This document shows positions 1 through 64,000 of a stretch of 64,000 bases of DNA, in pieces. Source of the stretch: Schizochytrium sp. TIO01 (Eukaryota > Protista > Bigyra: Labyrinthulomycetes). The notes beneath the pieces were generated by a model. The model made no database searches. It was not told the DNA's origin and was given only the letters and a program-made list of their open reading frames with translations. Where the stretch lies: contig SMSO01000037.1 of the NCBI GenBank assembly GCA_004764695.1, positions 3,138,747-3,202,746 on the forward strand. Reading direction: 5' to 3'. The position numbers were made by a program, and so were the translations under genes. How positions within the stretch are numbered: position 1 is the first letter of the stretch; every line of letters starts with the position of its first letter.

Positions 1-2
1 AA

Positions 3-1544
3 GGCGTTACTGATGGAACACAAGGGACTTGGTTTGAAGACTATCCGAAGCTACGCAAAAACCTGCTTACTCACCCAGCAGAACGATCGCCACGTGATAT
101 TCAGGAAATCGCCCTTGAGCTTGCGAACATTCGAACTATAAGCGAATATAATATACCTCTCCCTGATCGTATACGTATTGCGCAGTCAGCAGAACTCGAG
201 GTATGTCCATCTGGCCAAGCAATATTTCATCAAAATGATGAGGGCAGCTATTTCTACATTATTCTTGCAGGTAAAGTTTCTATTCAAGTAAGGGATACAG
301 AATCCTTATCGCTGGGTTATCAAGACTCATCAGATCGATTAAATCGAAGTCGAAGAGGTACGCGAAGGCGGTCCTCTTCGTCGAACACTGTGAGTCGAAG
401 AGCAAGTACAAGTTCGGAATCTGGTTCTCTGGCAATGCAACGTGGATTCCGACCTAGGACATCATCTCAAGGCGAAAAGCGACAGGGAAACATTCGAGGA
501 ACCCCAGAAAGTGGACGTCGAGGAACACCGCCTACCCAAGACCGTCCTGTGCGTCATGCAAATCTTGAAACGCGAATCTTCGGGGAAGCTCGAGCCGCAG
601 AGCTGAATCAGTCTGTGCAACATCACGCCAAACGGAAGAACCAGGTCACCTTTACTGAAGTTGCTGTCTTGAGGGCCGGACAATCGTTTGGTGGTCTTGG
701 TCTACGTACTGTTGCTCTCGGAAAACGCAAAGCTTCTGCAATTGCTGCAGAGTATACAGAGATGTTGCGTATTGATGCTGTGAGCTACAGAGATGCTTTT
801 ATGAGTCACGAGATGGAGCTTATATCTAAACCTGCCCAATTTATTAAAGATCTACCTCATTTTGCAGGTTTATCAGAAGATGAGGTTACACAACTTGCAT
901 ATAATGTTCGCATTGCACAATATGCCAGCGGGAGTGTGATTTTTAGACAAGGTTTCCCTGTCGATGATACAAAATATTTTGGAATCGTAAAAGTCGGACG
1001 ATGTAGACGCATCAAACTTATTCAGCGCAATGGAGAAGACCCATCGCTCGAGGATCTTCATCGGATTGCTGGGGATGATCAAGTCACAAGTTCTACGAAC
1101 GAGCTCTACGAGTATACTCTGGGATCTGTTGGCCCAGGAGGAATTCTCGCGGAGGGAAGCATTTTAGCTGATGCTAACAACACAAGAATGCATCCCCATG
1201 CAGTTGTTGCAGAAACATGTGTGGAGATTTTATACATTGCTCGTAATGCGCTCGTCTTCACACTTCGCAATGGCAATAAGTTTCGTAAATTGCTTAAATT
1301 GTTGCCTGTAGTCCCGCACAAAGACAAGTTAAGCGATTTACTAGACCAGCAGCATATATGGGAACGTTTTCAGCGTCGCTTTGTCCACGAAATTCTCAAA
1401 GAATCGCCTCGTGGACGAAAAATTGCTTCATTAATTGAGCGCCAAGAGCCACCACGGCTTGTGGATGTAATGAAATTAGAACGAGATCGCATTAGAAGCA
1501 AAGAGTTGGCAGACGCTCAGAATCGTCCAGCACACTCTCAATAG
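3..1544 (+). CDS. Cyclic-nucleotide-binding domain protein (two cNMP domains, CNBD2-like), 5'-partial
   Basis: The frame is open from position 3 (GVTDGTQ...IFHQNDEGSYFYIILAGKV), upstream of the listed ORF start at 390. The first cNMP domain ends at GQSFGGLGL...RKASAIA. The second domain reads YASGSVIFRQG...FGIVKVG...GPGGILAE. Confidence 0.75.
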   Translation, partial: GVTDGTQGTWFEDYPKLRKNLLTHPAERSPRDIQEIALELANIRTISEYNIPLPDRIRIAQSAELEVCPSGQAIFHQNDEGSYFYIILAGKVSIQVRDTESLSLGYQDSSDRLNRSRRGTRRRSSSSNTVSRRASTSSESGSLAMQRGFRPRTSSQGEKRQGNIRGTPESGRRGTPPTQDRPVRHANLETRIFGEARAAELNQSVQHHAKRKNQVTFTEVAVLRAGQSFGGLGLRTVALGKRKASAIAAEYTEMLRIDAVSYRDAFMSHEMELISKPAQFIKDLPHFAGLSEDEVTQLAYNVRIAQYASGSVIFRQGFPVDDTKYFGIVKVGRCRRIKLIQRNGEDPSLEDLHRIAGDDQVTSSTNELYEYTLGSVGPGGILAEGSILADANNTRMHPHAVVAETCVEILYIARNALVFTLRNGNKFRKLLKLLPVVPHKDKLSDLLDQQHIWERFQRRFVHEILKESPRGRKIASLIERQEPPRLVDVMKLERDRIRSKELADAQNRPAHSQ

Positions 1545-1778
1545 AGAACAGGCGGAGTAGACAAGGAAAGTGATATGGTTGTACAATACTAAGAACATGA
1601 AAAAGATTGTTAAATTTGTTTTAATTATGGAGTGTAAGGCGATTACTTTCATGAAGGTACTATTCACCTCTTTTCCTAAATAGTAGAGGTCATGCGCTAA
1701 AATGCAATATGAGCATTAACCGCGGCAGTGGCCATAGGGTACTAAGCTTTTTTTTTTCTTTTTTTTTTCTTTTCCTTT

Positions 1779-3140
1779 CTAGACGCGCTTACACAAGACC
1801 TTAGCCAAAGATCCATCTAAAAATTTGGAAAATGCAAGTGTCCCACCAACAATTGCTAATAGATCAACTAGCACTTGCGTCACTGTAAGAACACGATCTT
1901 TACGAACGATTGCGAAGGGTGAAATATCGTACACAAAGAAAACACCCGGTAGCTGTGAGATCGTTGTCCCTTGAGAAGCAAGCGCTGAGCCTAGGCCTGC
2001 CCGTGCAAGGCGTCTTTTCTCTGAAATCGTAATGGGCTCATCTGACCCATGGCCCTCCGCCTCGGCTTTTGCGCGACGCTGTTCCTCTTCTTCGATCTCG
2101 CGCCTCAGCTCGGCCTCTTGCTTAATCCGCTCTGCAATTTTCTCTTCGCTATCTCCAATAAGCGTAAGCTGTTCAGAAGCTGTATATTGAAAGTATCTGT
2201 CGCCATTGTAGAGCATTGGTACGACCTCGATAAAGTATTGAAATGCTGCAGTCTGTGCCATATGCGGATCGACGATCTGCACTTTGCCGGCAAGAGGGTC
2301 TACCGCTCCCTGCGGTAGTCGAGATGCCCCAAACCAAAGTTTGTGAATCGTATGTGATGTGTTAAAAAATGGTAGCTGAGCAGGCGAGAACTGGTGAAGA
2401 AGTCTTCCATTAACGCTCTTTCCATGGCCCAATGCTACATGAAAGTTGCCTGCAACTTTATTTACCTCGAATATCCCCTCCACATTGCATCCATGTTCCG
2501 GGGCATGCTGACCTTCTAGAAGTTTTGTGGGATCAACGCCATCTTTGCGTTCTTGTTCACACTGCGGTGCTTTGGCCATAATGTTGTACACATCCCAGTT
2601 CTTCTCAATGTATGCCTCCACAAGCTCTGCGCATGAGTTGCAGCATCTGCCCAGGTCGCCAGCCCCAAAGCAGTCTCCACATTCGCTATCAGGTTTCCTA
2701 CGCACGCCTCGCTCCACAACGTGCTTCTTCACAGAGGCCTCAACGTCTAGATGGTGCTCGCCCGTAGCATCCATAGCAATAAACTCGACCTGAGAGCATG
2801 CCAGAGCGTGAAAAGTCACATTCACGTTAATGCGGAGCTGCTCGCGCAGTGTGGTATCCACTTCAATTTTCTCGGAGAAGTCTCGTGACAGAGCCTCCCC
2901 AACAAGTTGAACGAGCACCATAACAATAACTGCAACAGCTGTCAAGAGCCAAACAGCGCCACCAGAGCTTGTGCGGACCTCGATGTCATGAGCTACTTTG
3001 GGCAGCAGATCGAAACGAGCTAACCGCCGACCAGAGCCATGCGAACCAATAAGACCGTCAGGTGAGCTCACACGCCCTACTGTACGACGCTGCTGCAGAC
3101 CACTGTGGGCCCGCGCGGAGGAGGAGGAGGAGGACTCCAT
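1779..3140 (-). CDS. ERGIC3: ER-Golgi intermediate compartment protein, ERGIC3/Erv46 family
   Basis: N-terminal RFDLLPKV...RTSSGG plus a TM helix; INVNVTFHALAC, CGDCFGA...CCNSC, GCNVEGIFEVNKVAGNFHVA, FNTSHTIHKLWFG, FQYFIEVVP, LPGVFFVYDISP; C-terminal TM helix. Confidence 0.9.
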   Translation of the reverse strand: MESSSSSSARAHSGLQQRRTVGRVSSPDGLIGSHGSGRRLARFDLLPKVAHDIEVRTSSGGAVWLLTAVAVIVMVLVQLVGEALSRDFSEKIEVDTTLREQLRINVNVTFHALACSQVEFIAMDATGEHHLDVEASVKKHVVERGVRRKPDSECGDCFGAGDLGRCCNSCAELVEAYIEKNWDVYNIMAKAPQCEQERKDGVDPTKLLEGQHAPEHGCNVEGIFEVNKVAGNFHVALGHGKSVNGRLLHQFSPAQLPFFNTSHTIHKLWFGASRLPQGAVDPLAGKVQIVDPHMAQTAAFQYFIEVVPMLYNGDRYFQYTASEQLTLIGDSEEKIAERIKQEAELRREIEEEEQRRAKAEAEGHGSDEPITISEKRRLARAGLGSALASQGTTISQLPGVFFVYDISPFAIVRKDRVLTVTQVLVDLLAIVGGTLAFSKFLDGSLAKVLCKRV

Positions 3141-5102
3141 AGCTCGAAGAATTTGAGGTTTAGTAGACTATTATGGGGGGACATGGTTTATAATTGAAAC
3201 GATAGAATAAAGGATTCTCGATTATAAGCCTTCAAGTGAGAAACATGCGTTTGCTAAAGTTGGGCAAGATGAGCAATCATTGGCTAAATTGCTGGAGTAA
3301 ATGAAGAGGAGATGACCTGGACGTAGTGGACGGGAACACGCAGGGAGACTGATTTGACTTTGGTTTTAGAGAAAATAGATTGGTTTAAGTTTTTATAGTT
3401 CGCATTTTCACAGGGGCTCAACCCTCCTGTCGACCTGAATAAATCAGGATAGAATATGTGATTAAGATGAGCTTAACAACTTGCCAAGTATACTCAGCGA
3501 AGAGTGGAAATATTCGAGTGAAGTTGTTTGGCTGACTCTCTTTCTCTCTCTCTCTCTCTTTCCAAGGAACAAATTTGTCAGAATTATTTTCAAGGGCTCT
3601 ATTGGCTGGTTGGGTTTTTCCCACTGTGCCAAATAGGGCGAGATTTGACACGAATAAGCAAAGCATTATGTAGTTAGTGTTATTGGAGTATGCTTTAACA
3701 TCCATGCTAAGACATTTCGTAGAGAGTTTTGAATCCGAGGTATAGCTGTGTAAATTTTTGTTTTGTTAGAGGATAGAATGTTCTGTTTCATACAGAGATC
3801 TTTAGATTCACATAGAGAAAAAGGAAACACTATATTCATCACCCGTCGGTGCAGAGATAATAGTGTTTGCTTTCCTTTCGGAGAACTGAGGAGCTCAAAT
3901 GTCTTTTGAGAGTTACATGATGTATACTGACCCCACTTTAAACACTTTAAAGAATACAAGTCCATGAATCAGAGGTCACATCTCTCAACTATACTTTTAG
4001 TGTTTGCCAATACTTGCTAAGCAACTCTCTTACCCAACCTGCGGATAGCCTAATAAAGCGAAACTACGTTACTCACTCAACAATTGAGTATACGCCTTGT
4101 AAACCAATTTTGGAGCTAATGAAAGCCCTGCGCAATTGCTACCACTCACCCCATGAATATGTTATAGGCAATTACACCTTCAATAGGTGATCTTGGATAT
4201 TTTTTAAATGATCCTTTCTTCTTCATTATCACCCTCATTATCCTAGTTTCACATCATTCGACGCAACCTCATCCTTAATCAAAGCCCTCGCACCGGTTCT
4301 CGACCTTTCCTTCGATGCGTACCTAAACAGACGCAAGGCTTGATTGAGTTGTTCTCCTCAGATACGAGCTGAGGTCAACTTTGACACAGGTATCAACTTG
4401 AAGAAGACAACCCTTGCATGAGAATTGCGAGGTTCGTTGGGACTTGAGAGCGCCCTATATGCGGGCCAAATTGCTCCGGGTGCGGTCTCGCGGCCTTATA
4501 GCGGGCAGTTTCTGCATCGGTGGTTTTCGCAGCTGTCTAAATGGCCAAAGATGGCGTTTACAGCATTTCCGACGAGAAAGTATTCGACTTGCTCAAAATT
4601 GCAATTTACAAAAGATAAGTCCCATGAACGGCATGAGAGCTACGCCAAATTCAGCCTCGACACCCACTCGCAGTGAAGATGACGGCACCTTCCTACCTAG
4701 CAGCTTGCTTGCTACTTTCTGCCAGCTCTGTGCAACGGGAGCGGAGGCTTTGCGCTCGGCACCGAGCTCTGGGAGGCAATCGGTGCAATGGTGTTGAAAG
4801 GGTTCCCTTCCTACCTCGCACAAGGGTTGAATGAGGTCAAGAGCTGTGGATGAGAACCTCCGGCTCCGCAAAGTGTCCATTTACAGAATCAGCCATATCC
4901 TGCCGTATCCTTCGTTCCCAGACGCAGAGCTTTGCTCGTGCTGGGACTTCCATCATCATCTCGCTGCATAATCGCCCAAGGCCACCCACCATGGCCGTGG
5001 TAACGAGTGGCATTGCTGGAAAACTCGTGCGGCGGGTGCTTTTGGAGCGATCTGCTGTTCGATTACTGACTGATCGACAACAGAATAGGTAAAAGAAAGC
5101 TT

Positions 5103-5104
<2 letters not shown>

Positions 5105-5134
<30 letters not shown>

Positions 5135-5211
5135 CATACATACATACATACATACATACATACATACATACATACATACATACATACATACATGCATACG
5201 CACATACATAC
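5105..5211. repeat. (TACA)n tetranucleotide microsatellite
   Basis: Long perfect tacatacataca run, degenerating at the 3' end. Confidence 0.97.
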
Positions 5212-5500
5212 CTATGAGAATAAAGACCACAAAGGTCGGCAGGATCGATCAAGTTTCCATTTCCATATTTCCATGTCGGATTATCATCGGTGACAGCGCC
5301 ACGAAAGGTGATGATGAAGATCGCGATTTCATTCCTTCGTTCGTCATTTATTGTCAGCTCAGTAACTAACTCGTCAGGCAGAGCCAGCCCTGGAGATGGT
5401 GCCAAACTGATGAAATAAAAGGTTCCCTGCCTTGGAGCATGGTGAAAAGTCTCCGGTGTCTTGTTGTATTGTATTGTTTGTCTTGTGGACTTGTTGTCTC

Positions 5501-5559
5501 GTTTGCTTGTTTATTTGATTATTTGTTTGTTTATTTGTTTGTTTGTTTAGTTTGTTTGT
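5501..5559. repeat. Imperfect (TTTG)n microsatellite
   Basis: gtttgcttgtttatttg...gtttgtttgtttagtttgtttgt. Confidence 0.85.
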
Positions 5560-5890
5560 CTTTACAGCGAGCAATTCTCGTTTCTAGTCGGTTCTAGATA
5601 TTACCATAGGGTAGCAGTAGAGCTTAAAGCTGGTAACAATAGTATTCAATTATCTTTTTGTTAAATGTAAAATTAAAAGTGGTGATCACAAAGACTTTAA
5701 AACAAAACAAAATAAACAAAAAAATAGTAAGAAGAAACTAGAGAGTAAAAAGACTGAAAAAACCTTTGCGGGAAGATCGAAGCACAGAGATCTTCATGCA
5801 ATACCTTAGTTCGTAAAGTCGAGGACGGTCATCGCTGTCACCGTGCCAGCAGACCCAAAACTATTGATAGCGATCAGAAGGAACAATAAA

Positions 5891-6897
5891 ATGGAGGCGA
5901 TTAAGAAACAGTGGACGCTGGCGTCCGACTCCAATGCGGTGGTCACGGTAAGTGCAGTGGAACTGAGACACAGAAAATCACACCTCCAACGTTGATGATG
6001 GAATACGAAAAAGACTAACGCGAAGTATATGAACGTCACGATGATGGTATCTGGCATGTCCCGCTTCTTCTATAATGTCAACACGAAAACTCACCTCTGG
6101 GCTTCTGACAAATCCTGTGAATTGACTATTTTCGTTTATAGGGATCTTCGATGGGCATTGGCCGTTCGTGTGTAGAGCAATTGCTCCATTTAGGTGTTGG
6201 CAAGGTTGTGGTAGTAGCTAGAAAAGTTGAAGAGGTTAATCGTGCCGTGGAAGAGCTGAGTGCTGCCTATGGTGAGGGACGCGTTCTAGGACTTTCCACA
6301 GATCTTAGTACAAAAGAAGGGCGCTCCAAGATTGTGGATCTTGTCGAAAATGACTTTGGTGGAAAACTTGATATTCTCGTCAACAATGTTGGTACCAATG
6401 TTCGCAAGTCAATCGAGGATAGCACCGAGGAGGAGTACTCCCTGATGATCAACCTTAATATCACTTGTACGTTTGAACTTACCAAGGCGCTATCCAAAGC
6501 GCTCTGCTCGAGCAAGGCAAGTGTTGTGAACGTGGCCAGCATCGCTGGTGTTCAATCTTCTGGTACAGGTTGCATTTATGCGCTCACTAAGGGAGCTATC
6601 GTCCAGCTCACAAGAACTCTCTCGTGTGAATGGGCTCGCCGTGGCGTTCGTGTAAATTGTGTGTGCCCTTGGATGACCTACACGCCACTTCTTCGAGATG
6701 CTGTGAAGAAGGACCCTACACAAGTTCGCGAGGCGGAGTCTTGGACGCCTCTAGGACGCCTTGCCGAGCCCGAGGAACCTGCTGCCGTTGTGGCCTTTCT
6801 CTGCCTCCCAGCCAGTTCGTACATGACTGGCCAAATCCTCAATGTTGACGGAGGCCTTTCCACACAGGGATTTCAGGGCCCCTGTATTACTAAATAA
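5891..6897 (+). CDS. Tropinone-reductase-like short-chain dehydrogenase/reductase; join(5891..5947,6142..6897)
   Basis: Exon 1 encodes [19 protein letters not shown], followed by a GTAAGT donor at 5948 and a tttatAG acceptor ending at 6141. Splicing rebuilds the TGSSMGIG Rossmann motif. Also LVNNVGTN, catalytic [29 protein letters not shown]. Confidence 0.92.
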
Positions 6898-7194
6898 TCG
6901 AATGGTCAAGTCTTTGTTTATTTTGGTTTATAGTTTTTAACATGCAAACATATCAACATTCCTTCCATGAAAAACCGTCGCTATTTATAGTGTTCTTGAT
7001 CCTTCAAAGTCTTTATCCTTGTTTCGAGATGATAATATGAAACGATAGACATGAAGTTAGCAAAATATATATAACATTTCGCCAAAACATAGAGCTGATC
7101 AAAACATAGCAATTATAACTGGTTTTTTAAACATAATTTCAAGTATGGTTAAGATATGCAAAGATACTGTCTTGGCTGATAAATGGATAGATAC

Positions 7195-10100
7195 CTAGCT
7201 AGCAACACTAAACTGATCATCCTCCACGAACATTTGCTCAATACGAGAGACAAATTTGTTGGTGCGAGCGTTCATGTGCCGCGTCACCTGATAGTAATTA
7301 GCTTCCATGTCGAGGTTGTGTACATGCTGGGCAATACGATCAACAAAGTCTTGGTCGTGGGTAATCAGAATAAGCTGGAAGAAACGTGAACCGCGGTGAT
7401 GTCTCAGCACCTCAGCAAGCGCATTTGCCAGACCAATTTTGTTTGGTTCGTCCAAGTTCACCGTGGGTTCGTCAACACTCAAGATACCACAATTAATACT
7501 AAAAGTCTCTGCAAGGGCCATGCGAATCACCAAAGCCGCCATCACACGCTGACCCGCAGAGCAGCGTCCACGCATATCCAATTGTGTGTCACCCTTAGTC
7601 ATGACCACACGGTAGTTATATGACCGGCGGTTAGCAGTGGTCTTGCCCTCGGATTTAATTTCAATTCTATCAATATCACCTCCACGATACATGACGCCCC
7701 ATAGCTCAGCAATACGACGATTAATCTCCTCAATCTTCATTGAGTGGAATTGCATTAGTGCAACATCAAGTGCCTTGTAATACTTGTCGAGATCACTAGC
7801 TGCCATCTTCGTCGTTTCAGTCTCAATATAAGATTTTCGATAGCGCTCCTCAATCCTGTTGTACTCCTGACTACGTAATTGAGCCTCAAGGTTTTGTGCC
7901 TGGCGTTCGAGCTCGCTTTGCCGTGACGCAATACTTGCTTCTTGGCGTTCGAGTTTACGTCGCTTTTCTTCAAGAACTTCTTTCTGCTCTTTAGAAGCGT
8001 TCTCATCACCCAGAATGTCCATGAGTTCTTGCTTCAGCGAGTGACGCTCGTTCTTAAAGATCTGAAGGCTCTTGGTCTCTTCGTGGTATCGCGAAATTTC
8101 ATCAATCTCATGGTTCAGCTTGTCAACACCTGCAATGACTCGTTGGAGCTCCTCAATCTCAGCAAGTTTATCCTGTTGGTGACAAGTTGCCCTTTTCACA
8201 GCTTCTTGCGCGATGGCTTGAGTCTCCTTGTTCGTACGCAGCTTCGCCTGGGTATCCTCAATCTTTTCCGGATCCATCTGTGCAAGCAGTGCTTGTGAGT
8301 TTGCCAAAGTTCTCTCCACAATAGCCTTGGCAGCCTCCAGACCCTTGAGATCTTTCTTGCGTTGCGCCTCGAGTGTGGCAAGAGCTGCTTCTTCCTTTCT
8401 GACCTCCTCAGCGCGTGTCATTTTATTCTTGTTTTCGCGGGAAATACGCTCGACAAGATCCTTCTTTTCATCAAGAATAGCCTTTCTGCGAGTTGAAAGC
8501 TCCTCCGATTTACGGGACTGCTCAAGCAGTTCCACACGACGTGTGCGCAACTCGGATACCTGTGCCTGAGCACGCTGCAAACGACTCTGTTTCCGTTGCC
8601 AGTCATCTTGTAGGCGTTCTTTCTCGGAACGCTTATTGGCGATATCAAGCTCAATCGTTTCCTTGCGCAACCTTGCCTGTTGAAGAGGAGATTGCCCCGC
8701 GGTTGTGCGAGCAGCCTGTTCCGCCACGTCGCTTGTAAGTCCAAGATCTTTGGCCTGGGCTGTCAGGCGTAGGATAGACCCACAAGAGTCCAAGAGACTT
8801 TGCAAAGATGTTCGAGCTGCTACGGCCGGGTCGAGTTTCTGGCTACGATCGCGATCCTTTTCGGCCTCAAGTTTTTCCCGGAGTTGATTGCAATCACTTA
8901 AACCATCCTTTGCAATTTGCAAAGTTGCGGTTTCCTCGTCACGCTGCGACTCCAATTGCTTCTTCCGTTGAATGACAGGGTAAGCCTTTTCAAATTCGCT
9001 TTGCTCACGCTCGGCAGATTGTTTGTTCTTGAGAAGGTGGGCCTTTCTTGAGCCTTCACCATCTTCAGCAGATAGCTCTCGCTGCAGAACGAGCATGCAA
9101 CGAAAAAGATCAAAACCTTTCATATCTCGGTTGGCAGGAAAGTGCAGGTGAGCGCGGTCTGGGAACTTTTGTGATCTCCAGCTCAGATCCCGCGTGACAT
9201 GACCATTAATACCATCAAATACAAGTTGAGGAGCCTTTTTCTGCAAAACCTCTTTGCGATGAGCAGAAATCTCCTCAGCCCAGTTATCGTCGATGCTCCG
9301 CAAGCAAGCTGGGCAAGCAAAGTCCCCGGCTGACTCATTGCGCTCCAAGTTTTCGAGCACAGAATTCAAGTAATCTCCGGCAGCCATGAAGTCATAGTAT
9401 GATGTTTGAGCCACGTGAAGACGCTTGCTCAAGATCGTCCGAATCTCATCCGGCTCGATGCCTTGATTGTATAGCTCCTCAGCAGCACCTGAAAGAGATG
9501 GCATTGTTAAATTTTGCAATTCTGTAGAAATATTTTCGAGGCGTGATTCTGCAGATTTCGCCTCCTGTTTAAGCTGAATAATCTTATGCTCCTCCTTTTG
9601 GATCTCCTGCTCCTTTTCCACCATTGATACCTCCATGGATTCAATATGCTGGTTCAGAGAATCCATTACACTTTCGCCGTGGTCTTGAGTGGATTGCGTA
9701 GCACTAGCAATGCTTTCGTGTTGGTCATCAACAGAAGACGCAATATCTTGATCGAGTTTGCTTAGCGCCGCACTTGACTCTTCGGGCATCTCTTCCTCAA
9801 AGCATAATGTGCTACGAATGTGGCGCTTGAGGTCGTCAACCAAATCGAGGTGTCGGCCACGCTCGTCGCGTGCGGAGGAAATAATGCGGCGGTAGTCTTG
9901 AATGCGATCATGTTGTTCTTCAAGTCGTTCAATCTCATCTGCGGCGATGCGGGCGTCACTGGTTAGGTTCAACATTGCACTGTCTATATCGCGAATAACA
10001 GTGCGCGGGTCATCGTTCTGCATATTAGCCTCTAGACTTTTGACTAATTCATTCTGTTGAGCGATTTGGTTATCGAGTTGGTCAACACGGGTCCCGGAAG

Positions 10101-11634
10101 ATACATGGCTGCTATCGAGCTTATTCAGCTCATCCTGAATATCTTGCAACTGATTACCTTTATTGGACTCCTCCATTCGAAGATTCCGAATCGCAGTTTC
10201 GATACTCGAGACTTGAGAGCGAGCCTCGGCAAGTTTGATCTGCAACTCATCACGCTGTGAATCAAGTGCATTTGTCTGTCGTTCCAAATCAGCATTGACT
10301 TCCTGGTTTCGTGAGCGAAGATAATTCATAGCCTCGTCAATCAGAGAACGACGATTGGTATCCCCAGCAGATGCGTTTGCTCGTGAGGAGTCTAGTGCAG
10401 ACCTAACTCGTGTGGCAAGTTCCATGGCACCTTGTTTGACCAAAGCAACATCAAGCTCATGCATAAGGTTGGACTCACTTCTGGAATGCTGATTCTGTTG
10501 TTCTTCTAGCCTTGCAGCTTCATACTTGGCGGCATTTAAACTGTTTTCTGCAGACTTTAATGCTCGAGTGGCACTTTCGCTCTCGGTTTTCAGTTTCGAA
10601 AGTCTGCTATGGTGGTTCTTAACTTCGTTTCTGAGCTCCTCGCGCTTAGATGTCAGATCATCTTCTTCCTGGTAGTCCTCATGGTTCAACTCAAACGTTC
10701 TCATGCGCTCGCGAAGATCTTTACACTGACGTTTCTTGGTGTCTAGAGCCACAAGGTTCTGGGTGTGTCGTTTTTGAATTTGATCTGCTCTATCAAACTT
10801 GTCTTGTAGACCTTGCAGTTCGTCTCTGACGCGAGTCAGCTCTTCGCCGACGGCAGCGAGATCGCTGTCGAGATTGTCTACTTTCTCCAGAACTTCATTT
10901 CGTTCGTCTGAGTACTTTGACGCCTGTTGTCGCTGCACCAGGAGTACGGCAGTGTTTTTTTCGGCGTCTTTATAGACATCCATGAGACGCTTTTTCTGTT
11001 TTTTAACCTCATCAAGAGCTTTGCTGTAACGCGTGCTGTCAAAGATATCATCAAACTTCTTCTTTAGCACTGAGCTTTCCTGCAACGGCCATGATGAGTC
11101 TTCTTGGTGGCAAAAAATGACAGATTGCAGAATTGCCGAGCTAACGCCCATGAACATTGGCACCATGCGGTCCAGATCGGAGCACCTTCCAGATATGGTT
11201 TCTTCATTACCAGTCCTCCTGTCCTTAATTTTGAGTAAGCCCTCCAGCTGCTTGAATTCCAACTTTGTCTTTCTCTGCGTCAGCTGCATCTTTCTCGATA
11301 TGAAGTATGATCTTCGTTCTACCGCTCTTGTGTTCACAGCCAACTTAACCTCAGCCTTGACCTCCGTCAGGTTTGCCATTTGTGGGTCATGTACAAAGCC
11401 TTGTCCATTGGCTACGCCCGGAGGCATCTGGCCTGTGGTCGCGAACTTAAGGCACTCAAGGACCGTCGTTTTACCTGCACCATTGTTGCCTGAGATCACC
11501 GTCAAAGGTTTGTCGAAGCGGATTACCTGCTCCTGCTCCGGCCCAAAGCTGCGGATGCCGCGGATTGCAAGCTTCGATAGCGTAGCGCCGCGAGGGCCTG
11601 CGTTGCCACTGCCACCTGGCCCGTTTCCGTCCAT
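7195..11634 (-). CDS. RAD50: DNA repair protein RAD50
   Basis: Walker A GNNGAGKTT, Q-loop FCHQEDS, long coiled coils, zinc hook CPAC, signature MRGRCSAGQ, Walker B/D-loop LSVDEPTVNLD, H-loop ITHD. Confidence 0.97.
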   Translation of the reverse strand: MDGNGPGGSGNAGPRGATLSKLAIRGIRSFGPEQEQVIRFDKPLTVISGNNGAGKTTVLECLKFATTGQMPPGVANGQGFVHDPQMANLTEVKAEVKLAVNTRAVERRSYFISRKMQLTQRKTKLEFKQLEGLLKIKDRRTGNEETISGRCSDLDRMVPMFMGVSSAILQSVIFCHQEDSSWPLQESSVLKKKFDDIFDSTRYSKALDEVKKQKKRLMDVYKDAEKNTAVLLVQRQQASKYSDERNEVLEKVDNLDSDLAAVGEELTRVRDELQGLQDKFDRADQIQKRHTQNLVALDTKKRQCKDLRERMRTFELNHEDYQEEDDLTSKREELRNEVKNHHSRLSKLKTESESATRALKSAENSLNAAKYEAARLEEQQNQHSRSESNLMHELDVALVKQGAMELATRVRSALDSSRANASAGDTNRRSLIDEAMNYLRSRNQEVNADLERQTNALDSQRDELQIKLAEARSQVSSIETAIRNLRMEESNKGNQLQDIQDELNKLDSSHVSSGTRVDQLDNQIAQQNELVKSLEANMQNDDPRTVIRDIDSAMLNLTSDARIAADEIERLEEQHDRIQDYRRIISSARDERGRHLDLVDDLKRHIRSTLCFEEEMPEESSAALSKLDQDIASSVDDQHESIASATQSTQDHGESVMDSLNQHIESMEVSMVEKEQEIQKEEHKIIQLKQEAKSAESRLENISTELQNLTMPSLSGAAEELYNQGIEPDEIRTILSKRLHVAQTSYYDFMAAGDYLNSVLENLERNESAGDFACPACLRSIDDNWAEEISAHRKEVLQKKAPQLVFDGINGHVTRDLSWRSQKFPDRAHLHFPANRDMKGFDLFRCMLVLQRELSAEDGEGSRKAHLLKNKQSAEREQSEFEKAYPVIQRKKQLESQRDEETATLQIAKDGLSDCNQLREKLEAEKDRDRSQKLDPAVAARTSLQSLLDSCGSILRLTAQAKDLGLTSDVAEQAARTTAGQSPLQQARLRKETIELDIANKRSEKERLQDDWQRKQSRLQRAQAQVSELRTRRVELLEQSRKSEELSTRRKAILDEKKDLVERISRENKNKMTRAEEVRKEEAALATLEAQRKKDLKGLEAAKAIVERTLANSQALLAQMDPEKIEDTQAKLRTNKETQAIAQEAVKRATCHQQDKLAEIEELQRVIAGVDKLNHEIDEISRYHEETKSLQIFKNERHSLKQELMDILGDENASKEQKEVLEEKRRKLERQEASIASRQSELERQAQNLEAQLRSQEYNRIEERYRKSYIETETTKMAASDLDKYYKALDVALMQFHSMKIEEINRRIAELWGVMYRGGDIDRIEIKSEGKTTANRRSYNYRVVMTKGDTQLDMRGRCSAGQRVMAALVIRMALAETFSINCGILSVDEPTVNLDEPNKIGLANALAEVLRHHRGSRFFQLILITHDQDFVDRIAQHVHNLDMEANYYQVTRHMNARTNKFVSRIEQMFVEDDQFSVAS

Positions 11635-12659
11635 CGCGCCGCCTGAGGTAGCCTCTCTCCAAAACCTGAGACCACCTATTTCGGATTTGTTTGCCTATGT
11701 AGGCGGAACCAATCTACGAATAATATGAGATATACTTCATTGATATGTTGTGAATGTGAGCGATCGATTACCTCAATGTTTTACGTACCAGTGCCTTACT
11801 GGTAGTTAGTCCTTTTGAGAACATTAATAAAGAATAAAAAAATGTTTTTTTCCTTGAATTTCTTATCATGAGATTTGAGAGCGCCTTCTCTCATGAGCCA
11901 TTTCGTGACACAGATGATTTCGTCATGGATATTGGTTGAAGTCAAAATATCTACATGGAGGACAAGGCAGCCATATAAACGTGATTCAGTTTGCATCCGC
12001 ATAATATATAACCCTTTCATCAGGCTATCAAGCTATGTAAGCCCAGTGCTCAGAAGATTAGCAAAACTCTAGATTAGCTCGTGAAAAGCTTGTAACACAG
12101 TGGGCTTTCCTTCGCTCAATATCCTAGGTTGAAGGTCGCGATTGATTAATCTATCTGGTGTTTGCTCTCCGACAAAATACATCTTTGAAGCTTGCGTGTC
12201 AGCCCTCAATGCCGTGCGTTTCCATCGTTCATCAGAATGTCTATCCCCAAACTATGATAGTAGAAAGGCTACTTCCTGAATTAGGATTATTACCGACTTT
12301 GATGATCACCTGACCTTTAAAATGAGAATCTGTATGACTTCCTTGCACCAACAGTAGCTGCTTGCTCCATTCCTTCATGAACGAATTCAAGACTTGCAAA
12401 GCTCCCTTGGTTACCTGTTTTCCTAAAATTCTTTTTTAATTACAAATAGTACTACATTCATCATTAGAAGAGACCTGATTTTGTAGATTTAATAGTAGGT
12501 AAGTAGTCCTACCTAGGTGCGTAGTTGATAGATACCCTCTTTTTTTGTCAATTAAGGCAGCAGAACTAATCCACGTGCACGCAATTTAGCGCGACAACCT
12601 AGAAGGTCCTGTTACTCCTTAATCGGAGCTCCGGACTGGAATTGCGACTTAGGAGCAGC

Positions 12660-14363
12660 ATGTGGCTTTTCCGCCGCCGGGGTATCAGAGGAGATCCACG
12701 GCAGGCAGATCGTCCGCTGGAAGGCAACTCCAGCCTCATCAGCGCTGGAAATGTTACTAGTTACCCAACGCCTCAAGACAATATTGCAGTGGGCGTCTCC
12801 TGCGATGCAGATGATGACAACGGTGTAAATGATTCTGCTAGCGAGGACGGAATAGAGTATATTTGGCAAGCGGCGTCTGTACTGGTCGATGGATTTTCGG
12901 TGCGAAATCTTCGTATTTGCAATTTGCCCGACCTTGAGGTCCTGCCCTCAAGACTCCATGTTCAGGCAAAACTTGAACTTATCAGGCTTCCTGCGCTTTG
13001 GGGGATTCCAGAGGATCTTAGCATTATGAGCCTCTCGGTGATCAACTGTGCTTCCTTTACTGCCATGCCTGATATGGTCTTTTACCATGATCTACATCTT
13101 CAAGGACTTCCAGTTTTGCAAACCTTACCATCTGCTGTAGAGGTGGAAGGCAATGTCGTGTTGATAAATTTACCTGCTCTACAAGAATTACCAGCATATC
13201 TTCATGTGCAAGGAAACCTATGTATTTACAACTGTCACGAACTTTGCACTCTGCCGGATGGTGTATGTGTCGACGGAGATATTGTTATTGAGAATTGTCC
13301 TAGGGTTACTACTTTGGCGATCTCGATGCTTGAAAGCCGTGGCGCAGTTCATCTGCGTGGGACCGGAATTACAGATGATGAAATTACACGTCTTCAAGGT
13401 CTTGCGCATCCAGCTTTACAATTTCTCTTGAGTGGAGATACCTTAGATTTATTTGAAACTCTAGAGGAAGCTGTCAATTTTTGGATATCACTCGTGCAAG
13501 AAGCTGGACTGGACACCGACCCAAACATAGTAGAAAACCTTGAATCCTGTGTTGATGAAGCTTACTGTGACTCACTTTTACAGTTCCTGCACAAGTTACG
13601 AACATGCAAAGAATATAGGCTGGAAGATCTGCGCTCGACGCTTGCTTTTCAAGTCGTAGAAGCTATTGAGCTCATTATTAGTGACGAAATTGCACGTCCG
13701 CAAATTTTGCTGCAAATTTCAAACAGCGTAGACTCCTGTGGGGACCAAGTGGCATGGGCGCTGAATCAACTCAGCTTAGGCTCTTTGATTGCACACGCGC
13801 GGGGAGATAGGGAGGCTCTGCGAGAGCTGGGTTTACGAGTTATGCGCCTAGAAATAGTTCATGACCATGCAAGGAAGACTGTAGCTCGTATTCATGGAGA
13901 TAGTTTTTCAGAGGAGGTGGAGGTGTATCTTGGCTTTGAAATTGCACTGCGTGACCGCTTGAATCTACCTGTGACTGTCTCGGCCATGCTCTACCCGCGT
14001 TACGTGCAACAGCTTGCAGAAGTAAACTTTGAAGACGCTTCTGAAGCAGCTATGAACATAACAAGTGAAGATTTCGAGACATGGCTCTTGCATTGGGATG
14101 AGTGGCTCCGGCAAGATCGTCTTGAGACCTGCCAAAGCTTGCAATGGGAAGCTCTCCCTCTAAGTCGGCTCAGCGCAGATGACGACTTCCCGACAGATCT
14201 TTATGGCGATCCTGCAGTGCATCCTGTTCGATTAGGCTCGTTACAGACCCCGTGCGAGCTTGATGATCTAGTGGCTCATTGGGTGTCTACTAGCCGAGAT
14301 TTCAATAACTCTTTCTACTCTGTAGAAGACTTCCTGCGCAACTTGCAGCGGGTTTCAACGTAA
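12660..14363 (+). CDS. LRR + NEL (novel E3 ligase, IpaH/SspH/SlrP type) ubiquitin ligase with a possible degenerate U-box-like tail
   Basis: About 22-aa LRRs (LxxLPxxLxVxGxLxIxxC). The NEL core reads LLQFLHKL...QVVEAIELI...SCGDQVAWALNQL...RLEIVHDHAR...EEVEVYLGFEIALRDRLNLP...MLY, collinear with the IpaH-type FLDRL...SCEDRVALTWNNL...FRLE...DEIEVYLAFQ pattern. The Cys codon is at 13737-13739. The first ATG is at 12660. Confidence 0.82.
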   Translation: MWLFRRRGIRGDPRQADRPLEGNSSLISAGNVTSYPTPQDNIAVGVSCDADDDNGVNDSASEDGIEYIWQAASVLVDGFSVRNLRICNLPDLEVLPSRLHVQAKLELIRLPALWGIPEDLSIMSLSVINCASFTAMPDMVFYHDLHLQGLPVLQTLPSAVEVEGNVVLINLPALQELPAYLHVQGNLCIYNCHELCTLPDGVCVDGDIVIENCPRVTTLAISMLESRGAVHLRGTGITDDEITRLQGLAHPALQFLLSGDTLDLFETLEEAVNFWISLVQEAGLDTDPNIVENLESCVDEAYCDSLLQFLHKLRTCKEYRLEDLRSTLAFQVVEAIELIISDEIARPQILLQISNSVDSCGDQVAWALNQLSLGSLIAHARGDREALRELGLRVMRLEIVHDHARKTVARIHGDSFSEEVEVYLGFEIALRDRLNLPVTVSAMLYPRYVQQLAEVNFEDASEAAMNITSEDFETWLLHWDEWLRQDRLETCQSLQWEALPLSRLSADDDFPTDLYGDPAVHPVRLGSLQTPCELDDLVAHWVSTSRDFNNSFYSVEDFLRNLQRVST

Positions 14364-14566
14364 TCATACTGTTCAGTATATCTTTCAGTTGAACCACTGG
14401 CTGTAAAATATCAGCAACGTTTTCTGTCGTTAATCTCATTGTAAAGTAAGACAATATTTATTTGCATACGTTCCTGAAGCATCCTTCATTGGATATAAGT
14501 CAAATTGATTCTTCTTTTTAAAGTAGCACTACCAAGGGGGATAGACTTGCAACGCTTGCATCGAGC

Positions 14567-15103
14567 TTAATACATAACTTGCATTTGGTTTTCTTGGCGC
14601 TGGAGCTCATCAATGTGATTGTGTTGGCGTTGCAAAGCTTGGCCAAGGCTATTGTTGCGCTGTTCCCAAGGCTCCACATTCTCATGGCCGAGACGTTGCT
14701 TGATGGCGCGTTGTCGAGCTGCAGAAATGCCTCCAATCCACTGCTCTCGCTCCCCTGCAGAGCCCGCAGAGAACAAGTAGGTCTTACGCACTGAAATGAG
14801 CCTGAATGCAAATGGAAGGACTTCGCCATCATCATCCACTTCATAGTCCGCCAGTTCTACAGTGAAATCCTCCAGATCAAGAGGCACACCCTTGGGACGC
14901 TTATGATTCTCAGAAGCGAACCTGTACAAGAACTTACCTCGAATCACAGCAAACCTGCGTTTGTATATGGTTCCAAAGCACGGCATTGTCTGAAATTTCA
15001 GTCCGCGTTTCAACAGGTATCCTTGAACCACGTTGTGGTCATCTCCTGGGACCGTTCCGAACCGATCGACATCAAGCGGGGCGAGCATCGGGTTTTGCCT
15101 CAA
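14567..15103 (-). CDS. PH-domain protein (sesquipedalian/PHETA-like); start uncertain
   Basis: VQGYLLKRG...YKRRFAVIRGKFLYRF...PKGVPLDL...FAFRL...TYLFSAGSAGEREQWIGGI. Confidence 0.85.
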   Translation of the reverse strand: MRQNPMLAPLDVDRFGTVPGDDHNVVQGYLLKRGLKFQTMPCFGTIYKRRFAVIRGKFLYRFASENHKRPKGVPLDLEDFTVELADYEVDDDGEVLPFAFRLISVRKTYLFSAGSAGEREQWIGGISAARQRAIKQRLGHENVEPWEQRNNSLGQALQRQHNHIDELQRQENQMQVMY

Positions 15104-15717
15104 GCAGACTTCTTTAGAAGAAAGGTTACGAGACGCTTAAACTCTTCTCAAATTCCTCTGTATCGACGAAAGGGTTTCTCGCAGCAGCAGTGCTTCGTTC
15201 AACAATCGCGTTTTCATAATGCTTGTTATTCAATCAAGTTCTTCGTTTCTCAAGTACCAGCACAACTAAGGAACCGGCTTGGAACTAGAGGTATCCTACC
15301 TAATTAGACTAGTACTGGAGCTATCTGCGACATGGTTGAATTTTCAACTTGAAGTTGCAGTATTCACAAACGGAACTTTGTTTTCAAAACGCAACCAAAT
15401 GAAAAATAGAAAGTATCATTGGAATATTATTAGAGATACCAGATACGTCATATTTGGGCCTCTGTGCTATAGAATTAGTCATGCTAAGTCAATACAGTTA
15501 CTACAGCCATAGAATGCCTTCCATATTAGTCTCTCTAATATCTTTCTGCGGAGTGCTAAAGGGAGGATATGAAAAGAACTCTAAATGTTGAGATGCCATT
15601 GTAGTACTGCTGAAAAGAGAGACATGCCAAAGTAATTAGAAAGGCAAATAACGGCCTAAAGACCAAAAATCAAAAGTTAAAGTCGGGAAATGTATATGCA
15701 AATATGAATATTTCAAA

Positions 15718-17229
15718 CTAAAATGGGCGAGGGGCACGCTCATAAACCTTGTGGAACTTGACAGGAGATGGTTCTGCCATCGCGTCGGCACTCGGCGCAA
15801 ACCGAGGATCACGGTCAACCACAATGGAAAGAGTATCACGAAGAATACCATCAATAACAGGCTGCAGGCGTTCACCAGCCTTACTAAGATCCGGTTCAGC
15901 ATTAGCCTCAAGCAACCAAACACCCCAATTAGGGTCAATCATGAAATCAAGACCAAAGAGTTCGAAGCAGTTGGCGCGAGGTTGGAAAGTCAGTTCAGAT
16001 GAGGTCGCCTCAACAACCTCTGCACACATGTCGTAGACACGGTTACGGACGGCCTCAAAGCGCTCACGTGCCTCGGTCTCATCCTTCGCAACTCCTGAGG
16101 TAACCATGTCAGGAATTGTTTCCTCAAACAGTCGCATACAACGATGTTGATCCTCCTCAGATAGAACCTCCTGATGAGCAATGTTTGTCAAGTGTGCGCG
16201 AGTGTGCTCGATAGGAGCGTTGCTGTAGGGTTCTAAAGAAAAAATCGCCAAAAAGTCAGGAGACACGTATGCTGTAAGGTTTCCATGAAGAAGCATAAAT
16301 ACGCGGAGATGAAACTTCCGCCCATCCAGCAGTAGAGGTGGCAAATAGTACTGAAGAACAAAGTCACCAGCACGCTGCATTTCATCTGCTTTCACTAAGG
16401 CTTCCCGAAGGGTATCAGGAGAGTCTACCAGTGCAATTCCATTAGCTTGATTCGTAACACTCGGTTTAAGAATCCAAGTCTTTTGAGAAGCATTTTCAAA
16501 CCCTGGAAACCCAGACCGCTCCAGAGCGGCTTCGAGAGCTTTATCAAAGGCTTCTTTTGAGTCTTCATGGCCATCGTTTGCCTCAAGAGTAAGAATATAA
16601 GACTTCGGCGCGATCGGGGTGCGGTCGGAGTACTTGGTACGCCACTTCTCCAAGATGTATCCAAGGTGGCCCTTACGGATGAGGCCCTTGCGGTTATAGT
16701 AGCAGCTCACCAGAGACTTTCCACTTGAGAACTGTTTGCCGAACCATTGCAAGTGCTCATACTCACCCCAGTGAAGGTCAAATGGAACCTCCTCGCCTTC
16801 TTCTTCAGGGACTGAAGTAGAAATGCGCCACTGTGGACGAGACTCGAATGCTGATAGCAGAAGATCCTGAACGTACTCATCTTCAAGCGTAACGAGTGCC
16901 ACGAGGTCACGAGGTCCCGCGTCGGTATCCTGACCATTATTTCCATCAGCATCTGAGCCTTCAGAAGCTTCAATACCATAGCGTTCAGGAAAAAGATTTC
17001 TGTAATATGCTGCATGGTCAAACTTCTCCAGTTCCTCTTCTTCTTCATCGTCATCGTCCTCGCCTTCGTCCTCCGAAGACGACGAGTCCGAGTCGTCGTT
17101 CCTGCGACGGAACATGAGCATGGCTGCCAGGTCGCCATTGTCGCCAGCATCCTCGCCCAAGACACTCTGCAGTGCCGCCAGAGCCCCTGCGCTCAGCGAG
17201 AAGTCATCTCCTGTGCCGGATTCCGACAT
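15718..17229 (-). CDS. Tubulin-tyrosine ligase-like (ATP-grasp) protein, Pby1-like
   Basis: RKGLIRK, WILKPSVTNQANGI, VLQYY...PLLLDGRKFHLRVF, HLTN, FELFGLDFMID, WLLEANAEP. Confidence 0.9.
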   Translation of the reverse strand: MSESGTGDDFSLSAGALAALQSVLGEDAGDNGDLAAMLMFRRRNDDSDSSSSEDEGEDDDDEEEEELEKFDHAAYYRNLFPERYGIEASEGSDADGNNGQDTDAGPRDLVALVTLEDEYVQDLLLSAFESRPQWRISTSVPEEEGEEVPFDLHWGEYEHLQWFGKQFSSGKSLVSCYYNRKGLIRKGHLGYILEKWRTKYSDRTPIAPKSYILTLEANDGHEDSKEAFDKALEAALERSGFPGFENASQKTWILKPSVTNQANGIALVDSPDTLREALVKADEMQRAGDFVLQYYLPPLLLDGRKFHLRVFMLLHGNLTAYVSPDFLAIFSLEPYSNAPIEHTRAHLTNIAHQEVLSEEDQHRCMRLFEETIPDMVTSGVAKDETEARERFEAVRNRVYDMCAEVVEATSSELTFQPRANCFELFGLDFMIDPNWGVWLLEANAEPDLSKAGERLQPVIDGILRDTLSIVVDRDPRFAPSADAMAEPSPVKFHKVYERAPRPF

Positions 17230-17657
17230 CCTCTACACACAGGCCGCTCACGTCCTTGTCCAATTCCATTTCTGCTCGCAAAACCATTGAATACAACAGA
17301 CCAAGACCTAAAAACAATTTTATAAAAACAATTCATATGATGGTTTGTGAATAGAGAATGAAAAGTTACAATGAATTATGGGGTTCCCAATACTATCGAC
17401 TATAGAGGACGCAAATGAAGTATGTCTCAATATTCACTATTAGGCAAACAAATCCATCGTTATTCGATCTATTCATTGATTGATGATTCAATTGAGATCG
17501 ATCTCACATGAGCCTATTATGGCCAAGCACCAAACCGTGATTGAAGAGCAGCCACGCCTCTCTGCGTAGGGAGACGCTCTTTACTTCAGCGACACACTTG
17601 GGGTTGCTGGAGCCGGAGCGGCTGCCCAGAACCTACCTGCCACTCTACCTGCCCTGA

Positions 17658-18956
17658 TTGAGCGGGCGCAGAGCAGAACGGCGGCAGTTTCCGGGTTGTG
17701 GCTTTTCATATTTTGGCCTCACTTGCTTGGCTTTGGTTAGCTCGAACTTATTCAACAATAAGAATTTACGAGATTGGGGTCTCTTGTGCAAAGATTCAGG
17801 CACTATGGGGGTCTCTGCGACAGAGTCCGCAGGAATATGTGCGAAATTGGGAGTGATGGAGGTCCTTGGTGTTCTGGTGATGCTTTTGGGGCTCGCACTG
17901 ACGATTCTGGCGCCAGATATGGATATGCCCACTGCACCTGATCTCGCTGGGGACGCATCGGCAAGCAGCATCACTCTCATGTGGAACGCACCGTTGTCAG
18001 GTTGTTACACGGAAATATGCAAGTATGAGCTAGAGATGGCAAAGGTTCACGTCGTGCATAGCCGCTCCGGACAGGCCAAGAAAGCTGAATGGTATGCCGT
18101 AGAAAAGGGTCTTGTCGAATTCAAACCCAGGACACTCCTCAAACATACCGTTGAAAATCTTGAAGCCAATCAGCCATACCAGTTCAGGGTTCGCCACTGG
18201 GTAGCAGATCTTGAAAACCCTGGATCGAAGGGTGGTAAGTGGGGCCCCTTTAGTAAATCTTCAGGCAGAATATTCACAGAGCAGACACGCCGAGATGCTC
18301 GGGCTCGGTCAAAGAATCAATCAAGACGGATGGTGATTGATTGGAATGGAAAATTGCATAGATTGCGATCCTCAATAGTTTCATTTCTTTGGGGCACAGT
18401 GCACATGTCTTTGGTAACAATGCATTTGAGCCTCGTATGCGTCCTTTTTGGATTTGTTGCCCTCCTCACTGAATCATATGTACCAATCCTGGAGTTCTTC
18501 AATCGTGTGTTTTCTATACCAAAGTTTATCGTCATTTGCAGAACTGCTCTACTCATTCTCATCCTCGCATTAGTGGAACCTCTTGTGAGTACAACAAATA
18601 TCATGGGCCCGCTTCTCTACGGGGCCACAACAGTTGCAAACGTTTCTGCTGTAGTTGCCAGTGGAGGTCTCGCTATCAGCCTTTTGTGGTGGCATTGCTC
18701 TCGGTTTGAGTGGTGGGGCTTTTCCAATGCCCCAAGCTTCTTTGTTGGTGTATGTTTTCTCTCGGGTGTCTACTGGCGTCTCGCGAAACCGCTAGTTGCG
18801 CGTAACTTCCACGCTGAGTCAAGTCCTCAGACAGTCACTCTGCTCATGTATCTTCTTTGGCTGAGCGCTGTTTTTGCGATTGTTCTCATTGTCTCTCTTT
18901 CGACGCGAACCTTCTATGGTGCTCTGAGTGAACGAAAGGGCATCATGTCACGCTAA
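17658..18956 (+). CDS. Fibronectin type III domain multi-pass membrane protein; start uncertain
   Basis: PTAP...SSITLMWNAP...YELE...VENLEANQPYQFRVR...WGPFS, followed by several hydrophobic helices. Confidence 0.75.
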   Translation: MSGRRAERRQFPGCGFSYFGLTCLALVSSNLFNNKNLRDWGLLCKDSGTMGVSATESAGICAKLGVMEVLGVLVMLLGLALTILAPDMDMPTAPDLAGDASASSITLMWNAPLSGCYTEICKYELEMAKVHVVHSRSGQAKKAEWYAVEKGLVEFKPRTLLKHTVENLEANQPYQFRVRHWVADLENPGSKGGKWGPFSKSSGRIFTEQTRRDARARSKNQSRRMVIDWNGKLHRLRSSIVSFLWGTVHMSLVTMHLSLVCVLFGFVALLTESYVPILEFFNRVFSIPKFIVICRTALLILILALVEPLVSTTNIMGPLLYGATTVANVSAVVASGGLAISLLWWHCSRFEWWGFSNAPSFFVGVCFLSGVYWRLAKPLVARNFHAESSPQTVTLLMYLLWLSAVFAIVLIVSLSTRTFYGALSERKGIMSR

Positions 18957-19343
18957 ACAACGCAGGCTTCCAAACAAAAGGCTGCTTCTCGACTGGCAAT
19001 AATCATTAGCAGCATTGTCTGCCAACAGATAGGTTTTGGTTTTTAACAACATAGATATTGTTATAACCAAGAATCTGATCAACAAAACCAGCATATGAAG
19101 TACTTTGTGAACTTATTATGACTATCTTGAGAAAGTAGAATCGGCGAAGACTATTCTCAGATTGGTCTAAGATATGACAGGAGGTGAAAACTCATCCTTC
19201 CTAAAACTTGCCTTTTCTTAGAAATCGGATTTATCTATGCATGGTGATAATTTTTGACCTTGTGAATCTTAGCACATATTTGCAAGCCTCAAGCGATCAA
19301 GGTAGAATGTTCAAACTATTTTTTTTTCAATTCACATTATTAC

Positions 19344-20609
19344 TTAGGGAAGGCCCATAACTACGGAGTTGCAGAGGTATGGATTAGAAAACGTTGTCAT
19401 TTCACCGGCTTGCTTCCCCTGAACTGGAAGGACCCGGCAGGATAAGGGTTTTGACCACTTGCTCGATAGAGCCCATAGATCCATTAACAGAAGGGCAACT
19501 TTGTCTTGTCCAACATCACCGGGGACCGGAACGGTATCAACACCAACACCACATACTGCAGAAAACAACAACAGATCTTGCACAGTGAAACGCCCTGCTG
19601 ACGCTGCCTCAGCAAGGCCCTTATCTTCCATTTGGGGCAGCATTAGTCCAGAATAGCCACACAGGTTAACGTTGGCAGCTTTGCCAGCATCGCGGATGGC
19701 CTGAGTCAACAAATAACAGAGTGAAAGTGTTCCTGTCGTTCCAAACATGCTAGCCTTAGGGTTATTATTAACATGACTCAACATGGTGTGGAATGCTTGA
19801 CCAATACCAGGATCTGACAAACTTGGATTCATAGAGGCGTCCACACCCAAAAACGTTGCCTGAGTTGAGCAAGCAATTTCTTGACAGGCACTTCCAAGTG
19901 GTTTAAGCATACTAACCATGCGATTCATGAGCTCCTCACGACAAAGCTTGTATGCTAAGGCATTCTCATTCTCGCCCATGGAAGCTGTAGCAGCATCCCA
20001 AGCTTCATTAAGCAGATTGCTGGTCTCCAAACCAACTGAGAAACAAATAACATCACTCGCAGAAAAATATGAAGCTGGGAAAAATGGGGTACCACTAGGC
20101 ACATTGGAGCTCACACAAAAACGGAAGCTACCCTCACCATTGCTTCCGATCTTGGCAACCTCCTTCGTTACACCAGCAAGCTTGAAGGCCCGGTCATAGT
20201 CAGGTAGAACTGAGGCAGCCTCGTTTTCTTGCGCCAGACTTGCTGATATATTCAAGTTAGATGACAGCTTGAGGATGCTTGGGATAAGGTTGAAATAGCA
20301 GGAGTCCTTGAGCAAACCAAGGTTGACAAATTGCACATCATGTTTTGCACAAATTGTGCCAAGCCGAGTTAGCTGAGCAAAAACCTCATCCTGACTCAGG
20401 GAAGCAAAATCAATGTACTCTTCGATCGGGTTGCATGACAAACGCAATGTCTGCACGACATCCACGTGTGCATTGCTAGCCAGTAGTTCAGTTTTAGCTT
20501 TCTCCAGAAAAGTTGCGACTGTCTCAACCTTTCGCGACAAGATTTTCTCATCGTCACAATCGCCATGACTCAGAGTTAGAGACGCAGTCACCGTTCGTAC
20601 TACCACCAT
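19344..20609 (-). CDS. DUF711 / UPF0210 family protein
   Basis: VRTVT, PFFPASY, GVDASMNP, GYSGLMLPQMED, SAVCGVGVDTVPVPGD, KPLSCRVLP. Confidence 0.85.
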   Translation of the reverse strand: MVVVRTVTASLTLSHGDCDDEKILSRKVETVATFLEKAKTELLASNAHVDVVQTLRLSCNPIEEYIDFASLSQDEVFAQLTRLGTICAKHDVQFVNLGLLKDSCYFNLIPSILKLSSNLNISASLAQENEAASVLPDYDRAFKLAGVTKEVAKIGSNGEGSFRFCVSSNVPSGTPFFPASYFSASDVICFSVGLETSNLLNEAWDAATASMGENENALAYKLCREELMNRMVSMLKPLGSACQEIACSTQATFLGVDASMNPSLSDPGIGQAFHTMLSHVNNNPKASMFGTTGTLSLCYLLTQAIRDAGKAANVNLCGYSGLMLPQMEDKGLAEAASAGRFTVQDLLLFSAVCGVGVDTVPVPGDVGQDKVALLLMDLWALSSKWSKPLSCRVLPVQGKQAGEMTTFSNPYLCNSVVMGLP

Positions 20610-22279
20610 TCTATTTTATCTTGTCTTTCAATTGAACGTCTCTTTTCACTCTAACTAAGCTGTGTGGTGATAGTTTACTCAACAATCGCAAATTGTCTGG
20701 GCTTCTTCACAGCCGCAGAGGACTTCATTGAGTATTGAGTGCTCTCGATCAGCTTTTAAATCTAAAAAAATCTCTAAAAGATCCAAAAAACAAAATTGAA
20801 TAAATCGGAGCAACAAATAGTAGGAATCAAAGAAGTATGCCGGGGAGCTATCCATGATTAGGGCCAATTGATTACATAGAAACGTTTTAGAGTGGCGCAT
20901 ATTGACACTTCTAGATCAGAGAATTAATTGAGGGTTCAAAACCATCAATCTTGAAATTTTCTTCAAGTTTTGAGTGAAACAATATTAATTTCTATTGTCC
21001 AAACAGAGATGGACACGTTCTTCATTGTGTGAAACTTTTGCCTTTTCTCACTATGCAATAGATTTGCCATAAATATTCGACATTCTCAAATTTCATGAAG
21101 TCATGCCTTCATCTTTCAAGCCATATAATTCAATAAATCAAAATAGATACTTGTGAACTTTATAAATCAAACCAATTACAGTTCTAGCATTGATAAGTAG
21201 CTCGCATACGGAATCGCAGGCTAAGTTCGCCATTCAGTATATGTATCATGTCCTCGCTTCTCGAACTCTCATTTTCATCATTGGCCATGCTGGTAGTAAA
21301 AGTCTCCGGTCTCCAATCTTAAAGCTACTATTATTTTCCTTCTTTTCCTGCTTTCAGCTTTCAAGCAAGACTAGGCCTATTGTTATCACTAACTAGGACT
21401 CTTATGCTCTTCCCCTCACGACCTTACAAATAGCTACTAATGCAGACCTATGTGAGTATCCATTAGCACACCTCACAGTATTAGGTAACAATGTCTTCTC
21501 CTTCTCGGCAAAAGTAGCCGTTGAGCGCACGTGCGTCAGAACAAAGTAACGATGACCGTGCTCGGGTTTCTTTTATTTCTTGAAGGCAGTCTGTGGCCTC
21601 ACGAAAAAGCTTTGAGACTTTAGGAAGAACGAAGGGCATTGAAAACTATAGCAGATGGAAGTAGTAGAAGCGAAAACTGCGAGTGAGGGATGAAACGGAG
21701 TTGGGCACAGCGAGAGACGGTTTGGCCAGCGAGTGAACCTAAAAGTGCAAAAGCAACTAAAAGCAATCACAGCAATCCGAAGGATTGACATACTCCTTTA
21801 TCTATTAGAGAGGTAACTTGTTTGCTGGTTAGTGCAGTCAATTGATTTGGACAAAAGCAGAAACTAGGATCCACGAATTCATTAAGCAACTACCTGACAC
21901 AGCAACGTTGTCTGCCAAGGTTGTTGCTGCTGCTGATACTGCTACAATCAACTGTGCTGTTAGAGTGGTAGCATACTTCTCATCAAAAAAGTAGACGGTC
22001 ATCATATAAACTGAGAACTGGTACCTTGAGCCTCTACTACCTACCATCGCAGAGACTTTTAACTTGTCTTCAAGTGTATTGTGTGCACAAACAGCGACGT
22101 CCTTACCCAATTCTGGTGTTGAGTGAGCAAATCCTATTTCCGCGCAGAGGACGCGGCGGCCACCGTGCCAAGGTGCAGCCTTCGAAGGTGAAGATCTGAA
22201 GCGGAGACAATACAAAGGCTTGCTGTGATTGCCGGTTCTCGGGATCGAATCGCATTGTGAACGCGTTGCCTCAAGCGCA

Positions 22280-25000
22280 ATGAAGGATACTGGCACCGAC
22301 CAGCTTTCAAGCTTTGAGGCAATTTATAACTCAGAGATAGGCAATGATAGTTTGCAGGACCAGAATGATCTAGAGTATGCGCGTGTTCTATTTACATTTA
22401 CAGAGGTTGCCAAGGTCCTCAAGGGCAAAACATTTCTGCAGGGCGTAAAGAAGCTTTTTGCAGATTATGGTGCGATTGGAAGCGACGGGGTGCAACGAGT
22501 TGGTTCGAATGGTTTCTTGAAACTTACCATGGAGGGCAAGCTTGTACCATCAATTATTTCTAATATGGATGTATTACAATGTGTAGAAATTTGCCTTGAT
22601 CGAGGCTCCATGGAACGAGCTCACCACTCTGGATTATTGTTTGACACATTTGTGGAATGCCTTGGACGTCTCGCTATGTGCGCATACACGGGAGTTACGC
22701 CAGATCAGGTGGCAGAGCTACTAATGTTGCAGCTCGACCAGTTTACACGTTGTTTAACGTCACGTGGAGTAATCCAGCGTTCAACTCGTTTATTAAATAA
22801 CCGCGCGCAAGCTGAAATTGAAGCTATTGCGCAAAAACGAAGACAGGGAGAGCAGAACGGTGTCACTGTTCACAGCAGTAGGTCACAGAAAAGAGAACAT
22901 GAGCCATTTGCAGGTCAAAAGCAAAAGCTATCAGTGAAACCAAGTGAACATGTTTTCCTGACTAAAGATTCAGATGAAGTGCCATCCCCACTCTCTGGAA
23001 GCAACATTCCTGTCCCAAGAATGGCACCACCTCCTTCACCTCAAAGCGGTAACTTTAGCGATGATGATAGTCTTGTTATTGGAAGCGTGTCAGAATGGGC
23101 CGTGAAACAAAAGTCAGTGTTTGCTCCAAGAAGCACGTGTTCACCAAATCCAGAGGATAAGATGGAATCTTTCCTCAGGCGTATGGAGCAGGATAAGCTT
23201 GAACGCGAGGAAAAGATCTCGCAAATGAGAAGGGTTGCAATTCGTGAAAATTCTACTCCCACCACAAAAAATACCTCACTGAGTGCAGAGAAACAAGCTA
23301 AGACAATGGAAAGGCTCCACGCGTCGCGCAAGAAGCACTTTGAAACTAAACGAGACAAATATCAAACCATTCGGACAACAGATGCGAAAACGGGACAGCC
23401 GCTCTTTAAGCCACGGCTTATTAGTAAGCCTCTTGAAGAGCTTTCACGCTGTGGAACAGGTTCATCAATTGACAGTGATAGCGTGAATACGCAAGACATG
23501 AATCGTTTTGATCGTCTTCATGCAGAAGCTCTCACTTTGCAACAACGTAAAACTGCACGTTTACGAGCAAATGAAGCAGCGCAAAGGCGACTTGCTGAAG
23601 CCCCAAAGTCCTCCAGTCGTTCAAGACAGGTTTTTGCCAAACGGATCGTTCGTGATCTTGGCGAAGCTTTTGAAAGCGCAACTATCTTAGCTGATTCCTC
23701 CATACTCAATCGCGAGCAAGCGACAATACTCATAGGAGAATTACTAGGTATATCCCCAGTGCGCACAACCACAGACCAGGTTTTCCTGAACGATGTGATT
23801 ACATACTTGTTTGCGCATAAATCAGGTGGGAGCCTCCAGAAGGCTCGCTTTTTAGAGTTCGCAGCTCAGGTCGGAGAGCATGACCCAGCCAGTTTTCGCG
23901 AAAACCTAATGCCAAAAACCGATGCAAACAAACGCATACACGAGTTTCGCCAAAGGCTTATGGCACAGCGCAAGTTCGCTCACGCCATGCGAAAATCTCA
24001 TGTGATGCCAGATCCTACCCCAAAGTTTGTACCGCAACTTTGCGAAAAGTCTCGGGACATTGACGAAAAGCGAAAGCTTCGTGATGCAGCAACCTTATCT
24101 CGTGAGCAAGATCTCATTCAGAGGCGGCAAAGGTCAGAGCGTGCCATTGCAGAAATGCGAATTGCTTCTGCAGAAAATGATGCGAGTATTAAAGAATGTA
24201 CTTTCCATCCTAAAATTAGCCATCGTGAACTCCAACCGCCTGTGCCGCAAAAACGTACTCATCGGCTCTGTCGTCAATCACATGGAGGTCTCTCCCACAC
24301 GAGTAGTGCAGATTTAAACAGTTGTGCCGGAAGTAGCATGACTAGTCGAAGACAATCGTGTGGTTCGATTCATTTTCAATCGAGCCTTCAGGATGCAAGT
24401 TCTCATTCTGGGCGAGAAGACTTGGAATGTAAATCAGCAAGTGAATCACATCCAAGAAAAACTTCTCCTCGTCGGAAGAGTTTAAATGCAAGTACTCCTA
24501 TTGTGCGTCCAAGGGCACGCCCCTTTACATACGCATCGATGATGAACCCTTCATCACGGTCTGTGGAAGCTGTTGATGGGAAGGATTCTAGTGGAGATAA
24601 GGAGAAGTATTCGAGCACTGTCCAAATGCATTGGGAGGCTGAATCCATTACGCCCCTTCGTTCAAAAGAGTCAAACGAGTACAAAATTTACAGTGAAGCT
24701 TACGAACCGTATGATGAGGACCTCCCCGATGATAGAGACGACATGTACACGGAAATTGGCTCACATAGCGGTGCACAAGAGGATCAGTCTATTGCCGAGA
24801 GTGTCAGATCTGATGATAGTGATGAACTTTTGTTCTATGCAGATGTGCAAGTACGTAAACAGGTCCATCGCATTCCTGTTTACGAAAATGATGATCTAAG
24901 AAAAGTTGCCGCTCGCTTTAGTGCCTTGCACAACCTAAGTGCGCGTGTGGAGCAGGCTCTTTTTGCGCATTTGGTATCGCTGATAGAGGCATTTCCCTGA
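22280..25000 (+). CDS. Hypothetical protein, low-complexity/coiled-coil, possibly cytoskeletal
   Basis: About 900-aa ORF (first ATG at 22280) with FKPRL/FVPQL/ECTFHPKI motifs and a C-terminal FYADVQV...RIPVYENDD...FSALHNL segment of a type common in protists. Confidence 0.65.
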   Translation: MKDTGTDQLSSFEAIYNSEIGNDSLQDQNDLEYARVLFTFTEVAKVLKGKTFLQGVKKLFADYGAIGSDGVQRVGSNGFLKLTMEGKLVPSIISNMDVLQCVEICLDRGSMERAHHSGLLFDTFVECLGRLAMCAYTGVTPDQVAELLMLQLDQFTRCLTSRGVIQRSTRLLNNRAQAEIEAIAQKRRQGEQNGVTVHSSRSQKREHEPFAGQKQKLSVKPSEHVFLTKDSDEVPSPLSGSNIPVPRMAPPPSPQSGNFSDDDSLVIGSVSEWAVKQKSVFAPRSTCSPNPEDKMESFLRRMEQDKLEREEKISQMRRVAIRENSTPTTKNTSLSAEKQAKTMERLHASRKKHFETKRDKYQTIRTTDAKTGQPLFKPRLISKPLEELSRCGTGSSIDSDSVNTQDMNRFDRLHAEALTLQQRKTARLRANEAAQRRLAEAPKSSSRSRQVFAKRIVRDLGEAFESATILADSSILNREQATILIGELLGISPVRTTTDQVFLNDVITYLFAHKSGGSLQKARFLEFAAQVGEHDPASFRENLMPKTDANKRIHEFRQRLMAQRKFAHAMRKSHVMPDPTPKFVPQLCEKSRDIDEKRKLRDAATLSREQDLIQRRQRSERAIAEMRIASAENDASIKECTFHPKISHRELQPPVPQKRTHRLCRQSHGGLSHTSSADLNSCAGSSMTSRRQSCGSIHFQSSLQDASSHSGREDLECKSASESHPRKTSPRRKSLNASTPIVRPRARPFTYASMMNPSSRSVEAVDGKDSSGDKEKYSSTVQMHWEAESITPLRSKESNEYKIYSEAYEPYDEDLPDDRDDMYTEIGSHSGAQEDQSIAESVRSDDSDELLFYADVQVRKQVHRIPVYENDDLRKVAARFSALHNLSARVEQALFAHLVSLIEAFP

Positions 25001-25272
25001 AATGTATGACTCAATATCCATACGTGCTCGAAAAACTCAATTCATGATGATTACAACACAATTTATAAATTTCCTTTTCAACATGTCGTTAGTACAGTTA
25101 GGTAGATGTTTATACCTAGTTTCTTAAACTTTTTATTCTTCTGTCCATCTGTTTCAATGATTAAAAAAAGAAATAATATCAGAAACTTTACGTTTGTCCT
25201 TTCATGAATCCAAATTGATCCGCATAAATATTCAAATTGCTAATTCTATACAAGCTACTGTATGGTGAGCAG

Positions 25273-28200
25273 TTAAAAGTTTTGTGACTTCATCGCCTCC
25301 AATTCTTGGCGCAACTCTCTTACTTTATTCGTCAGTGGCGACTGCATTGCCCGAGTAGCAGTAAGTCTTGGTGCAGACTCATACACCATGGTATGAAGAT
25401 TAATATTTGGCGCTAGATGCACAGGAAGTGTCAATGCTGCAGAACGCTGAGACTGGACTAAATCAATTCCTACACGTCCATCTTCCTGCATGTGTATATG
25501 AGCTTGTTTTGCTCTCACACGTGTCATTCTTGATAGGGTGTTACGTCCGCTCGCAGGTACAGATAGTGTTTCTTCATATCCTTCATCCACTCCTTTTCCA
25601 CTTGCAGTTTCTGGGGAACGTGCAAAATACGTTGACGTATTTGTATGTAGCGATGAAGCCGTGCGAGGTCGAAGATTATTGGTCACGGGATATTTTGAGG
25701 GACTTGCCCCATTATATTCATCTTCATAAGGCTTTTGATGGTTTGTAGAAAGATGTTCACTCCTTTGATGATGCAAAAGTTTTTCAAGCATGGTTTGAAG
25801 TTTTTGATTACGTGTAGTCAAGTCTCGCTCGCGCACTTGCATTTCTTTTTGGAGAGCCTCGAGCTGTCCTGACATAAATAAAAGCTTTGCATCCTTCTCC
25901 GCTAAAGCTGCTTGTGCGTCTTTAGCACGAAAACTCCTATCTCGCTGCTCTGCTAGCTTTACTACACTCTCTCGCAAATCTTGGGCAATGCCGAGAAGGC
26001 GATGATGGCCTTCTGATGCCAAGGCGTCGTTTAGCGCAAGAAGTTGATCTTCGTGACGCCGACGACTTTGCTCAAGCTCCTCGCGTGCATGCCGTAGCGC
26101 TCGTTTGAGCCTCTTTTCTTTCTCCATAAATGCTTCTTGCACTTGGCGTAAACCATCAACATACACTTGTTTCAAAGACTCCATGACTTGAGCAGCTTCA
26201 CTGACTTCGTTGATCGTTGGTTCATCCATCGTATGAATCTGGCCTGAATCACGAGCCAGCTCAAGCAAATCAAGGCGTTGTTCTTCTTTACTTCGTTGCT
26301 CTCGGATCGCTTCAAGCTCCTTGCGAGCCTTGTCAAGCTCCATAATTTCCGGGAGATCCTTAATCTGCCTCTGTAGCTTAGCAAGCTCGTCCGCAGCTGC
26401 GGACCGCCGAGCTTCTGCTTCGTCAGCAGCAAACTGAGAGTTTTCTTGGCGGCGGCTGAGTTCTCTAACTTTGCGACTCAAATCTTGAACTTGGGTATTT
26501 AGGCGATCACGCTCGCGCTCTACATCACCTTGCGTCCTGATCATCTCTCGCTGTTTATTAGCTTCCTCTGCATTAGCTTTGGAGGCATCAGAAGAAAGTG
26601 CTGTTAGCTTTTCAAGCTCTCGTTCCAAAGCACCGCGCTCTTTGTGGAGTATCTCAAGTTGCTCACTTTGTGTTCGAGCTTGCTGGCGGAGATCATTCAC
26701 GCGCTCGTCCTCAGCTCTTGCTTCAGCTGTCGCACGAGCATGAGCTGCACGGCTTGCTGCGCAAGTGTCTTCCAGCGTAGCCTGTTGTAATTCAAGGCTT
26801 GTTTTTTGAGTACGAAGACTATCCACTTGGCGAGTCAGTGTTCTCAACTTTGATGCAGATGCTTTTGCTTGCGAATCTGCCTCATTTAATCGATCTGCTG
26901 CTTCTGAAGTCTTCGTTCGAAGTTCTGTATGCTGTGTTTGCAATTGCTCAATCTCGATTTTAATTGACTTCAGCCGCTCCTCTTCGCGATTCGCTGTGCT
27001 GGTTGCTTGTAAAGCACGCCGTTCCGCGTCATCAAGCTGATCACGTACTATTGGGAGCGCAGCTTGGACCCGTTCGTACCGCTGTTCTTGCTCACGCGCG
27101 CCACGCAATTTGGATTCGATTTTCGATGTTGAAGTAGCAACACTATTCAAATGTTTTGCACATGCATCGATAGTCTTGGAAAACAGTTCAACGGCTGCAT
27201 GGGCTGGGGACTCTATGCTAACACTTTTCAAAATGTCATTTGTGATCGCTTTACAATCAAGGTGGGCTCCTGGGATTTCAAGCATGCCATGAAGACCTTC
27301 AGACAAAGCAGTCATTGCGTCGCATAAGCTTTTAATTAATACGTTCTGGTCGCCTTTGATCTGGTGAAGCTTTCTAAGGTCTTCATTTGCATTGCTGAGC
27401 TGGACCTGAATATCCATCAACTTTGTTTGCGTAGCGGAAAGCTCCTCCTTGGTCATGTCAAGAGTTTCTTTGATTACGTGTGATTGTTTAAGCTTGTTTG
27501 AAGTGTCTTCAAACTGGACCTGTAAGCATTCAAAATTTGAACTGTTCTTACTCAGCTCATCTCGCATTTGTTTTACCTCGTACTCAAGGTCTGCCGCGCG
27601 TTCTTCGCAGTTTTTTGCATCAGCTACAGCTTTATCAAGCTGTTGATCTTTGGTCCTACTCGAAACCAATTGTTCACTGATGCGAGCTTCAAGTCTTGAC
27701 TCACGTTCCCGAGTTTCTGTCAGGTCAGCCTGTAGCTCACGGACCTCTTCTTTACAAGCAACTAGATCCTTCAAAACGTTCTTGAAATCATGCTTACTTG
27801 TCGTTAGTTCCTCTTGCAGCTGACTGACATAGTGATCATTAGCATAATCCATTTCGTGATGTAAAGTTGTTTCAGATACTCGAGCACCCGGAGAAGGAAC
27901 ATAATGGTCATGAAGAAGAGAAGGGATCTGGACTGACAACTTTGCAAGTTTTTTGCTAGATATGAGCTGAGAAGAGCCATCCGCAAACCCAATGCGCGCT
28001 GGCACGCTTCGAAGTGGGTCAGATTTTTCAACAGAGGTGTAAATCTTGGACAGAGCCGGGGAAAATTTGGCATCAAGCTCAGGGCTATCCCTTACGACAG
28101 CAATGCCATGGAGGATATCTTCCCGTCGGTTCTGCAGCCGCATGACTTCACCATATTGTTTATTGAATGCATGTTGAAGGCTCTGTATAACCTTGCGCTG

Positions 28201-29682
28201 TTCATCGATTGCGCGTTGGAGATGCTTTTGAGTCGCGCGTAGTCGAGCATGCGTCGCTCGTGTTGATGCCGGGGTCGATGACGAACCTCTCAGGCAAGCA
28301 CTAGCTAAGGTTTCTACAGCTTGCGCATAACGCACCTGTTCTTGACCGAATGCAATAGCTATGAGCGCAACTTTTCGCACTTGCTCCTCGTGACTAAGAG
28401 AACTTTCATATTCATTTCTACTTTTCAAAGAGCTCTTTCGATTGGGAGTAGTTTGTGCATTGTTTAACTCCTTTTGAACGCTTAAAAGTTGGCTCTCCAA
28501 GGCGCGAGTTTTCATCTGATGTTCCAGTGCCAGATTTTCTAATTCATCAGTCGTTACTGATGTTGGTAGTGATGAACGTGATTTTGGTGAGGTTTTGTCA
28601 TACGAAATTGACCACTCATCAAGAAGTGCTCGAATTTTGGCTAGTTCGCTCTCAGCAGAAGACAGAACATGTGCCGCGGTATCTCGAGCATTGCATAGGC
28701 GATCCACGCGTGTGCAAAGACTAGCTTCTTCGTCCTGCATATGCTGAATGCGTTCTTTGATTCCACGCAGCTCATGAAGCATACGCGGAGAAGTAATTGT
28801 ACGAGCGCCCTTGAGTAGGTTCGCTGAAATGTTAGCGATTGGGAGAGGGGATTCACGACCGTCAATGCGGGAAAACATGAGCTGCTGCTTGATATCTGCA
28901 ATCTCGTTGACTACATCAGAAGCAAATGCTGCTTTATGGTCAAGAATTTGGCCTTTAGCATCTAATTCACTTTGAAGGCGAAGCTTATCTGTGTGTGAGC
29001 TTTCAGCAAGAGATCGAGCTTTATCATTCTCCTCACGAAGGCGGGCAATCTCAGCTTGAGAAGAAGCTCGTTCTTTTGCCAAACGCGAGGCATCAGCTCG
29101 AGCAAGATCACGTTCTTCACGCATCCGATCAGCTTCAGAATATTCAAAGCGTGCTCGTGCTGCGTCACGTTGCGAAAGTTTGATGGCCTCCCCATCTAAA
29201 ACGTCTAGTGTTTTAATAGTGAAAATTGCGAGGTCTTTGGTAGCAACGTCAGATGCGCAAGGGTTCCCTACGATTGTGAGGCTTGATAAACGGTGAAGGT
29301 CACGAAGATTCTCCAAATCTGTTGCGCGGTGAATTTTGTTCCGTGCGAGCCTGAGAGTGCGTAGGGACTCAAGTTTCCCAAGAATCGAAGGGATTGATTC
29401 CAAAAGATTGCCACTGAGATTGAGATTTTCTAGTTGCGTGAGCCATTCAAAGCAGCTGTCAATTTGTACAATGCGGTTTTGAGCGAGATTCAGCACCCGA
29501 AGATTGGTAAGTGCGCCAAGATTTCGAGCAATACGAATCTCATTGAAGCTTAGATCGAGCTCTTCCAGCTGCTCGAGCTCATCAAGGTTCTCAATATCTC
29601 GAATTTTCCCACTTCCTCGTGGAAAGTGCAAGTTGAGTGCTCGGACACGCGCAAGGGGGCTTTCGGGCCCCACACCCGCCAC
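25273..29682 (-). CDS. N-terminal LRR + long coiled-coil protein (centriolin-like); 5' exon probably upstream
   Basis: SDS22-type LRRs (LEELDLSFNEI, LRVLNLAQNRI, LNLSGNLL), LRR cap (GNP...LDVLDG) and more than 1000 aa of coiled coil. There is no ATG at the ORF start, but a tttaaacAG acceptor ends at 29682. Confidence 0.75.
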   Translation of the reverse strand: MAGVGPESPLARVRALNLHFPRGSGKIRDIENLDELEQLEELDLSFNEIRIARNLGALTNLRVLNLAQNRIVQIDSCFEWLTQLENLNLSGNLLESIPSILGKLESLRTLRLARNKIHRATDLENLRDLHRLSSLTIVGNPCASDVATKDLAIFTIKTLDVLDGEAIKLSQRDAARARFEYSEADRMREERDLARADASRLAKERASSQAEIARLREENDKARSLAESSHTDKLRLQSELDAKGQILDHKAAFASDVVNEIADIKQQLMFSRIDGRESPLPIANISANLLKGARTITSPRMLHELRGIKERIQHMQDEEASLCTRVDRLCNARDTAAHVLSSAESELAKIRALLDEWSISYDKTSPKSRSSLPTSVTTDELENLALEHQMKTRALESQLLSVQKELNNAQTTPNRKSSLKSRNEYESSLSHEEQVRKVALIAIAFGQEQVRYAQAVETLASACLRGSSSTPASTRATHARLRATQKHLQRAIDEQRKVIQSLQHAFNKQYGEVMRLQNRREDILHGIAVVRDSPELDAKFSPALSKIYTSVEKSDPLRSVPARIGFADGSSQLISSKKLAKLSVQIPSLLHDHYVPSPGARVSETTLHHEMDYANDHYVSQLQEELTTSKHDFKNVLKDLVACKEEVRELQADLTETRERESRLEARISEQLVSSRTKDQQLDKAVADAKNCEERAADLEYEVKQMRDELSKNSSNFECLQVQFEDTSNKLKQSHVIKETLDMTKEELSATQTKLMDIQVQLSNANEDLRKLHQIKGDQNVLIKSLCDAMTALSEGLHGMLEIPGAHLDCKAITNDILKSVSIESPAHAAVELFSKTIDACAKHLNSVATSTSKIESKLRGAREQEQRYERVQAALPIVRDQLDDAERRALQATSTANREEERLKSIKIEIEQLQTQHTELRTKTSEAADRLNEADSQAKASASKLRTLTRQVDSLRTQKTSLELQQATLEDTCAASRAAHARATAEARAEDERVNDLRQQARTQSEQLEILHKERGALERELEKLTALSSDASKANAEEANKQREMIRTQGDVERERDRLNTQVQDLSRKVRELSRRQENSQFAADEAEARRSAAADELAKLQRQIKDLPEIMELDKARKELEAIREQRSKEEQRLDLLELARDSGQIHTMDEPTINEVSEAAQVMESLKQVYVDGLRQVQEAFMEKEKRLKRALRHAREELEQSRRRHEDQLLALNDALASEGHHRLLGIAQDLRESVVKLAEQRDRSFRAKDAQAALAEKDAKLLFMSGQLEALQKEMQVRERDLTTRNQKLQTMLEKLLHHQRSEHLSTNHQKPYEDEYNGASPSKYPVTNNLRPRTASSLHTNTSTYFARSPETASGKGVDEGYEETLSVPASGRNTLSRMTRVRAKQAHIHMQEDGRVGIDLVQSQRSAALTLPVHLAPNINLHTMVYESAPRLTATRAMQSPLTNKVRELRQELEAMKSQNF

Positions 29683-31265
29683 TGTTTAAATCCAAACACA
29701 ATCAATGGTTAGCTCCTCGATAAACATGAAAAAAATTATTCAATCCTCTTCAGGATTTTGCAAATCTTATCGCCTAAATTTTCCACATTCACATTTCACC
29801 CTTTGAAAGAATATATAGTTTCCAACATGCCAAACGAACATCGAAAATTAGACAATGCCAAAGGCTTCGTGACCTCTTTACTTCTTTCCATGTTTCGTTC
29901 GATGACGAGCTTTTTCCCACCCTGGCGCAAAGAATGGAAACAGTCTACCTAAATTCCACATTCTCAAGATTTCATCTTCGTCACGTCTGTAAACCCGCAT
30001 CATAAATACTTACATTTCCTTACTAAATCCTTCGTAAGGTACCTAGGTGGAGCTCGAACATTATCCACGTCATCACTATTGCCACTAGCTGCGCTTTGCA
30101 AGGTATTTTCTGCGCTAAGTCTCAGCTCTGAGTGCCGCATGCCAACCTCAACCAAGGCTCGCAGCGGTTACAAAGCTGCTCAAACACAGGACAGGACCTG
30201 ACAATTCTACGAAACTGGCTGGACGTCTGGTTTTACCCACCACAACCTGAGCCGAGTTTCGCGCAGGTGGACCTGGCTGCCTCTGAGCCAGGTTTCGCGA
30301 GGTCGCCGTGGAAGTCAAGGTTTTGCAATGAAAAGAAATAAATGAAAAAAAAAAAGAAAACAACTCAACTTTGACCGATTCACAGCACAATATTTCTGCC
30401 CAATACTACAAAGCAAAGAAAGAAGAAAGGCCGTTCCTAAGCGCTCCTAACAATAACATTAGCAGATAAAAGAGAACAAAGAAATGGAGACACAGATTGA
30501 AGAGCTCTCAAATCGAATTGCTCTCAAAACTAATTGAGAAAAGGCATTGCCGATGAGTGATGCTGATTGACACTGAGGCAGGCATAGAGATTTGGAGATT
30601 GCCGTCGGGCGACATCGCGTTCGACCAGTACCTTGTAATCTACGTTGGCATTGATTGGTCTTGCTTATGATTAACATCGATGATAGCTGAGAAATAGAAA
30701 GAACTACGTAGGTGCCTACTAATACCACTAGAAGGTCGCGGTAATGAAAGGAGTGTAACAGCAGGCAGATGAGCAGCAGACCTCTTTGATTGTGTGTTTG
30801 TTTGTCTGCCAGTGTAGTAGCTGGAGGCACTCAACCTTGACTGTGGCAACTTACTCCTTCGCTAGCTGCAGTCTTGCGAGGGAAGTGAGGTGTTGTTGTT
30901 GTTGTTGCCTCTGTTGACGCTGCGTCAGGCTTTGCCACTTCGGGTCTCCCGTGGGACTTCCTGGGCGGTTTTGCTCCCACTATTTTAGATACGTAGGTAA
31001 GTACCTACGTACCTACTTACAGAGGCTTGAAGTAAAGGCGAGCTGCTGTGTACATTTCTATTTAAGCACGGCCACAAAGCTGAGGGGAACAGTGTCGATT
31101 TGTAGATTCCGAGCAGAATAAACGAAATTCTCGGAATTCACGTTTGGGGAGAGCATTTTGGACTGTGCCTGACAATAGTGTAGCAAAGTAAACTCTGGCG
31201 AGTAAGGCGAAGAAGAATTTCAAGTGAACTTTGTACAAGAGTCTCATTTATTGTGCAAAGGAAAG

Positions 31266-33005
31266 ATGCTGGTGGACGAAGAGGAGAACATGGCATCGTT
31301 CCCAAATAGTGGGCAGCATCGCCTAAGGCAAGTATCTAAAACACCAAATGTTGCGAAACCGCCGAACAGTATTTTGCGTAAATCCAACAACCTCGGACCC
31401 AGTTCGAGCACTGTACGCTTCAAGCTGAATCATCGCGATAGCAGTGATAGCGAGCATGAAAATACAGTGGCAGATCGAACCCCTGTAGACCCATATCATC
31501 GTTCCGGGGCTCAGCAGCAGAACATGATGTCAGGTGACCAACAACGACCTATCGCAAGGACTACAGACCGTGTGACGAAAACAACGTTTCGTAACTTAGA
31601 AAGGCAGTGCAAAGGACTTGCAGAAAAGATTGATGAACTGGGTGACCAATTTACAAACCGAGCCAAGGATAAAAATTTGCGAAAAATGATCCACTCGTTG
31701 TCTTCATTTGTTTTTGCGCTGCTTTTAGGAGGTATTCTTTATGGCAATTATTTAATGTTGATCCCTCATCTGAATGCGGTGGCAATGGCCATTCTTCTTT
31801 CTGTAGTGCTCAGCTCAATTAAAACTGAGATGATTTATCAACTGGAGGAATTGCAGATTCATTTGCAAAAAACACCTGTCTTCATTGCAATTATTGCCAT
31901 GAGTACAACAGGAATAATTGCTCTACTCAATGATGTTGCTGTAGCAGGAACCGGCTGGCTTGCGACTTTTATGGGCTTGGTTGGCCTTATCATTGCTTTG
32001 GTTGATGCGCGCTCTTTAACAGCAGCTCTGCTGACATTTTTTGTTATTTGTGCAATCTTTGTGCCTCTATACTTTGCTTTTCAACAGTGTGCACGCGAGG
32101 TGGAGTTTTTGACCAAATATCTCTTGAAGCTTATACACGATGACGAGGCATTAAGGGCCTTAGTTGATTCCATTTTATCTTCAAATGTTTATGTTGCAAT
32201 GCGTAAACAAATCACGGCCATGTTCGGAGAAGACTCCTTGCCTGCAGATCTAAATAGCACGGTATTTAAGGAGGACATCAAGGCAGATGTACGTCGCATG
32301 GCTGTGTTGGCGGGAACAAACCTTGAACGCTTTTCTGTAAACATTCTGAACCTTGTCACCAACTTAAGCAATGTGATGTGGGGGTTTACTACTTTCTCAA
32401 CAACTTTATTCTACTTGTTGAGCAATGAGTCGCCATGGGCTATGTTCAATGCACTCTCCCCTTTGAGCCCTCAGGACAATGCTGAGTTGTACGAGAGTAT
32501 GAAAATGTCGACTTCACGCATTCTGTTATGTTCTACATGTATTGGCTTTCTCCACGGAGGACTGATGTACGTAATTTTGTCCCTTGCCGGGTTTGAAATT
32601 GTAGCTATTCCTTCGTTTCTGTGTGGTGCGATGGCCTCGCTGCCGCTATGGGGCACTCACGTTGTTTTTGTCCCTGTGGCCTTGGCTCTTTGGGCTCATG
32701 ATGCTCGTGTAGCTGCAGTTTTTGTCTGTGTAGTGGAACTGGTGATGATGTTGGTAGTTGATGCCCGTATCACTGCATTTATCCCCGGTGATCGGCACTT
32801 TGTTGGCTTGTCTATTGTTGCTGGTTTGTACGCGTTTGGGGCGCTTGGGTTTTTGTATGGGCCATTGCTTATTGGCCTGACTTCATCATTCGTTGCTATT
32901 TACCTGAAGCATTTGCATAATCCTTTAGCCGAGGATATTTTCTCGCCTGCTCCTGTTCGACGCAAGTTGTTATTTTCCTCTACGCCGTCTTCTACACCCA
33001 TGTAA
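31266..33005 (+). CDS. TMEM245-like / AI-2E-family multi-pass membrane protein
   Basis: Many TM helices; TLFYLLS, SLPLWGT, C-terminal GLSIVAGLYAFGALGFLYGPLL motif. Confidence 0.75.
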   Translation: MLVDEEENMASFPNSGQHRLRQVSKTPNVAKPPNSILRKSNNLGPSSSTVRFKLNHRDSSDSEHENTVADRTPVDPYHRSGAQQQNMMSGDQQRPIARTTDRVTKTTFRNLERQCKGLAEKIDELGDQFTNRAKDKNLRKMIHSLSSFVFALLLGGILYGNYLMLIPHLNAVAMAILLSVVLSSIKTEMIYQLEELQIHLQKTPVFIAIIAMSTTGIIALLNDVAVAGTGWLATFMGLVGLIIALVDARSLTAALLTFFVICAIFVPLYFAFQQCAREVEFLTKYLLKLIHDDEALRALVDSILSSNVYVAMRKQITAMFGEDSLPADLNSTVFKEDIKADVRRMAVLAGTNLERFSVNILNLVTNLSNVMWGFTTFSTTLFYLLSNESPWAMFNALSPLSPQDNAELYESMKMSTSRILLCSTCIGFLHGGLMYVILSLAGFEIVAIPSFLCGAMASLPLWGTHVVFVPVALALWAHDARVAAVFVCVVELVMMLVVDARITAFIPGDRHFVGLSIVAGLYAFGALGFLYGPLLIGLTSSFVAIYLKHLHNPLAEDIFSPAPVRRKLLFSSTPSSTPM

Positions 33006-35148
33006 ATGAGCTGCTCTCATGATAGTGGCGGAAACGTTAGTGTGCTCAAATTGTTAATTTTCATGTTATACCTGAAACTAATTCATGTTGTCTTAGATTG
33101 GTTTTCTGTGCCTGCGGGTCTTGTCATAGTTTTGTTATTATCTTCATGTTATATCTGAAACCGAATAATGTTGTCTTACTTATTTTCTAGGGCTCATGGT
33201 GGCAAGATGTAAGTATGACCTCGAAATGCGTGTATAATTACCATAGGCAAATGGAAGATCATCAATTGATGTTACCTGTATCTCTTGAGAGTTCTGTAGG
33301 TGAAACGTGTGCTGTGCATACCTTAAATCGATCTAAGAAAAGAAAAAAATGAAACGAATTCTCAACCTCAAGATTTACTTCGTGACTGCACGAACTCCTT
33401 CTGGTATTGTAATTTCTCCAAACATGCATGTCCTGAAAAATTTCATAAACTGTTCTTCTCTTCTTCTCTTTTTCACAGGCGACGTTTAGAGATCTCTCCT
33501 CCCGCCACATTCGCTCAGATTTATATCCTCAGCTTCCTTCAATAATTTGCATCACCTTCTCTACCTCCCCATACTATGCAAACGCCACATAGGTACGTGC
33601 GTAGGTCCCTTCCACTCCCCCTGCTCCTTCCTACCGGTCAATGCGTGCCTATTCCAGATCTCAAGAACATTAAGAACACTGAGAACGCCAGTCTCTTACT
33701 TTGATCTAACTGGACCCAGATTTTATGCTATAAGAGCGCCACTGAAAGAACGCCACGCGAAGAACGTCGAGAACGCCACGTCCGTTTAGTAGCCTAGTCG
33801 CTACTAGCACTGGCTACCCTTATCTGTACAGGCGTGCTAAGAACAGTATCTATTGTAGTGGACACCGCTATCATGGCTATTTATCTACTAAGAGTGCGTG
33901 TTTGCTTCTAATTTCAAAATAAGTTGAAAATTAAATGAAGTTAAAACTTAGTTGACTAGCTGCTCGCTTAGTTGTTGCAGTAGCAGCCACATCTACTGGA
34001 AGGCTAGAGCCTAGTAGTTGAATAGCCTGGCTAGTAAGCCAGCTAGTTAGATAGTTATTTATTTGAACTTACTACTTAGCAGAGAGTAAGTTAACTGTCG
34101 GCTGGCGGGGAGGGCACAAGTGGGCTATAAGCCTCCACAAGTGGAGTATAGAGGTGAGCAAGTGGGTTATAGGACAGGCGAAAGGGGGTTATAGGATAGG
34201 AAGTAGGTTATAGCGGAAGGACTGGGAGTATAGACGAAGAGAGAAAAAGAGAGAAGGGCAAGCAAGGCAAACAAACGAGGAGCAGAAAGAAGAAGAGGAG
34301 GCGAAGGCGGCGGCGAGAAGGCGGTCGCGAGCGGTGACTCTCTTCCGCACTCCGCGCAGACCGTCACGATTGGCGTGTCTGACTGCGCGTACCTCACGCG
34401 TGTTTCGGCTTGACCTGCATCGCTGCGCATCGGCGGCGAGTTGGCCAGACGAGCAGCTAGATTTTTGAAGCGAAGAAAAGAGAAAGAAAGAAAGAAAGAA
34501 GAAAAGAGGAGAAGAGGGAAGACGGGCGCCACGAAGAGAGCCTTGGCCGCTCTCGGGGCTGTCTCCTTCTTGGTCTGCTGCGTCTCTGCTCCCTTTTGAG
34601 CGCTTTCAGCGATCTTTCCCGCAGATTTCCGGTGAGACCGAGGCGGTCGGAAGCTTCGTTCGTCCTCGGCTCTTGAGAAAAAAGGTCCTTATTCCTATTG
34701 TTATTTCTCTCTCTCTTTCGTTCTTCTTTGTTTCTCATACTCCACTCCCTTCACTCGCAGTCTAGACTTGCGTGAGATCAGTGGATTTTCGTGAGGACCG
34801 ATCTTCAAGGACGACTGAAACGTCGTGGATCACATTAGGGTGTTGCTGCGGAATATTTGATACACTATCTATCTATTACCCCAGCGTCATCAGCGACGTA
34901 GATATCGACATTTCTGTCAAAATCGACCTTGGCGGACCACTCTTAAGATAGTTCAAGATAGACGAACATATTCACACAGACACACAGACACAGATACATC
35001 AGCTTTTCGTTGATTGATTGATTCTGATTCATCGACTGACGAATCGGTAAAGCTAAGCTAAACTAAGCTAAGCAAAATAAAACAATCAAGCAAGGTCAAA
35101 GCGATCAATTACGCTTCTCGAGTGGTGGGTGCTTCGGCCCGTTGACAG

Positions 35149-37320
35149 ATGGGAATGGATCCCGACTCGGAACCCGAGGAGGAGCTGTGCCCTATTTGCA
35201 TTGAGCCCTTAGATGAGGAAGGTGAGACAAAGGAGTTTCGCCCTTGCAAATGCGGGTATCGGCTATGCATGTTCTGCGTTCGTCGCATCCAGACCGAGTT
35301 CGACGGCCGGTGTCCTGGCTGCCGACGTGACTACAAAGAAGAAGAGTTCAGATTCGTTGACAAGCCAATTAGTGCCAGCGGCGCGGCGCGTAAACGCAAG
35401 AACAAACAGCTTCAGCAACACCAGCAGCGCCACGAGGTCTTGACGGCCAGCGGCTCAGCTGCTCACCACCACGCACAGCAGCAGCTTCAGCAGCAGCAAC
35501 AACAACTCCAGCTTCAGCTCCAACAACAGCAACTAAAGGCACAGCAGCAGCAGCAGCAGCAGCAGCAACAGCTCCTGCTCCAGCAACAACAACAACTTCT
35601 CCGCCAGCAGCAACAACAACAGCAACAGCAGCAGCAATTGGTGCACCAAGCTGGAGTCTTGGGCGTCAATGCACAGTCCGTCTCGAGCGGGGCTGCTGCA
35701 GTTGTGGCTGCTGCCGCAGACCCTCAGAACCGCAAGGACCTCGCGAATGTACGCGTGGTGCAGCGGAACCTGGTGTACTTAATCGGTCTGGCACCGAGCA
35801 TTGCCGCGGAGGAGACACTGCGGTCAAAGGAGTTCTTTGGGCAGTATGGCAAGATCATCAAGGTCGCGCTTAACCGTAACAGCGACCGCGGAGACCCTAG
35901 CTACAGCGCTTACATAACCTTTGCCAGGGAGCAGGACGCAACCTCCGCAATTAAGGCTGTCAATGGCTTCCCTGTGGACGGTCACGTGATCAAAGCATCC
36001 TATGGCACCACCAAGTACTGCAATTCTTTTCTTCGCGGCGTCTCCTGCAACAACCCTGACTGCCTCTACCTTCACAAGCTCGGGGACGTTGCGTCTTCCT
36101 TCACAAAAGAAGAGATGGCATCTGGAAACGGCAGCTTCCAGGATATGACCCAGGTCACCAACGAGTCTCTGCAGACGCCACCGCCGCCACCGCCGCCGCC
36201 GGGGGCGTCTACATCGACTGCTCCAGCGACGACAGCAACAGCAGCACCAACGACAGCCACAACAACGGCGGCAAAGATCGCAGCGGGAACGCCAGGAGGA
36301 GCCTGGGGGGCTCCCGCAGGCACCGGTGAAACGAACCCTATCCGCCACGGGGGATGGGCAGCAGCAGCGGCGGGACTTGCGTCTTCGTCGGCGGCCTCTG
36401 CCGCACAAGCAGCGGCAAATGCACCGTCAATGACGCTTCTGGAGCAATTGCATCCGAAGGGAGGCATTGTTAAGTCTGATAGACCGCTCGCAAGGTCCAC
36501 CTCGGCTCCTGGAAGTGCTAACGGGCTCGCAGAGGATACTGAGGAACAGCAGAAACTGGCAGCGGCGAAGAATGCCACAATTAAAAGACAGCAGTCGCAA
36601 AGCAATGTGGGCTCTGCGAGCAGTGCGAATGGAGCGAGCGAGACCGCGGATTCTAACGAAGACACGGCCTCTGCAGCAATCAATGCTGAGACTAATGATG
36701 CAGGAGAGTCCAGCGATGATAATGATGCGAAGAACGAAGTTTCCACGACCCAGGACTCAGAGACGAGTGTCGAAACGAACGCAAGAGTGGCAAGCCCCGT
36801 GCCAACATCGTCTAGCCCGGGGCCGAGTGGCACGGCCAACTCAACCACGCCGAGCACGACAACAAGCTCCAGCCCGGCGGTGGCGCCTTCAGGATCGGCA
36901 CCGAGTTCGAACGCAAGTAGCAACAGCAACAATAATATCAATATCAATAGCAACACTGCAACACCTAACGCAACAACGCCTAGCGAGACGGTGTTGAGTT
37001 TGCTTGCCACACTAGCTGGTATTGCCCTAGAAGAGTATAATTCTATGCACCCGAATCGCAAAGAGCCGCGCAAGCTCGCGCCTGGTGCCGAGCGGGAACA
37101 GCCGCCTCGGCCCCAGCCAGCTGCAGTCAGCGTGGATGTGATCCATGCTGAAGTGGAGAAGGCACGTGCACAAGTAGCACTGCAGGTTCTGCAACGCCAG
37201 CGGTATTTGGAATCGATTGCAGCAAGCTCGAAGTTGGGCCATGCAGGTATGGCAGCAGACCCTAACACTGGTTTTCGCGGAGATGGCAATGGAGCCGCCC
37301 CTGTGGCGTCCCACCCTTGA
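35149..37320 (+). CDS. CNOT4: CCR4-NOT subunit 4 (Not4/Mot2) E3 ligase
   Basis: C4C4 RING CPIC...FRPCKCGYRLCMFC...CPGCRRDY; LANVRVVQRNLVYLIGL RRM; GTTKYCNSFLRGVSCNNPDCLYLH zinc finger. Confidence 0.95.
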   Translation: MGMDPDSEPEEELCPICIEPLDEEGETKEFRPCKCGYRLCMFCVRRIQTEFDGRCPGCRRDYKEEEFRFVDKPISASGAARKRKNKQLQQHQQRHEVLTASGSAAHHHAQQQLQQQQQQLQLQLQQQQLKAQQQQQQQQQQLLLQQQQQLLRQQQQQQQQQQQLVHQAGVLGVNAQSVSSGAAAVVAAAADPQNRKDLANVRVVQRNLVYLIGLAPSIAAEETLRSKEFFGQYGKIIKVALNRNSDRGDPSYSAYITFAREQDATSAIKAVNGFPVDGHVIKASYGTTKYCNSFLRGVSCNNPDCLYLHKLGDVASSFTKEEMASGNGSFQDMTQVTNESLQTPPPPPPPPGASTSTAPATTATAAPTTATTTAAKIAAGTPGGAWGAPAGTGETNPIRHGGWAAAAAGLASSSAASAAQAAANAPSMTLLEQLHPKGGIVKSDRPLARSTSAPGSANGLAEDTEEQQKLAAAKNATIKRQQSQSNVGSASSANGASETADSNEDTASAAINAETNDAGESSDDNDAKNEVSTTQDSETSVETNARVASPVPTSSSPGPSGTANSTTPSTTTSSSPAVAPSGSAPSSNASSNSNNNININSNTATPNATTPSETVLSLLATLAGIALEEYNSMHPNRKEPRKLAPGAEREQPPRPQPAAVSVDVIHAEVEKARAQVALQVLQRQRYLESIAASSKLGHAGMAADPNTGFRGDGNGAAPVASHP
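35476..35637 (+). repeat. CAG/CAA polyglutamine tract inside CNOT4
   Basis: Interrupted (CAG/CAA)n between the RING and the RRM. Confidence 0.9.
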
Positions 37321-38055
37321 CGAAGAAGACAAGCATTTCACATCTCATCACACATTAACTTCTACTTTCACCCTATAACGAAACAAACTCTCAGACTTTC
37401 ACACACTTAAAATATTTTGTTTTGTTTTTGGTACAATACCTAATTCAACCTATCTATCTTCATCACCCTGACTAACAGTGCCCTCTTCATATAGAGCCTT
37501 ACTATAATTGCCAAGTATAAGGATGGTATCTTCCCACGTACACGTTCTGCAGGCAAGTTGTTGTTTTAATCTGTAGAAATTTTGGCGTCTCCCCTCTTGT
37601 CACGAGACGGCAATTAGTTAAAAGACACCATCAAGACAAAGATTACCCAGCACGACGTGTTGTTGGACACACAGGCCATTCTTCTCCTTCTGCTCTTGCT
37701 TGTTCCAGAATGCACTCAAGGATTGCTCGCGTCAAAACCCAGCCAAGTATCTGCTACACAAACAAAAATGTCAAGGATCATCAGAAGGAGGACGAAAGTA
37801 CACAAACAGGTATGAGCAGCTAAATTACGATAAAGAACTACGAAATCATATAAAGAAAGGATCATTCAAGTAGGAGGTCGACACGAAATACTTGTGATGG
37901 AAATAATACGAGGCACGTTTGTTTTGATTCGAAATCATCAGAAGAAAAGTTGGTGGTCCGGGGGGTTGTGATCCGGACACCACAGAAACAGCTGAGTGTG
38001 GCCGTGCACTAGGCTCACACATAAACATACATCAGGATGGTTCTAGTTCATATGG

Positions 38056-38729
38056 TCATGGGCGTCTCTCCAAAAGTCGTGCGTGCGGGTTAGTGGGGCG
38101 CGCCGGCACGTTTGAGTTTGTTGAGTCCATTTCAAAGCTCATCTTAAATACGTTCGCCAACTCAGCCTCAATTTCTTCCATATCTGATGGCAGATCAAAG
38201 AACATCATGGGCTCATGTGAGTCAACGTACTTTGGGGACGGTGCTTGGACAAATCGTGCGTGGTGGTCGTGAAGGTGCATATGTCCCTCCAAAGACGTCG
38301 GCAAGGATGAAGAGAGCATATTCCTTACTATAGATCTCTGTACTTCAGCTTCTTCGAGCACTACTTAGTAGAATCTCTTCTTTAGCTTCTGCAGTCTTTT
38401 GCCCAAGCTCACAGAGGTCTTTTATAGACAGAGTCTCCGGTCCTTCAGTTGCGTCTGCCTACCTGAGGCGCTTTGAGCAATCCAGCCAACACAATTCCCA
38501 AAACCCACAGCAAGTAAGACTTCCTCGTGTATTGCACAAAGCTTTGCCTTTGGCTGTTGTCACAACACTCCTCCTCCTCCTCCTCCTTCTTCTTCTTCTT
38601 CTTCTTCTTCTTCTCCGTGCTCAATGCTTGCTCGTCCAAGCAGTCAATGGTCACTGGATGAGTCAATTCTGGGTTTGCTGAGTCTCCAATGCTCCAATGA
38701 TGCTCGTGTGGCGGCTCGCTGACCTCCAA
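38056..38729 (-). pseudogene. Possible frameshifted or spliced gene remnant with a (GAA)n(GAG)n tract
   Basis: Two adjacent protein-like ORFs (38445..38729 and 38056..38361) in different frames; poly-K/poly-E microsatellite at ~38567-38614. No family recognised. Confidence 0.3.
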
Positions 38730-39198
38730 CTTGGGGCTCTGCTTTCTTCCAACTTCGCCTTCACTTGACTAATAAGTTGAACATTGTCTTTTCTTTTCTT
38801 TTCTCACCCACATATTATTGGGGCAAATAGGTCCCGCATAGAACCTACCTAGTACTTTCATGTACTCTATTTAGCATGAAAAGAACTCTGTCTATGGAAA
38901 TGGCTATCGGGCATTTTGCTCAATCAACTTCTGAAAACCTACCTTGCAAGACAAAACGCCTGCTATTTGGCAGCTGCCCGGGTGAATGGGCTCGCTTGAA
39001 GAGTCCTTACACGATGTCGATGCGGTCATCTCTGAGCAAACACTGAGTTTTCATTTCCACCATCATCCATGTCTCTCGGTGGCTACTTATCTTCAGACTA
39101 GAATTTTAAAGGAAAGAATAGAGTTTTTATTTAATATATATATATATGCCTATTTATACCTCTAGAGAGGTATATTTATATATTCTTTTAAAATACGA

Positions 39199-39923
39199 TT
39201 AATTGCCTTCTAGGTTGGCTGGATGCCTGGCGTCGATGATTTCTGCTTCATCATCATAAGCGTTGTTCTCGTGAGTCACTTCTAGCAGATGCGATGGAAA
39301 GCACTTAAGTGCCAGCCACTCCCCGCAATGAATCGCGCAAAGATGCCGTCAACGACCTTGGTGCGGGTTGTTTTGCAGTCCTCAAGCATTAAATTTGCAG
39401 TCCTGGCAATTAAAACAGAATCCGATGAAATGCTGCTACGACTACTTTTTATAAATTCTTGTCTTGGAACTACCTTTTCCTTCTAACGCTGTGCTCAATG
39501 GACGATGGATGGTGCATTGACGACGACGAATCGATGACGATGAATTGGCTTCAGTAGGCTTATTACAGTGATGGTGGTGGCAATGAAGATGCTACGCTCC
39601 CAGCACATCTTAAAACGCGGCTGGTCAAGTCTTCTGCCTTTGAATTAATGGTCCCAAAGCGACGCGGGAAATCAGCGCCGAGTCGCTCCGAGCAAGCGCA
39701 AGAGCTCAGCAAACAATTGAGCAACACATCAATTGTATAGGGTATGCATAGATCTACGCATTCTTTTATGGCGTGAATTTACTGCTTCTAAAAGAAAACT
39801 TGAAAAAGCGCATTCGCGAATCACAATGAACACGCTCCAAGGGTGAAGACCTCGGATGATGCACCAGGGGCACAGACCACACGGTCCATGTGCTACCTGA
39901 TTCCTATATCTTCTCCGATACAA
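39199..39923 (-). pseudogene. Degraded coding remnant of unknown family at the left edge of the island
   Basis: Protein-like segments broken by stops and frameshifts (FKGRRLDQPRFKMCWERSIF; VVDGIFARFIAG; LLEVTHENNAYDDEAEIIDARHPANLEGN*), followed by an AT-rich palindrome. Confidence 0.3.
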
Positions 39924-41696
39924 TCAGCCCTCAGGCCCCGGTCTTCGTGATCTTTCGAACGAGACTCGCGCGTCGTCGAGTTCTCACCCTTTTCATAATT
40001 TCTCTCATCACCATTCTTGCTTCGTGTTCAGACGCCCACTAAATAGTCACTACCGCCGCGCGCCACCTATTCTATCTTACCAGACTGCAGATATTGACCG
40101 GATTAACAAGAATGCAATGAAATGTGTCTGCTGACTTATCCACCATATGTGTCGCACTTTGCAACCCATTATAAAACTCAAACAAAGGAATAGTGAACTA
40201 AAATACAAATAACACCTGGTCCATTGATATTGGCAATGTCCGCACTCGGTGTGCGCGCGTACATGTACAGAGAACAGAAAGAACAGTTCGGCGCCAACTC
40301 GAGTTTATTGGCATTTGTCAAGTTTCCATGGGGTTGAGGGATAAAGCAGACAAACAACTTGCAAAAGACAACTGAGTGCTTGGGTATTGGTAGCCGTCTG
40401 CTGCGCATTTAAAACTCTCAACTCACTGGTAATCGATAGTTTTAGAGTGAAGTTAATCGTGTCTTGAAATTGATGATGGCCTGTTCTTTCCAAGTTTGAG
40501 TTGAACTCCCCTAAAATTAAAAAACTTCTAAAGTTGTTACGAATTAACCAATAAAAACAAAGGAAAGAAAGAAAGAAAAAATGTTTTAGTTGAGCGCGGC
40601 ATTTGGTAAGAAAAGGGACCGCAAGAAGGAGGTCAAATGATGACTTGATAAGAGCAGGAATTGAGTCCACAACCTGAATAAATGCAAGATCAAAGTCCAT
40701 CTTCGCATAGGACAGGGTCTCGCGCGGAACGGGGCCTGGGCTGACAAATTTCATGTTCGAAATCATTTCGCCCGACGTGCTGGGAGGGAAAGGTGAACTC
40801 GAATAACCAGATGCCGGCTGGGGAAGAAACGGACGACCAGTGATGGCATGAGCTGGGGCAGGCGAAGGCGAATGGATGGTCACCTAGAAGGTCTTCGATG
40901 AAATCACTCTTGTAATTATTTTGACAATACTCTTTGACAAGTGCATAGTGCACGTGGTGGTACCAGTGGTGCTATAATTCACGTCTCATGACAATGGCGA
41001 TGACATTGAGTGTTTATGATGTCACTGGAAAGAACTAGGAATCAATGTTATTGTTCCATTTGACTCACCAAGACCCTGCCTGTGTTCCCCAGCAACCAAT
41101 GCCGGGACGCCCTGCGAGCACGCTAAAGGTGGTGAGACAGAGAAGCTTTATGTTATTAGAGATTAATTGCAGAGTTACTAAAAACATGCTTCTTCATACT
41201 CTTTCCTATAAAGCGTGGTCAAAATCCAAGACCCGGTACAACTGTGCATGATTATAATATAGCAGTAAACGCCCTCTTTCGCAGTCCATCTGGCCGCCGC
41301 ACTTGGATTATTTCCAGCTCCTTCATGAGTAATTTCGGAGACAACCCTAAGACCCTAAGATCCTTTAGCAGCGGACACGACTGAGCTTGGTATGTTTTAT
41401 TTTCAGGATTCTGAAGTTGATATCATAGTGTAAATTTCGGGCAATACCTTGTCCCTTGGTTCATACATTTAGGCTCTAGAAGCAGCAATAATCACACCAC
41501 TACGACATCAAAGTAGCAGACTTCCTTGTCTCAAACTTACAGGTAAAAATCACCCTTCAAAAAGAAAAGAATACAAAACGTCAATAGGTATGTATGCAGG
41601 GAAGCAGGAAAGAATTCAACAAGCCAAGGATTGGAGACATTTTGGCCAGTGAAATCGATGATATCATATTATTCTATATGAGCTAGTAGGACCATC

Positions 41697-42065
41697 ATGA
41701 AACGATGGCGAGCAGAAATGTCCAGCAATGATATGTTCCCGGGCAGCAACAGGACTCAGCTCAGGATCGCCGACGTGCCTTCTTCCGATGTCTATATTTG
41801 CCGCGACCAGATCAGTCCCTATATCATGGACGATCATAATCTTCTCCGAGCTTTTGTGCGCAAGAGAACGTCTCCCGATGAAGTTGTGTACCAATTCACA
41901 CCAGGTCAGCGATTACTACTGACGAGGCATGACACCAAGACAAAGGAACAATTTATAGGCATGTTTGAAATTGTACAGGCCACCTACGACCTGAGCCCAG
42001 CCACGATGAAGCTCAAGCGGGACGTGGTTGATCTCATTCTAAAACCTCTACCCCCAATTAAGTAG
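41697..42065 (+). CDS. Hypothetical protein (122 aa), convergent with the Fic gene; possibly the 3' part of a longer decayed gene
   Basis: Globular-looking ORF ending 22 bp from the Fic stop across a T/A-rich spacer. Confidence 0.5.
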   Translation: MKRWRAEMSSNDMFPGSNRTQLRIADVPSSDVYICRDQISPYIMDDHNLLRAFVRKRTSPDEVVYQFTPGQRLLLTRHDTKTKEQFIGMFEIVQATYDLSPATMKLKRDVVDLILKPLPPIK

Positions 42066-42087
42066 ACTTTTTAAATTAAAAAAAACG

Positions 42088-42738
42088 TTAGTAAGCCAAT
42101 TCTAATGCATTTGTTTCCAGAGAAGCTTTGACATACTCTAGAAAGATAGGAATGTGGCGACTTGTCCTCTTGCGTTCTTGTTGAAGCGTCACTAAGTAAA
42201 GGCGTTTGGGGAAAAGTTGCAAGTTGGCATGGCATGCGAGGTCGTCGGGTGAAAACTTGAGCAAGTAAGGGTGAATCAAATCAGTGCATGGTGGCGCCAG
42301 GCCGCTGTGTTCGAGGATCCAGGCGAAGAGCACTCGCACAGTCCTGCCATTACCATTGGCGAAGGGATGAATGTCGAGGAATGTAGCATAAAACCTAGTG
42401 ATGCTCTCGATGGACCACATGTCTAGTTCTCGAACCAATCTTTCAATCTTGGCGTGGATTTCGTGTGGCAAACAATAAACAATAATATCCTTCGAAAGTT
42501 CACCTTGAGAAGTAAGCCTTCTAGTAAAGGCTACTTGAGTCCTAAATTTATTATTATTATGCTGAGAAGTTAAAACTTTTCCGTTGATCGTTTGGATAAA
42601 CTCGATCGTTAAGCCACCGCGATGCAACCGCGCGAAGTCTAACGCTACTCCCAATGCTTCGGCCTTCGCCGGGGTTGGGTGTGAGGACTCCATATTTAAT
42701 GCACTCGCGACGAAGCGAGCGCGCAAGTACTCACACAT
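42088..42738 (-). CDS. Fic/Doc (Fido) domain protein
   Basis: FLDIHPFANGNGRTVRVL matches HxFx(D/E)GNGRxxR with Asn at the acidic position; upstream FRTQVAF flap-like segment. Confidence 0.88.
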   Translation of the reverse strand: MCEYLRARFVASALNMESSHPTPAKAEALGVALDFARLHRGGLTIEFIQTINGKVLTSQHNNNKFRTQVAFTRRLTSQGELSKDIIVYCLPHEIHAKIERLVRELDMWSIESITRFYATFLDIHPFANGNGRTVRVLFAWILEHSGLAPPCTDLIHPYLLKFSPDDLACHANLQLFPKRLYLVTLQQERKRTSRHIPIFLEYVKASLETNALELAY

Positions 42739-42901
42739 GCTTTACGTAGCAAATTTTTTTTTTTCGCGTTTAATAGTTAGCTTTGCTTCTTTGCGCACTT
42801 CATTCACCATTCAATCCTAATACATATTTATTAATATGCTAAATAAAAATCTGTATATTCCTTGATCTTCTCTCCCGGTTTAAGAATTTGATGGAACCAT
42901 T

Positions 42902-44515
42902 CTAGTATTTTTTTTGGCGAACATCTGGTCCCGACAACCTTGTGTCTACTTTATGGTTTTGCCTAAAGTGCTTGATGATAATATTTTTCGATTTATAATG
43001 TCTTCCACAGAAATCGCACAGAAATATTGGGTCCCCACCCTCCGGGTTGTATTTCAATATATCAATATAATCAAGAACCACCCTAGTCACAAGTGACGGG
43101 TCAATGGGAAAGTTCACAATCTTAAATTTAACCGGCAACATAATTTCTGTGTAGAGTTTGACCTTGTCTCCTGTTTTCAGAAATTGACGGCGCCACTCCA
43201 GCAGTTTTTGGCGGTTATCTTGGTCAGCCCTTTTAGCAGCATTATGGTTTAACTCAATGTGTTCTGTGATATCGTATTTACTTTTAAATATACTTCCGCA
43301 GAAATCACACAGAAATAATGGTTTCCCATCCACCGGGTTGTATACCAATATGTCAATATTATCACCAACCGTTCTAGTCACAAGTGACGGGTCAGCGCGA
43401 AAGTTTGGAAACGTATTCCGAATCGGCAATTTGATATCTGCATAGAGTTTGGGTTTCTTCCCTAGTTTAACAAATTTACTGCGCCATTCCAGTAGTTGTT
43501 GGCGACGCTCTTGGTCAGATAAACGCTTGTGTAGTTTATGTGCGTATTTAATATGCCTGTCAATACTCGCTTTCAATTGATAATGTCTTCCACAGAAATC
43601 GCACAGAAATATTGGGTCCCCACCCACCGGGTTGTATACCAATATGTCAATATTATCACCAACCTCCCTAGTCACAAGTGACGGGTCAATGGGAAAGTTT
43701 GAAAACTTATTCTTATCCGGCAACATAATTTCTGCATAGAGTTTGACCTTCTCGTTTGGTTTAACAAATTGTCTGCGCCACTCCAGTAGTTGTTGGCGAC
43801 GGTCTTGGTCAAGCAACCTTTTCAATCCTCCATGTATGTTTTCAATATGACTGACCAAATTATATTTATCTTGGTAATTTTTTCCACAGAAATCACACAG
43901 AAATAATGGTTTCTCGCCCTTCGGTTGGTATTTCAAGATGTCAATATCATCACGAACCACTCTAGTCACATATCCCGTGTCAGTGATAGAGATTGTTGGG
44001 TAGTTATATTTACCCAGCAACTCAAATTCGTTATAGAGTTTGAGCTTCTCTTCTGGTTTAACAAATTTACTGCGCCATTCCAGTAGTTGTTGGCGTTTTT
44101 CTGCATCTGAATATTCTGCTGCTGCTGGTGATAATGATGCTTTGGGATACTGCGACAAAGCTGTTTCGTTACCGTCTTCCCAATCCATCGCATCAAACCC
44201 CTCTAGAGTATGTAAAGAATCATTATCTTCCCAATCTACCTCACCAACCCCCTCTAGGGTATGTACAGAATAATCATCTACCCAATCAACACTTGCTGGT
44301 AAATTTAGGTTGGATGAGCTTTGTTCCATTTCTGTTGGTGACCCAAAATCCCACGTGAGTTGATCATTATCCACACGCGGCCCCACTCCACTGTTCGGTG
44401 TTGGCTTGTCACCAAAAGCATTACTTACATCAAAATCCTCCTCAACAGAACTAGCATCACTGCCGTCCAAGGAGTGTTTCCGTTTCTGACCAGTAAGTTG
44501 CTCCAAGAATGTCAT
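42902..44515 (-). CDS. Modular C2H2 zinc-finger repeat protein, paralog 1 (4 modules)
   Basis: KRKH NLS-like motif, acidic DW-rich region, four 97-99-aa modules each ending in C-x2-C-x12-H-x4-H. Confidence 0.85.
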   Translation of the reverse strand: MTFLEQLTGQKRKHSLDGSDASSVEEDFDVSNAFGDKPTPNSGVGPRVDNDQLTWDFGSPTEMEQSSSNLNLPASVDWVDDYSVHTLEGVGEVDWEDNDSLHTLEGFDAMDWEDGNETALSQYPKASLSPAAAEYSDAEKRQQLLEWRSKFVKPEEKLKLYNEFELLGKYNYPTISITDTGYVTRVVRDDIDILKYQPKGEKPLFLCDFCGKNYQDKYNLVSHIENIHGGLKRLLDQDRRQQLLEWRRQFVKPNEKVKLYAEIMLPDKNKFSNFPIDPSLVTREVGDNIDILVYNPVGGDPIFLCDFCGRHYQLKASIDRHIKYAHKLHKRLSDQERRQQLLEWRSKFVKLGKKPKLYADIKLPIRNTFPNFRADPSLVTRTVGDNIDILVYNPVDGKPLFLCDFCGSIFKSKYDITEHIELNHNAAKRADQDNRQKLLEWRRQFLKTGDKVKLYTEIMLPVKFKIVNFPIDPSLVTRVVLDYIDILKYNPEGGDPIFLCDFCGRHYKSKNIIIKHFRQNHKVDTRLSGPDVRQKKY

Positions 44516-44751
44516 TTTTTATCGTTTGTTAAATAAAACAAATACTATTTTGATTTATGATTTAAGCGAGCGCGCAAGTACTCGCACATGCTTTACGTAG
44601 CAATTTTTTTTTTTCGCGTTTAATAGTTAGCTTTGCTTGTTTGCGCACTTCATTCACCATTCAATCCTAATACATATTTATTAATATGATAAATAAAAAT
44701 CTGTATATTCCTTGATCTTCTCTCCCGGTTTAAGAATTTGATGGAACCATT

Positions 44752-46374
44752 CTAGTATTTTTTTTGGCGAACATCTTGTCTCAACAACCTTGGGTCTACT
44801 TTATGGTTTTCCTTAAAGTGCTTGATGATAGTATTTCTCGATTCATAAGGTCTTCCACAGAAATCGCACAGAAATATTGGGTCCCCACCCACCGGGTTGT
44901 ATTTCAATATATCAATATAATCAAGAACCTCCCTAGTCACATGTTCCGGTTTAGCGGGAAATTTTTTTAACTTAAAAGTAACCGGCAACATAATTTCTGT
45001 GTAGAGTTTGGCCTTCTTTTCTGGATCAACAAATTGACGGCGCCACTCCAGCAGTTTTTGGCGGTTCTCTTGGTCAGTCCTTTTAACAGCATTATGGTTT
45101 AACTCAATGTGTTCTGTGATATCGTATTTACTTTTAAATATACTTCCGCAGAAATCACACAGAAATAATGGTTTCCCATCCACCGGGTTGTATACCAATA
45201 TGTCAATATTATCACCAACCGTTCTAGTCACAAGTGACGGGTCAGCGCGAAAGTTTGGAAACGTATTCCGAATCGGCAATTTGAGATCTGCGTAGAGTTT
45301 GACCTTCTCTTCTGATTTAACAAATTGTCTGCGCCACTCCAGTAGTTGTTGGCGACGCTCTTGGTCAGATAAACGTTTGGCTAGTTTATGTGCGTATTTA
45401 ATATGTCTGTGAATACTCGCTGTCGATTGATAAGGTCTTCCACAGAAATCACACAGAAATACTGGTTCCCCATCCACCGGATTGTATACCAATATGTCAA
45501 TATCAGGACGAACCATTCTAGTCACAAGTGACTGGTCAGCGCGAAAGTTTGCAAACTTATCCTTATCCGGCAATTTGATATCTGCATAGAGTTTGACCTT
45601 CTTATCTCGATCAACAAATTGACGGCGCCACTCCAGTAGTTGTTGGCGACGCTCTTGGTCAGATAAACGTTTGGCTAGTGTATGTGTGTCTTTAATATGC
45701 CTGACCAAATTACGTTTATCTATGTAATATTTTCCACAGAAATCACACAGAAATATTTTCTCCTTCTCATTCGGTTGGTATATTAAGATATCAATATCAG
45801 GACGAACTATTCTAGTCACAAGTTTTTGATCATTGATTTTAAGTAGAGGTAAGCTGTTAACGGGCAATCTGATATCTGCATAGAGTTTGACCTTCTTTTC
45901 TGGATTAACAAATTGACTGCGCCATTTCAGTAGTTGTTGGCGTCTTTTTGCATCTGCATATTCTGCTGCTGCTGATGATGATGATGATGCTTTGGGATAC
46001 TGCGACAAAGCTGTTTCGTTACCGTCTTCCCAATCCATCGCATCAACCCCCTCTAGAGTATGTAAAGAATCATTATCTTCCCAATCTACCTCACCAACCC
46101 CCTCTAGGGTATGTACAGCATAATCATCTATCCAATCAACACTTGCTGGTGAATTTAGGTTGGATGAGCTTTGTTCCATTTCTGTTGGTGACCCAAAATC
46201 CCACGTGAGTTGATCATTATCCACACGCGTCCCCACTCCACTGTTCGGGGTTGGCTTATCACCAAAAGCATTACTTACATCAAAATCCTCCTCAACAGAA
46301 CTAGCATCACTGCCGTCCAAGGAGTGTTTCCGTTTCTGACCAGTAAGTTGCTCCAAGAATGTCATTTTTTTCAT
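44752..46374 (-). CDS. Modular C2H2 zinc-finger repeat protein, paralog 2 (4 modules)
   Basis: Near-identical N-terminus to paralog 1; four CDFC...H-x4-H modules. Confidence 0.85.
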   Translation of the reverse strand: MKKMTFLEQLTGQKRKHSLDGSDASSVEEDFDVSNAFGDKPTPNSGVGTRVDNDQLTWDFGSPTEMEQSSSNLNSPASVDWIDDYAVHTLEGVGEVDWEDNDSLHTLEGVDAMDWEDGNETALSQYPKASSSSSAAAEYADAKRRQQLLKWRSQFVNPEKKVKLYADIRLPVNSLPLLKINDQKLVTRIVRPDIDILIYQPNEKEKIFLCDFCGKYYIDKRNLVRHIKDTHTLAKRLSDQERRQQLLEWRRQFVDRDKKVKLYADIKLPDKDKFANFRADQSLVTRMVRPDIDILVYNPVDGEPVFLCDFCGRPYQSTASIHRHIKYAHKLAKRLSDQERRQQLLEWRRQFVKSEEKVKLYADLKLPIRNTFPNFRADPSLVTRTVGDNIDILVYNPVDGKPLFLCDFCGSIFKSKYDITEHIELNHNAVKRTDQENRQKLLEWRRQFVDPEKKAKLYTEIMLPVTFKLKKFPAKPEHVTREVLDYIDILKYNPVGGDPIFLCDFCGRPYESRNTIIKHFKENHKVDPRLLRQDVRQKKY

Positions 46375-46413
46375 CGTTTGTTAAATAAAACAAATACTAT
46401 TTTGATTTATGAT

Positions 46414-47493
46414 TTATTTTCTGTTTTTCTTCTGCTTCTTCTCTAGTGCCGTTCCGGTCAGCGTCGCCTTTTGCAGGGTGAAATATGGCCCCGACAGCCA
46501 TGTGTCTAGATTATGGTCGCGTCTAAAGTGATTCATCAATATATGTTTACGTGCATAATCTCTACCACAAAAATCACACACATATCTTGTCTCCTTACTA
46601 TTCGGCTGGTATACTAAGATGTCAATATCATCATGAACCTCTCTAGTTACAAGTTTTGGATCATCGATTTCAATTAGAGGTTTCCTGTTAACGGGCAACT
46701 TGATGTCTGTGTAGAGTTTAAGCCTCTCTCCTGGTTTAACAAATTGTCTGCGCCATTCCAGTAATCGCCGGCGACGGTCTTGGTCAGACCCTATTACTAC
46801 ACCATGAACGACGCGAAAGTGCTGTACCACGTTATCTTTATATTGAAAATATTTTGAGCAAAAATCACACATATATATTTTCTCCTTCTCATTCGGTTGG
46901 TATATTAAGATATCAATATCAGGACGAACCATTCTAGTCACAAGTTTTTTATCATCGATTTCGATTAGAGGTACCGTGTTAACGGGCAATCTGAACTCTG
47001 CATAGAGTTTGGCCTTCTTTTCTGGATTAACAAATTGACTGCGCCATTTCAGTAGTTGTTGGCGTTTTTTTGCATCTGCATGTTCTGCTGCTGATGATGA
47101 TGATGATGCTTTGGGATACTGCGACAAAGCTGTTTCGTTACCGTCTTCCCAATCTATCGCATCAACCCCCTCTAGAGTATGTAAAGAATCATTATCTTCC
47201 CAATCTACCTCACCAACCCCCTCTAGGGTATGTACATCATAATCATCTACCCAATCAACACTTGCTGGTAAATTTAGGTTGGATGAGCTTTGTTCCATTT
47301 CTGTTGGTGACCCAAAATCCCACGTGAGTTGATCATTATCCACACGCGTCCCCACTCCACTGTTCGGGGTTGGCTTGTCACCAAAAGCATTACTTACATC
47401 AAAATCCTCCTCAACAGAACTAGCATCACTGCCGCCCAAGGAGTGTTTCCGTTTCTGACCAGTAAGTTGCTCTAAGAATGTCATTTTTTTCAT
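46414..47493 (-). CDS. Modular C2H2 zinc-finger repeat protein, paralog 3 (2 modules, chimeric tail)
   Basis: Same N-terminus; two modules; the last ~20 codons resemble the 3' end of the NTPase gene. Confidence 0.85.
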   Translation of the reverse strand: MKKMTFLEQLTGQKRKHSLGGSDASSVEEDFDVSNAFGDKPTPNSGVGTRVDNDQLTWDFGSPTEMEQSSSNLNLPASVDWVDDYDVHTLEGVGEVDWEDNDSLHTLEGVDAIDWEDGNETALSQYPKASSSSSAAEHADAKKRQQLLKWRSQFVNPEKKAKLYAEFRLPVNTVPLIEIDDKKLVTRMVRPDIDILIYQPNEKEKIYMCDFCSKYFQYKDNVVQHFRVVHGVVIGSDQDRRRRLLEWRRQFVKPGERLKLYTDIKLPVNRKPLIEIDDPKLVTREVHDDIDILVYQPNSKETRYVCDFCGRDYARKHILMNHFRRDHNLDTWLSGPYFTLQKATLTGTALEKKQKKNRK

Positions 47494-47596
47494 CGTTTGT
47501 TAAATAAAACAGATACTATTTTGATTTATGGTACTTAAATAGATTGCTAAATTAAAAAAAAAATAATGTGCGTAGAACTAGACCTTCTTTCCTGAT

Positions 47597-48679
47597 TTAA
47601 GGATTTGACGGCATCAATCCCGACAACCTTGTGTCTAGTTTATGGTTGCGTCTAAAGTGAACTACCAACATATGTTTACGTGCACAATCTCTACCACAAA
47701 AATCACACACATATATTGTCTCCTTACTATTCGGCTGGTATACTAAGATGTCAATATCATCATGAACCTCTCTAGTTACAAGTTTTGGATCATCGATTTC
47801 AATTAGAGGTTTCCTGTTAACGGGCAACTTGATGTCTGTGTAGAGTTTAAGCCTCTCTCCTGGTTTAACAAATTTACTGCGCCATTCCAGTAGTTGTTGG
47901 CGACGCTCTTGGTCAGATAAACGCTTGTGTTGTTTATGTGCGTATTTAATATGCGCGCGAATACTATCTTTCGATTTATAATGTCTTCCACAGAAATCGC
48001 ACAGAAATACTGGGTCCCCACCCACCGGGTTGTATTTCAATATATCAATATAACCAGGAACCTCCCTAGTCACAAGTGACGGGTTAATGGGAAAGTTCAC
48101 AATATTAAATTTAACCGGCAACATAATTTCTGTATAGAGTTTGACCTTCTCGTTTGGTTTAACAAATTGACGGCGCCACTCCAGTAGTTGTTGGCGACGC
48201 TCTTGGTCAGACAATCTTGACAATTCTCTATGTATATTTTTAATATGCTTGTAAATACTGGTTTTCACTTCAACTTGTGTTCCACAGAAATCACACAGAA
48301 ATGATGGTTTCTCGCCCTCCGGTTGGTATATTAAGATATCAATATCAGGAAGAACCTTTCTAGTCACATATCTCGGGTCAGGGATAGTGCTTGGAACCTC
48401 AATTCCAATGGGCAACTCAAATTCGTTATAGAGTTTGGCCTTCTCTTCTTGTTCAATAAAGTGACTGCGCCATTCCAGTAGTTGTTTGCGTGTTTCTGCA
48501 TCTGAACTAGCATTTGTACCTGCATGTACACGCGTCTCTACTCCACTGTTCGGTGTTGGCTTGTCACCAAAAGCATTACTTACATCAAAATCCTCCTCAA
48601 CAGAACTAGCATCACTGCCGTCCAAGGAGTGTTTCCGTTTCTGACCAGTAAGTTGCTCTAAGAATGTCATTTTTTTCAT
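47597..48679 (-). CDS. Modular C2H2 zinc-finger repeat protein, paralog 4 (3 modules, lacks the acidic DW region)
   Basis: Shares the first ~50 aa with the other paralogs, then goes directly into three modules. Confidence 0.85.
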   Translation of the reverse strand: MKKMTFLEQLTGQKRKHSLDGSDASSVEEDFDVSNAFGDKPTPNSGVETRVHAGTNASSDAETRKQLLEWRSHFIEQEEKAKLYNEFELPIGIEVPSTIPDPRYVTRKVLPDIDILIYQPEGEKPSFLCDFCGTQVEVKTSIYKHIKNIHRELSRLSDQERRQQLLEWRRQFVKPNEKVKLYTEIMLPVKFNIVNFPINPSLVTREVPGYIDILKYNPVGGDPVFLCDFCGRHYKSKDSIRAHIKYAHKQHKRLSDQERRQQLLEWRSKFVKPGERLKLYTDIKLPVNRKPLIEIDDPKLVTREVHDDIDILVYQPNSKETIYVCDFCGRDCARKHMLVVHFRRNHKLDTRLSGLMPSNP

Positions 48680-48711
48680 CGTTTGTTAAATAAAACAGAT
48701 ATTATTTTAAT

Positions 48712-51630
48712 TTATGATTTATATTCTGTTTTTCTTCTGCTTCTTCTTCTACCAGTGCTCTCGTGCCGTTCCACTCTGTTAGTCCGCGTCGCGTTTCGTG
48801 CCTTGTTCATAAATTGAACGTCTCCCCAAAAAACGCCGGCAAGATCACTATGACCACCATCAATGGCCAAAACAATGTCATGGGTATTCTCGTGACAACC
48901 CATGGCGTCGCAATGGATATCTTGAATGTTTTGATGAAGCTCATCAAGATTTGATGTTCCAATTAGTTTTGGGTCAGCATCGCCGCGGCGTGGGTGACGC
49001 AAGAAAGAGCTCAAAAAATCACTCCCTGGTCCTGTCTGACAAACCATCATAATCACAGGACGACGACGGGATTCCCAATCTAAATCCAGCATGAAGTCAG
49101 TGCATGAGGGGTTCTTGTTATTGCTCTTACACAAGTATTGGTTTTCAGCTTTAACTTCACAATATCGTTGCTCAGAGGCCATATCCAGGTCCAGCCCGTT
49201 AACTCGGAAGAACTGTTGACACGTTTCGAGTATGCTTTCTAATGTTTGCTTGTTGTAGACGCCCCAGTGAAAGAGATCATAATTAGCCCCATCATACGGA
49301 TAGTTCCGAGTCATAGTCTTGGACCTGAAAACCAGTTCCGGAAATACACTCACTAAGGCCTTCCTGTTTAGAGTATTAATTTTCTCAAGGGATTCACCGT
49401 AGTTAGGGTGTTTAACCTGTATCATGACGGGGACGAAAGCATCATCGCTAGTGAGATCCTCCACCGATGTACGACGCATCATCGTTATCACATCAGCACC
49501 AAAGTTATCAAAGGGGTAACAAAAGGGTTCGATGAAATCCATCCTGCCCGTCGAGGAGAGTTCGTTCATGTTGCTTAACCACTCCAGCGTCCCATTATAA
49601 CCCCGGGTACAATTCCTCACCAATTTTCCACATGACGATCTTGTGGGCATTTCAAGTTTTTCAAAGGCCAATGCGCGGTGGTCTTCATCGTCGTGTATAG
49701 TGATGTCCTTTGCATGTTCTAGTGTAGCACCCATGTTTTTGAAAGTACACAGCATGGTATAATACTCTAAATAGACCGCCGGCGGCTTTTCCGTATCAAC
49801 CTCACCCGTCAAAATGGCGTCTTTAACGAACTTAAGAAGAGAACCGTCCTTAAGAAAACTGTGCAGTGCCGCCTCGAGTACCAGAGGTTCCGTAAATGTG
49901 ACTTTGATATTTATACCGTCTCTTCGTGACCTTTTTTGAGTCACTTGTAGGACTTGGCACAACCCTACATTGACCAGTTTTGGTGTAAACTCTCCCGATA
50001 ACGGGGCGGGCTGATCTGTGAAGAGATGTGTTACGAGTGCCTCTTTGACTTTGTTGAGTCTATCGGCATTTTCGTCGTCTTGGATCCGCTCGATTGCAGT
50101 CTGTGCGGTGGAGCCTTTTCCATAGCGCCAGGATAATCTTGATTCACGTTCAGATGTTGATAGATTATCAAATACGTCTGGCCGTGTCATGACTGTGACG
50201 AAGCGTCGTATCTCTTTGAGGAACATATCGTTGAGGTTTCCAGAGTTTTCATACTTTCGTGCCAACAGGAGATCCATGAATGCAACTGTCCACCTAGGTC
50301 GTCCTGTAAGCCACTTGCACGTATACTCAAGAATATCCCGATCCAATGTGCTCAAGTCTAGAATACTTCCAAGATAGGCTTCAACACCATCCTTGTCTAG
50401 TGACTTAAAGTCATAATGCAAGGTCTGGATGAAGGAAGCTTTTCCAGTCGCACTGGAAAGTTGCGTTATTATGTGAGCGACCGAGAAACCCGTACCAGAG
50501 AAGATGGGGTAATATATGCGTTGCTGAGTACGTTTTATAGCATTGAGCGTTAGGGAAAATGGTGAGAGCAAAGATCGTTTCTGGCTTTCGTCTGTTGTGG
50601 AGACAAAGTAGTCCATGAAACTTTCTGCTAGTATCTGTGCTTCGTCAACGGCTATATTAAACTTGATAGGATCTATTGATGATCCAATGTTATCCCAGAC
50701 GTTATCTATGCAGTTGTTACACTGAATCGATCTTTCACACAATTTAGTGACTTCGCTAACATCACTTGAGAATCCTAAATGAAATTTGTTGAGGAGAAAT
50801 TCAAAGACATCATATCCGAAATAATACTTTGGTGTCAGCTGTACGCGAAGCCATAGCTCACAGGTAAGTTCTTCTCCGAAGACGTGTCGAAGTACGCAGA
50901 AAACTAAAAGTCGGCAGAATATCAGAGCGTTTGTGTAGACGCTTAAAATCTTACTATTTTCCTTCGGATTAGATTTGTTGAAAAATAGCCCCAGTCCTTC
51001 GTAAATGACTGAGAAATCGGAGCTGCCTGGATTCAGAGTTTGGGCGTCAGCTGCAACGAAATATAGTCCGTAGCTTCTCACGAAAATCTCGAAAATTGTT
51101 CTGGTCTTTCCAGCACCTGAGGTGCCGTAAAAACCAACGACCGATGAGTGGGCACCATGAACAATAGCCTCAAGGAGTTCGCTATCCTTAGGAAAATGCT
51201 CTCCGAGTTCATGAGTAAGGAAATCAGGGACTGCGCTAAGAGAGGCAATATTTTTCGGAACCCGGACATCGCTGCGGAGAAGGTCCTGGAATGTGCCTTT
51301 TGGCTCGAAATATTCTATATCACGGAAAAATATATCCGAATCGTCTGTGATTCGCTGATACAGAGTATCCAGGGTCTCGGAGACCGATGACATCGCCTTA
51401 TAAAAAAAATACTCAGCTTCTGCCGGTTTTAGCTGCCGATTAATATTCGCAATGGCGTCGTCATAGCGCTTGGCCATTTCTTCGGCGATGCCTTCCGTCG
51501 CGAGTAGTGATTCATAGAGCTTGTTGATCTTGTTGTTTAGTTTTTTCACGGCATTTTCCGCAGTCTCATAGCGGGTGAGGACATCGTGAAGTGGAGAAGA
51601 CCACATATGGGTTGCTGCGCCATCCGCCAT
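48712..51630 (-). CDS. Crinkler-type P-loop NTPase + PD-(D/E)xK-like REase domain protein
   Basis: Walker A GTSGAGKT, Walker B IAVDEAQ, SGTG, WLTGRPRW, EPLVLEAA; C-terminal YLEY...YPFDNFGADV...MIQVK resembles the P-x4-G(P/A)D...QxK REase motif of CR-NTPase+REase proteins. Confidence 0.7.
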   Translation of the reverse strand: MADGAATHMWSSPLHDVLTRYETAENAVKKLNNKINKLYESLLATEGIAEEMAKRYDDAIANINRQLKPAEAEYFFYKAMSSVSETLDTLYQRITDDSDIFFRDIEYFEPKGTFQDLLRSDVRVPKNIASLSAVPDFLTHELGEHFPKDSELLEAIVHGAHSSVVGFYGTSGAGKTRTIFEIFVRSYGLYFVAADAQTLNPGSSDFSVIYEGLGLFFNKSNPKENSKILSVYTNALIFCRLLVFCVLRHVFGEELTCELWLRVQLTPKYYFGYDVFEFLLNKFHLGFSSDVSEVTKLCERSIQCNNCIDNVWDNIGSSIDPIKFNIAVDEAQILAESFMDYFVSTTDESQKRSLLSPFSLTLNAIKRTQQRIYYPIFSGTGFSVAHIITQLSSATGKASFIQTLHYDFKSLDKDGVEAYLGSILDLSTLDRDILEYTCKWLTGRPRWTVAFMDLLLARKYENSGNLNDMFLKEIRRFVTVMTRPDVFDNLSTSERESRLSWRYGKGSTAQTAIERIQDDENADRLNKVKEALVTHLFTDQPAPLSGEFTPKLVNVGLCQVLQVTQKRSRRDGINIKVTFTEPLVLEAALHSFLKDGSLLKFVKDAILTGEVDTEKPPAVYLEYYTMLCTFKNMGATLEHAKDITIHDDEDHRALAFEKLEMPTRSSCGKLVRNCTRGYNGTLEWLSNMNELSSTGRMDFIEPFCYPFDNFGADVITMMRRTSVEDLTSDDAFVPVMIQVKHPNYGESLEKINTLNRKALVSVFPELVFRSKTMTRNYPYDGANYDLFHWGVYNKQTLESILETCQQFFRVNGLDLDMASEQRYCEVKAENQYLCKSNNKNPSCTDFMLDLDWESRRRPVIMMVCQTGPGSDFLSSFLRHPRRGDADPKLIGTSNLDELHQNIQDIHCDAMGCHENTHDIVLAIDGGHSDLAGVFWGDVQFMNKARNATRTNRVERHESTGRRRSRRKTEYKS

Positions 51631-52049
51631 CCTTGCCAGTTTGCTCGCTCTGAGTTTGGGGTTTGTTTGCTAGCTTGCATTAACGAGGGAGACTTGTTCT
51701 TGGAAAGTTCGGCGATAGGGGTGTGTGAGGCTAAAGAACATATTCGATTCATACCTTTTCTTTTCTTGCTATAACCAGGTAGAATGGAAAGCGGCCGGCG
51801 CGCTAGGAGGTACGAACAACAGCGCGTGAACCTGGGTGTCCTTGGCCGGGGCTTCGTTGCCTTACTTGTCCTCTTTTACTTGACGACTTACCTACCAATA
51901 CTGAACCCTAATGTATCTGATAATAGTCTCTTACCTGATATCGAAAACCCTAACAATTTGGACTATCTACGTGCACACGGAGTCAAAATATAGATTAGAA
52001 AAAAAAGTTGCTTTCAAATACTAACGATGTGTTTCAAATACAAGACCTA

Positions 52050-53272
52050 ATGGCTCGTCGCGCTTCAAAGACGACCATTTCCGTTCTTGGAACGTTCCTT
52101 TCGTTCGACGCAAAATATTTCATGCTTTTGAGGATAGAAGACCTTGAGAACACAAATTTATATGACGGAAGCCATTGGCGCAGACCTTACAGATGTTGAA
52201 GTCGAAATCTACCTGAATCGTTTTCTTTCTGGTTTTACTGCCGAGTATTTGTCATCTTTGTACACAGCTTATTGGACTAATTAATGAACATGTACAATGT
52301 AAAAAATGGCCCTTGTGTAATAAATACTCCTAGCTCAAAAACATCACATCAGAAGATGTCGCGGCAGAGATTGAACTGTTCTTCAGTGCAGGTGCAACAA
52401 AGAATCGGCAATGGAAGAGCAACAAGGCGTTGACGCGGCTTTACTATGCACTGTATGATGCCATTCGTCTCTGTCACTATGACACCATCTTGGATAAGAA
52501 AAAGAACAAATGGGCAATTTATTTCACGTTTCTTCACAAACAAATTGAATATTCTACAAAGGCTGCGCAGGATTACGCCAGTGAATACAAAATATTAAAA
52601 AAGTCATTTAATGATGACCGCATCAAGGATAGGCTGAAAGAATCACTCCCGGGTCTACTTGCCCAAATGGTACTGACTTATGGCATGGAGGCATCTTCGG
52701 GAAAAAAACACAAACACAATCCGTCGTCACCAAATGCACCTTACGCCGCCTGCAAACACGCAGAAGACATTGATACAGATACCCTATATAAGCCATCGGA
52801 TCACTTCAAAGATTGGCAAAATAATATGGAACAATTGTATGAAACCCAGGGCCACGTGAAGGCTTTACATAGAGACTGCGAACTCCATTCTCCGCCACCA
52901 ATCTACGGAAACGTTCATGCTTCATCGTTAGCCCCAACCTATCTATCAGCATATTACCTTTGTTGCGATATATTTAATCCTTATTCTGTGTTCCAGGGAG
53001 CTGCTGGAGTTAAACTTAATATTCTGAAACACAGTGCCGATGAAATTGCTATTGGTAAGTATTCTGTTTACTCGTTAATCCTCAATAAACTGGATCCAGC
53101 TAAAAACTCTGCATTCGATGGGCTTGTAAAGAAATGCTACGAGGCATGGAAAAATACATGTGAAGACATTACTGTTGAACACCAACACATGAAAAGTATC
53201 TTGAGCTTCGAGGACAGGAATTTGGATGAACGTTTAAAGGAAACTAATATTGATAGCTTGAGTCTATACTAG
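52050..53272 (+). pseudogene. Frameshifted ORFan gene (3' 280 codons still open)
   Basis: Protein-like segments in shifting frames from ~52050 lead into ORF 52430..53272, which has no ATG start. AATAAA follows the stop. Confidence 0.5.
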
Positions 53273-53350
53273 GCTATATTAATAAACTTTTTTTAAAAAT
53301 AGTAATTAATGAGTACTTTCTACCTCTTTTTTTTTTTTTTTTTTCCAAAA

Positions 53351-54677
53351 ATGAACGATACATTCGACCACTTTGAATTCCCGACCGATTCTTTGCGGAT
53401 CTTGTTCAAGACAAGACCCAATGATGAATCATACTTGAAAATTACGCTGGCAGAGAATTGGCGAGATAATTTTTCTGCTTTCAGATGGTATCCCGAACGC
53501 ACCAACGCAGTCAGAAGAATGATTGAGAGGGATGACACAGAAAGGCTTCTCATTAAGCTACTCGTAAGTCGTAACTTGAAACGATTAGAAATAACAGTGG
53601 AGTCCACTTTAGATGAAATTGTACTGCAGGATATGGTGTTTTTTTTTCATGGATCGAATTACCCCGGCTCTTCAACACACCGTATTAACTGAATTAGTAT
53701 TTCGCCACAACGAGCTGTTTTGGTTTGATGTAATCAAATATGTCGAGATAAAGACAGAGAATTTGCGTCTCGTCGTCTCTGATTTTTGCAAATCAGAAGA
53801 ACCCATCTTCGACGAGTTGCCGAGTGCCACACTTATGTGGGCGACCAAGATAGAACTTGAAGGGCCCTTGAAAGGATTTTTGGGGAGAATGGGTTTTATC
53901 ACTAAAAGAAGCAATGTCAATGTCAATGAACTGAACTTTAATGTAACTAACACCGACTTCCTTGCAAATGATAATTTTGGGCCTGATTATATGAAGCCTA
54001 TAGTTATTGAGTACCTCGAAAATATTTGGAATACCATCCGCCCAATGGCCTGACGGTGTTTCGGTTTACTATTCCTGAAGTGCGCCCACTGGATATTATG
54101 ACTTATGTGAATAAGTTAGTAAAGTCAAATGAGACTTCCACCATGGTGCAGTACAAATGCCTACACTAACAGGAATTTATGTTCAATTTCCGAAGTATTG
54201 GGGTCGTCCGCTAGATAGGGTTGAAAATATCATTCTACGAATGCTTTGTTTTCTTCAATTATTGTCTCCGATGGCTCATCGGATGGGAATGTAGAAAGAC
54301 TCATGGATGGACGTGGCTATGGCAATCACATTAGTTCCTACTAAATTGGATTTGCTGACGTTTGATAATGAAAGTGATAATACTGAATTGTTTTTCAACG
54401 ACACTCATCTCGTAAAGAACATTTTCAAGATTCGGAGAGATGTGTTGTTTTGGAATCAAGTTCGGGTGATTTTGCAAGGCCGGATGTTCGAAAATAAAAC
54501 TTCTGAGTTAATGTTGGTCGGTATTAACAGCACACGGTTCAATAATGCCCGTCGATTCGACGCACGTGACAGGAAGTCGGAATGGCTTCATGCTTACTTC
54601 AACATTTTTCTCAGCATACTTGCTGATATTGGAAAGAAGCTCTTGGTGTATAAATCTATCCAGAACAATTTAGACAC
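53351..54677 (+). pseudogene. 5' part of an ORFan gene interrupted by the copia element (also frameshifted)
   Basis: ATG at 53351 after caaaa. Overlapping ORFs 53309..53692, 53613..54053 and 54307..54696, with one shift at a T9 run (53639-53647). Ends ...QNNLD at the TSD. Confidence 0.6.
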
Positions 54678-55037
54678 TAATGAAACGTGGTTATGATTAC
54701 TTAGAGGTATTTGGGGAAATGTCTTAGGTGGTAGTAATTAGTTATTACTATGACTAGGATTGTCTTGTAGAATGTGCTTGATAAATTCAAGTGCTTCTGG
54801 TCGCTTTGGTATTTCGGGTCTGCCTGCAGGTTTTGCTTTGCAGACTCCTCTTGATGCTTGCTTGATTCCCTTCATTCCCTGGTTGATTCCGGCGCAGTGT
54901 TGTACATCACCCATCATGCCATCATGACATCACCCATCATGCCATCGTGACACTTTTGTCCTGCTTTCGTCAGATAGGGGCTCCTCTTAATCTTGCGAAG
55001 TCATGTCGCAGAGATGTGTCTGAATTCCTTCTCAGTA
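54678..55037 (-). repeat. 3' LTR (360 bp)
   Basis: taatgaaacg...cttctcagta on the + strand; contains a 23-bp tandem repeat at 54904-54949. Confidence 0.97.
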
Positions 55038-55045
55038 CTCCCCCC
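55038..55045 (-). promoter_or_regulatory. Polypurine tract GGGGGGAG
   Basis: ctcccccc on the + strand, immediately adjacent to the 3' LTR. Confidence 0.88.
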
Positions 55046-57070
55046 AAGTCCGCCGGTTGAGCTTTCATGAGTGTGTCGCTATGTCTCCAATGTGGCTCAA
55101 TAGGTAAGGACTTTGTCAAGCAGTCTGAAGGGTTAAGTTGGCCGGGAATGTGATATACTTTGATCTTGCCTTCTTCTTGTAGTACTGATAAACTGAGGTA
55201 TTTGAGAGCCAAGTGTTTATTACGGTCGTTCCAGTGACCTCTGTTTAATACATCAACGAGTGACTGAGAGTCCGTGTAAATATGTATGACTCCTGTATTC
55301 ACACCGAGTTCGTGTAAGAAATTTTTGACTCCTATTGCAGCTCGTGTGGCTTCATGAATACTCATCATTTCGGCTTCCAGAGTACTTAAGGCAATCATTG
55401 ATTGGCGGGTGGATTTCCACAGTACTGCACTGTCGTTAATTCTAATCACATAACCAGAAACAGATTTAAGGTGAGGATCTGCAACTGCAGCATAACTCGC
55501 ATCTGCGAATACGTTAATTTGTAAGTCTTGTTCGGAAGTATGTCCTCGTAATGTTAGTCCATACTCCTGGGTTCCTTTAATGTAACGCATTATTCGTTTT
55601 AGTGCATGCATGTGAATGTCACCATTCTTATGTCCGTGTCTGCTGACTTGATGAAGTGCGAATGCTAAGTCGATCCTAGTCTGTCCTAAGTAAAGTAATT
55701 TTCCGAGAATCGATCTGTAGTCCCTGTGTTGTTCCTCTATTGGATGGTCCGGTAAACTACACCCCTTTTCTAATGGTGTTTTAGTAAAGTTTGCGTTGGA
55801 CATTCCACTAGTCTCGAGTATCTTTGCAGCGAATTTTTCTTGCGAGATTGTGCACACTTTGTCTTGTCTGTTGTACTTGAATTTGAGTCCCAGGTAATAC
55901 ACTTCTTCTGGATTGTGTTGTACTTTTACCTCGTACTTGTTCATAAGTGCTTGAACAGTGTTGCGAACCGCATTTGTCGTTCCAAATATGAAAAGATCAT
56001 CAACATGAGTAATGATAATGGAATTGTCGTTCATGTAGCAACTGGGATCAAATTTGCTTTTCCTGAGTCCACTGTCACAGAGTGTCTTTGACAAATGCTG
56101 GGACCAACGTCTTGGGCTTGTTCGGAGGCCATAAAGTGAGCGAGCTAACTTATAAACATGTCCATCCGGGACTGTTACACCTTCAGGTGGTTCTACAAAG
56201 ATATTCTCGTTGTCGTGGTCGATTTCAGCTTGGAGAAAGGCTGCGGACACGTCTAGTACTGCTGTTGCCCAATTTCGAGTTAGAGCAACTACAAGAGCAG
56301 TTCGAAGTGTTAGGCGATCTGAAGTTGGTGCATAGACGTCGACTTTCGATTCGAGTGGTTCGTCAAAGCCTTGCACAACTAGTCGTGCTTTTGCGATGTC
56401 TTCGATTTCTTTGTAGGTAAATACCCATCTGGCTCCCATGGTACCTGTGGTGGCAGTAGATCTTGGGACCAGTAAGAAAGTGCCGCTTCGTTCAAGGTTT
56501 GACCATTCTTTCCGAATAGCTTCTATCCAGGGTTCTTGATCTTCGGGCTTCATCCTTGTAAATTCTTTGTATGTCTTTGGAACTGTGATATTTGGAGTCA
56601 GTCGCATAATGGAATTTTGTACTGTTTGCATGACATTGCTGTTGTTGGTTTTCTGCTTTACGGAATTTGTTAGATTCTCCCTCTGACGTGAAGCATGAAA
56701 GGCTCCGTCAGAGCGTGGACGTTTGGTTCCGTGTTGAGTATGTGTCATGGAAACACGCTCCCCCATTCCTGAGAAGTCAGGTTGGGACTGCTCCCCCATT
56801 CCGGTTACTGGTATATTTAGTGCGCTGTATGTATGTCTGTTTGCTGCACCAAATGCAGTGTCAGCGTCAATGTTAATACGTGTAACTGGAGTTCGTGTGC
56901 GACTGCTACGTCTGATGCCTGTGGTGATGATAGGTTCCTGTGAGGGTTTATAATCATCATCTTTATCATCAGCATCGTTGTCATCTCCTGCATTATGGGA
57001 GGGTGCTCTTAGCAGTGTATTTTGATCATTTGTACTTCTATTTGATTCATAGGCATCTGCTTCGAGTCTA

Positions 57071-57238
57071 GCAAAGTCAGGGTTCTCATAATCATCTGAT
57101 ACAAAGTCAGGGTTCTCATAATCGTCTGATACAAGGTCAGGGTTCTCATAATCGTCGGATACAAAGTCAATCGTCTGATACAAAGTCAGGGTTCTCATAA
57201 TCATCTGCTCCGGGGTTAGCGAAGTCAGGTTTCTCATT
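57071..57238 (-). repeat. 30-bp coding minisatellite (DDYENPDFVS)n in the INT-RT linker
   Basis: Unit acaaagtcagggttctcataatcgtctgat, about 5 copies; one copy is truncated by 11 bp. Confidence 0.92.
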
Positions 57239-59987
57239 CATTAACACGACCGCACTCGTCGCCCGTCTGGATAAAAGAGGGGAACTCAAAATCGGTTCAT
57301 TTAGAGTGGGTGATACAATATTAAGTGGAGACTGTGAGGTCATTCCATCTTTGTCGGGCGGTAAAGCCTGAGCAGTGTGTTCAAGCGGTGAAGCTGTCAC
57401 AGTGCTGTTAGAGGATGTGTTTATAGTCGGGCGGTTAGTCCCCAAGGATGTTTCAAAAGAAGGAGGAAGGTTAGTAGAGTTCGATACGTCAACCCAATCA
57501 TTGGTATCGGATGTATCATGTGGAGTGTGCGACGATGCAGGTGAGTGTAGTGGTCCAGAATTCAATGGATCTTCAAAGCAGTTGAGTACGCGATTCGTAA
57601 TGAAGTCATCATAGAAAACGACATCTCGACTAACGACAAAACGTTTCGTGTCTCGAGTTAGGATGAGGTGCGTATCATAATTGTACTCCCGTGCAGGGCC
57701 TAGGTACAGTCCGCGTAGACCTCTAGGAGTAAGTTTATTTTGAGGATTTTGGTTCTTGTAGACCACATCACTCCCAAAGATATGTAAATGATCAAGGGAT
57801 GGCGGTTTGCCATAGTGACGTTCGTAGGGTGAGATTCGATGACGTTGAGTGCATAAACGATTCCGGAGATAGGCTGCGTGCTGATATGCGAGCCACCAGA
57901 ATTTATCTGGAAGTTGTGCCGTACGGAGTAAGACTCGAGTAAGTCGTAGGAAAGTGCCATTTATTGATTCCGCTGGGTGTAGAGCGTGAGCTCCACTGGG
58001 ACTAATGCTAAGTGTCCAATCCCATTCGTCACAGAGACGTCGGAATTCTCCATGAAGGAAATATTTGGCTCCGTCTACGTACAGGCGAGCTGGACGTTTC
58101 TCATAGCCATGCCAGTCGGCACGCCATCGTTTGAGAGCAATTGAAACTTCGCTCGGAGTAGTCATTCCGTATGGTTGAGCAATGTCTGAGGCTAAATCTC
58201 GCGCTATTAGAACATATCGAATGTTCTTGGGTAAGCCATCGACAGGCATTGGTCCTACTACATCAAGTGTCGCGGCTTGTTGTGGTTTGTAGGAACGTTC
58301 TTCATGTGGTCCCTGTGGGACAGGTCGCGTCTTGATGTTAGCTAACATGCATTGAGGGCATCGAAATTTGATTTTGGAGACCGGGACGCCTAATGTATGT
58401 GACATCCGGATGGGATTAGGATGGCCCAGACGTAGATGCAATGTTAGCCAGTCCTTGTTATTGACTTGGGTAGTGGTTACTGCCAGAGCTTGTTGTTTGG
58501 TACTGAATGTTAGTGTTGGAGATCCATGATATGAACCCAACTGTATTTGTTCTGTACTAGGGGTATCCATAATAAGTTGTCGTAAGTGGATATCATAGCC
58601 TTGTGCAAGAAGGTCACTTGTAGAGATGAGAGTAGATTTCATTGCTGGACAGTAGTCTGCCATGAGGCGTATCTGTGTAACTTTCCCGTCAGTGGTTGGA
58701 ACCTCAAAGAGTGCAACTCCACCTTGAGTAACGGTGAGGTGTGTGCCGCCTGCCACTTCTATGCGTCTCTTATCAGGGAGATTGTAGAATTCTATGAATA
58801 CATCTCGATTGGCGGTAATCGTTCTTGTGCATCCCGTATCTAAGATAGCCATGTTGGAGGGTATCGAAGGTCCCACATGGAATCCGTAACCATCGACATA
58901 AGTATCAAAGCTGTTGTTGTTCGTGGTCGAGTTGGTTGAGTTTGTAGGGATATGAATGTTCTGCATGGCTACAGCTGGATCTGCACCTCGGTTGTTTGGC
59001 GGGGACGAAGGTCGTCGAGCCTTATGTGGGCGTTGTCGCTGCGGTTGATTCGCACGTGAGTGTGTATACTGCTGGCGCGGATGTGCACTTGGATAGGTTC
59101 TGCATTCGTCACCATAGTGCCCCTTTTTGCCACACCTTTTGCAGACAATGGTGCTCCGGTACGAACGTTTCCGATTGTACCGACCTTTGTTCTGTTGGTC
59201 AGGTGGACCTTGCGCCATCATAGCTGATTGTTGGACTGGTTCTCGAGCTGTTTTCGAGTATAGATGGTCATTTTCGTGAGGGTTTACATTGCCAAGTTCC
59301 TCTGCATCCATGTGGAGACTCTTTCTATTACCCGCCAGGATTGTCCTGAGTTCGGAACTAGATGCGAATGACCCTATGCTGCTTAGTGTCGTAAGTAGCA
59401 TTAATGAAGCAATTTCTTTTGCCACATTGTTTGGGTCCACATAAGTGAGTAGTTCTTCCACTATCGATTCTGCCTTAGCATAAAGGACTTTGAACTCTGA
59501 TTTTCCTCGTCGTTGTCTCGCGATGAGTTCTTTTCTTGAGTTTAAGGCTGAGAATGCTTTTATCAAAGCTATGGCTCCTCCATTGTTTTTTCGATAAGAA
59601 ATGCGCTTCCAGGTTCTCCCATGCCTTGAGGCCTGACATGGTTTCTGTATTGTTCTTGTTCATGACGAAAAGTAAGTCTCCTTGTGAGCTTACTATTCCT
59701 ACTAGAAAGGCATATAGTTTTGTAGTTTAGTCATTGGATCAGTACACGCTCGTATACTTGCTGGATTTAGGTTCCTTATATTCATATTAGTAAGTAATTC
59801 AATACGAGTTGTTCTCCACGTATCTATCCCACCAATCTTTATTTGGGGTAGACTCCATCTCGAGTGGTCGAAGATGGCATCACCTACGATCCTCCTATTT
59901 TCTCGGTTGGCACTGGCCGTCGCGTCTGTATGAGACGAGGAGGTTGCGTTTTCTTCGTGTTGAGACATTTTTCCAAATGAGTTATCT

Positions 59988-60000
59988 TGGGCCCATAACC
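59988..60000 (-). promoter_or_regulatory. Primer-binding site GGTTATGGGCCCA (complementary to the tRNAiMet anticodon arm)
   Basis: Directly abuts the 5' LTR. The + strand TGGGCCCATAACC equals the anticodon-arm sequence of eukaryotic initiator tRNA-Met. Confidence 0.88.
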
Positions 60001-60360
60001 TAATGAAACGTGGTTATGATTACTTAGAGGTATTTGGGGAAATGTCTTAGGTGGTAATAATTAGTTATTACTATGGCTAGGATTGTCTTGTAGAATGTGC
60101 TTGATAAATTCAAGTGCTTCTGGTCGCTTTGGTATTTCGGGTCTGCCTGCAGGTTTTGCTTTGCAGACTCCTCTTGATGCTTGCTTGATTCCCTTCATTC
60201 CCTGGTTGATTCCGGCGCAGTGTTGTACATCACCCATCATGCCATCATGACATCACCCATCATGCCATCGTGACACTTTTGTCCTGCTTTCGTCAGATAG
60301 GGGCTCCTCTTAATCTTGCGAAGTCATGTCGCAGAGATGTGTCTGAATTCCTTCTCAGTA
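60001..60360 (-). repeat. 5' LTR (360 bp)
   Basis: Direct repeat of 54678-55037; two substitutions seen by eye. Confidence 0.97.
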
Positions 60361-60672
60361 GACACTGTATTCACCCCGAAACTGTTTGGTTTGGATTTTC
60401 ATGATGCATTGTTTAATGTAAAAAATGAGGATTCTGACTATGCCTGTGCATTCAGTGATTGTTTCACTATCACTAACACCAATGAAGAGGAACTCAGGCC
60501 AACGACCACATACAGTCTCGATTTCATTCGTAAACCAGGATTGAAGATAGACTTTTGTGAACGATTTCTTGAAGCCGAAGTCGACTACTTCCGCAAGCAC
60601 ATCCCGCTAATTGTGGATAAAAAACCAGACGGCATGGAATTTTGCCTTCGACTAGAAGGATACACGCCTTAA
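60361..60672 (+). pseudogene. 3' part of the copia-interrupted ORFan gene
   Basis: Removing the element plus one GACAC copy gives the in-frame read ...QNNL-DT-VFTPKLFGLDF...LEGYTP*. Confidence 0.7.
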
Positions 60673-60789
60673 ACTATTCATTTTAAAAAAACTAAATTAA
60701 GAATAATAATATGTTGCATTTAGAAAAAATTATATATATTATCATCATTGATTTATTTGTATGTTAATAAGAGACACTACTCACGCACG

Positions 60790-61038
60790 ATGAATGCTAT
60801 CCACAACTCAGACGAGATCAAGGTAATCCTCACTTGCATGAAATGCAAATACACACCGGGATGGGCAACGTGTCCACATATTGGTACTGGCGTTTCTGAC
60901 CTCACAACGATCTCACGTACCAAATGGCAGAATCCGCGTAAGCGCGAATTGATTGACGAGATTGTGCGTCTGGACAAAATCTATCGTGCTCAAGAGGCTC
61001 TTAAAAATCTTGAAATCGCTCAAACAATTGCCAACTAG
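60790..61038 (+). CDS. Small hypothetical protein with CxxC...CxH (possible zinc-binding), possibly truncated
   Basis: MNAIHNSDEIKVILTCMKCKYTPGWATCPH..., preceded by an AT-rich spacer. Confidence 0.35.
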   Translation: MNAIHNSDEIKVILTCMKCKYTPGWATCPHIGTGVSDLTTISRTKWQNPRKRELIDEIVRLDKIYRAQEALKNLEIAQTIAN

Positions 61039-61403
61039 AGGGAAGAACCGTTTGAATAAAACATCCGCCGTTGTTTTGGTGCTAAACGACATAGTTGCTG
61101 ATGATGCAGAAGAACTGAACAGCAAATATATATGCATGAGCTGGGACAAGCACTTGCCTATGGCACTGCTACTAATAATAGAAGCAAACTTGTGCTTTTT
61201 GGGACGAATCGACCCCCTCGCAATGCTTCGACACGTGCAAGAAGTACAAAGTGGACGTGGAAATTTTCCAACCGTAGTTAGCTTTTTAAAACTAAATGCA
61301 AATTTTGAACTTTGACCAAAAAATAAAATTCAGAAAGCAAAACCCTAACTCAGCGTCGCCGAGCCAACTCAAGAAATAGTAGTCCATTCATCCGTTCCTA
61401 ACC

Positions 61404-62270
61404 ATGACCACTCAAGCTACCAACAACGGCTGACTGCTTCCTACCGTAGATGTGGCGGAGCTCTCTGCCAACCTGGCCCGCCTTACGGGGGAGCAGCACC
61501 AGCAACTCGCTGCCAAGATGCCCTCCAACAAGATGGACCTCTTCACCGCCTACATGTACATCGAGAGCTTCCAGCGCAACCCCGAGACCGCGAGCACCTT
61601 CTGCATCCCCGCCATGCTCGTCGCTGCCATTGCTGGCAGGGCCTATACCCATCGCCAATCTCAAAATGATATGATCAATTATATCGAGAACGCCATGGGT
61701 GGCATTAGGGGTGTGCATTGGGAGTATTTGAAGCGCAGGCGAATTTTTCCGAATTGCAGTGGAGAAACTGCACTAAAATCCCACCTTGCTTGTATGAAGG
61801 ACGGAGCTTGTGTCATTCGGAGTGATTGTGGTAATGCAGCCAAGTTTCCTTATGTGACCCCCATGTTCGCCATGAAGCTTTTGATGATGATGCAAAGTCC
61901 TCGCCGCGATGATTTCGTGAGCCTGGGCATGGCTGCGCTGAGTGCGGTCGGATCGCTGCTTCGCGGGGAGACGGTTGAAGTACTGGACGGTGCTGGGAAC
62001 GTGGTGCATTCTCTGGGCGACAGCCTGGCGAAGGGGGGACGTGGTCGCAAGCGTAAGACCATCATCACTGACGCCGAGGCCCGACATGCCTTGCGTCGTG
62101 TGGAGGGCATTGACACTTACAAGAACCTGAGTGACAAGGCGAAGGACAAGTTTGAGATGAACATGGGGCGCTACGCCGAGATGAATGGGATGGTGAACAA
62201 GATTGCCACGACGATGGATAAGCGCCAGTGGAACGACTACCACTATGGCCCGAGGCCCAAGAAGATTTAG
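61404..62270 (+). pseudogene. Phage/giant-virus antirepressor-like (KilA-N/Bro-N/AntA/MSV199-like) gene with a premature stop at codon 10
   Basis: In-frame ATG at 61404 and TGA at 61431, then 279 open codons. FCIP..LV..IAG...GIRGVHW...YVTPMFAMKLLM...RRDDF and the C-terminal RVEGIDTYKNLSD...YAEMNGMV resemble viral antirepressor-type DNA-binding proteins. Confidence 0.45.
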
Positions 62271-64000
62271 GGAGGATCTATCTGGTATGGACCTTTCCTC
62301 AATAAAACCTGCCGACTGGCTAGCCCAGTCATCGGAACTTCAGCTCCAATGGTAGGCTATACTGCCGAAAGCTTTCCTTTTGGGCCCTCTGGGATAACAA
62401 ATTTGTAAGACCAGAGCCGCATGCTGTCACTGTCTACCTATCTTAGCTGGTGGTGGATAGAGCGATTGGTGAAGGCTCAGCGTCCAACCAGATTCTGTGT
62501 GCGTGTGACGTAAGAGAACACTGAGATTTACTGCTAAGACTTAAAAAAAAAGAAGAAAAAAAAAGTAAGAATGAAAGAAAGAAATGAAAACTAATATAAA
62601 GCTATTAGGTAGTATTTCGTCTCACTGGTCACCAGAAGCTAACCCTAGCATATGTGTGGTGCTTGTCAGGTCAGATAGAAAGAGTTGAAAAACAGTGATG
62701 GTGGGGGAGTGTACCAAAAAAAATCTGTTGGCACGCAACTCAGTCCGCAGACCATCCATCGATGACGGTTATCATCATCTTCTGATATTAAAAAAGAATT
62801 TTTCAAAATCAGCTTATCTTACAATTAATTCTGAGACAAATCATCATTCAGAAGTTGTAGAAACCAACAGCCAGCAAAAGGTCTTAGAAGCAGCGGATAT
62901 ACCAAGTTTTCAGGCAAATGTTACCACAGGTGCTGTTAACATATATATGAGTTTTTCAAAGCTACTTACAGAAGTTTTGAGGCAATAAGACATGGTGCTG
63001 CGTTCTTTGGCGGCTCAGACTCTGATCCTATATGCCAGCTCTACTTAAGAAAACCTGATAGTATTCTTGACCTGCGATATACATCTGCACTCCATATGCC
63101 ATAGGGTTGTTCTAGCTACTTTATACGGGTTTTCAATAGAACATGATAATGCAACAATGACTATGAACTAATCACCAACATATAGCTTGAACATAAAAAG
63201 TTTGTACCTTCTTTTTGACGAAGAGGTATGGTGTGGTAGGTCACTAAGCATGCAAGACCTGATGTGTGCCGGTAAATGTTCCGCATGACTACTGCTACTG
63301 GAGATTCGTCATTGATTGCAAAAGAAACATTAACGCGCCCGATTCTGTGGGATATATACGGACATACGGAAACAAATCAAGCACGAAAATATTGCTTCGA
63401 ATTGAAAAGATATTGAAGAATTGTGACAATATGTTATTAAATGTCTCCAAAGACTTGATATGTCCTAAGAATTTATGTAGAAAGTATAGACGCCAATACA
63501 CTAAGAACCATATTCAGTATAACCATAGTTGGGTCCGTTAATTGTCACCCACACATTGAAGCGTGAACTTCTAAAGCTACGGTTGTGTCACTCAAACTCT
63601 TTTCGGTTAAACGTGTTGTTTAATTGAACCAAATAGCTGAAGATATTATAGAATGATGCAAATTGTATGCAGATATAATTTCCAGTAATTAAATTGAACG
63701 ATAGTATGCACTGGTACCCTCCAAACTTCATCGATGGCAGTATTGCCTTACATCAAATCTATTTGGTCATTCTAAGCTAGGCTTTCAGCGTTACTAATTT
63801 ATGAGCTATATAGCTAAGAGTATATAAAATCCTAGCCACAAACCATTTCACTCTGTCTGCGCGAAGGTCTAGCCAGAGAGATCTTATATACTTACGGGAA
63901 TCTAGCCTGAAACCGTGGCTTTGTTCCCATCCTGTTCTTTCCCGACTAAATTGCATAAACTCTGACATAAACGATTTTGATCCGTATAGCTGTTTCGACC

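Follow-up and report, generated by a model that had tools for sequence, protein, structure and literature searches.

The locus and its predicted product

In the 64-kb window (i.e., the whole stretch of DNA that was analyzed), a single open frame encoding 567 amino acids lies between genes for RAD50 and a PH-domain protein. The initial annotation had described an intronless ORF in this place, and re-examination of the region confirmed this. The genes and features considered here are listed below, with the basis of each assignment in brackets.

7195..11634, minus strand: RAD50, left flank, divergent to the NEL gene (ORF and Pfam)
12580..14468, plus strand: likely transcript span (contig ends in three of four RNA-like runs; the contigs are strandless, and the hint is weak)
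12660..14363, plus strand: LRR-NEL-U-box-like gene, 567 aa (one open frame, intronless)
12660..12875, plus strand: N-terminus, aa 1-72, predicted to be disordered (pLDDT <50 at aa 1-44 and 51-72)
12894..13364, plus strand: predicted LRR solenoid of about seven 21-aa repeats, aa 79-235 (predicted model, Foldseek, repeat spacing)
13446..14129, plus strand: NEL catalytic core, aa 263-490 (PF14496, core HMM envelope, Foldseek)
13737..13745, plus strand: C360-G-D362, equivalents of IpaH9.8 C337/D339 (alignment)
13911..13913, plus strand: E418, aligned with D397, the catalytic base of IpaH9.8 (alignment; PMC7728815)
14175..14357, plus strand: predicted domain of U-box/RING fold at aa ~506-566, where IpaH/SspH have their helical E2~Ub-binding thumb (model, fold and profile searches)
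14567..15088, minus strand: PH-domain gene, right flank, convergent to the NEL gene (ORF and Pfam)

The Cys codon that had been assigned to position 13737, within SCGDQ, was correctly placed (TGT starts there), and the motifs previously listed as RLE...EEVEVYLGF..LRDRLNLP..ML are present in the ORF. No second copy of the NEL gene was found within the 64-kb window, nor were mobile-element repeats seen to flank the gene, only chance-like pairs of 14-18 nt being detected.

Elsewhere in the window, all on the minus strand, other sequences were noted. At 42902-48679 there are four tandem paralogs (537, 540, 359, and 360 aa) that share a near-identical acidic N-terminus, carry a variable number of ~98-aa repeats, with one C2H2 zinc finger in every repeat, and have a GC content below that of the left half of the window. 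Adjoining this zinc-finger array is a small Fic/DOC gene (42088-42738; Pfam, 44.9 bits), whose HPFxxGNGR motif looks complete. A 972-aa ORF at 48712-51630 contains a P-loop-like GTSGAGKT sequence and has no Pfam match at E 0.001; it presumably resembles Crinkler-associated NTPase proteins. A Ty1/copia-type pol occupies 54970-59401 as two overlapping ORFs (RVT_2; Pol_BBD and SH3), the second of which opens with a short tandem repeat. Finally, a DUF711 gene (239 bits) at 19344-20609 is possibly another horizontal acquisition, the DUF711 family being mostly prokaryotic.

The ORF encodes an LRR-NEL protein

Comparison of the 567-aa product with the Pfam NEL model (PF14496) yielded a match at aa 299-483, with an E of 1.2e-24 and a score of 87.4 bits, as compared to a cutoff of 24. 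The best 12 of the 15 PDB sequence matches are IpaH/SlrP/SspH proteins, the top E being 2.6e-13. AlphaFold2, provided with an 87-row alignment, generated a model (mean pLDDT 86.7) in which a disordered N-terminus leads into the LRR (aa ~80-235), followed by the helical NEL core and, at the end, by a small beta/alpha domain. When Foldseek was used with the model, ranks 1-7 were held by full-length LRR-NEL effectors (SspH1, IpaH3, SlrP, SspH2, IpaH9.8, and IpaH1880; E 3e-12 to 8e-7), with the TM of ~0.3 seen in these full-length matches being caused by a different domain orientation. The LRRs reported earlier are seen as a 21-residue repeat at aa ~79-235 and as a repeating strand pattern of high pLDDT; Pfam made no LRR call on the 567-aa protein. 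The protist ORF is a genuine LRR-NEL protein, in which the LRR is the predicted substrate-binding module.

With the NEL effectors IpaH, SspH1/SspH2, SlrP, and NopM, the protein has in common an LRR followed by a NEL core, the CxD motif, and the same fold, and the acid and base positions align. It differs from these effectors in being encoded by a eukaryote, outside any type III secretion context, and from IpaH/SspH in its 21-aa LRR, as opposed to their 20-aa repeat, and in presenting a U-box-like domain instead of a helical thumb. Relative to IpaH9.8, identity is ~31% over 166 aa, and Glu stands at the catalytic base. Two class features of IpaH/SspH-type effectors are absent, namely, the C-terminal helical thumb and a bacterial gene with type III secretion.

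The gene belongs to the eukaryotic genome

The presence of the locus in independent sequencing runs was considered. Twenty of the 24 runs listed, from 11 studies, contain at least half of the sampled words of positions 11000-15200. In each of four DNA runs, coming from four studies, one contig runs from inside RAD50 over the NEL gene and as far as the PH and TTL genes. Two of the DNA-run contigs cover all of 9000-18000, with 17 and 10 differences; one near-identical DNA run may be the source of the window, and the four DNA runs differ from one another. Across these and four RNA-like runs, no joints are found in the ORF, and its eight variable sites (four synonymous and four non-synonymous) include no stop or frameshift. 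The NEL gene has a GC content of 0.476 and a GC3 of 0.42, both within the range of 12 other window genes (GC3 0.35-0.60).

Three of the four RNA-like runs contain a separate contig from 12580 to 14415-14468, with zero cover of 11757-12509, and the fourth contains a longer contig (11992-15175). RNA-like is a guessed label, no run being recorded as RNA, and these contigs offer a weak hint of transcription. Firmer is an MMETSP transcript of 567 aa that falls in the same 90% cluster as the protist protein. The NEL gene is likely expressed.

The nearest named relative, Hondaea fermentalgiana GBG25413.1, is 48% identical and is found on a 1.1-Mb contig, which points to a thraustochytrid as the likely host of the NEL gene. 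The annotated Hondaea ortholog is without the N-terminal disordered part, its match beginning at aa 81, and is already labelled 'NEL domain-containing' in UniRef, an annotation that comes without a description.

That intact eukaryotic flanks oppose contamination, as had been argued from the sequence, is borne out by the four bridging runs, the MMETSP transcript, and the Hondaea ortholog. An assembly artefact in which bacterial DNA was joined to a eukaryotic contig might be suspected of a gene that is intronless and whose closest solved structures are bacterial effectors. However, the neighboring genes in the window are likewise intronless, the four DNA runs of four studies bridge both flanks with strain-level differences, an ortholog exists in Hondaea, and the best match outside the clade described below is just ~31% identical over the core. 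The artefact is largely refuted, with next to no probability left to it, and the gene is, to near certainty, genuinely eukaryotic.

The gene is a member of an expanded clade

An exhaustive search returned 143 representatives (50% clusters) at E <=1e-30, and the best 150 were used. For a quick tree of 144 rows, four near-duplicates and two fragments were dropped; six matches were to the LRR only, without the core. This tree splits clade E (75 rows, including the protist gene) from group B (69 rows) with an SH-aLRT of 100. In a careful 30-row tree of the NEL core, with rows spread over the subclades, support for clade E is 100/100. The gene is not a lone IpaH-like import but rather a member of a large, deeply diverged clade of 75.

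When 13 clade-E clusters were looked up, one carried a eukaryote species name, five more contained MMETSP transcripts, and none carried a prokaryote name; two NCBI proteins among these look-ups give no organism. A NEL was detected in all 33 clade-E proteins scanned, 13 of which also contain SPRY (7), ARM (4), SAM (1), or TPR (1) domains, with some of the C-terminal extra domains possibly being gene-model fusions. A second clade-E gene is situated between ALG6/8 and Spo11/Top6A genes on L002. It was also observed that the clade-E gene at L002:4389-5131 is preceded by LRR-like pieces in other frames, such that introns or a broken 5' end are possible.

Pattern scans for clade E confirmed none of 34 candidate stretches in GTDB genomes and none of 4, 1, and 5 in viral contigs; as every scan relied on one or a few short patterns, this is weak evidence of absence. 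The ESM Atlas gave no usable match to aa 255-567, and when a clade paralog served as query, the NEL-bearing clusters listed were all 98-100% bacterial. Given its 75 divergent members, some of them with fused domains, clade E is likely an old, expanded eukaryotic family.

The active site

C360 and D362 of the protist protein align with C337 and D339 of IpaH9.8, and the Cys and Asp of the CxD motif are invariant in all 74 clade members covering the site. In IpaH9.8, D397 is the catalytic base (PMC7728815, PMC9320238). This residue aligns with E418 of the protist protein; Asp occupies the position in 73 of 75 clade members, with Glu being found only in the protist gene and its Hondaea ortholog. 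Similarly, the Lys that follows CxD in 70 of 74 members is absent (no Lys/Arg) from the same two proteins. In addition, G545 of the U-box loop is Ser in the protist protein. Because Glu is found at the catalytic base and the Lys after CxD has been lost, the protist paralog may be attenuated, even should the family prove active. Q331 was also entertained as a lost conserved Arg, an idea that was dropped as IpaH9.8 also has Gln there.

The C-terminal tail resembles a U-box

NEL domains had initially been described as unrelated to HECT/RING, a statement that holds for the catalytic core but not for the C-terminus, which is U-box-like. When aa 490-567 were folded alone, a pLDDT of 92 was obtained. 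In a Foldseek search with this tail, the top 11 rows were all U-boxes (E4A, E4B, Prp19, Ufd2; prob 0.84-0.99), with those of E4A, E4B, and Prp19 reaching prob 0.97-0.99, E being above 0.05 throughout. Among 48,161 chains compared by VIA-align, AvrPtoB was best (Z 6.6, rmsd 3.0, 78 aligned), with Prp19 (Z 5.7, rmsd 1.9, 54 aligned) and then SP-RING, U-box, and RING chains following; such Z values (<8) are modest taken alone.

Profile comparisons point in the same direction. In the family profile, IpaH/SspH matches end at ~550 and U-box matches occupy 552-620, and a tail-only profile of 16 rows matched LubX (E 2e-5) and Prp19 (E 9e-5); U-box or SP-RING proteins made up 15 of its 17 matches. Pfam detected no U-box on the protist protein or among the 25 top families for 48 and 53 members, and NleG, a bacterial U-box family, weakly matched two of 53 members scanned. 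A profile comparison against the RING of CNOT4, encoded in the window, gave a negative result (prob 0.15), and no match to the tail was found in plasmids.

A tail score of at least 20 bits is reached by 72 of the 75 clade-E rows and 62 of the 69 group-B rows; these values are circular, as the profile was built from the same rows. In non-circular comparisons, a B-only tail HMM scored 63 of 73 clade-E tails at 10 bits or more, and an E-only tail HMM scored 38 of 66 group-B tails. None of 30 classical NEL tails (IpaH9.8, Edwardsiella, Bradyrhizobium, 24 Pseudomonas, Myxococcales, and two unnamed) was scored by the tail profiles, the maximum being 4.8 bits. In clade E, U-box loop 2 is one residue shorter and mostly without the Pro present in 79% of group B; another tail position is Asn in 85% of clade E, as also in Prp19, and Arg in 42% of group B. 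From the models and profiles, the tail very probably adopts a U-box/RING fold.

In SspH1, the E2~Ub-binding thumb is described as a hairpin of helices that spans residues 623-697 and starts 131 residues beyond the catalytic Cys, C492 (PMC12506513). The protist NEL core ends 130 residues after C360, and the protein ends at C+207, as compared to C+208 in IpaH9.8. Given these matching Cys-to-end offsets, the predicted U-box would occupy the place of the IpaH/SspH thumb.

Group B and the origin of clade E

In the group-B neighborhood, 19 of the 120 listed proteins carry a prokaryote name, namely, 14 Rhabdochlamydiaceae and five Endozoicomonas; part of group B is without taxonomy. Endozoicomonas had earlier been proposed as a guess, one that proved apt, as the named members of the nearest group are Endozoicomonas and Rhabdochlamydia proteins. 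One group-B member, located on a 30-kb contig, is attributed to Acer saccharum and is a probable contamination. The 'NEL-type E3' proteins of Ca. Rhabdochlamydia and Endozoicomonas sp. SCSIO W0465 present the same three-part layout, with a 21-aa LRR and a U-box-like tail, and are nearest in the trees. They differ from clade E in being bacterial, in containing CxDR rather than the CxDKP consensus, and in having a more canonical U-box motif. Their U-box tail is missing from their Pfam annotation, and no description of it was found in open-access PMC and bioRxiv full text.

At least six LRR-NEL-U-box paralogs were observed on one 7.2-Mb Endozoicomonas sp. SCSIO W0465 record (P0182, P0082, P0163, P0198, P0207, and P0235 being among the proteins concerned), and three in a Rhabdochlamydiaceae symbiont of a Dictyostelium-like host. 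A GTDB scan for one group-B subgroup returned only Pseudomonas (24) and Myxococcales (1) NELs, all without the tail. A Myxococcales MAG protein (L003:62-4483) was separately seen to combine LRRs with two tandem NEL-like domains, the first without the CxD Cys and the second with CGD.

A modal LRR spacing of 21 was obtained for 27 of the 75 clade-E rows and 54 of the 68 group-B rows, and in many rows no spacing recurs; in three classical NELs the spacing is 20. Because the B-tail HMM scores E tails and both groups have 21-aa LRRs, sequence comparison suggests shared ancestry of clades E and B. In the 30-row NEL-core tree, E and B together stand apart from seven classical NELs with weak support (77/61, or 90/90 when the long-branched P0006 is counted with E and B), and a 73-row quick tree agrees (support 89). 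Group B was monophyletic in none of 200 bootstrap trees; in AU tests, its monophyly was unrejected (p 0.21) and a grouping of E with IpaH-type NELs was borderline (p 0.052). The clade-E stem is long (1.08-1.45 changes per column), and bacterial proteins are nested inside clade E in no tree. Clade E thus appears to be sister to B or nested in B.

The U-box motif of group B is closer to that of Prp19/LubX (Cys 96%, Pro 79%), and the E version is derived. Because group B keeps the more Prp19/LubX-like motif, transfer from bacterium to eukaryote would be favored. Precedent for passage from a prokaryote to a thraustochytrid is described for carotenoid genes (PMC10016063). The initial annotation's proposal of a horizontally acquired, domesticated NEL hence stands in part: the gene is a real eukaryotic chromosomal gene, and a bacterial origin of clade E is the likeliest reading rather than a direction of transfer established by the tree.

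One could alternatively suppose that the NEL-U-box fusion arose in, or passed through, a eukaryote and then entered bacteria, or that both came from a shared unsampled source, with clade E being a sister and not a descendant. U-boxes are mainly eukaryotic, the AU test lets group B be monophyletic, and so long a stem can misplace clade E, all of which would suit this scenario. It is nonetheless distinctly unlikely, given that bacterial proteins never nest in clade E, that the bacterial U-box motif is the more Prp19/LubX-like of the two, and that the named outgroup NELs are all bacterial.

A proposed mode of action

On balance, and with a probability that we put somewhat above even, the protist LRR-NEL-U-box protein would be the host's own cysteine-relay ligase, descended from one ancient transfer from a host-associated bacterium. 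Judging from its fold and position, the U-box (aa ~506-566) would take over the function of the IpaH/SspH thumb by binding the host E2~ubiquitin. As expected from NEL chemistry, ubiquitin would pass to Cys360 as a thioester, and would move on from Cys360 to a lysine of the LRR-bound substrate; the LRR may also restrain the NEL core, as in IpaH. Domain matches observed among paralogs and orthologs point to N-terminal recognition modules having been swapped. A role against intracellular microbes or viruses would be a guess; Aurantiochytrium is described as carrying persistent mirusviruses (PMC12606086).

More tentatively, the captured effector may have given rise, in labyrinthulomycete protists, to an E3 class of their own, a U-box/NEL hybrid that combines RING-type E2 binding with a cysteine relay, with dozens of swapped modules (LRR, SPRY, ARM, SAM, TPR) serving as a receptor-ligase immune repertoire, and with the same hybrid forming an unrecognised effector class of chlamydial/Endozoicomonas symbionts. 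This broader proposal is possible rather than probable.

In the fold and motif of its tail, the protein is like the U-box proteins Prp19, UFD2/E4B, LubX, and AvrPtoB, from which it differs in the fusion of a NEL core to the U-box, whose loop 2 is shortened; to our knowledge, Prp19, UFD2/E4B, LubX, and AvrPtoB have no catalytic cysteine domain. The same logic is seen in RBR/RING-Cys-relay ligases (HHARI, Parkin), where E2~Ub docks on a domain of the RING type and the acceptor Cys belongs to another domain; MYCBP2 is a RING-Cys-relay ligase. The likeness is one of analogy only, as the hybrid would have an unrelated NEL catalytic domain, the reverse domain order, and a zinc-free E2-binding module. 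RBR RING1 domains are described as being without the linchpin (PMC5462532). The clade-E tail mostly has Asn where group B often has Arg, though Asn is found there in Prp19 as well.

The protist paralog could instead be attenuated or repurposed, acting as a weak ligase, as a regulator that discharges E2~Ub, or as a scaffold; alternatively, its U-box alone could serve as a RING-type ligase, with the NEL Cys being dispensable. The Asp-to-Glu change at the catalytic base, confined to the protist gene and Hondaea, the missing Lys after CxD, likewise restricted to these two, and G545S in the U-box loop speak for attenuation. Glu can, however, still serve as a base, C360 and D362 are retained in both species at 48% identity, and none of the eight variable ORF sites introduces a stop or frameshift, while for a stand-alone U-box, CxD invariance across the clade would be needless. 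Unproductive discharge of E2~Ub is described for autoinhibited NELs (PMC12506513), in line with such repurposing, which we nevertheless hold to be rather unlikely. Far less credible is export of the protein as the protist's effector against a host, prey, or competitor. Effector ancestry and the expanded, variable recognition modules would be in keeping with export, but the N-terminus is charged and predicted to be disordered, with no hydrophobic signal stretch visible by eye, and cytosolic proteins are the usual setting for fusions to SPRY, ARM, and SAM. The cysteine-relay ligase, accepting ubiquitin from a U-box-bound E2, is the reading that we prefer.

Significance

In open-access PMC and bioRxiv full text, neither a eukaryotic NEL family nor a NEL-U-box fusion was found, although genome-paper supplements or subscription journals may list such genes. 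A 'NEL' in green-algal NLRs was considered and set aside, as it is an LRR-type ODAL domain presented as 'homologous' to NEL, with no catalytic NEL evident in that account (PMC7145615). The predicted U-box tail of the family, common to symbiont NELs, is previously unrecognised.

A ligase type thought to be confined to host-infecting or host-dwelling bacteria thus has a eukaryotic clade, in which a predicted RING-type domain is attached to the NEL core. Should the protein prove active, the RING-plus-cysteine ligases, few in number so far, would gain another architecture, and the E2-binding module of NELs would be exchangeable. The step of transfer from E2 to NEL is described as structurally uncaptured so far (PMC12506513), and the protein of a free-living protist offers a handle on it. 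In addition, a weapon directed against eukaryotes would here have been domesticated by one of them and expanded into a gene family.
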